Positions 1-32,000 are shown, counted from the first letter of the stretch. The stretch is DNA of 32,000 bases from Nitrososphaera viennensis EN76 (GCF_000698785.1 NZ_CP007536.1:120001-152000); one strand, 5' to 3'. Translations and numbers: made by a program. The notes: generated by a model not told the origin, from the letters alone.

Positions 1-742
1 GTGACTTCTTGATACCTTCGAATGATCTGTTGGTGCCTCTCTGGGGAGGCATATACTCGGACATGCCAAGTGACAAAACCTTGGTTGTAATCCCCGATAC
101 ATTAAGCGCGGGATGCTGGTTATCCGGGTAAACGGAAGGATGTATGAAGAAATGGCACATTAGCAGTACAAAGGTTTCAGGGCTCAGTAGGTTTAATGTT
201 GAATTAAAGGCAGGCAACTCTCTTATTGTCGGTAACATAGCGTCACCAATCAGCCTGTTGTATGCCATGAAAATCCTTATCGTGTCGACCCCCAGGGCTC
301 CCAAGATGTTAGCAACATAAAACGGCAGCGGATCCGGGCTTTGCCCGTTTATAACGACTAGGCGCACCTCTGTTTTCTTTATGTGCTGTTGTAGGCATTC
401 ATTCAGACCCTTGATCCATCGCTCTTTGGCCAGTTCAAAACCCTTGTCCGACGGCTCATCTCCCATGTAGTGGGCTACAACATCAGAATGTGTCTCAAAA
501 GTCGTCCGGCCGGCTAGCATAGGCACGAGGTTGTCATCCGGGTAGGCAGCCATTACTGGTAGGATGTCTCCCCTCAAGTGCTCAGGGACGAGCGGTACTA
601 TCTTTTGAAGCTCTGTCTCATCTGGCACAAGTTCCGGTTCACTAATGCGTCTTTCATGTATGAACAGGGCGGAGTCGTTGCTATACTGTGACAGTGCATA
701 GGAGAGAAGACGTTTGTCGGTGGACCGCCATAGTAATAGCAT
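1..742 (-). CDS. Hypothetical protein, N-terminal 247 codons only (ORF runs off the left edge); possibly a regulatory or sensor protein of the island
   Basis: Hand translation of the minus strand from ATG (complement of 740-742) stays open to position 1: MLLLWRSTDKRLLSYALSQYSNDSALFIHERR...KKTEVRLVVINGQSPDPLPFYVANILGALGVD...LLSPETFVLLMCHFF. It is absent from the ORF track because no stop lies in the window. A TATA-like tttaatataaa sits about 25 nt upstream on its strand. No methyltransferase, helicase or nuclease motif was recognised. Confidence 0.5.
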   Translation of the reverse strand, partial: MLLLWRSTDKRLLSYALSQYSNDSALFIHERRISEPELVPDETELQKIVPLVPEHLRGDILPVMAAYPDDNLVPMLAGRTTFETHSDVVAHYMGDEPSDKGFELAKERWIKGLNECLQQHIKKTEVRLVVINGQSPDPLPFYVANILGALGVDTIRIFMAYNRLIGDAMLPTIRELPAFNSTLNLLSPETFVLLMCHFFIHPSVYPDNQHPALNVSGITTKVLSLGMSEYMPPQRGTNRSFEGIKKS

Positions 743-780
743 AACCTCTTGGTCTTGTTCTTTATATTAAACTTTTCATA

Positions 781-816
781 AAATGACGTATTTAGTAATG
801 ACTAACTTCGTCATTT
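781..816. promoter_or_regulatory. Operator-like inverted repeat AAATGACG-N20-CGTCATTT in the divergent promoter region, with a third AATGAC copy inside the spacer
   Basis: Read directly: aaatgacg at 781-788 and cgtcattt at 809-816 are perfect reverse complements. taatgact lies at 797-804. The repeat sits between the minus-strand start at 742 and the plus-strand start at 855, next to the TATA-like tttatattaa at 761-770. Confidence 0.35.
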
Positions 817-854
817 AGAAACAGTTCTTAAGCATCGATCCCGCTTTACGCCCT

Positions 855-3800
855 ATGACACAAACCGCTGTCCAAAAGGCAGCAACTGAAACCATATCAC
901 ACCAAGTCAAGAGCAACGCTTCTCCTGAGATGAAGGTAGTTGATGAGATTACATCTGCAGTACTAACAGCTTCGATGTTTGACCACGGAAGAGATATCAG
1001 GTATGCAGGTATCACTGATGTCTTGTTCCCAGAGGGCTATACATTTGTCCGGCGGAAGCTGGGAAGGAATATCACCGTACCATCAGTGCATACAACAGAG
1101 TTCATCGTAGACGGGGACGACGGCGAGCTCGTGGTCGAGTTCCGTTTTATCCAGCCACGAATCCGCGGGCTTAGGCAGAAGTACCCGGACGGGAGGTGGA
1201 TCCGTTTATCCTCAAGACCATTTGTGCTTGATGGTAACACCTACCAAGCTGGGAACGAAGAACCATCGGAGAAAATGATAACGACTGGTCCACTGAAGTT
1301 AAAAGACCTGTTGTCAAAGAAATACAAGAAAGTATTCGCCGCCAAGAAGGAAAGGGTAGAAGAGCTCATCAAGGACAGCAAGGATAAGGCACAGGCAATG
1401 TTTGTCCGTGAGGTAGCCGAGTCAAAAATCGAGGTAAATGTTGCCTGTAGGCGGCTAGGCGACAAAGAGGGCAGGTACAAAGTCTCTATCAGGATCCAAA
1501 ATGTGATTCCAATAAAGCTCTCAGGGGTCAGGCCATATAATGCCGAGGAAGTGATGAAGAAGTCGCTTTTTGGCGCGTATACCTTAGTCAAATCTTCTAA
1601 GTGTACTCTGCTAGACACCGGCAATGAGGAGGCGATGAGAGAGTGTGCTAACCTGAGCACCTACCCTGTCAAATCCAGTAAGAGTTCCGACACACTTTTT
1701 TCTTCGCCGGTGATTGTCTACGACTATCCATGGTTCGAGCCCATCAACATGACAACCTCTCTGAAGGAGATAGTTGCCGACGATAAGACACTCCTATCCC
1801 ACATGCACCTGCTCGATAAGAACGAGGTCTCCGTACTGAAGAAGTCCGGCAAACTCGCGAAAATCCTAAAGGTATTCAGAGCACTTGCCGAAAGTACAGA
1901 GGGTAAGGTAGATCGTCTCTACCAATTCCAGTGGGACGCTATACAGAAATTCATCAAAAGCCTCCTAAAAGACGACCCCGGAGTATTGATTATCAGGGCA
2001 CCTACAAACAGTGGAAAGTCCTTAGTTTTCTACACCTGTTCTGTCCTGATATCAGTACTTAGGGACGACGTTAAAGGCACCGCGACCTTTATCACATTTC
2101 CGACGCGTGCGCTAAACTCCCAGCAGTTTAGCGAGATGGTTAGCTTCTTCTACCACTTGAACCAAGCAGGGATCAACATCAAACTTGGCCTGTACATGGG
2201 CCAAGAAGACGATGCTGCTGTGAAGATATTGAGCACACAGTACGTCAAGGAAGGCGACGAAATTGCCATCATCGAAAGGTGTCCGAACCCAGCGTGCCAT
2301 CATGACAAGATAGTGGCTACAAAACCGTCTGAGAATAGGTTAATACCGATGTGCGAAGAGTGCAAGACAACACTACCCTACATACTGCTGACTAATTGGG
2401 AGACTCAGGACTTTTGTCCGGAAGTAGTGGTCGGAACGCCTGACAAGATAGTAAACTCACTCACGCATAACGTATACACTCACACACTTTTCGGCGCGCC
2501 CTGTAAGAAATGTCCCAACTGTGGTAGGCACTATCCCCTCTGTCTGAAAGATCAGCGCGAGTCTGTTGCAAAGTGCAGGGGATGTGGAACGGCACTTGAT
2601 AACTCTACTATCACTAGGTCGACGCCAAGGCTTGTCGTCTTTGATGAAATACACACACTTACTGGCACACAGGGAAACTTACTCGGACACTTCCTCGCAT
2701 TACTCAAAACGGTCGGGTCGATCTATGACATACCCCGTGGTTTCTGGTATGTCGGTGCCACCGCGACAGTCGCTAACCAAGAGGAGCTAGTCTCGAACCT
2801 GACAGGTTACGAAAAGGATAAACAAACTGTCTTTCCTGAGAAAGAAGAGTTCCTAAAGAAAAGTGATGGCAGTGGCTATTTCGTTAAGAGGGATGATAGG
2901 ATAAGGCACAGGTATGTGATAGTAGAACCGCTCGGTGTAACCACAAGAGGGTCGGTGTCCCAGTTAACCAGCTCGCTACATTCATTCCTTGACAACGCAA
3001 GGAAGATGGAGGGGATCGTCAAACTCGAACTAGCAAAGAAAGGGCTTACCATAGACGAGGCATACGGCACACAGACAGTCTATGTCCTGCGTAAAGACGA
3101 CGGAAGGGACTTGGAGAAATTCATTCCCGACTTCGCCCATGGGACGGGGCTTAGGCGGCCTAAGGTCAAGTTCGGCAGCGGTGACCTATCGTCCTCACAG
3201 CTTGTCCAGCTTAACAGGGCGGTAAAGGAACACAGCCTTGATGTCCTACTAGTGACCCAGATCTATGGTCAGGGGGTAGACTTTCCGGGGCTCAATATAA
3301 TCCACTTCTTTGGGACGCCGCGGTCTTTTATCGAACTAGCACAAGTAGTTGGCAGGACTGGAAGAGGTGACGTGCCTGGCCTTGTACTACTACACCTAGT
3401 GCCGCAGATACCTAGGGACGAGTGGGTCTACCAGAACTTTAGGTACATGATAGGAGACCTTGAGGCCCACTACGAGCCAACACCAATCAATGTAGCCAAC
3501 AAGTATGCCATATCATTATCACTCCCTAATGTATTCCACACCTTGATTATGGCTAGGGCATATGAGGACCACCAGATGAGGTATGCAGACTACGTCCACG
3601 GTAGACTAAACACCGACAAAGCCCTACTCAAGGATATCTTGGAGGAGGCAATAGGGGTCTACGAGCGGCCTTCGATGACAGCGGTGGAGAAGAAGGAGTT
3701 AAGGACAATGGCGTTCATGAAAGCCCGTGAGATGATAGTAGACTTTGCCGGATCGAAGATAGAGACCATCAAACACCTGTCAGCGAAAGATGTTTTGGTG

Positions 3801-3911
3801 CCAACACTAAGGGAAAAACACAAGGTGATCCGCTACTCTGAAGCGGTCAGGTATTCGGCATTAGATGGTTTGAGTGCGTCAGGCGAAGACATAGTGGAGG
3901 CTGATGATTGA
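855..3911 (+). CDS. SF2 DExH-box helicase, DrmA-like (DISARM-type helicase), with a ~380-aa N-terminal domain of unknown function and a double zinc-ribbon insertion
   Basis: 1018-aa ORF. Helicase motifs in order: I APTNSGKS (nt 1998-2021), Ia PTRALNSQQ, II VVFDEIHTL (DEIH at nt 2643-2654), III GATATV, V QGVDFPG, VI QVVGRTGRG (nt 3342-3368). CxxC pairs CPNPAC..CEEC and CKKCPNC..CRGC lie between motifs Ia and II. The stop overlaps the next start (TGATG). A DUF1998 gene and then a PLD gene follow. Confidence 0.75.
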   Translation: MTQTAVQKAATETISHQVKSNASPEMKVVDEITSAVLTASMFDHGRDIRYAGITDVLFPEGYTFVRRKLGRNITVPSVHTTEFIVDGDDGELVVEFRFIQPRIRGLRQKYPDGRWIRLSSRPFVLDGNTYQAGNEEPSEKMITTGPLKLKDLLSKKYKKVFAAKKERVEELIKDSKDKAQAMFVREVAESKIEVNVACRRLGDKEGRYKVSIRIQNVIPIKLSGVRPYNAEEVMKKSLFGAYTLVKSSKCTLLDTGNEEAMRECANLSTYPVKSSKSSDTLFSSPVIVYDYPWFEPINMTTSLKEIVADDKTLLSHMHLLDKNEVSVLKKSGKLAKILKVFRALAESTEGKVDRLYQFQWDAIQKFIKSLLKDDPGVLIIRAPTNSGKSLVFYTCSVLISVLRDDVKGTATFITFPTRALNSQQFSEMVSFFYHLNQAGINIKLGLYMGQEDDAAVKILSTQYVKEGDEIAIIERCPNPACHHDKIVATKPSENRLIPMCEECKTTLPYILLTNWETQDFCPEVVVGTPDKIVNSLTHNVYTHTLFGAPCKKCPNCGRHYPLCLKDQRESVAKCRGCGTALDNSTITRSTPRLVVFDEIHTLTGTQGNLLGHFLALLKTVGSIYDIPRGFWYVGATATVANQEELVSNLTGYEKDKQTVFPEKEEFLKKSDGSGYFVKRDDRIRHRYVIVEPLGVTTRGSVSQLTSSLHSFLDNARKMEGIVKLELAKKGLTIDEAYGTQTVYVLRKDDGRDLEKFIPDFAHGTGLRRPKVKFGSGDLSSSQLVQLNRAVKEHSLDVLLVTQIYGQGVDFPGLNIIHFFGTPRSFIELAQVVGRTGRGDVPGLVLLHLVPQIPRDEWVYQNFRYMIGDLEAHYEPTPINVANKYAISLSLPNVFHTLIMARAYEDHQMRYADYVHGRLNTDKALLKDILEEAIGVYERPSMTAVEKKELRTMAFMKAREMIVDFAGSKIETIKHLSAKDVLVPTLREKHKVIRYSEAVRYSALDGLSASGEDIVEADD

Positions 3912-5665
3912 TGGCCATAGAAGAGACTACAAAGAATTACCTGCGCCTAACTGACTGGCAGGCTGTCACCAAGAGGTTCCCATCTTCAACGTTCGACTCA
4001 GAACAGAAGTCCTTCAGGGTAATGGCCTTCATAGGTCGCACATACGAAAACGAACAGATACAACGTAACCTAGCAAACATAATTTCGCGCATAGAATCGA
4101 GGAACTCTGGCATAAGCATACAACGGAGGTCGAGTATGACCGGGCAACCTAGCGGGCCAACTAGAACTAATGTACTAGAAGAGCTTGCAGAGGAGCTAGG
4201 AATAGACACTGCCGGCGGCGAAGATAGCAGTAGTACCTTAGTCCAGAAACTACCCTCACTTGTATTGCCGCAACAGGTGAAACTGATATTACCTGACGAG
4301 GCAAAGATAATGCTCTATCCACGCGGACTTAGGTGTTCTACGTGTAGTTACTACATCCTTCAGGTGGATATGGGCAAACACACAACTCTCCAGTGCCCCG
4401 GCTGCGGAAAGGACAAACTAAGACAGATCTCTAACCTGTTCTTTTGCAAGAAATGTGGTAATCAACACGAGATCACGCCGCCATTTACAGAGCCCGAAAG
4501 GGACGGACCACGTTTTCGTTGCACCAAGGATGGCTGCGCCTGCGCTGGCACAGGCCACCTGAAGTTAAAGCTTGAGAGACCCCTTTCAAGATCCAAGTGG
4601 ATATGCGACAAGACAGGCAACGAAGTTAGCCGCGTGATTTACTCTTGTCCCTCCTGTGCACGCTGGACGGGAGTGAGAGATCCTGCCCATATGAAGCTGG
4701 TGTCTACGACGGAGTCGTACATGAAGCCAATGACGTTTAGTACGGTATACGTGTCGGGCAACCTGGAGTTCAGTCTTGAGAATGCAGTCCCTACATGGAC
4801 GCTGAATGAAGCACCATCGGATGTCGGACAGACAATAAGGGAGTACGGAATCAGAGACGTACATCTGATAGATGACATAGAGTCCTTTACAGTAGTATAT
4901 GGCTACGCACCGTACGGTGATGAAGTACAACCAAAGACGTTCAAGTACAGGAACCCAGACACTAGGACATTCGAGTACCACGCATACACCACTATGAGCA
5001 AGGGCAAAGCGATCCTGGTACTATTGGACAAAGGAAGGGTTTGCAGGGTAGTACTGGAAGACTTGGCAAAGGAAGGAGCTGACGAATACACGCGTAATAT
5101 GGCCAAAGAATACCTGAAGACAGTAAATGAAGACCCGGCAGCAGCTTACACTTGGCTAGCCGGGCTGACAAGAAATGTCATGACCGCCCATACCGCAACT
5201 CCAGCAGCAAACACATCCTTGTTTAAACTACTACATTCCGTCGAACATGCCCTCACCCATCATGCTTCGCTCAGAACCGGGCTGGACGAATCGACATTTG
5301 TAGGCAAGGTGCTCGTGGACGACTGTGCTGTGCTCATTTACGAGCGGGCTCAAGTCGAGGCAGGCGGTGTAGAGTACCTAGCACGCCACCTGCTCGCCCC
5401 GTGGATAAGTGGAGCTGTAAGGCATGTCCGGGACTGCAGGTACGAGTGTGCCGAGGGCTGCGTCAAATGCCTGTATATCCAAGACCCTATGTGCCATCCG
5501 CTGCTACCGCGTGAAATTCCAGACACTTATTTGTTGCCTAACGCCCTGCTCAGTAGGAAACTGCTAGTGGACTTCTGGGGCCTTGTAGGTATCGCAACAG
5601 TAGTGGAAAAAAAGGTTACAGATTTCGATGTCCCGAGTGACACCGACGGGGAAGAGGAGGATTAA
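3911..5665 (+). CDS. DUF1998 / MZB (MrfA-type zinc-binding) domain protein, DrmB-like, with a cysteine-rich N-terminal half
   Basis: The ORF track starts at TTG 3908. ATG 3911 overlaps the upstream TGA (3909-3911). The C-terminal region LLHSVEHALTHHASL...CAVLIYERAQVEAGGVEYL...CRYECAEGCVKCLYIQDPMCHP matches the DUF1998 pattern: a conserved His-containing helix, an IYD/E..GG.G element, then a C-x3-C-x3-C-x2-C zinc cluster. The N-terminal half carries CSTC..CPGC, CKKC..CTKDGCAC and CDKT..CPSC. Confidence 0.75.
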   Translation: MAIEETTKNYLRLTDWQAVTKRFPSSTFDSEQKSFRVMAFIGRTYENEQIQRNLANIISRIESRNSGISIQRRSSMTGQPSGPTRTNVLEELAEELGIDTAGGEDSSSTLVQKLPSLVLPQQVKLILPDEAKIMLYPRGLRCSTCSYYILQVDMGKHTTLQCPGCGKDKLRQISNLFFCKKCGNQHEITPPFTEPERDGPRFRCTKDGCACAGTGHLKLKLERPLSRSKWICDKTGNEVSRVIYSCPSCARWTGVRDPAHMKLVSTTESYMKPMTFSTVYVSGNLEFSLENAVPTWTLNEAPSDVGQTIREYGIRDVHLIDDIESFTVVYGYAPYGDEVQPKTFKYRNPDTRTFEYHAYTTMSKGKAILVLLDKGRVCRVVLEDLAKEGADEYTRNMAKEYLKTVNEDPAAAYTWLAGLTRNVMTAHTATPAANTSLFKLLHSVEHALTHHASLRTGLDESTFVGKVLVDDCAVLIYERAQVEAGGVEYLARHLLAPWISGAVRHVRDCRYECAEGCVKCLYIQDPMCHPLLPREIPDTYLLPNALLSRKLLVDFWGLVGIATVVEKKVTDFDVPSDTDGEEED

Positions 5666-5673
5666 AGGCAGAA

Positions 5674-6534
5674 ATGGAACCTCAACAGGTATTCGATCTG
5701 GTCCGCAGGTCAAACGGCAAGACCCTCAGCCAACTCCTTACATCGGTCATACCCGCTGATAGAAGCTTAGTGGAGCTGCAGCTTATGATGCTCGCGAGGG
5801 ACGGGGTGATCGAGCTCAATAGGAAAGGAGGCGACGACTATTCAGTCAAGGTGAAAAATTTGCCTCGTGTGGGTAGTGTTATTGAAAAAAGAAAGGTCGC
5901 ACCGATACTGGATCACAGGGCGGATATTGTGGCTACGTTGCCTACATCATTACACAGGGGATCCAAAGAGCTTGGTCAAGGCGTAGCCACAACAGATAAA
6001 GTTTTCAGATCTCTGCTACGAGGTGCAAACAGGTATGTCAAGCTCTGTCTCCCATTCCCCGAAGAGGCTGTAGCTTCGTACTTTGCGGACGAAATAACAA
6101 ATCTAGCTAGGTCAGGAATACCAATGAGGATCATAACAAGGGAAGTATTTACAGAGAAGAATGGGACATCGTATGGTAACCTAGTAAAGGCATTGATGAG
6201 AGTATATGATATTTACAGGAGCTGCGGGGACGAGAGAAAGATCGAGATTCGAGACTTCCACATCGGTCTGAAGAGCAGAGGGTTCAACATGCTGCATTAT
6301 GAATCCGTCCACGCGAAAATAGTCTTGGCGGATGGCGTACAGTGCTACCTAGGTTCGGGAGAATGGCGCATCAATTCACTGTATAACAATTTCGAATTAG
6401 GTGTGGTACTGACTGGCGGGATAGTGAGCAGAGTCGAATCACTATATGATCTGGTATGGCAGCACGCCAAGCCCATAAAATACGAATTCTTAAGTAATAT
6501 GCATAGGAAATCTGGGAATACTAGTCAGGGTTGA
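5674..6534 (+). CDS. Phospholipase D (HKD) superfamily nuclease-like protein, DrmC-like, with an N-terminal winged-helix-like domain
   Basis: Starts 8 nt after the DUF1998 gene stop. There is a single HKD motif, HAKIVLADGVQCYLGSGEW (nt 6310-6375), i.e. HxK-x4-D-x6-GS, with E where the canonical N sits. The N-terminal ~60 aa (LSQLLTSVIPADRSLVELQLMMLARDGVIELNRKGGDDYSVKV) look like a wHTH. Confidence 0.7.
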   Translation: MEPQQVFDLVRRSNGKTLSQLLTSVIPADRSLVELQLMMLARDGVIELNRKGGDDYSVKVKNLPRVGSVIEKRKVAPILDHRADIVATLPTSLHRGSKELGQGVATTDKVFRSLLRGANRYVKLCLPFPEEAVASYFADEITNLARSGIPMRIITREVFTEKNGTSYGNLVKALMRVYDIYRSCGDERKIEIRDFHIGLKSRGFNMLHYESVHAKIVLADGVQCYLGSGEWRINSLYNNFELGVVLTGGIVSRVESLYDLVWQHAKPIKYEFLSNMHRKSGNTSQG

Positions 6535-6627
6535 TACATTTAGTGGAAATGAACACCGACTAGTTCGTCTGACTCGATGATATGTATTGAAGCATGGAAA
6601 AATTACGGATGGGTGGCCTACATTAGT

Positions 6628-7140
6628 TCAATATCCGATTATCATGATCCCTTTTAATGGCAGATGTAAGCGGCGGCTGGCATACAATGTATCAAAGTAC
6701 TTAATAACTGTCTCAAAATCTCCTCTTTTCCGATAGATCCTCCGCACTGCAATTACAAGATATTCAACATCATGCATCATACAAGCTTCAAATAGGTCTT
6801 TCAGAAACTGATTATTGTCTACCGCCCTCCCGGCTTCTATTTCTAAAACAGTTTTTGTTTCTCGGTTAAATCCATCTGCGTAAAATGATTTTTCTACCTC
6901 TCCATTTCTCCCAAATAACACTGGAACTAGAACCTTCGATGAACCAGCTTCTACCACGAAGCCTAATTGTTCTAAGTTTTCCTTAGCTATACTCATCACC
7001 TCATTGCTTTTGAGTTTCTTGTTAGAGGAGTCTATAGCAGCTTCACAGTAGATAAAAACACCAGCAACTTTACGTAGATGTTCTGGTGCGTTGTCTGATT
7101 TCGGAAAGTATATCCAGTTTACCAAACGCTCTGGAGGCAC
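6628..7140 (-). CDS. PD-(D/E)xK restriction-endonuclease-fold protein, BglII/BamHI-like catalytic pattern
   Basis: 170-aa ORF convergent with the PLD gene. It carries a D-x10-E-x-E pattern, YADGFNRETKTVLEIEAGR (nt 6835-6876), followed by QFLKDLFEA. This resembles the D..ExE/ExQ core of BamHI/BglII-type enzymes. The G+C is low, like the rest of the island. The assignment is from motif memory only. Confidence 0.45.
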   Translation of the reverse strand: MPPERLVNWIYFPKSDNAPEHLRKVAGVFIYCEAAIDSSNKKLKSNEVMSIAKENLEQLGFVVEAGSSKVLVPVLFGRNGEVEKSFYADGFNRETKTVLEIEAGRAVDNNQFLKDLFEACMMHDVEYLVIAVRRIYRKRGDFETVIKYFDTLYASRRLHLPLKGIMIIGY

Positions 7141-7221
7141 ACCATGGGTTAAATTGACTTTTATTAATGCATTATATCAGACCAAATTCCTGCCTTGTAA
7201 ATTAGATGCGGATCGGTCAAT

Positions 7222-7272
7222 TTGTTGCATATGATATTACACCTAGTCTCACTGCAACTTGTTATGCAACAG
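7222..7272. repeat. Inverted repeat TTGTTGCATA-N31-TATGCAACAG at the island/core junction
   Basis: Read directly: 7222-7231 pairs with 7263-7272 (9 Watson-Crick pairs plus one G-T). It lies between the response-regulator stop (7294) and the start of the 170-aa nuclease gene (7140). The same TTGTTGCA/TGCAACAA inverted repeat with a 33-nt spacer recurs at 10478-10526. Confidence 0.4.
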
Positions 7273-7293
7273 AATAACCATTTAATTAGTTGT

Positions 7294-8097
7294 CTATTCT
7301 TTTGGAGTCGGGTTTGTCTCGTCGGTGATGAGCTGCAGGAGGTCGGCCCTGGTAAACGGCTTTCTCAGAACCTTGATGCTGTCGTTCTGCACCTTTTTGG
7401 CTATCTCTTCCTGCGTGTACTCGAACGCGGTGATGAATATCACCTTGGTGTTGGGCGATATCGGGTGGATGTTCTTGTAGACTTCAAAGCCGTCCATGCC
7501 GGGCATCCTGATGTCCATCACTGCCATGCCGTACTCGGTGCCGTTGCGCTTGGCGTTCTCTATGGCCTTGACGCACGCCGGCCCGCTTTCCGCGGTCTCG
7601 ACGTCAAACCCGCGCTTTTTGAGCACCTCCCGTATGGAGCTGCGTATGTCCTCCTCGTCGTCGACGATTATCGCCTTTTTCAGTTTCGTCGGAAAATGCC
7701 TTCCAACCGACGAGTAGATGTCGGGGATTGCGCCGGGGTCGATGATGCCGATTGCAATCAGCGTGAGGTCGTTTTCCAGCGGGTACATGATGATGTCCAT
7801 CGCGTTGTACTGGACGTGGATGTTTGACGTTATCCCGGTCGTGGGGCTGTTGACGTTAAAGGCGCCCTTGGCAATGTTTGTGCGGAGCGCCGTCTTGACG
7901 ATGTCCTCAGGCGAGAGCTGGCGGATGGAACTCTGCGGCAGCTGGCGTGCGGCCTTGGCCATGATGTTGGCATACTTGTCCGTGACCATAACAAGGTCCA
8001 GCTGCTTGTTTTCTGCAAGAATAGTCTTGCAGCGGCTAGTATAATCGGTTTCTGTATTTGACGTACTGAATAAATTCAGCCTTGATTTTAAAAACAT
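7294..8097 (-). CDS. Response regulator with a C-terminal receiver (REC) domain and an uncharacterised N-terminal domain
   Basis: REC signature: KKAIIVDDEEDIRSSIREVLKKRGFDVETAESG...GMAVMDIRMPGMDGFEVY...VIFITAFE...LRKPF. The ORF track extends to 8391, but that extension overlaps thyX. The Met at 8097 (MFLKSRL) leaves a 94-bp AT-rich divergent promoter. Confidence 0.75.
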   Translation of the reverse strand: MFLKSRLNLFSTSNTETDYTSRCKTILAENKQLDLVMVTDKYANIMAKAARQLPQSSIRQLSPEDIVKTALRTNIAKGAFNVNSPTTGITSNIHVQYNAMDIIMYPLENDLTLIAIGIIDPGAIPDIYSSVGRHFPTKLKKAIIVDDEEDIRSSIREVLKKRGFDVETAESGPACVKAIENAKRNGTEYGMAVMDIRMPGMDGFEVYKNIHPISPNTKVIFITAFEYTQEEIAKKVQNDSIKVLRKPFTRADLLQLITDETNPTPKE

Positions 8098-8191
8098 TTT
8101 GCTACTGGGGCGACAATCCTTGCAAAAGTGGCCGTTATTTGAGATGAGGCTGGTTTTAATAATGGACCCCACCTTGCATTGGTGAGATACG

Positions 8192-9850
8192 ATGGCAGCA
8201 GTGGACCAGGGCGCCTTTTTGGATTCTTTTACCGATGAAGAGAAAGCCGTGCTTGCGGGCCACTTTTCAAATACCGACAGGGCGGTGTTTGCGGTAACCA
8301 CTCCAAGGCAGGTGGACAGGGGCGCGCTGATGTCGCGGTATTCCCGGACAGACAAGAGCATGCGCCGGGTCTTTCTCGACGAGTTTGCCAAGAACCCAAA
8401 CCGGGGAGAAGAGTTTTACCGCAAGGTTTTGCTCGAATACGGCGACGACTCGGTCGCCGAGCTTGGCGAGGCGCAGGTTGCCCTTGAAGGCATATCAAAC
8501 ATTGCCGCAAAAAAGATAGAGGACCGCAGGATCGGGCTTTCGTACCTGGAAAAGTCGTCTCGCTACGTCCCGTTCGACCAAAAGGTCGCCGGCGGCATGT
8601 ACCGCTATCTGCGGGAGGGGCGCATAATGTCGTCAAGGCACGCCGACCGCTATATTGCGGCATGCGACCTTGCATTTGATACTTATAGCAAGAGCCTGCC
8701 TGCCATGACAAAATTCCTGGAAGAGCAGGAGCCGATAGACAAGTTTTCTTTCTTCGATTCTTCCTTGCAAAAGGAAAGGCAGTTTGGCAGCCTGAAGGAG
8801 CAAAAAGACATCGACGCCGCGCGGCGCATATACCGCGTCACGATAAGGGCCAAGGCGCTTGACCTCCTGCGCGGCCTCCTCCCTGCCTCCACGCTGACAA
8901 ACGTCGGCATAACCGGCAACGGCAGGGCGTTTGAATACCTGCTCACGATAATGCACGGCTCCCACCTTGCAGAGCTGCGCCTGCTTGGCGAGCAGCTGTT
9001 CTCCGAACTGAACGGAGTGATACCGTCGTTTGTCCGGCGCGCAAACGACAAGTACGGCCAGGCCATGCAGGCATATTTTGCAAAGACGGAGGGCGCGGTG
9101 CGGGACCTTGCAAAAAAGCACCTGTCCGGGATAGGCCCGGAGCCAAGCCCTGAAAGAGTCAGGCTGCTTGAGCCGGAGGACAACTTTGCCGCAGAAGTCA
9201 AGGTGGCGTCAGCCGTCCTGTACGAGCAGGCTGACGGCAGGCCCCTTGAAAAGGTGATGAGGTACGTCAAGTCCATGCCGTCGCAGGACCGGCACGGCAT
9301 AATCCGCGCCTACACGCAGTTCCGTGAAAACCGCAGGCAGAGGCCGGGCAGGGCCTTTGAGATGGTCGACTGTGTGTTTGAATTATTCACCAACTTTGGC
9401 ATGTTCCGCGACCTGCACCGCCACCGCGTGCTCACGCTTGAGCGGCAACTGCTGTCGACAAGGCACGGCTATGACATGCCCGGGGAAATAAAAGGCGCCG
9501 GCCTTGACAGGGAGTTTCAAGAGTGCATGTCCGCGTCAAAAGATGCCTATGAGGCGATTGCAAAAGAGATGCCCGAAGAGGCGCAGTACGTCGTCAATTT
9601 CGCGTACCGCTATCCGTATTTCATGAAGATGAACCTGCGCGAGGCCTGCCACATGATCGAGCTGCGCACCGTGCCGCAGGGCCACCCTGACTATCGGCAG
9701 GTCTGCCAAGAGATGTACCGGCAGCTGCAAAAAGCCCATCCAGTCCTTGCAGAAGGGATCAAGTTTGCCGACATGAACTCTTACCAATTGGAACGCTTTG
9801 ATGCCGAAAAGCGCGCCGAGAAAAAGAGGCGGGAATCTGAAAGGCAATGA
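8192..9850 (+). CDS. thyX: Flavin-dependent thymidylate synthase ThyX, double-length (fused two-domain) form
   Basis: 552 aa. ThyX-type elements are split between the halves: [10 protein letters not shown] (an S..ExSxRY-like element) in the N-terminal half and [15 protein letters not shown] (the RHR motif) in the C-terminal half. MIELRT...GHPDYR lies near the C-terminus. Confidence 0.75.
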
Positions 9851-9906
9851 GGTGCTTTGTATGGTAATGTATGCCAGTAAATGCCATTGCTGACCAATGT
9901 TTATAT

Positions 9907-9935
9907 ATTACCGTGTAATACCATTATACGGTAAT
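9907..9935. promoter_or_regulatory. Inverted repeat ATTACCGT-N13-ACGGTAAT overlapping the TATA box and start region of the 9940 gene
   Basis: attaccgt at 9907-9914 and acggtaat at 9928-9935 are perfect reverse complements. They overlap tttatatatta (9899-9910), and the ATG is at 9940. Further ggtaat/attacc-like copies occur at 9853 and 9916. Confidence 0.35.
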
Positions 9936-9939
9936 CGAA

Positions 9940-10395
9940 ATGGTCGACACAAGCAAGTCAGCCAGGGAAGAAACGACAAGCAGGACAGACGTAATCGACG
10001 CAGTAAAGGACAACTATATCCGCACAGTAGACGAGATCGCAAAGGTTCAGCCGCAGTATTTACAATCAATCTCTAACCTCCAGCTGGACTACATCCAGAC
10101 AACCAAGAACCTGATCCAGACAGCATTTTCTGCACAAAAGCAGGTGGCAAGCAACGTGAATGCTCCTGCAAACCCGTATGCAGACATCTTTGTGAAGCAG
10201 GCAAACGAGATGACCAACAACGCAATCAGGGCAGTCGGCATCAACAACCAGCTGACAATCAACGCGCTGGACGCCGCAAGGGAGAACCTGAAAATCTACA
10301 ACAGGTCAATAGACGCAGTCAGCGACTTTGGCACCAACGTCGCCAAGGCATGGGCTGCATTCTACACACAGTCACAGCAGCAGTTCACACGCTAA
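9940..10395 (+). CDS. Hypothetical alpha-helical protein (Q/N/A-rich, phasin-like composition)
   Basis: 151-aa ORF with host-like codon usage, its own TATA box and a clean downstream hairpin plus T-run. No catalytic motif was recognised. Confidence 0.6.
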   Translation: MVDTSKSAREETTSRTDVIDAVKDNYIRTVDEIAKVQPQYLQSISNLQLDYIQTTKNLIQTAFSAQKQVASNVNAPANPYADIFVKQANEMTNNAIRAVGINNQLTINALDAARENLKIYNRSIDAVSDFGTNVAKAWAAFYTQSQQQFTR

Positions 10396-10419
10396 GAACT
10401 CTCTCTCTCTCTCTACGAC

Positions 10420-10450
10420 AAGGCCTTTTGGCCTTCCTTTTCTCTTTTTT
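10420..10450 (+). terminator. Hairpin AAGGCC-TTTT-GGCCTT followed by a T-rich tract, preceded by a (CT)8 run
   Basis: Perfect 6-bp stem at 10420-10435, then ccttttctcttttttc. It lies 25 nt after the stop of the 9940-10395 gene. Confidence 0.55.
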
Positions 10451-10477
10451 CATACACTTTCAAACCCAGGCCCAATT

Positions 10478-10526
10478 TTGTTGCAGAATGTCTGGTAAAA
10501 CACCTGCTGACAAAATAATGCAACAA
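10478..10526. repeat. Inverted repeat TTGTTGCA-N33-TGCAACAA upstream of cdvA
   Basis: ttgttgca at 10478-10485 and tgcaacaa at 10519-10526 are perfect reverse complements. The repeat lies about 45-90 nt upstream of the cdvA ATG and beyond the upstream terminator. Confidence 0.35.
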
Positions 10527-10569
10527 TTTTGACACAGTCATCATTATACCTACTTACAAACAATTGCGC

Positions 10570-11394
10570 ATGAGCGAAGAAAAGCTCGCATTCGTAGGCA
10601 AGCAAGTCAAGGACATCTATGGGACATTCATCGGAAAGGTAGTTGGCATAATCACGGAAATCGACGGCGAGATCGAAAGCGTCGGCGTGGACTGCGGCTC
10701 TGCAGGCATCAAGCAGCTCCCGTACGAGCAGCTGGTGGTCCAGGGCGATTTCGTATTCTTTATTCCAAAGTGGAGGCTTGAAGCGCAGAAACTTATCAGG
10801 CAAAAGTCGCTCACGCTCAAGAGGATGAAGGCGCTCCACGAGATCGTGGCCGAGAACGACGGCATGAAGGAGGATGCAGAGCTTGTGTCGATAAAATACG
10901 AGAAAAAGCTGGGCGAGATTAACGAGGCAGAGAAGGCGGTCAGCGACAAGCTGACGGCGCGCCTCGCAGAGCTTGACGCTGAGGCCAAGCAGGTCAAGGC
11001 AGTGCTCTTTGACGCCAAGCTCCAGTTCAGGAGCAACGAGATGAAGGAAGAGACGTACCAGCAGGTCAAGATTAACACCGACGAGCTGGTCGAGCACATC
11101 AACAACGAAAGGACCGAGATCGGAAACGTGAGGGCCAAGCTGTCAGGGCTGACACTTGAAAGCATCACAGCCGATGCAGCGACAATCACGACAACAGAAG
11201 CCCCGGTAGACTCGACACCTTCCACAACCGAGTCGGCCCCACAACCAGCGGCCTCCCAAGCAGAGCCAGTAACAGCTAATACTGCGCCTGCAGAGGAAAA
11301 GCCAATAACGGTCACTGCAAGCGACAACAACAGCAACAGCAACAACAATGAAGGCCACGACGCGGCCTGGCTGAACCAGGTAATCCAGCAGTAA
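10570..11394 (+). CDS. cdvA: CdvA-like cell-division protein (PRC-barrel-like N-terminus, coiled coil, low-complexity tail)
   Basis: The N-terminus FVGKQVKDIYGTFIGKVVGIITEIDGEIESVGVDCGSAGIKQLPYEQLVVQGDFVFFIPKWRLEAQKL matches the thaumarchaeal CdvA barrel region as I remember it. A long heptad-like coiled coil and a T/A/P/N-rich tail follow. ATG 10570 is preferred over the TTG at 10564. Confidence 0.65.
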   Translation: MSEEKLAFVGKQVKDIYGTFIGKVVGIITEIDGEIESVGVDCGSAGIKQLPYEQLVVQGDFVFFIPKWRLEAQKLIRQKSLTLKRMKALHEIVAENDGMKEDAELVSIKYEKKLGEINEAEKAVSDKLTARLAELDAEAKQVKAVLFDAKLQFRSNEMKEETYQQVKINTDELVEHINNERTEIGNVRAKLSGLTLESITADAATITTTEAPVDSTPSTTESAPQPAASQAEPVTANTAPAEEKPITVTASDNNSNSNNNEGHDAAWLNQVIQQ

Positions 11395-11420
11395 GAAAAA
11401 ACAACACCCTCCCCCCCCCC

Positions 11421-11450
11421 GCCGGTTTTTCCGGCGCTTTTCTTCGTTTC
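11421..11450. terminator. Hairpin GCCGG-TTTTT-CCGGC between convergent cdvA and cox genes, flanked by a C10 run and CT-rich tracts
   Basis: Perfect 5-bp stem at 11421-11435 with T-rich sequence after it. It sits in the 98-bp gap between two convergent stops. Confidence 0.5.
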
Positions 11451-11492
11451 TCTTTCTCCCTTTCTCTCTCTTTCTATGACTGTTTCTGCCGC

Positions 11493-13085
11493 CTACTGGA
11501 TATGCGGCTCTTTTATCCTATAGTCGTAATACGTCTCTCCGAGCTGGAACGGGTCTTTAGTGTCTGAAGGCCTGCCGGAAATGGAGCTTTTTATCATGTT
11601 TGCAGTAAACAGCACCATCGCAGAGCCTGTTATCCAGGCGCCTATGGTCGAGAGCTGGTTCAGCAGTATCAGCGGCTCTGTGGGCACGTAGTCAAACACG
11701 CGCCTTGGCTGCCCGTACAGGCCGGCAACGTGCTGCGGTATGAAGATGAGTGAAACGCCGATGAACATGAGCCAGAACTGGACCATCGCCGCTTTTTCGT
11801 TATACATCCTGCCGGTTATCAGCGGGAACAGGTAGTACATGAACCCGACGAAGGCAAAGGTCACCAGCCCCATCAGGAAGAGGTGGAAGTGCCCTACGAC
11901 CCAGTAGCTGTCGTGCGTGAGAAAGTCAAGCGGCATGGCGGTATTGACGACGCCCCCTGCCCCTGCCAGGAAGAACAGCACTGTGCCGCCGACCGAAAAG
12001 GTGATCGGGGCCTTGAAACTTATCCTTCCGCCCCACATCGTCGCAATCCAGTTAAACACGTGCATGGCAGACGCAGGGACCGCCGCAAGCGTTCCGACCA
12101 TAAAGACGGTTTTCTCGGTAAAGCTCTCTCCCGTTGAAAACATGTGGTGGCCCCATGAGGCAAAGCTGACTATTGACAGCAGGACAAACGCCGTGACCCC
12201 TGACTGGTAGCTGAATATCGGCTTTCTTGAAAACCTGGGCACTATCTCGTATATCATGCCGACAGCAGGTATCAAAAAGATGTACACCTCCGGGTGGAAC
12301 GTGAACCAGAACAGGTGCTGGTACGCTATCGGGTCTCCGCCCCTTGTCGGGTCAAAGAATCCCGTTACCCCGAGCCGGTCCGTGTACAGCATGATGAGAG
12401 CAGCCGCAAAGGTGGGTATGGCTACGAGTATCATGATGGACGTGACCAGTGTTGCCCACACAAAGAGCGAAGTCTTCATCAGCGGCAGGTCCGGGTGCTT
12501 CATCTTTAGTATCGTGACTACAAAGTTTATCGAGCCGAGGATTGACGAAATTCCAAGCATCTTTAGCCCAAAGATCCACATGTCTGTCGCCGGCCCCGGC
12601 GCGCGGATTGTAGAGTAGGGCGGGTAAGCGGTCCACCCCGTGTCTGAAAACCCAAGCCACACCAGCGCCGCTCCTACCGGTATTATCCAGAACGCCACCG
12701 CGTTGAGCTTGGGCCAGGCCATGTCTTTGTACCTAACCATGAGCGGCACGAGGTAATTTCCCATGCCTGCCGCAAAGGGTATCACCCACAGAAAGAGCAT
12801 GGTCGTTCCGTGCACAGTAAAGAACCTGTGGAAGGTGGTAGAGTCCGGGAAAATCTGCTGCCCTGGCAGGAACAGCTCGGTCCTTATGCCCATCGCAAGC
12901 GCGCCCCCAATCATCAGTGAGGTGATGGAGAAAATTACGTAAAGAAGCCCTATGTCAGTGTGATGAGTGGAGAAGAGGATTTCCCACAAGGGGCGAGGAT
13001 TTTTCACTTCCAGAACCATTCGAATATGCCTCCGCAACGATTTTCCGCATTCGGGGAGTTTTGCTGCTATAGCTGCCCAGTTCAT
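11493..13085 (-). CDS. Heme-copper (cytochrome c/quinol) oxidase subunit I
   Basis: Signatures: HHTDIGLLY, FFTVHGTTMLF, WTAYPPY, HLFWFTFHPEVYIFLIP (CuB His and cross-link Tyr), WGHHMF, VVGHFHLFLMG, and about 12 TM segments. The start is uncertain: M at 13085 or the internal MVLEVKN at 13019. Confidence 0.85.
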   Translation of the reverse strand: MNWAAIAAKLPECGKSLRRHIRMVLEVKNPRPLWEILFSTHHTDIGLLYVIFSITSLMIGGALAMGIRTELFLPGQQIFPDSTTFHRFFTVHGTTMLFLWVIPFAAGMGNYLVPLMVRYKDMAWPKLNAVAFWIIPVGAALVWLGFSDTGWTAYPPYSTIRAPGPATDMWIFGLKMLGISSILGSINFVVTILKMKHPDLPLMKTSLFVWATLVTSIMILVAIPTFAAALIMLYTDRLGVTGFFDPTRGGDPIAYQHLFWFTFHPEVYIFLIPAVGMIYEIVPRFSRKPIFSYQSGVTAFVLLSIVSFASWGHHMFSTGESFTEKTVFMVGTLAAVPASAMHVFNWIATMWGGRISFKAPITFSVGGTVLFFLAGAGGVVNTAMPLDFLTHDSYWVVGHFHLFLMGLVTFAFVGFMYYLFPLITGRMYNEKAAMVQFWLMFIGVSLIFIPQHVAGLYGQPRRVFDYVPTEPLILLNQLSTIGAWITGSAMVLFTANMIKSSISGRPSDTKDPFQLGETYYDYRIKEPHIQ

Positions 13086-13227
13086 GATTTAAAACAGTTA
13101 ACCGCAATGGTTTTACTCTCACTGGATCTGTTTTAGCGCTGGTTAACCGCGCGATCGCAATTTCGTACTGCTGAAAGATGAGCAATATAGATATAAGTAA
13201 AACGAGCCCTTGAAACACAACTACGCG

Positions 13228-13749
13228 ATGCTGCAGATAACTGCGAAAAAGAGGCTGCCTTTGTACATGTTGCTGGGCTCGATCGCAGCAATCGTGTTCC
13301 TCGTGGCTTACGTTGCAGCAAACGGCACCGGCGAAGGGCCGGTCGGTGAAGAGTTTGTAAACGAAGAGCTCCCGCCTCCAGGAATGTTTCCGTACTTTCT
13401 AAAGCCGATTACCTGGCTTATGATAGTGGTTTTTGCCGGCTGGTTCTCTTTTCTGGAGCTGATGAAAAACCAGATCAAGCTCCTTGACGATAACTGGCGC
13501 TACTTTTACGCGATGGTCCTGTTCATAATAGTGGCTATCTCGTTCTATGAAATCCTTTACAATTTCATGTACTGGGGCGCGATCCTGTCCAAGCAGCCTG
13601 AAGCCGCGCTTGACCCTGACAGCGTGGCAAACGGCTTTCCTTCGCAGCTCTACCAGGTGAACATCGTGTTTGCCACCAAGGTGGGCGTCACCATCTTTGC
13701 ATGCGCCATGTACGCCCTGGTCGTGATCAAGTTTTCAAGCGGCAAATGA
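13228..13749 (+). CDS. Hypothetical integral membrane protein (about 4 TM segments), divergent from oxidase subunit I
   Basis: Hydrophobic segments: LLGSIAAIVFLVAYVAA, WLMIVVFAGWFSFLEL, FYAMVLFIIVAISFYEILY, VGVTIFACAMYALVVI. ATG 13228 is preferred over TTG 13210. No CuA motif is present. Confidence 0.6.
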   Translation: MLQITAKKRLPLYMLLGSIAAIVFLVAYVAANGTGEGPVGEEFVNEELPPPGMFPYFLKPITWLMIVVFAGWFSFLELMKNQIKLLDDNWRYFYAMVLFIIVAISFYEILYNFMYWGAILSKQPEAALDPDSVANGFPSQLYQVNIVFATKVGVTIFACAMYALVVIKFSSGK

Positions 13750-13897
13750 AGTCTTGAAAGATGATGATTATTATTCCTTAACAACATGTGCGCGTTTCCA
13801 GTGGCTCACAAAAATTCTGGTAGCCTTGAAAGAATTAGCCGATCTACAATAAACTTGGTAGTTATGACAACGCTATTTACACCGCAAGTGTATATGG

Positions 13898-14860
13898 GTG
13901 GACCATGAAGGCAAAAGATGGTTGTTGATGATGCCTGACGTGATACAGGATAACGCGTATCGCTACTTTGCCACCACCGTCGCCCTCGTGACCACTGATG
14001 GCAAGTGGGGACAGAACGTGATGGCGGCCGAGTGGGCCATGCAGGTCTCGTACGAGCCGATGCTCCTTGCGATCTTTGTCCACGACTCGCCGACCCTGTG
14101 GAACATAAAGGAGGCCGGCGCGTTCGGGGTCAATATTGCCGCAGACGACCAGGCCGAGCTTGTCAACATCGCCGGCGGCTACTCCGGCACGGAAATTGCC
14201 AAGCTCGCAATACCCGGGACCTTTCAGACGTACGCTGGCAAGAGCGTCCCTCTGATAAAGGGGTGCGCGCTGGCGTGCGAGTGCAGGGTCGTGTCCGTGC
14301 AGGAAATGGGCGACCACGTTATGGTCGTCGGAGAAGCCGTGTCTGCAACATTTGACGAAAAGAAATCCCCTTTGATATACACGCGTGGCAACTACCGCAA
14401 GATTGGGAGCAAGCTTGCGTCTGGCAGGAAAACAGTGCGCCTGTCGCCAAAGGCGTTTGCCGAGTTCAAGCGCATGTCCGGCGGGCAGTTCGTGCTAAAG
14501 GCGGCGGCAGCCGTTGTCAGAGACGATGGCAAAAAGAAGAAGAAAAAGACATTGTTTGTGAGGATTGGAAACTCGTGGATGCTGCCTGCAGCCGTGCCTG
14601 AACGGGGCACAGACTACAAAAAGGCGCTTTCTGTGCACCTTGCGTCGATGGGCGTGCAGGCGGAAATCGGGGAGATCCTCGGGATTGAGCGCGTGATGCT
14701 AAAGTCTGCCGGTAAGCAGGCGCTGCGGGCAAACTTTGTCGTGTTTTCCTGCACTGCTCGCGCAAAAGAGGGGGAGGAAAAGGAAGAAGAGGAGGGATGG
14801 TTCCTGCGCCCTCCGCGGAACCTGCTGCTAAAGAGCCTGTTGCTATTTCAGCAGACCTGA
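13898..14860 (+). CDS. Flavin reductase-like (FMN-binding split-barrel) domain protein with a C-terminal Nudix-like or uncharacterised domain
   Basis: The N-terminal half VALVTTDGKWGQNVMAAEWAMQVSYEPMLLAIFVHDSPTLWNIKEAGAFGVNI is typical of flavin reductase-like domains. The C-terminal half after a KKKKKK linker resembles a degenerate Nudix fold. The start could be GTG 13898 or ATG 13928. It overlaps the convergent hemL end by 18 nt. Confidence 0.6.
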   Translation: MDHEGKRWLLMMPDVIQDNAYRYFATTVALVTTDGKWGQNVMAAEWAMQVSYEPMLLAIFVHDSPTLWNIKEAGAFGVNIAADDQAELVNIAGGYSGTEIAKLAIPGTFQTYAGKSVPLIKGCALACECRVVSVQEMGDHVMVVGEAVSATFDEKKSPLIYTRGNYRKIGSKLASGRKTVRLSPKAFAEFKRMSGGQFVLKAAAAVVRDDGKKKKKKTLFVRIGNSWMLPAAVPERGTDYKKALSVHLASMGVQAEIGEILGIERVMLKSAGKQALRANFVVFSCTARAKEGEEKEEEEGWFLRPPRNLLLKSLLLFQQT

Positions 14861-16189
14861 GCTGGCGATTTTCTCTGTCGCCGACAAGAGCTTCTTTACG
14901 TCTGCCTCGTCGTGCGCGTACGACATGGCTCCCATCTTGGTCGGCAAAAAGAACACGCCGTGCTCGGCCATGAGGGCCATATGGTATTTCACCAGCTTGC
15001 CCCTGTCGGACGTCGCGACGTCCGTTGCGTTTTCCACGTCCTTCGTCCCCTCCTTGACAAAGTGCGTCAAAAAGATCGAGTTTATGCCTGTGACCCTGCA
15101 CGGGATGCCTGCGTCTGCAAATATCTTGGCAAGACCCTTTCTTGCCATCTCGCCCAGCCTGTCTACCTTGCCGTAGACCTTGCGCTCGTTTTTCCTCAGG
15201 AAATCAAGCGTGGCAAGCCCAGCCACCATCGTGGCCGGGTTTGCCGAGAACGTCCCACCGCCGATGGCGCAGCGGGCCTCCTTTTCCCTTATTGAAACAG
15301 GGTCGGCAAGCGACATGATGTCCTTGTCTCCGCACACCACTCCAATTGGCATGCCGCCTCCGCAGATCTTGCCGAGCGTGAACAGGTCCGGCTCAAGCCC
15401 GTAGGTGCCCTGGGCGCCGTGCAGCGATAGCCTGAATCCCGTCACTATTTCGTCAAGTATGAAAAGGGCGCCGTTTTTCTTGCAGAATTCCTGCAACCCT
15501 TCCAGATAGCCTTTTGCCGGCGGTACGCAACCTGCGCCTCCAAGCACCGGCTCTATTATGACGCACGCAAGGTCATCTTTTATCGTCTCCAGCACCTTGA
15601 GCGACGCTTCGAGATCGTTGAACGGCACGGACTCGACGTACTGGCCCTCATCCTGCACAAGCCCGGGGCCCTCCTCCGCCTCGAACGGAAAGTTGACAGT
15701 CTGCATCAGGGTGGTGTTAAAGCCGTGCCATCCGCCTATCGCCTTTGCAATTACGCGCCTTCCAGTCTTTGCCCTTGCGAGCCTGACTGCGTACATCGTG
15801 GCTTCCGAGCCGGTGCTGCTAAAGCGCATCATCTCTGCCCTTGGCATCAGCTTCTGGATGGCCTCTGCCAGTTCTACGGACACGTCGTTTACGACGCCGT
15901 ACAGGGTGCCGTTTTTCACCTGCCTTGCAAGCGCAGAGGCGACGGGCGCCGGCGAGTGGCCGAGTATGAGGGCCCAGTGGCCCATCCAGTAGTCGGTGTA
16001 CCTGTTGCCGTCGACGTCGGAGAGGCTCTTGCCCCTTGCCGCGTTCACAAAGAATGGGTACGGCTCGAAATAGCGGATGTTGTGGCTGATGCCTCCCGGG
16101 AACAGCTTTTCTGACCTCGAATAAAGGCGCCTTGATTTGCCTGTCTTTGCCTCGTAGCGCCTTATGTAATTGCCGTAATAGTCGTTCAT
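14843..16189 (-). CDS. hemL: Glutamate-1-semialdehyde 2,1-aminomutase-like class-III aminotransferase
   Basis: Signatures: DVDGNRYTDYWMGHWALILGH, SSTGSEATMYAVRLARAKTGR, ILDEIVTGFR, and LGKICGGGMPIGVVCG (PLP lysine context). Confidence 0.7.
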   Translation of the reverse strand: MNDYYGNYIRRYEAKTGKSRRLYSRSEKLFPGGISHNIRYFEPYPFFVNAARGKSLSDVDGNRYTDYWMGHWALILGHSPAPVASALARQVKNGTLYGVVNDVSVELAEAIQKLMPRAEMMRFSSTGSEATMYAVRLARAKTGRRVIAKAIGGWHGFNTTLMQTVNFPFEAEEGPGLVQDEGQYVESVPFNDLEASLKVLETIKDDLACVIIEPVLGGAGCVPPAKGYLEGLQEFCKKNGALFILDEIVTGFRLSLHGAQGTYGLEPDLFTLGKICGGGMPIGVVCGDKDIMSLADPVSIREKEARCAIGGGTFSANPATMVAGLATLDFLRKNERKVYGKVDRLGEMARKGLAKIFADAGIPCRVTGINSIFLTHFVKEGTKDVENATDVATSDRGKLVKYHMALMAEHGVFFLPTKMGAMSYAHDEADVKKLLSATEKIASSGLLK

Positions 16190-16292
16190 ATGATGAACGT
16201 AACTGCGTGAAGGCTAGATCACGTATAATCTTTTGCAAGCAAACCCAATCGTTTATTTTGCCCGCCAGCGTCTTGACGGTAATAACAAGAAA

Positions 16293-16448
16293 ATGAACTG
16301 CCTCCGGTGCCACCATACCTATCAGGCCCACGAAAAGAATTCTCCAAGGGCCAGCTCCATACTGCGGGTCGGAAAATGCCTGGTGCCCGGGTGCGACTGC
16401 GCGCAGTACATGGACAAGATAGAAACTATAGACGAAGATCTGCTCTAG
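16293..16448 (+). CDS. Small Cys/His-rich (putative zinc-binding) protein, 51 aa
   Basis: Sequence: MNCLRCHHTYQAHEKNSPRASSILRVGKCLVPGCDCAQYMDKIETIDEDLL. It has a CxxC(H)H...CxxxCxC arrangement. ATG 16293 lies within the longer track ORF. Confidence 0.4.
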   Translation: MNCLRCHHTYQAHEKNSPRASSILRVGKCLVPGCDCAQYMDKIETIDEDLL

Positions 16449-16705
16449 TTGTTGCCGAGGCCCCTGAGAGATGGCGGGATTTTTGCCTCTTCCTCGGTAA
16501 TCTTGGGCATCGGCTCAAAGCCGTACTGCGCCCTCAGGGTTTCCTGCTGCTGGAGCATCACGTCGTCAGAGAACGAGGGGCCGATATGGCCAAACCATGC
16601 CCACAGGAGGATGACTATTGCAATTGAAATGCCCATTACAAGTATGCACGCCGCTACTCCCGTCATGTGGTACCCGCCTTCGGATTTCTCGTGATGAGCG
16701 CACAT
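16445..16705 (-). CDS. Small single-pass membrane protein, 86 aa
   Basis: MCAHHEKSEGGYHMTGVAACILVMGISIAIVILLWAWFGHI is followed by a soluble tail. The internal Met at 16705 is preferred because the upstream part of the track ORF reaches the neighbouring gene start. Confidence 0.4.
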   Translation of the reverse strand: MCAHHEKSEGGYHMTGVAACILVMGISIAIVILLWAWFGHIGPSFSDDVMLQQQETLRAQYGFEPMPKITEEEAKIPPSLRGLGNN

Positions 16706-16798
16706 GGCCGTCGATATTTCAAGGACACTGCTTTTTAAACCTATTTTCTTTTCGCAAACCATCGTCGAACAATAATCTTTAAGGTACGGCACATACAC

Positions 16799-17476
16799 TT
16801 GCTAGTGAAGGTTTTGGACCTAGAGAGCTTTGTAGCCGACGTCACGTCCCTTGCGGACAGGATGGCAGCCGGCGAGCCGCAAGAAAACATCCAGCGGCTC
16901 GACTTTGTCAGGACCCGGCTGATAGAACTCTACCAGAGAAACCTTGTCAAGATAAACCACTCGGCGATGGAGCTGGTGTGCGCCAAGCACCTCATCCGCG
17001 ACGGCTACTCTATAGACGTCGAAAAGCCGCTGACGGACATTCTGGTGTGCGACGTCTATGCGACCAAGGGGGACGGAGTCGCCCTCGTGGAGATAGAGAC
17101 CGGCTTTATCCCGCCAGAGCACGCGCTTGACCCGCTGTCGTATTACGTGGCAAGGATTGCAAGCAAGGTTGCGCGGTACAGCAAGCACGCAAACAAGTTC
17201 GTTCTTGCGACCCCTCCCGTCAGCATCCTCCCCATACCAAACCTGTTTAGGCGCCCGCCAAGGGACAGGACTGCCGAAGAGGTAAAAGAGGTCAAGGCGC
17301 TGTGCGACAGGTACTATTCGAACCCTCCAATCACCGAGGAAGAGATCCTAAACGCGCACCTCCACATGGTCTACATCATCAACATCGACGCCGGCAGGGT
17401 GGTGGAGATGGACATTGACTCGTACCTGGAAAAAGTGGGCGACATGCTGGCAAAGGGGATGGCCGGCATCTACTAG
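16799..17476 (+). CDS. Hypothetical protein with a PD-(D/E)xK-like motif
   Basis: 225 aa with a TTG start. ILVCDVYATKGDGVALVEIETG gives D-x12-E-x-E in a beta-strand context. Its stop overlaps the convergent helicase stop by 4 nt. Confidence 0.45.
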   Translation: MLVKVLDLESFVADVTSLADRMAAGEPQENIQRLDFVRTRLIELYQRNLVKINHSAMELVCAKHLIRDGYSIDVEKPLTDILVCDVYATKGDGVALVEIETGFIPPEHALDPLSYYVARIASKVARYSKHANKFVLATPPVSILPIPNLFRRPPRDRTAEEVKEVKALCDRYYSNPPITEEEILNAHLHMVYIINIDAGRVVEMDIDSYLEKVGDMLAKGMAGIY

Positions 17477-18780
17477 AGTATCGTCCTTTGCCCGTGCGCC
17501 GGCCTGCTCTTGCCGCTGCTGCCGCGAGCCGTTCTAGGCCTGCCCTCCTCGCTTGACGACTTTTCAATCGCGGCGTTTACCATCTTGACAATGTTCTTGT
17601 CCTTCGTGTCCCTGACGTGCACGACGTAGACCAGCGCGTGCTCCTTGCCCTCTGCCTTTCTCACCACGCGGCCTATCCTCTGCGCCACGCGGTTTGCGTT
17701 TGCCGCGCTCGCAAGGATTATGGCGATCCCCACCTGCGGCACGTCGTAGCCTATCTCCAGCGTGTGCACCGACAAGAGCGGGTAATAGTCCCTGCCCCAG
17801 CTGTCGAGGATCTCCTCGCGCTCGTACCTCGGCACGCCGTTGTGTATGGTCCTTGCCGGGATGCCTGACGACTCTAGCATGTCACGCAGCTGCTGTATCG
17901 AGTCGACAGTCTCGCTGAATATCATCACGCGCTCTTTTGGATGCTGCTTGACAATGTCCACTGCGGCGTACAGCTTTTGCCTTGTGGAGCTGAGAAGCTC
18001 CTTTCGCTTGCGCACCATGGCAAACCACTGCTTGGCCATCGACGCGCGGGCTCCGCCTCGCATCAGCACCTTTGTCATCCTCGCCGGGTCGTACACCTGC
18101 AGCTTTCTGGAGATCTCTTTTATCGCGCCGCTTGCCTCGTCGTAGATCCTTTGCTCTTCGTCCGTGAATTTCACTTCGACTTCCTTTACGACCGGCCTTG
18201 CAAGCCGGCCGTCTGACACGGCGTCTTTTATCATGTATTTTTTCACGGGCGGGGCGACCACCAGTATCGTCCCGTAGCGCGGGTCGCGCTCGTCGATGGT
18301 TGCAGTCAGCCCAAGTATCGCCTTGCCTGGGTCTTCTACTATGACATCAAATATCCTGTCAAATTCGACTGCCGTCTCGCTCACCAGATGGACCTCGTCG
18401 AGCACCACCATGTCTGCCTGCCTGACAAGGTCAAAGTTGTTGATGATGCTCTGGTACGTGCTTATCGTTATCTCGCGGGAGTCCTTGCGCTCGCCGTAAT
18501 AGGTGCCGATCGAGCCCTCGTCTATGCCGTAGCTGAGAAGGCGCCTGACGTTCTGGCTGATGAGCACAATCCTTGGCACGATGAACAGCACCGCGTACCT
18601 CTTTTTGCCCGATTGTATGGCCGCCCTCCTTGCGCACTCCCACGCGATCTCTGTCTTGCCGGTGCCGGTGCTGAAAATGACCGACCCCCTGCAGCCGTTC
18701 TGCATCCAGGCCTCTGCCGCCTCTACCTGATCCCTCTTTAGCTCAAAGGGGAACTGGAGGCTTGCTATGGCCGGCGACAA
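17473..18780 (-). CDS. SF2 helicase of the XPB/Rad25/SSL2 type
   Basis: Motif I FSTGTGKTEIA, motif II VVLDEVHLV, motif III LGLTATIDERD (RED-like element), motif VI QRIGRVVRK. 435 aa with a TTG start at 18780. Confidence 0.7.
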   Translation of the reverse strand: MSPAIASLQFPFELKRDQVEAAEAWMQNGCRGSVIFSTGTGKTEIAWECARRAAIQSGKKRYAVLFIVPRIVLISQNVRRLLSYGIDEGSIGTYYGERKDSREITISTYQSIINNFDLVRQADMVVLDEVHLVSETAVEFDRIFDVIVEDPGKAILGLTATIDERDPRYGTILVVAPPVKKYMIKDAVSDGRLARPVVKEVEVKFTDEEQRIYDEASGAIKEISRKLQVYDPARMTKVLMRGGARASMAKQWFAMVRKRKELLSSTRQKLYAAVDIVKQHPKERVMIFSETVDSIQQLRDMLESSGIPARTIHNGVPRYEREEILDSWGRDYYPLLSVHTLEIGYDVPQVGIAIILASAANANRVAQRIGRVVRKAEGKEHALVYVVHVRDTKDKNIVKMVNAAIEKSSSEEGRPRTARGSSGKSRPAHGQRTIL

Positions 18781-18848
18781 TATTATACATATGCAGGTCG
18801 AACCCGCGCCACTAAAAACTTTAATGGTGTTGCAGGGCCAAGCAGCAT

Positions 18849-19355
18849 GTGAAGCCGCAGGTCTACATGATGCTCCAGGACGACCCGTTCAAGTGCACCG
18901 CGGCAAAGCTTGCAAAATTCAGGATTGCCGAGCCCGTGAAATTCATACGCAAGGACGCAATCGTGCTAAACCCGTTTTCAGAGACCTTGCTCACGAAAAG
19001 CGACGCAGGCATCGCCAGTTCCGTGTGCGCGGTGGACTGCTCGTGGGAGCGAGCGGATGATGTCGCCAAGCACCAGAAGGTTTTTTCTGCCGGCATCGGC
19101 CGCCGGCTGCCTACCGTGCTTGCGGCAAACCCCACGAATTATGCAAAACTGGGCAAGCTGTCAAGCGCAGAGGCGCTTGCGGGCGCGCTGTACATTCTTG
19201 GCGACAGGCAGACGGCAGCAGAAATAATGAACAAGTTCAAGTGGGGACACACGTTTCTGGAGCTGAACGCGGACCTGCTCGAGGATTATTCAAACGCCGA
19301 GACGCAAGAGCAGATGATGCAGACAGAGCGCGAGTATTTTCCAAACTTAAAATAG
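18849..19355 (+). CDS. tsr3: Tsr3-type rRNA aminocarboxypropyltransferase (ribosome biogenesis protein)
   Basis: Signatures: DDPFKCTAAKLAKF, AVDCSWERA, RRLPTVLAANPTNYAKLGKLSSAEALAGALYILG, KFKWGHTFLELN. GTG start, with an alternative ATG a few codons in. Confidence 0.8.
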   Translation: MKPQVYMMLQDDPFKCTAAKLAKFRIAEPVKFIRKDAIVLNPFSETLLTKSDAGIASSVCAVDCSWERADDVAKHQKVFSAGIGRRLPTVLAANPTNYAKLGKLSSAEALAGALYILGDRQTAAEIMNKFKWGHTFLELNADLLEDYSNAETQEQMMQTEREYFPNLK

Positions 19356-19373
19356 CAAGCAGCGCCAATATGG

Positions 19374-19660
19374 TTTGCGAGCCAGCGGGCGGGCGACTCA
19401 AAAGAGAGGAAACTCCTCCCTCGCTGCAGGCACCCGAATTGGCGACAATTAGCCGGAGACGGCTGGCGACGGAACAGAAAAGAGATCCGGTCGGGGCGAT
19501 ACCGTGATGGCGAAAGCCTGAGGTTTCCGATACCGGAATGAAACTGCCGACCCGGGTGGAGCAAGGCCAAACAGAGCACAAGGGTCCTGCACCTGCTCAG
19601 GTTGGCTGCTCAGCGGAATCCCGCCTAGAACAGAAGGAGGGTTACGGCTGGCACGCAAAA
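19374..19660 (+). ncRNA. rnpB: RNase P RNA (archaeal type)
   Basis: The CR-I-like GAGGAAACUCCUCC (19406-19419) pairs with the CR-V-like ACAGAAGGAGGGUUA (19630-19644). This forms P4 as AAC(U)CCUCC / GGAGGGUU with the conserved bulged U. The 5-prime end TTTGCGAGCCAGC pairs with the 3-prime end GCTGGCACGCAAA (P1, one mismatch). The length is ~285 nt, no ORF is present, and a T9 run follows immediately at 19661-19669. Confidence 0.85.
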
Positions 19661-19692
19661 TTTTTTTTTGTGCGTTTTAAAGTGATTTTCGA

Positions 19693-19941
19693 TTATTCGT
19701 ACACTGGCGAATGACCCTGCATACTATGACCACCAGTTATCTTTGACTTGTGTCTGATTTTGTTAATCTTTGAGTCATCTCTGAGCCTAATGTCGTTATT
19801 GTTATTCTTGCTATCGCGCTTGGCATCAAGCTCTTTTTTGGTTTCTGTTGCTGCCGCATCTGCCTGACCTAAACTCAAAGTATCATCTACGAAAGTATAG
19901 TCTGTCGCTTTCTTTTCTTTTATGATTTTGAATCCGCCCAT
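19693..19941 (-). CDS. Hypothetical small, highly charged protein (82 aa) in a low-G+C patch
   Basis: This is the only ORF in the gap. The product is K/D/N-rich and low-complexity, with no motif recognised. It may not be expressed. Confidence 0.3.
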   Translation of the reverse strand: MGGFKIIKEKKATDYTFVDDTLSLGQADAAATETKKELDAKRDSKNNNNDIRLRDDSKINKIRHKSKITGGHSMQGHSPVYE

Positions 19942-20250
19942 TTTTCTTTCTCATGCTCGTTTTAGTGACAATTCGCTATGCGAATGCAGCAATTGCCAAA
20001 CGCGGCTTCAAAGTTTGAAACTGAGTGGAGCGGATCCTAATTTCCAGACCCAAACATGATTTTCGCCTTCTACATGAGGCTAAAAGCGCGGTATGCCGAA
20101 AATCATGATGTAACCCAACACAATCAAGCACGGCGTTACGATTATCACGGCCCGGCGGATTCGCCATGTCTTGTTGAAATAGCGTCTTTTTTTACAAACA
20201 ATAACCCGGCAAGCGTTATTACGCACCAAGACGCCGGAGCAGCATTAGCA

Positions 20251-20571
20251 ATGGCCCGCCCAAGGATGATAAAAATCGATTTTTACGTGCCCACGAAAAC
20301 AAAGGACGGCAAAGACATCGACCCGGAAAAGGTGGACGACATAATAAACCAGATCTGGCCCCGGTACCGCGGAGGCACAAAACTGACAGGCACGGGCTAT
20401 TACCGGGCAAAGTCAGGCAAGGATGAAGTGACGGAAAGCTACCTGCTTTCCATAATCACGGAATATGACAAGCCGTTCAAGGCCGACCTGAAAAAGTTCA
20501 AGGAAACGATAAGGGACGAACTCTGCCAAGAAACCGTCCTGATAACCTGGCATCCTATCAAAGTTCCGTAG
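20251..20571 (+). CDS. Hypothetical small soluble protein (106 aa)
   Basis: MARPRMIKIDFYVPTKTKDGKDIDPEKVDDIINQIWPRYRGGTKLTGTGYYRAKSGKDEVTESYLLSII has a globular alpha/beta-like pattern. The internal ATG 20251 is preferred because the upstream part of the track ORF looks non-coding. Confidence 0.45.
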   Translation: MARPRMIKIDFYVPTKTKDGKDIDPEKVDDIINQIWPRYRGGTKLTGTGYYRAKSGKDEVTESYLLSIITEYDKPFKADLKKFKETIRDELCQETVLITWHPIKVP

Positions 20572-20640
20572 AACTATAGAAAAAGATTGTACAGTCGTGC
20601 CAGCTAAAGTTTATCAATTAGATAGATCTAACTTGCATCA

Positions 20641-20811
20641 GTGGCGCAAAAAAGCTCAGAGGGCGAAAGGGCAAAAAAAACAGGCAAGCACCAGTATGAC
20701 GATGAAACTCTGGCGAACATGGTGCGCTACTACAACCTCGGCGAGAACTATGAATCGCTCTTGCGCTACATAAAACGCCGCGGCCTAGTCGACGGCGACT
20801 CTGAACAATAA
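20641..20811 (+). CDS. Possible small protein, 56 aa (below the ORF-track threshold)
   Basis: Hand translation from GTG 20641: VAQKSSEGERAKKTGKHQYDDETLANMVRYYNLGENYESLLRYIKRRGLVDGDSEQ, stop at 20809-20811. Third-position usage is host-like. No motif was recognised. Confidence 0.3.
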   Translation: MAQKSSEGERAKKTGKHQYDDETLANMVRYYNLGENYESLLRYIKRRGLVDGDSEQ

Positions 20812-20842
20812 CGCTATATCTCCCGTTTCTCTGCTCTAACCT

Positions 20843-21223
20843 GTGCGCGTCATTATTGCAGTGGCTGTCGCTGCGGCAATCGGTATTGCGTTTGCGGGGT
20901 ATTTTGCATACACATGGCTGTCAAGGCCGCAGTATGCGCTCGAAGTAGACGCCACCCGGGACACCACCGACATCTCTGGCACGCTGTACCGCATCAGGGT
21001 GGCAAACGTGGGCCTTGAGCGCCTGACAAACATCTCGGCAGAGATGGGAGCCGGCGACATCCAGACCAAGGACTTTTTGGACCCCGGCCAGACCTACTAT
21101 TTCTACCCGAATCCTGACACGCTCGTACCGACCATCAAGGTCACGTCGGGCGAGGGGATCAAGGTCGTGACGGATTATCGCACGCCTACAAAGGTGCTCG
21201 GGCTGCCGGGCGGCGGAAGATGA
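20843..21223 (+). CDS. Hypothetical N-terminally membrane-anchored or secreted protein
   Basis: GTG start. The N-terminal hydrophobic segment VIIAVAVAAAIGIAFAGYFAYTWL is followed by a beta-rich domain. Confidence 0.5.
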   Translation: MRVIIAVAVAAAIGIAFAGYFAYTWLSRPQYALEVDATRDTTDISGTLYRIRVANVGLERLTNISAEMGAGDIQTKDFLDPGQTYYFYPNPDTLVPTIKVTSGEGIKVVTDYRTPTKVLGLPGGGR

Positions 21224-21265
21224 CGATAATAGTATAAATGGACACGCGCACCCATTTTCAGGCGT

Positions 21266-22231
21266 TTGACGCTCCTCTTTGACAGCTCTGCCAGGTCGGC
21301 CGCGCTTGCGGACAGATACGGCTATGGCGAATGGCTCGTGGGACGGTTTTTGCGGTACGTGCCGGAGGTCGAGCGCTTTATGGAAAAGATGGAGCAGCCG
21401 CCTGCGCAGTACATACGCGTCAATACGCTCAAGACTGCCAGAGGCGACCTTGAAAGGAGGCTTGTTGCCAAGGGGTTTGGGCTTGAACCGACCGCCCTTT
21501 CCGAAGTGCTCAAGGTGACCAGGGCGCCGATGGCGACTGGCGCCACCAACGAATACCTCCTTGGCCACTATTACATCCAGGACCTGAGCTCCTGCATGGC
21601 AGTGGAGGCGCTGGATGCGCAAAAGGGCCAGTCGGTGCTGGACATGGCGGCTGCGCCGGGCGGCAAGACGACGCACATTGCGCAGAGGATGCAAAATACC
21701 GGCTCTATAATTGCGCTGGAGCCAAACCAAAAGAGGGCAAGGTCGATGTCGTTCAACCTGGACCGCCTCGGCGTGGCAAACACGTGCATCCTGCACGCTG
21801 ACGCGCTTGCCACCGCAAAAGACCTTGGCAACAACAACATCGAGTTTGACCGGGTGCTCCTTGACGCGCCCTGCAGCTGCGAAGGCGTGATCGCAAGGGA
21901 CAAGACAAGAAAGACAAGCCACAGCCCGGAAGACGTGGACTATTGCGCAGGCCGGCAGGAAAAGATGCTTGAAGCCGCGATTGGCGCCTGCCAGAGCGGT
22001 GGAATCGTGGTTTATTCGACGTGCTCTTTTGCGCCGGAGGAAAACGAGGTAATAGTCGACAGGATGGTGCGCAAGTTTGGCGTGTCCGTCGAACCAATGC
22101 CGCACGGAAGCGAGGGGCTTGCCTGCTTTGGAAACATGGAATTTGAAAAAAGCGTCAGAAACGCAAGGCGCTTTTACCCGCACATACACGACACCACCGG
22201 CTTTTTCGTGGCAAGGATGAGGGTGCCATAA
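21266..22231 (+). CDS. RNA cytosine-C5 methyltransferase, NOL1/NOP2/Sun (NSUN) family
   Basis: SAM-binding VLDMAAAPGGKTTHIA, motif IV DRVLLDAPCSCEGV, motif VI VYSTCSFAPEENE. TTG start. Confidence 0.85.
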   Translation: MTLLFDSSARSAALADRYGYGEWLVGRFLRYVPEVERFMEKMEQPPAQYIRVNTLKTARGDLERRLVAKGFGLEPTALSEVLKVTRAPMATGATNEYLLGHYYIQDLSSCMAVEALDAQKGQSVLDMAAAPGGKTTHIAQRMQNTGSIIALEPNQKRARSMSFNLDRLGVANTCILHADALATAKDLGNNNIEFDRVLLDAPCSCEGVIARDKTRKTSHSPEDVDYCAGRQEKMLEAAIGACQSGGIVVYSTCSFAPEENEVIVDRMVRKFGVSVEPMPHGSEGLACFGNMEFEKSVRNARRFYPHIHDTTGFFVARMRVP

Positions 22232-22232
22232 A

Positions 22233-22877
22233 GTGACGTTTAGGGAGCTGACGCGGCAAGAGCAGACGCTTGTCAACAGGGCGCTTGACCTGTGGGGCGT
22301 GTTCGACGCGCTGAAAGGGAAAACGTTCCTTGTGGATAGCAGCAGCAAGGTCTACCTGATGTCGCCCGAGCTTGCAAGCGTTGTCATAAAGGTGCAGCCG
22401 GACGTGGCCGGCCTTGCCATAGGGAGCCTTGGCAAGAAGAAGCAGTTTACGCCCACACTTGCCGGCGCCAACCTTTTTGCGCGCGCAGGCGGCAAGGGGA
22501 AAAAATGCTATGTCCGGGTAGGCGAAAACGCGGAAAAACTGGTGCTGTACGGCCGGGACGTGATGGGCGATTCTGTGATCGAGGCGTCGCCCGAGCTTGG
22601 AGAGAACGAGCTTGTGATAATACTGAATGCGAGAGGCGAGGCGATAGGGATCGGCCGGACGCGCTTTTCCGGCAAGTCAATCCTGCAAAAGGGGCGGGTG
22701 GCGATAACCACCCTTGCCGACGCTGGCAGCTACCTGCGCGACGAGGCCAATAATAATGCTGATAGCAGCAGCGGCGGCGGTGGTGGTGGCGAGGCAGAGC
22801 GGCGGGCAAAGATGACGAGGGGAAGGGGGACGACGGCGGCGGCCCAGCAGCCGAAAAGAAGAGGGGTCCCTGGCTAG
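22233..22877 (+). CDS. Nip7-like PUA-domain RNA-binding protein with a Gly/Arg-rich C-terminal tail
   Basis: Starts 1 nt after the NSUN stop. The pattern FTPTLAGANLF...LVLYGRDVMGDSV...ELVIILNARGEAIGIGRT...TLADAGSYLRDE parallels archaeal Nip7/UPF0113 proteins. Nop2-Nip7 adjacency is a known association. Confidence 0.6.
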   Translation: MTFRELTRQEQTLVNRALDLWGVFDALKGKTFLVDSSSKVYLMSPELASVVIKVQPDVAGLAIGSLGKKKQFTPTLAGANLFARAGGKGKKCYVRVGENAEKLVLYGRDVMGDSVIEASPELGENELVIILNARGEAIGIGRTRFSGKSILQKGRVAITTLADAGSYLRDEANNNADSSSGGGGGGEAERRAKMTRGRGTTAAAQQPKRRGVPG

Positions 22878-23029
22878 CCTGTCTCTACGGACACGTTTCT
22901 GAGGACAGTCGCGACATAGTCTGCCGTGGTGTCCAGTTCCTCCGTTATGGACTGAATGGACATCCCGCTGTCGTACAGCTCAAAGATGCGCTCGTCGAGG
23001 TCGTACTTGGCCTCTTCCTCTGTTCTCAT
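22874..23029 (-). CDS. Possible small HTH-like protein, 51 aa (below the ORF-track threshold)
   Basis: Hand translation: MRTEEEAKYDLDERIFELYDSGMSIQSITEELDTTADYVATVLRNVSVETG. The segment MSIQSITEELDTTADYVATVL looks like a helix-turn-helix. The stop shares the palindromic CTAG with the Nip7-like gene stop. Confidence 0.35.
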   Translation of the reverse strand: MRTEEEAKYDLDERIFELYDSGMSIQSITEELDTTADYVATVLRNVSVETG

Positions 23030-23157
23030 TGTATGATGCTACCAAGCTGGGAATCGGCCGTTTGAATAATACGGGTATCGATCTATAAACTATGTACAAG
23101 CTTGTAAAATAAATTAAAGTGGTGGGGATGCGCAGCTCTTTTTTGCTGCTGCTCCTT

Positions 23158-24219
23158 TTACTTCCTGGCCTTGAACAGGATGAACACCGCGATGGCGCCC
23201 ATCATCCCGCCTAGCACGAGGAGCACCTGGAGCGGGAAGTTGCCAGTTGCGTTCTGGACGTCTGCCGGCGCTTCCCTGGTGACGACCGCAATGTTGCTTC
23301 CTGCACTTTGGTCTATCTTGGCAAACCCTGCGATCTGGATCTGTCCGCTTGGGGCTGGCACCTGGGAGTGGACCTGCACCTGGGCTCCGCCGATGGTGGC
23401 TGTTGCGTCTTCCTCCTCTGGCTCAAACGTTCCTTCCCTAAAGCTGCTCTCGCCAAGAGAGTAGATGGACACGACCTTTGCGCCGCTCTCTTCCTTGTAG
23501 AACGACGACGACTCGACCAAGCTTCCCGACGGGTCAAAGAGGAAGTGCCACGTGCCCATTGGCTGCTTGAACTTGTCAAAGTTCAGGATGGACGTAGTGA
23601 ATATGCTTGAAGCCTGCGACTCGAATATCTGCTTGGCAAGGTCCTTGTGCGTCTTGTCGATTAGGTTGATTGGCTTGGTGATCTCTATCTCGCCAACGTC
23701 CGGCGCATTGAGCACTATCGGGTCTGTGACGACTATTCTCCTCCATTCAAGGTCAACGACATCGCCTGTAGTGGAAGACTGGTTGCCGCCACCGTTTATC
23801 ACAAATTTCTCCATCTGGGGCACTGCCTCGATCTTGTAGGACATCAGCGCGTTGTTTTCAAAGCCCCTGATTACACCCGTGTAGGTGATAGTCATGTTGG
23901 TGACCACCACGGGGCTCTGGGCCTCCAGCATCGCCTTGTTAAATGCGTTAATGGCATTTGCTACGCCGTTGTCTGTGCTGTTTGCATCGCCTTTCAGGGT
24001 GAACTGGACGCGGTCAACCTTGCCGTTAAGCTCCTGTGAAATAGGGCTGCCCGGCGGGTAGCGGAGCGAAATGTTCTTGACGGCGATATAATGGCCTTCT
24101 GCCTTGTCTCTCTCTGGGACCAGCACAGCGTTCATGTCATTAGCAAAAGCGGCTGGGGCAACACTGGATGCCAAAAGTATGGCAAACAACGTCGCAACAA
24201 CTACGGATAACGACTTCAC
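23158..24219 (-). CDS. Secreted or cell-surface protein with an N-terminal signal peptide and a C-terminal TM anchor
   Basis: N-terminus MKSLSVVVATLFAILLASSVAPAAFA. C-terminus FPLQVLLVLGGMMGAIAVFILFKARK (hydrophobic helix plus basic tail). Confidence 0.65.
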   Translation of the reverse strand: MKSLSVVVATLFAILLASSVAPAAFANDMNAVLVPERDKAEGHYIAVKNISLRYPPGSPISQELNGKVDRVQFTLKGDANSTDNGVANAINAFNKAMLEAQSPVVVTNMTITYTGVIRGFENNALMSYKIEAVPQMEKFVINGGGNQSSTTGDVVDLEWRRIVVTDPIVLNAPDVGEIEITKPINLIDKTHKDLAKQIFESQASSIFTTSILNFDKFKQPMGTWHFLFDPSGSLVESSSFYKEESGAKVVSIYSLGESSFREGTFEPEEEDATATIGGAQVQVHSQVPAPSGQIQIAGFAKIDQSAGSNIAVVTREAPADVQNATGNFPLQVLLVLGGMMGAIAVFILFKARK

Positions 24220-24334
24220 GAGAGAAAAGTGCCTTTGGCTGTTTTATAATCTTTGTTGTACTGTACACCAGAAGGTTGCGGATTTCGTTGCGCCCGGCAG
24301 ATATAATAAAACGAATTTTGCATACTGTCCGAGT

Positions 24335-25282
24335 TTGATCACAATCCTCGCAGGAGGCACGGGCTCTGTCAAGCTGGCAAGGGGCCTTGCACGGCTGGAA
24401 AAAAAGAAGGAGGGTATAAACGTAATAGCAAACGTGGGCGACAACATCTGGCTCTACGGGCTGTACGTCTGCCCCGACATCGACACCCTAGTCTACGGGC
24501 TTGCCGGCTTGCTTGACGAAGAGCGCGGCTGGGGCGTCAAGGGCGACACGTTTTCCTTCCTTGGCCAGATGAAAAGGGCCGGTGTAGACGCGTGGTTCGG
24601 GCTTGGGGACAGGGACCTTGCCACGCACGTCCTGCGCACAGAGATGATAAAGAGTAGAAAGAAGAGCCTGACGCAGGTCACGGCCTATTTTGCCGAAAAA
24701 TTTGGCGCGGGTGCAGCCAAGGTGCTCCCGGCCACCGACAGCGAGGTGGAGACCATGATAACAACAGATGCCGGCGAGATGCACCTGCAGGAATTCTGGG
24801 TGAAAAACGCCGGGAGCCCTGAAGTGCACAGCGTTCGGTACAGGGGGATTGGCAAGGCGCGGGCCACGAGGCAGGCACTTGCCGCCATAGAGGATGCAGA
24901 CAGGATAATAATCGCGCCTGGAAACCCCGTGTCCAGCATCGGGCCCACGCTGGCGCTCAAAGACATCAGGGCGGCCCTTGCAAAAAGGCGCGCAGACGTG
25001 GTTGCAGTGTCGCCGATAATAGGTAACGCCGCGGTGTCCGGGCCGGCGGTCAAGTACATGCGCGCCGTGGGCGTACAATCCTCCGCCGCCGGCGTCGCGG
25101 AATTCTACAAAGACGTGGCCGGCTCTATGGTAATAGACAGCCGTGACAGGGAGGTCGCCAGCAACATGATAAGGCGGCTTGGCATGGACGTGCACGAAAC
25201 AAACATAACCATGCAAGGAAGACAAGACGAAGTCCGGCTAGGCAGGTACCTGCTGCTATTGCTACAGCGGAAGTCTCACTGA
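24335..25282 (+). CDS. cofD: 2-phospho-L-lactate transferase (F420 biosynthesis)
   Basis: Signatures: ITILAGGTGSVKLARGL, NVIANVGDNIWLYGLYVCPDIDTLVYGLAGL, GWGVKGDTF, IIIAPGNPVSSIGP. TTG 24335 is preferred because the track ORF start (24104) overlaps the divergent surface-protein gene. The TATA-like tatataataaa lies about 30 nt upstream. Confidence 0.8.
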   Translation: MITILAGGTGSVKLARGLARLEKKKEGINVIANVGDNIWLYGLYVCPDIDTLVYGLAGLLDEERGWGVKGDTFSFLGQMKRAGVDAWFGLGDRDLATHVLRTEMIKSRKKSLTQVTAYFAEKFGAGAAKVLPATDSEVETMITTDAGEMHLQEFWVKNAGSPEVHSVRYRGIGKARATRQALAAIEDADRIIIAPGNPVSSIGPTLALKDIRAALAKRRADVVAVSPIIGNAAVSGPAVKYMRAVGVQSSAAGVAEFYKDVAGSMVIDSRDREVASNMIRRLGMDVHETNITMQGRQDEVRLGRYLLLLLQRKSH

Positions 25283-25283
25283 A

Positions 25284-25967
25284 TTGACAACTCCAACAAC
25301 AACAAAAACAATAATCGCCATAATCCCCGTCAAGAGATTTGAAAACTCCAAGAGCCGCCTGTCTACAGTCCTTGGCCTCCAAGACCGCGTGCGACTTTCG
25401 GGGCTCATGCTGGAAGACACGCTTGCAACCCTTGGCAAGTGCAGGTCGCTTGCAGAAATTGCGGTGGTGTCGGCAGACGAGAGGGCCGGCGAAATAGCCC
25501 TGAGGCACGGAGCGACCATCCTCTCGCAGGCGCAGGACGCCGGGGTCAACTCTGCGGTCGCGGTTGCAGACAGGTACGCCGTGCAAGAAAAGCATGCGGA
25601 CGCGACCATCGTCATCCCGCAGGACCTGCCGCTCCTTGGCGCGGGCGACGTTGACGGCATCTGCTCTGCCGCTTCGGACCGCTGCATAGTCATCTGCCCG
25701 TCGCTTCGCTACGACGGCACAAACCTGCTCCTGCGCATGCCGCCCGGCGTCATTCCCACGTCGTACGACAACAACAGCTACGACTCACACATCCTGTCGG
25801 CAAGTGCGCAGGGCGCGGCTGTTCGCGTTATTGAGCAGGAGCACCTCATGTTTGACATTGACACGCAAGAGGACGCAAGGCAGCTTGTGCAGATGGATCT
25901 TCGCGAAGTAGTGGCCAAGAATGTGGCTTTGTTTCTAAAGGAAAAACTACTGTCACTATCTCTCTAG
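25284..25967 (+). CDS. cofC: 2-phospho-L-lactate guanylyltransferase (F420 biosynthesis)
   Basis: IIAIIPVKRFENSKSRLSTVL...MLEDTL...VVSAD is followed by IPQDLPLL and CPSLRYDGTNLL. It lies immediately downstream of cofD. Confidence 0.7.
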   Translation: MTTPTTTKTIIAIIPVKRFENSKSRLSTVLGLQDRVRLSGLMLEDTLATLGKCRSLAEIAVVSADERAGEIALRHGATILSQAQDAGVNSAVAVADRYAVQEKHADATIVIPQDLPLLGAGDVDGICSAASDRCIVICPSLRYDGTNLLLRMPPGVIPTSYDNNSYDSHILSASAQGAAVRVIEQEHLMFDIDTQEDARQLVQMDLREVVAKNVALFLKEKLLSLSL

Positions 25968-26360
25968 TATGCGCACGGTAGAGCTGTACGACGAAACGAG
26001 CAATTCTACCCTTGCGCCTATCTCGAGATCCTGCACATCGCGCTCTGAGACAGGGTACTTTACCACCGTGCCGCGCTTTACCTGAAAGACCCTGTCGTCG
26101 CCCTCTATCAGGACGGAGATGGTGTTTGTGAGCCTCCTCTTGTCCCCGAACTTGATCACGCCGATGCCCTTTTCAACGATCTGGCCTTCCACCATCGAGA
26201 AACTCTGCGCCGAGGCTGCAAGCGCGACTGCGCCAAGCACGATGAGGCCGGCGCACAGCACGACGGTCACGTCCCTCCAGTCCGGCACAGGCGCGAGGAT
26301 GTTTCTGCCCGGCTTATGTCTGTTCTTCTCTTTTCTCTTAAATAGTGGCTGGCCCTGCAT
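25956..26360 (-). CDS. Hypothetical small membrane-anchored protein (TM plus beta-rich domain)
   Basis: Only the C-terminal 134 codons of the 275-aa track ORF look protein-like (VTVVLCAGLIVLGAVALAASA, then EGQIVEKGIGVIKFGDKRRL...). The start is at Met 26360, or at an internal GTG at about 26290 (VPDWRD). Confidence 0.5.
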   Translation of the reverse strand: MQGQPLFKRKEKNRHKPGRNILAPVPDWRDVTVVLCAGLIVLGAVALAASAQSFSMVEGQIVEKGIGVIKFGDKRRLTNTISVLIEGDDRVFQVKRGTVVKYPVSERDVQDLEIGARVELLVSSYSSTVRILER

Positions 26361-26384
26361 AGACGCAGGTAATAAAATATTATT

Positions 26385-27035
26385 ATGCACCCGGAGCTTC
26401 TGGCGAAGGCACTCGCCGCCATGTCGCAGGATACTACGCTTGACCAGTTCTGCCGGGACGCCGGCATTGCAAGCAGGTCTGTGGCAAGGAGCCTTGCAGA
26501 GGCGCTCCTTTCCCGGGGCATCGGCAGGGGTTCCCCAAGCGCCATGTCGTTTTCGCCCGGCGACAGGCTGGCTGCCGCCGCGCTTGCGCTGGAGGCAGGG
26601 TGCGACCCGGAGCGCGTGTCGCAGCACCTGACCTGGAGGGACTTTGAGCAGCTTGCCGCCGGCGTGCTTGCCTCGCTTGGTTACAGCACAAGGACCAACG
26701 TGCGCTTTACAAAGCCGCGCATGGAGCTGGACGTCGTGGGCACGAGCGCCGCCGGCCTTGCGCTTGCGGTGGACTGCAAGCACTGGAAGAGGAGCAACCT
26801 TTCGTCAATATCTCAGCACTGTGCCCGGCAGGCAAAAAGGGCGGACGAGCTGCTAAGGCGTGAAAGCAATATATCCGCGGCCGTCCCCGTCGTCATGACG
26901 CTGCACGCGGCGAGCGTGCGCCTCGTGGGCGGGATGCCTGTCGTCCCGGTGGCAAAATTCCACTCGTTTGCGATGGACGTGCGCGGGTTCCTCGACGAAG
27001 TCCTTGTAGTCACGCGAGGGCCTGCATCGCGATAA
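26385..27035 (+). CDS. Restriction-endonuclease-fold (Mrr-cat-like) domain protein
   Basis: WRDFEQLAAGVLASLGYSTRTNVRFTKPRMELDVVGTSAAGLALAVDCKHWKR matches the FE..v..ll...GY....D.GiD......v.vQcK pattern of Mrr-type nuclease domains. The true start may be Met 26421. Confidence 0.55.
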   Translation: MHPELLAKALAAMSQDTTLDQFCRDAGIASRSVARSLAEALLSRGIGRGSPSAMSFSPGDRLAAAALALEAGCDPERVSQHLTWRDFEQLAAGVLASLGYSTRTNVRFTKPRMELDVVGTSAAGLALAVDCKHWKRSNLSSISQHCARQAKRADELLRRESNISAAVPVVMTLHAASVRLVGGMPVVPVAKFHSFAMDVRGFLDEVLVVTRGPASR

Positions 27036-28803
27036 AGACGGCGACCGTGGTCCCGACAAACACCTTTGTTATGTTCATAGCCCGGTCCAGGGCGCCGGAA
27101 TAGTCCTGGAACTGCTTTTCGCCCATCACTTTGACCTCTGACCTGGCCGAAGAGACCTCGTACGTGCACGGGCTTGCCCGCTCTTGCGCTACCCTGCACA
27201 TCTCTGCATAGGCGCCGGCGATCGCGTCCTGGTCGCTTGCGCCTCCAAGTGCAAAGTATCCTTCGCTCGTCCTCTTGCCCGAAGTCGAATGAGTGTCAGA
27301 CGAACACACCTCGAGCATCGTGATGCCGTTATTGCTGTTATTGTTGCTGCTGCCTGCCCTTGCCACCACCTTGTCCCTGAGGGCGTTGTCCATGTTGTTC
27401 GAGTCGGCCCAGCCGATGGCAAAAGTCCTTCCCTGAGTGACGATGGCAATCGCCGCAAGGCCTGCCTGCCCGAGGTCATGGGAGTTATGCAGGCTGTGCT
27501 TGACATCTGCAAGGCCCGCAAAGCCTGCCGAAAACTCGTACTGCGCCTTTTCCTTGCCTGCCTCGTCAAGGCACTTTTTTGCCGCCGCGACAAGGTCCGA
27601 GATGTCCTGGTCGCCCAGCTGCGCGCCCATCGCGTTGTGGCAGTCTACGAGCAGCAGGTGGTCCATGCCAAGTCCCTCCGCATACGATTCAAGCTCCTTT
27701 CTCACGCTCTGGGGCACGTCCTCCATGCCCTTTGGCGCAAGCGAGAGCATGAGGAGCGCGCTCTTGCCAAACACGATGGCAGTGGCAGTAGCGTTTCCCT
27801 GGCGGTGCTGCACCGGAAGCGAGCACGTCTTGCCCCTGCTCTGGACGGCCGCACCTGACAGGCTTGAGATGTACCTGTCGACTTCAGCCTTTGAGGGGAT
27901 GTTGAGCGAGTGGTCAGACACGCTGTGCATGACAAGCGCGCTCTTGCCGAACCTTTCGTAAAGCACGTACGGCAGGTTGCTCCCGCCCACGCTGCCAAAC
28001 GGCCCCGGGTGGATGTCCGGGAGGATTATCGCCGACTGATTGTTGCCCGCTCCTTGCGGCAGGAACCTGATTATCCTTGTCGACACGGACTCGTCGTGCG
28101 CCCTGGACTCCAGGTACTCCTCAAGGCCGCCTGCCTTGTTCTCTGTCCATGCGGAGAGGAACGCCTGCAGAACACGGAACGTGCTTGGGATCTCGGGCCT
28201 TCCCGCCCTGTCGACTATGGCGGCCCAAGAGATCGCAAGCGCCACAAACAGCGCGCCAAAGCCAAGGCCGGCCGGATCGGTAATGACAATGTTGTAGGAC
28301 TGCGCTGGCACGAAGGCAAGGAAGAATATGAGCGGCTGCACGAGACATATGGCGATGGCCCTGCCCATGCCTGCGCCAAACACCGACACAAAGATGCTGA
28401 TGCGCAGGCCGGCGGCAAGCAGCATCCCTGCCACGATATAGTCAGTCGTCCCCGGCTTGGCAAAAACTGTGCTTGCCAGTATGCCCACGATGACGGTGAT
28501 CGCCCACAGCAGGTTTGCAAACGACGTGACATGGACCACCTTGGACATCTTGTTGACCGGCGTGCCCCGCAGCATTGCAAAGTCGAGGTACGTGAGGCCC
28601 ACAAGCACTGCAAGCCCAAGCGGCAGGTGCACCGCAAGGCTTGTCATGTCGGTCTGGAGGTGGAAAACGTGCGATACCGCGATGACCACCGCGGCGCACG
28701 CAAGCATCATCGCGTACGACGCCCGGAGCGAGCCCGGTGTTATCCTTGTAAAAGACCACCGTCTATGGATGTTGGAAACGTCGTCCTGCTTTGCCGCAAG
28801 CAT
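27010..28803 (-). CDS. Polytopic membrane protein with a large C-terminal soluble domain (possibly the archaeal DUF2070 family)
   Basis: 597 aa. About 6-7 N-terminal TM helices are followed by a soluble region (ILPDIHPGPFGSVGGSNLPYVLYE...). The family name is from memory only. The start lies 6 nt downstream of the Sec61-beta stop, suggesting an operon. Confidence 0.45.
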   Translation of the reverse strand: MLAAKQDDVSNIHRRWSFTRITPGSLRASYAMMLACAAVVIAVSHVFHLQTDMTSLAVHLPLGLAVLVGLTYLDFAMLRGTPVNKMSKVVHVTSFANLLWAITVIVGILASTVFAKPGTTDYIVAGMLLAAGLRISIFVSVFGAGMGRAIAICLVQPLIFFLAFVPAQSYNIVITDPAGLGFGALFVALAISWAAIVDRAGRPEIPSTFRVLQAFLSAWTENKAGGLEEYLESRAHDESVSTRIIRFLPQGAGNNQSAIILPDIHPGPFGSVGGSNLPYVLYERFGKSALVMHSVSDHSLNIPSKAEVDRYISSLSGAAVQSRGKTCSLPVQHRQGNATATAIVFGKSALLMLSLAPKGMEDVPQSVRKELESYAEGLGMDHLLLVDCHNAMGAQLGDQDISDLVAAAKKCLDEAGKEKAQYEFSAGFAGLADVKHSLHNSHDLGQAGLAAIAIVTQGRTFAIGWADSNNMDNALRDKVVARAGSSNNNSNNGITMLEVCSSDTHSTSGKRTSEGYFALGGASDQDAIAGAYAEMCRVAQERASPCTYEVSSARSEVKVMGEKQFQDYSGALDRAMNITKVFVGTTVAVFIAMQALA

Positions 28804-28809
28804 CGGTGC

Positions 28810-28980
28810 TCATCCGGCAGGGAAAACGATCCTGATGATAACCGAGACGCCAATCATTGCACCGGCGATAGCCATGACTATCTCGGGCTTGACCTTAATC
28901 CCCTTTGTTTCGTCTTCAAAGAACCTGAGAAGGCCTGCGCTTGAAGCCGGCAGCGGGGCGTTCTTTTTCTTGCTGCTCAT
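28810..28980 (-). CDS. secG: Preprotein translocase subunit Sec61-beta (archaeal SecG), 56 aa
   Basis: Hand translation: MSSKKKNAPLPASSAGLLRFFEDETKGIKVKPEIVMAIAGAMIGVSVIIRIVFPAG. It has the conserved SSAGL.RFF motif plus a C-terminal tail-anchor TM. A TATA-like tttaaaag sits about 28 nt upstream. It is below the 60-aa ORF-track cut-off. Confidence 0.8.
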   Translation of the reverse strand: MSSKKKNAPLPASSAGLLRFFEDETKGIKVKPEIVMAIAGAMIGVSVIIRIVFPAG

Positions 28981-29024
28981 TTACGGTTCTAGTCATACTC
29001 CCTTCTTTTAAATACATTCCGATG

Positions 29025-29399
29025 CTACTTTGCAGAAAGGGCCTTCATCTTTTCGAGTATGCGCAGGTACGCTTCTAGCAACTCGGCCTTTTGCCTCTGG
29101 ACGGCCGTATCCTTTTCGTCCTTGAGTTCGGATGCAAGCCCGGCTATCTTCCCCTCAACTATGGCCGCCGAGGCGCCGAGGCCCGCGGCCTGGACCTGTG
29201 GAGCTGTTGTTGTTTTTTGCTCCCCCTTGGCCGCGTTTTCGTACCCGCAGTTGATGCAGCTGGTCTTGTCTGCAAGCCTCACCTGCACCCCTCCGCACTT
29301 TGGGCAGGGTTCGCTCACAAGCGTGCCTCCCTTGAGAAGGGCAGACGCGGCGCTCTTTATCCTTGCGCCACCGCTCCCAGCAGCATCAGGGGAAGACAT
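29025..29399 (-). CDS. Zinc-ribbon protein of the UPF0148 / Sjogren autoantigen p27-like family
   Basis: AASALLKGGTLVSEPCPKCGGVQVRLADKTSCINCG is followed by a coiled-coil tail. Met 29399 (MSSPDAAG) is preferred over 29426. Confidence 0.55.
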   Translation of the reverse strand: MSSPDAAGSGGARIKSAASALLKGGTLVSEPCPKCGGVQVRLADKTSCINCGYENAAKGEQKTTTAPQVQAAGLGASAAIVEGKIAGLASELKDEKDTAVQRQKAELLEAYLRILEKMKALSAK

Positions 29400-29520
29400 G
29401 TGAAAGCAGATGGGAGTCACCTGCACAAATATCTATCTTCTTTCTGTGCATCTTGGGTGTCAGTCTCCCAAGTGAAAAAGCCAAAGCCGTTTAAATATTA
29501 GGCTAGCCTAAGGACCGGTA

Positions 29521-29634
29521 CTCGGTGCAGCTGGAGCACTGGGTCTATTGGCATCAGTCACTAACCATCAACCACCAGCATGACCCTGGGTGGCAGCGGG
29601 AATATATCTCTCCCCTGCACCTTTGGTCCTTTTC
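29521..29634 (+). ncRNA. Candidate small structured RNA with its own TATA box (family unknown; strand uncertain)
   Basis: An orphan TATA-like tttaaatatta at 29490-29500 is not positioned for either flanking gene. GGTGCAG (29524-29530) pairs perfectly with CTGCACC (29615-29621). An outer pair AAGGACC (29510-29516) / GGTCCTT (29625-29631) also forms. A TTTT run follows at 29630-29633. No credible ORF is present. Confidence 0.3.
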
Positions 29635-29694
29635 AGTTATTCTCTCATACATGACAAGGCTTAATAATAGGCATCGTGAAAATCGTGTTACTCG

Positions 29695-30003
29695 ATGGCG
29701 GTTATCTGCAAAAAATGCGGCCTCCCTGATGACCTTTGCGCGTGCGGGGAGCTCGACAAGGAAGATGCACGAATTGTCATCCGCCTAGAGACGCGGCGCT
29801 GGTCCAAGACTACCACCCTGATAGAGGGCATTAACCCCAAACTATCCGATATGCAGAAAATAGTCAAGGACCTAAAGAGCAGCTTTGCCTGCGGCGGGAC
29901 TGCCAAGGACGGCTTTATCATGCTCCAGGGCGACCACCGGGACGACGTCAAGGGCTATCTGGTAAAGAAAGGCTTTAGCGAGGAAGCAATCGAAGTCCAG
30001 TAG
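29695..30003 (+). CDS. Translation initiation factor aSUI1 (eIF1 homologue)
   Basis: N-terminal zinc knuckle CKKCGLPDDLCAC, then IVIRLETRRWSKTTTLIEGI...LKSSFACGGTAKDGFIMLQGDHRDDVKGYL. The TATA-like ttaataata lies about 30 nt upstream. Confidence 0.85.
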   Translation: MAVICKKCGLPDDLCACGELDKEDARIVIRLETRRWSKTTTLIEGINPKLSDMQKIVKDLKSSFACGGTAKDGFIMLQGDHRDDVKGYLVKKGFSEEAIEVQ

Positions 30004-30070
30004 TAGCAGAAGCAGCCGTAGCACTAGAGATAAGTTATTTTACTTGCTTCTGTAAATAGCGTCACCAGAA

Positions 30071-31978
30071 TTGCGGCGGGACGGCCTTTCGATTCCCTTT
30101 GCGGCACTTGCCGTGGCAGTCGCAATAACCATTTTTGCATGGTACACTGTGACAGTCTTTGTCAACGACCTGGAACAGGCCCGTTTTGACGACGAGGTCC
30201 TTGCAACCGTGTTTTCGATAAACAACCGCATGCAGGAGTACGAGCAGGTGCTCTTTGGCGGAAAGGGCCTCTTTGCCTCATCGCAGCAGGTGGAAAGGGC
30301 AGAGTGGAAGGCTTTTGTGGACAACCAGATGATCCCGCACAGGTTCCCCGGAGTGCAGGGCATTGGCTTTATCGAGCGCGTCCCTGCAGGCGAGCTTGCA
30401 TCGCACGTTGCGAGCATGCGCAGCGAAGGATTTGCAGATTATGCCGTGCAGCCGGAAAGCCAAAAACAAGAGTATTATCCTGTCGTGTTTATCGAGCCGT
30501 TTGACGCAAGAAACCGGCAGGCGCTCGGCTTTGACGTGTCGTCCGAGCAGGTTAGAAACGCGGCAATATCCAGGGCGCTGGAAAGCGGCCAGACGACGAT
30601 AACGGGCAAGATAACCCTGATAACAGAAACCGAGGCCGACATGCAGAGAGGGTTTCTGATGCTGGTCCCCGTGTACGAAAACGGCATGCCTGCCGGCACG
30701 CCGGACGAGCGCCGCGAAAGCATCAGGGGCTTTGTCTATGCGCCGTTTCGCATGAATGACCTCATGAACGGCATAATGAGCCTGACTGCCCGCGACATCA
30801 CGTTTTCCGTATACGATGGCCAGCCTGCGAGCGAAAGCCTGATGTTTGACCTTGCCGCAGTCACCGGGACCAAAGAGGGCGAGATTGACGGGTCGCTTGA
30901 AAAAACCGTCATAATGGACATAGGGGGCAGGCAGTGGACGCTAGAGTTTGCCGCGCTCGACTCCATACACTCTGGATTCAACCTCTTTATACCGTACGTC
31001 GTGCTTGCTGTCGGCTTTGCGCTCAGCGGCGTGCTGTTTTACGTGATGTACTCTGCCAGCAGGCTGCGCGAAGAGACGGCTGAGCTTGCCTGGGCCGCAG
31101 AAGAGATAGCAAGGGGCAATCTTGACGTCCGGCTCGACGCCGGGCTCCTTGGGTCGCAGGACCGGGTGGGCAGCCTTGCGCGCGTCTTTGACGAGATGCG
31201 AAAAAGCGTCAAGGCCGGCACGGACGACCTGAAAAAGATGAACGAAGACCTGGTACGCATCGACAAGATGAAGGAGGAGTTTTCGTCGATGGTGAGCCAC
31301 GAGCTAAAGTCGCCGCTTACTCCGATAAAGTTTGGCGCAGACGCGCTCTTGGACCCTGAAAGCGCCGGCAACCTGACAGAGGATCAGAAGGGGTACGCAA
31401 GGATGGTCATGCGCAACGCGACCAAGATGGAGAACCTGATAAACGACCTGATGGACTCGTACAAGCTTGACATAGACAAGCTGACCTTTGTCATGACCGA
31501 AAACGACATCGGGCAGATGGTCTCCCAGTGCGTTGCAGACCTTGCGCCCTATGCCAAGGACAAGGCGATAAAGCTGGAGGCCGACGTAAAGGCGTCCGGC
31601 ACAATACTATGCGACAGAAAGCGAATCGACCAGGTGATCGCAAACCTCGTGAAAAACTCTGTCGATTTCGTGCCGGAAAGCGGGGGCAGGATAACGGTCA
31701 GGGCACAGGACGCTGGAAACAAGGAAGATGAAGTGGTGTTTTCCGTGGAGGACAACGGGATAGGCATCCCTGCCGACAAGGTGGACAAGTTGTTTGAAAA
31801 GTTCTACCAGATAGACACGTCTGCAAAAAGAAAGTTTGGCGGAAGCGGCCTTGGCCTGCCGATTTCAAAGGGCATAGTGGAGGCGCACGGGGGCAGGATC
31901 TGGGCGGACAGGGAATACAAAGGCGGGGCGGCCATCCGCTTTGCGCTGCCAAGAAAAAGAAGCCTCCAGAAGCCCTGA
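30071..31978 (+). CDS. Sensor histidine kinase: TM - CHASE extracellular domain - TM - HAMP - HisKA - HATPase_c
   Basis: CHASE-like region: VERAEWKAFVDNQ...FPGVQGIGFIERV...YYPVVFIEPFDARNRQALGFDVSSE...GFLMLVPVY. H-box: FSSMVSHELKSPLTPI. N/G boxes: NLVKNSVDF, VEDNGIGIP, GGSGLGLPISKGIVEAHGGRIW. TTG start. Confidence 0.85.
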   Translation: MRRDGLSIPFAALAVAVAITIFAWYTVTVFVNDLEQARFDDEVLATVFSINNRMQEYEQVLFGGKGLFASSQQVERAEWKAFVDNQMIPHRFPGVQGIGFIERVPAGELASHVASMRSEGFADYAVQPESQKQEYYPVVFIEPFDARNRQALGFDVSSEQVRNAAISRALESGQTTITGKITLITETEADMQRGFLMLVPVYENGMPAGTPDERRESIRGFVYAPFRMNDLMNGIMSLTARDITFSVYDGQPASESLMFDLAAVTGTKEGEIDGSLEKTVIMDIGGRQWTLEFAALDSIHSGFNLFIPYVVLAVGFALSGVLFYVMYSASRLREETAELAWAAEEIARGNLDVRLDAGLLGSQDRVGSLARVFDEMRKSVKAGTDDLKKMNEDLVRIDKMKEEFSSMVSHELKSPLTPIKFGADALLDPESAGNLTEDQKGYARMVMRNATKMENLINDLMDSYKLDIDKLTFVMTENDIGQMVSQCVADLAPYAKDKAIKLEADVKASGTILCDRKRIDQVIANLVKNSVDFVPESGGRITVRAQDAGNKEDEVVFSVEDNGIGIPADKVDKLFEKFYQIDTSAKRKFGGSGLGLPISKGIVEAHGGRIWADREYKGGAAIRFALPRKRSLQKP

Positions 31979-32000
31979 CAATAAGGCATTTAAGCCGGCC

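Follow-up and report, generated by a model that had tools for sequence, protein, structure and literature searches.

A predicted class-2-type DISARM system on a low-GC island with an integrase in Nitrososphaera viennensis EN76

Three tightly coupled genes in the thaumarchaeon Nitrososphaera viennensis EN76 raise the question of which system a helicase, a DUF1998-type protein and a PLD-family protein form when no methyltransferase is seen beside them. A first-pass annotation of the window (the whole 32,000-nucleotide stretch analyzed here) read them as a DrmA-DrmB-DrmC core and proposed a methyltransferase-independent or otherwise re-wired DISARM. Evaluating the genes together with their flanks and relatives, we interpret the locus as very probably a class-2-type DISARM system, predicted to act against viruses and plasmids, on an integrase-bearing, low-GC island. 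Its core comprises the following genes (window coordinates):

855-3911, plus strand: drmA, 1018-aa DExH SF2 helicase (AIC14309 / WP_075053546)
3908-5665, plus strand: drmB, DUF1998/MZB-type zinc protein (NVIE_001280, AIC14310 / WP_075053547)
5674-6534, plus strand: drmC, 286-aa single-HKD PLD-family protein (AIC14311 / WP_075053548)

ORF calls reproduced the annotated coordinates and both junctions, with drmA and drmB sharing a 4-nt stop/start overlap (TGATG at 3909-3913) and drmB and drmC separated by an 8-nt gap (5666-5673). The drmB product is 585 aa long when read from a TTG, or 584 aa from the ATG at 3911. The helicase, zinc-cluster and single-HKD motifs ascribed to the products were likewise all located in the three translations. 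Contiguous and co-directional as is expected of a DISARM core, the genes keep the same drmA-drmB-drmC order at three related loci (L007, L010, L013) and, by gene-caller annotation, at P0027; at L011, drmA and drmB are visible before the contig ends.

Profile searches uphold the assignment to DrmA, DrmB and DrmC. DrmA, with GKS at residue 387, DEIH at 597 and QVVGRTGR at 830, matches the Pfam domains expected of this family (DEAD, 2.4e-11; Helicase_C, pfam00271, 4e-9), is covered over residues 1-1018 of 1018 by PADLOC DrmA model PDLC02573 (2467.7 bits) and is matched by further PADLOC DrmA models at 8e-20 to 2e-5, its best NCBIfam match being DISARM_DrmAS (4e-18, 64.7 bits vs an equivalog cutoff of 950). 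DrmC possesses a single HAKIVLAD (HxKx4D) at residue 213 (window 6310-6333) and matches the expected Pfam PLDc_2 (pfam13091) at 2.2e-8 (34.5 bits vs a cutoff of 27); PADLOC DrmC model PDLC02600 covers 1-286 of 286 residues at 679 bits, 20 further DrmC models match, and the best NCBIfam match is DISARM_DrmC_I (6.8e-6, below cutoff).

The zinc protein required a more indirect assignment. DrmB carries HSVEH at residue 443, IYE at 477 and CRYECAEGCVKC at 510-521, and across the DrmB family the CxxxCxxxCxxC cluster (C510, C514, C518, C521) and the HSxEH helix are invariant, as are several other Cys pairs. Pfam MZB/DUF1998 (pfam09369) gave no match to this copy at E<=0.1, and a profile search of the PDB with DrmB did not retrieve Serratia DrmB. 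The Pfam model matches 7 of 10 orthologues (best 1.2e-8), PADLOC DrmB model PDLC02581 covers 1-585 of 585 residues at 1430 bits, PDLC02582 matches residues 437-529 at 7.8e-8, and RefSeq names the product 'DUF1998 domain-containing protein'. The profile check proposed at first pass thus came out positive for PLD in the 286-aa protein and, for DUF1998 in the 585-aa protein, negative in Pfam itself and positive by way of orthologues, PADLOC and the invariant motifs. Judged from sequence, the three genes are a genuine DISARM helicase/DUF1998/PLD core. PADLOC derives its models from lists of published loci, clustered at 30% identity, and DrmA, DrmB and DrmC match single-sequence-like models end to end at ~2.4 bits per residue, so these proteins appear to have been PADLOC seeds and the locus, by its model matches, is evidently already catalogued.

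The window itself encodes no methyltransferase, as had been observed. However, it cuts the island in two, and extending the contig leftward, a check the first-pass annotation had itself proposed, reveals a C5 methyltransferase, making the apparent absence a window-edge artefact. The genes in this extension are given in L001 coordinates (window coordinate = L001 coordinate minus 9146):

3887-5296: tyrosine integrase, left of the methyltransferase gene
5754-6902, 2.2-3.4 kb left of window base 1: drmMII-type C5 cytosine methyltransferase (PF00145 and PADLOC DrmMII)
6865-7536: HhH-GPD (MutY/Mig-like) mismatch glycosylase, overlapping the methyltransferase gene

The methyltransferase matches PF00145 at 5.7e-63 and PADLOC DrmMII model PDLC02650 at 704 bits (full contig). 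Four further independent related loci (L007, L010, L011, L013) also carry a C5 methyltransferase gene, in either orientation and with products that share only 26-31% identity with the N. viennensis enzyme. A gene for T:G repair, either HhH-GPD or Vsr, lies beside core and methyltransferase at L007 (Vsr), L010 and L013, a tally that leaves out L011 as its contig ends just past the methyltransferase gene. Because the HhH-GPD gene overlaps that of the methyltransferase, and because Vsr takes its place in L007, we interpret the glycosylase as a repair partner for 5mC deamination. Because the linkage persists through turnover of sequence, orientation and repair partner, the methyltransferase and the core are presumably functionally coupled.

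This setting bears on class assignment. According to bioRxiv 10.1101/2021.12.28.474362, a class 2 system has the core triplet together with drmMII (pfam00145) 'and, on occasion' drmE, and the locus fits this definition, with the triplet inside the window and a PF00145 methyltransferase outside it. The PADLOC type II definition requires DrmE, which the same preprint describes as essential in the Bacillus class 2 system. No island protein matches DrmE in PADLOC, even at E<=10, or in NCBIfam, and the genes within +/-10 kb include neither the class 1 DrmD (SNF2, pfam00176) nor DrmMI (N6-adenine, pfam13659). Of the 're-wired' description, the missing methyltransferase therefore falls, while the absence of DrmE and two conserved accessory genes in its place remain. 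These two genes are the only fresh feature of the locus, the rest being evidently already catalogued.

Both accessory genes, encoding 451 aa and 322 aa, lie on the minus strand between the methyltransferase/glycosylase genes and drmA, the second being partly within the window:

1-742, minus strand (full gene L001 8920-9888): accessory gene NVIE_001260 (322 aa), of which the 5' part (~247 codons) is in the window; divergent from drmA
784-813, no strand: palindrome of 30 nt, TGACGTATTTAGTAATGACTAACTTCGTCA, 41 nt upstream of the drmA start codon (ATG) within the 112 nt separating the two divergent genes

NVIE_001260 starts at 740-742 and continues beyond the left end of the window. Its orthologues occupy the same position at L007 (35% identity, 4e-56), L011 (35%) and L010 (26%, 3e-19), and the family is tiny, with only 5 relatives in 5.8e9 proteins; of those whose context can be read, one (P0052) sits on a contig with DrmA/DrmB. 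N. viennensis, L007, L010 and L011, four independent archaeal loci that all have core and C5 methyltransferase, carry genes of both the 451 and the 322 family next to drmA and divergent from it, as verified by sequence. At P0027, a fifth locus, this layout is seen from gene sizes and Pfam annotation alone, and L013 has just the 451-family gene. An exhaustive profile search for the 451-aa family yielded only 34 relatives, all <=481 aa. The family also has a widespread chromosomal clade whose genes stand alone, away from any DISARM genes, so it is not exclusively a DISARM component.

The palindrome is a candidate operator. Its pattern, TGAC-N4-TTAGT-N4-ACTAA-N4-KTCA, occurs once in the 32 kb vs 0 expected, and L007 and L011 have it at the corresponding position (3 verified loci including N. 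viennensis), despite their proteins being only 31-48% identical to the N. viennensis ones; L010 has a different repeat, TTTGTCCGGA, three times. Most likely, the 322-aa protein is a regulator that binds this palindrome. The family's C-terminal wHTH signal is weak (PadR at 0.01 for the L007 orthologue; CARF3/Csa3 wHTH region at 0.046), and its AF2 model (pLDDT 44) is too low for use. The 451-aa protein may be an accessory subunit, standing where DrmE stands in Bacillus.

The 'foreign-looking island' of the first-pass annotation was confirmed, as GC drops to 43-50% on the island vs 52-58% in its flanks and a tyrosine integrase is present. Its low-GC right end (GC 40-43%) holds one further gene:

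6628-7140, minus strand: 170-aa ORFan

This product had been called a PD-(D/E)xK nuclease, but it has no match in Pfam, PADLOC, NCBIfam, PHROGs or PDB sequences that would verify this; with no homologue at the related loci, it probably travels as cargo of the island and does not belong to the conserved system. Relatives of the system are scarce, with only 10 DrmB relatives in 5.8 billion proteins and only one found among GTDB species representatives. The L007 copy adjoins phage portal and DUF2213 genes, and the L012 locus is a decayed remnant. Because the locus is rare, low in GC, integrase-linked and sometimes decayed, we favor defence over housekeeping repair.

By analogy with characterized bacterial DISARM, the methyltransferase would place 5-methylcytosine on a specific motif in host DNA as a mark, and the glycosylase would repair T:G mismatches arising from 5mC deamination. 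The DrmA-DrmB complex would load on free ssDNA or 5'-overhang ends of incoming unmethylated DNA and block its replication, with DrmC (PLD) serving as an accessory nuclease. The bacterial class 1 and 2 systems from which we infer this scheme have a DrmA and DrmB that resemble the N. viennensis proteins only remotely.

Lying beyond two opposite-strand genes from the core and outside the drmABC operon, the methyltransferase might, formally speaking, be part of a modification/repair module of its own. DrmABC, perhaps together with the 451-aa and 322-aa proteins, would then be methyltransferase-independent and tell foreign DNA purely by its end structure, leaving methyltransferase and glycosylase as an unrelated orphan cassette. 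This would suit the P0027 contig, where no PF00145 gene lies within the 6.5 kb visible on one side, and literature in which class 1 restriction is partly independent of methylation and DrmAB recognizes 5'-overhang ssDNA. We nevertheless consider it unlikely, because a C5 methyltransferase adjoins the core in N. viennensis, L007, L010, L011 and L013, because that linkage survives core divergence to 27-47% identity, methyltransferase flips and Vsr/HhH-GPD exchange, and because the N. viennensis enzyme scores so highly as DrmMII.

Two other readings concern the core itself. The first-pass alternative, a housekeeping or damage-inducible MrfA-like repair module (helicase plus MZB) with a nuclease partner, would account for the best PDB sequence match of the helicase (YprA/MrfA 6znp, 1.2e-8; DrmA 7s9v follows at 1.3e-6), for a DrmB C-terminus in the MrfA Zn-binding (MZB) domain family and for a DNA glycosylase on the island. 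It is very improbable, however, given that helicase and MZB protein are on separate genes, unlike MrfA, that all three proteins score highest on DISARM models, and that the glycosylase is tied to the C5 methyltransferase by overlap and swapped for Vsr in L007. Extreme rarity and patchiness, the low-GC setting with an integrase, one relative beside virion genes and the decay at L012 all weigh against it as well. Weak matches of the helicase to DpdJ (9.5e-16 in PADLOC, 2.5e-15 in NCBIfam) and DpdF, together with the occurrence of DUF1998 in both Druantia and Dpd in the literature, bring up a Dpd-like (7-deazaguanine modification/restriction) or other helicase-DUF1998 defence system. We give this the least credence, since more DrmA models match, and with higher scores, genes 2 and 3 match only DrmB and DrmC models, no dpdA/B/C-type (tgt/queuosine-pathway) or Druantia genes lie within +/-10 kb, and the modification enzyme encoded alongside is a C5 methyltransferase.

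Set beside known systems, the class-2-type DISARM locus resembles MrfA/YprA, the Bacillus subtilis mitomycin-repair helicase (6ZNP), in pairing an SF2 DExH helicase with an MZB/DUF1998 zinc domain. MrfA, however, is a single helicase-MZB polypeptide, chromosomal and partnered by the MrfB exonuclease, whereas the N. viennensis domain is on a separate 585-aa protein in a sporadic, island-borne context of PLD protein, methyltransferase and integrase rather than chromosomal housekeeping. Cassettes joining a C5 methyltransferase to very-short-patch or T:G repair are known (Dcm-Vsr, M.MthTI-Mig.MthI type); the overlap of methyltransferase and MutY/Mig-like HhH-GPD genes, and the Vsr partner in L007, follow this plan, but the N. 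viennensis-type cassette consistently goes with a DISARM core, not with a type II restriction endonuclease.

Class 1 DISARM of Serratia sp. SCBI, ordered DrmD-DrmMI-DrmA-DrmB-DrmC with or without DrmMII (DrmAB cryo-EM 7S9V/7S9W; PMC9142583), differs in having DrmD and DrmMI and a DrmA ~300 aa longer, yet its DrmA, DrmB and DrmC belong to the same families, its DrmA is found by sequence, and its DrmB likewise has a four-Cys DUF1998 cluster with extra Cys pairs. Class 2 in Bacillus paralicheniformis runs drmE-drmA-drmB-drmC-drmMII (Ofir et al. 2018, as summarized in bioRxiv 10.1101/2021.12.28.474362). Unlike it, the N. viennensis locus is archaeal, has no detectable DrmE, encodes core proteins far below NCBIfam equivalog cutoffs, and keeps its methyltransferase outside the operon, 3 kb upstream and coupled to a T:G mismatch glycosylase, with the lineage-specific 451-aa (unmatched fold) and 322-aa genes in between. 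Like it, the locus combines contiguous same-strand drmA-drmB-drmC with a PF00145 methyltransferase on a mobile/defence island.

The three-gene core at the left of the window was found where the first-pass annotation had placed it, with all three reading frames on the + strand and each protein matching its PADLOC model from end to end:

855-3911, + strand: drmA, 1018 aa, AIC14309; PADLOC DrmA model 1-1018/1018, 2467.7 bits
3908-5665, + strand: drmB, 585 aa with a TTG start or 584 aa with the ATG start at 3911, AIC14310 (NVIE_001280); PADLOC DrmB model 1-585/585, 1430 bits
5674-6534, + strand: drmC, 286 aa, AIC14311; PADLOC DrmC model 1-286/286, 679.1 bits

The junctions are as first read, with a TGATG stop/start overlap at 3909-3913 between drmA and drmB and an 8-nt gap (5666-5673) between drmB and drmC, and the full-length matches support assignment of the triplet to the DrmA-DrmB-DrmC core of DISARM. 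The helicase call for gene 1 rests on its motifs (GKS at 387, DEIH at 597, QVVGRTGR at 830) and on Pfam DEAD/Helicase_C matches, while gene 3 carries one copy of HAKIVLAD (at 213) and matches PLDc_2 above the Pfam cutoff, as expected of a single-HKD PLD-family protein. For gene 2, a Pfam search for MZB/DUF1998 returned no match to the protein itself, and neither a single-sequence nor a profile search of PDB sequences retrieved the Serratia DrmB, yielding zinc-ribbon noise only, so that DUF1998 membership is established through its orthologues and PADLOC. Pfam MZB was matched in 7 of 10 orthologues (best 1.2e-8), residues 437-529 matched a second PADLOC DrmB model (7.8e-8), and alongside HSVEH at 443 and IYE at 477, the Cys cluster (CRYECAEGCVKC at 510-521) is invariant throughout the family.

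The first-pass annotation had proposed a methyltransferase-independent or otherwise re-wired DISARM relative, a proposal that is refuted by what lies just past the window edge. We viewed the leftward region on L001, a 133-kb metagenome contig that carries an identical locus and reaches 10 kb left of the window; subtracting 9146 from an L001 coordinate gives that of the window. From drmA leftwards, the genes are:

1-742 (first ~247 codons of the gene), - strand: 322-aa gene, nearest drmA
next leftwards, - strand: 451-aa gene
left of the 451-aa gene: HhH-GPD glycosylase, 223 aa (TIGR01084 5.7e-43, MutY/Nth family; REBASE-type "nicking" class 5e-37)
2.2-3.4 kb beyond window base 1: C5 cytosine methyltransferase, 382 aa, AIC14305 (PF00145 5.7e-63; TIGR00675 7e-61; PADLOC DrmMII PDLC02650, 704 bits), its 3' end overlapping the glycosylase gene
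furthest left: tyrosine integrase, 469 aa (phrog_1 1.6e-9; weak in Pfam)

The apparent absence of a methyltransferase is thus an artefact of the window edge. Of the DrmMII/DrmE set that was named beforehand as the sign of ordinary DISARM if found just left of the window, DrmMII is present and DrmE is not, and the locus falls within class 2 DISARM as published, which comprises the core triplet, drmMII (pfam00145) "and, on occasion", drmE (bioRxiv 10.1101/2021.12.28.474362). What the locus offers here is a correction, with no new self/non-self mechanism to pursue.

The reading of the locus as a foreign island was borne out by GC content, which is 43-50% between roughly 3000 and 16500 on L001 and 52-58% in the neighbouring region of ThyX, CdvA and COX1, and by the integrase at its left side; tRNA genes and att-like direct repeats at the island ends were not found within 23 kb. 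Against this background we weighed the alternative that the triplet is a DNA-repair module analogous to MrfA, for which the likeness of the gene 1 helicase to MrfA/YprA speaks. That likeness reflects a shared helicase-MZB superfamily, not orthology, and the repair alternative is rejected on the mobile, low-GC, integrase-bearing setting, on virion genes beside one related copy and on the decay of another. The former copy, in the Bathyarchaeia MAG (L007), is preceded by an integrase (5e-22) and directly followed, at 16045-19513, by genes for a phage portal (Phage_portal_3, 1.2e-33) and a protein with DUF2213; its carrier may be a tailed provirus. A published survey places DrmA and DrmC on the Bathyarchaeia tailed provirus BATPV2. 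The latter, at 1259-3601 of the metagenome contig L012, is a decayed remnant that retains the last ~125 aa of DrmA (73% identity), a frameshifted DrmB of 446 + 125 aa (64% identity) and the first 60 aa of DrmC. A scan of viral contigs for DrmB relatives found none. We conclude that the N. viennensis locus is a mobile defence island rather than housekeeping repair.

To the right of drmC, the 170-aa gene (6628-7140, - strand) had been called a PD-(D/E)xK nuclease, a call without support in Pfam, PADLOC, NCBIfam, PHROGs or PDB; with no homologue at related loci either, the gene was set aside as a part of the system and is treated as unrelated cargo. The first core-genome gene right of the island is a 365-aa ORF (7294-8391, - strand; 267 aa from the later start used by gene callers), with a C-terminal response-regulator receiver domain at residues 241-355 (6.6e-24) and a long N-terminal part that has no match. 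It is followed rightwards by ThyX (8192-9850), CdvA (10564-11394) and COX1 (11493-13085).

The triplet proved to be very rare rather than universally shared, with 10 DrmB relatives among 5.8 billion proteins and only one, on L007, among 185,579 GTDB species representatives.

Gene order at the independent related loci with readable context (<> marks the divergent promoter; identities are to N. viennensis)
L007: DrmA 47%; integrase ... Vsr, C5 methyltransferase, 444 aa, 322 aa <> DrmA-DrmB-DrmC, then phage portal and DUF2213
L011: DrmA 47%; C5 methyltransferase, 453 aa, 318 aa <> DrmA-DrmB, contig end
L010: DrmA 43%; C5 methyltransferase, HhH-GPD, 423 aa, 295 aa <> DrmA-DrmB-DrmC
L013 / L014: DrmA 35%; 451-family gene <> DrmA-DrmB-DrmC, HhH-GPD, C5 methyltransferase
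P0027 contig (JGI 3300056388): DrmB 74%; 326 aa, 450 aa <> DrmA-DrmB-DrmC (layout from gene-caller output and precomputed Pfam; direct sequence comparison for the 450-aa, 326-aa and DrmB proteins only)

A C5 methyltransferase accompanies the core in all four related loci with readable DNA, yet these enzymes are only 26-31% identical to that of N. viennensis, their orientation differs between loci, and their deamination-repair partner is either Vsr or HhH-GPD. That the function is kept while the enzyme itself changes argues for functional coupling of methyltransferase and core, as would be expected of a specificity-setting modification module. The methyltransferase and the MutY/Mig-like HhH-GPD glycosylase are translationally overlapped in N. 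viennensis (L001 5754-7536), L010 and L013, and a Vsr endonuclease takes the partner position on L007 (6109-7578), such that one defence system carries two non-homologous solutions to the repair of 5mC deamination.

Two of these loci carry further genes. On P0027, the closest locus outside N. viennensis, the 6.5 kb that can be read on one side contain no PF00145 gene; beyond the 326/450-aa pair lie an EcoO109I-like gene (faint match), a 404-aa unknown, a 608-aa SNF2/ResIII helicase and a NOV_C protein, which may be an alternative partner for modification/restriction or else a separate defence system nearby. On L013, a 481-aa gene (10132-11577) adjoins the distant DISARM relative, and its C-terminal GEIDAV...VLVVEAKSPK resembles the D...ExK motif of PD-(D/E)xK enzymes, making it a possible extra nuclease of that variant; it has no N. 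viennensis homologue.

Exact look-up matches the three core proteins to Nitrososphaera viennensis EN76 entries, of which RefSeq already names AIC14310 a "DUF1998 domain-containing protein". The locus appears to have been catalogued as DISARM before. The full-length PADLOC matches of DrmA, DrmB and DrmC run at ~2.4 bits per residue, the value to expect if each model had been made from the very protein it matches, and PADLOC models are built from proteins in published defence-locus lists, clustered at 30% identity; from these two facts we infer that the N. viennensis proteins were themselves in the published DISARM list, as singleton clusters. Our literature search found no discussion of DISARM specifically in Nitrososphaera or ammonia-oxidising archaea, and we know of no experimental study of DISARM in archaea. 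The locus is a DrmE-less, class-2-type DISARM, whose earlier cataloguing is deduced from the PADLOC models.

DrmE, which the PADLOC type II DISARM rule requires and which is essential in Bacillus DISARM (bioRxiv 10.1101/2021.12.28.474362), was undetectable among the island proteins with PADLOC and NCBIfam, and in its place stands the 451-aa and 322-aa pair. That the pair might be a split DrmE (451 + 322 = 773 aa) finds no support at the sequence level, given no DrmE match in PADLOC or NCBIfam and no long relatives in an exhaustive profile search; out of 1.84 billion clusters, the same search returned only 34 representatives of the 451-aa family, all at most 481 aa long. AF2 modelled the 451-aa protein reasonably well (pLDDT 82, pTM 0.47), and the model had no Foldseek match in the PDB at E<=0.001. 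This family is not exclusive to DISARM: a widespread stand-alone chromosomal clade, comprising all 27 metagenome loci found by profile (L016-L042) together with L008 10001-11335 and L009 10001-11335, is about 31-34% identical, 440-455 aa long and found on thaumarchaeal-type contigs from soil and sediment, with no DISARM genes nearby. On L009 the gene forms a divergent pair with one for a Vps4/CdvC-like MIT-AAA ATPase, and several metagenome loci show, on the opposite strand and ~1.4 kb upstream, a weak P-loop match that may mark the same ATPase gene. The 322-aa family seems confined to DISARM, with only 5 relatives, all 56-88% identical, one of them on a contig with DrmA and DrmB and the others on contigs too short or too little examined for context. 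Its assignment as a winged helix-turn-helix (wHTH) protein is suggested by weak C-terminal sequence matches only, the AF2 model (pLDDT 44) being unusable.

Within the 112-nt divergent intergenic region we found:

784-813: 30-nt palindrome, TGAC-N4-TTAGT-N4-ACTAA-N4-GTCA, perfect to the pattern

The pattern occurs once in the window (0 expected by chance) and is shared, position included, by L007 and L011; L010, the most divergent 322-family locus, has a different repeat. We consider the palindrome a candidate operator bound by the 322-aa protein. By eye only, AT-rich TATA-like elements flank it at 761-768 (TTTATATT) and 811-820 (ATTTAGAAA); the former lies ~20-27 nt upstream of the 322-aa start codon, a distance that would suit a leaderless transcript.

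A tentative reading, to which we give a little less than even credence, is that the locus represents an archaeal subtype of DISARM, not yet described, with a module of two genes in place of DrmE. Its 451-aa protein, from a tiny family with no other sequence or structural relatives, would derive from a stand-alone chromosomal gene of soil Thaumarchaeota or else have given rise to it, and its 322-aa wHTH-like protein would control the divergent promoter through the conserved palindrome. If the 451-aa protein is truly an obligatory subunit, it would define how DISARM of the class 2 type can work when DrmE is missing. Transferring the mechanism from bacterial DISARM to this locus, the methyltransferase would mark self DNA with 5mC and the glycosylase would limit the mutagenic cost of that mark; DrmAB would load on ssDNA or 5'-overhang ends of unmethylated incoming DNA and block replication, with DrmC as a putative accessory PLD nuclease. 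The divergent promoters are probably regulated by the 322-aa protein, with the 451-aa protein as a candidate for an accessory subunit.

The remaining value of the locus rests on the accessory pair, the candidate operator and the cultivable archaeal host: N. viennensis, a cultivated model ammonia oxidiser, makes it a tractable archaeal example, and a conserved pair with an operator-like palindrome gives a modest starting point for experiments on what the accessory parts of class 2 DISARM, which are poorly understood, do. Compared with known systems, MrfA/YprA resembles the drmA product as a non-orthologous member of the same superfamily, and whereas Bacillus class 2 DISARM depends on DrmE, the N. 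viennensis locus, with no detectable DrmE, has the 451/322 pair in that position.
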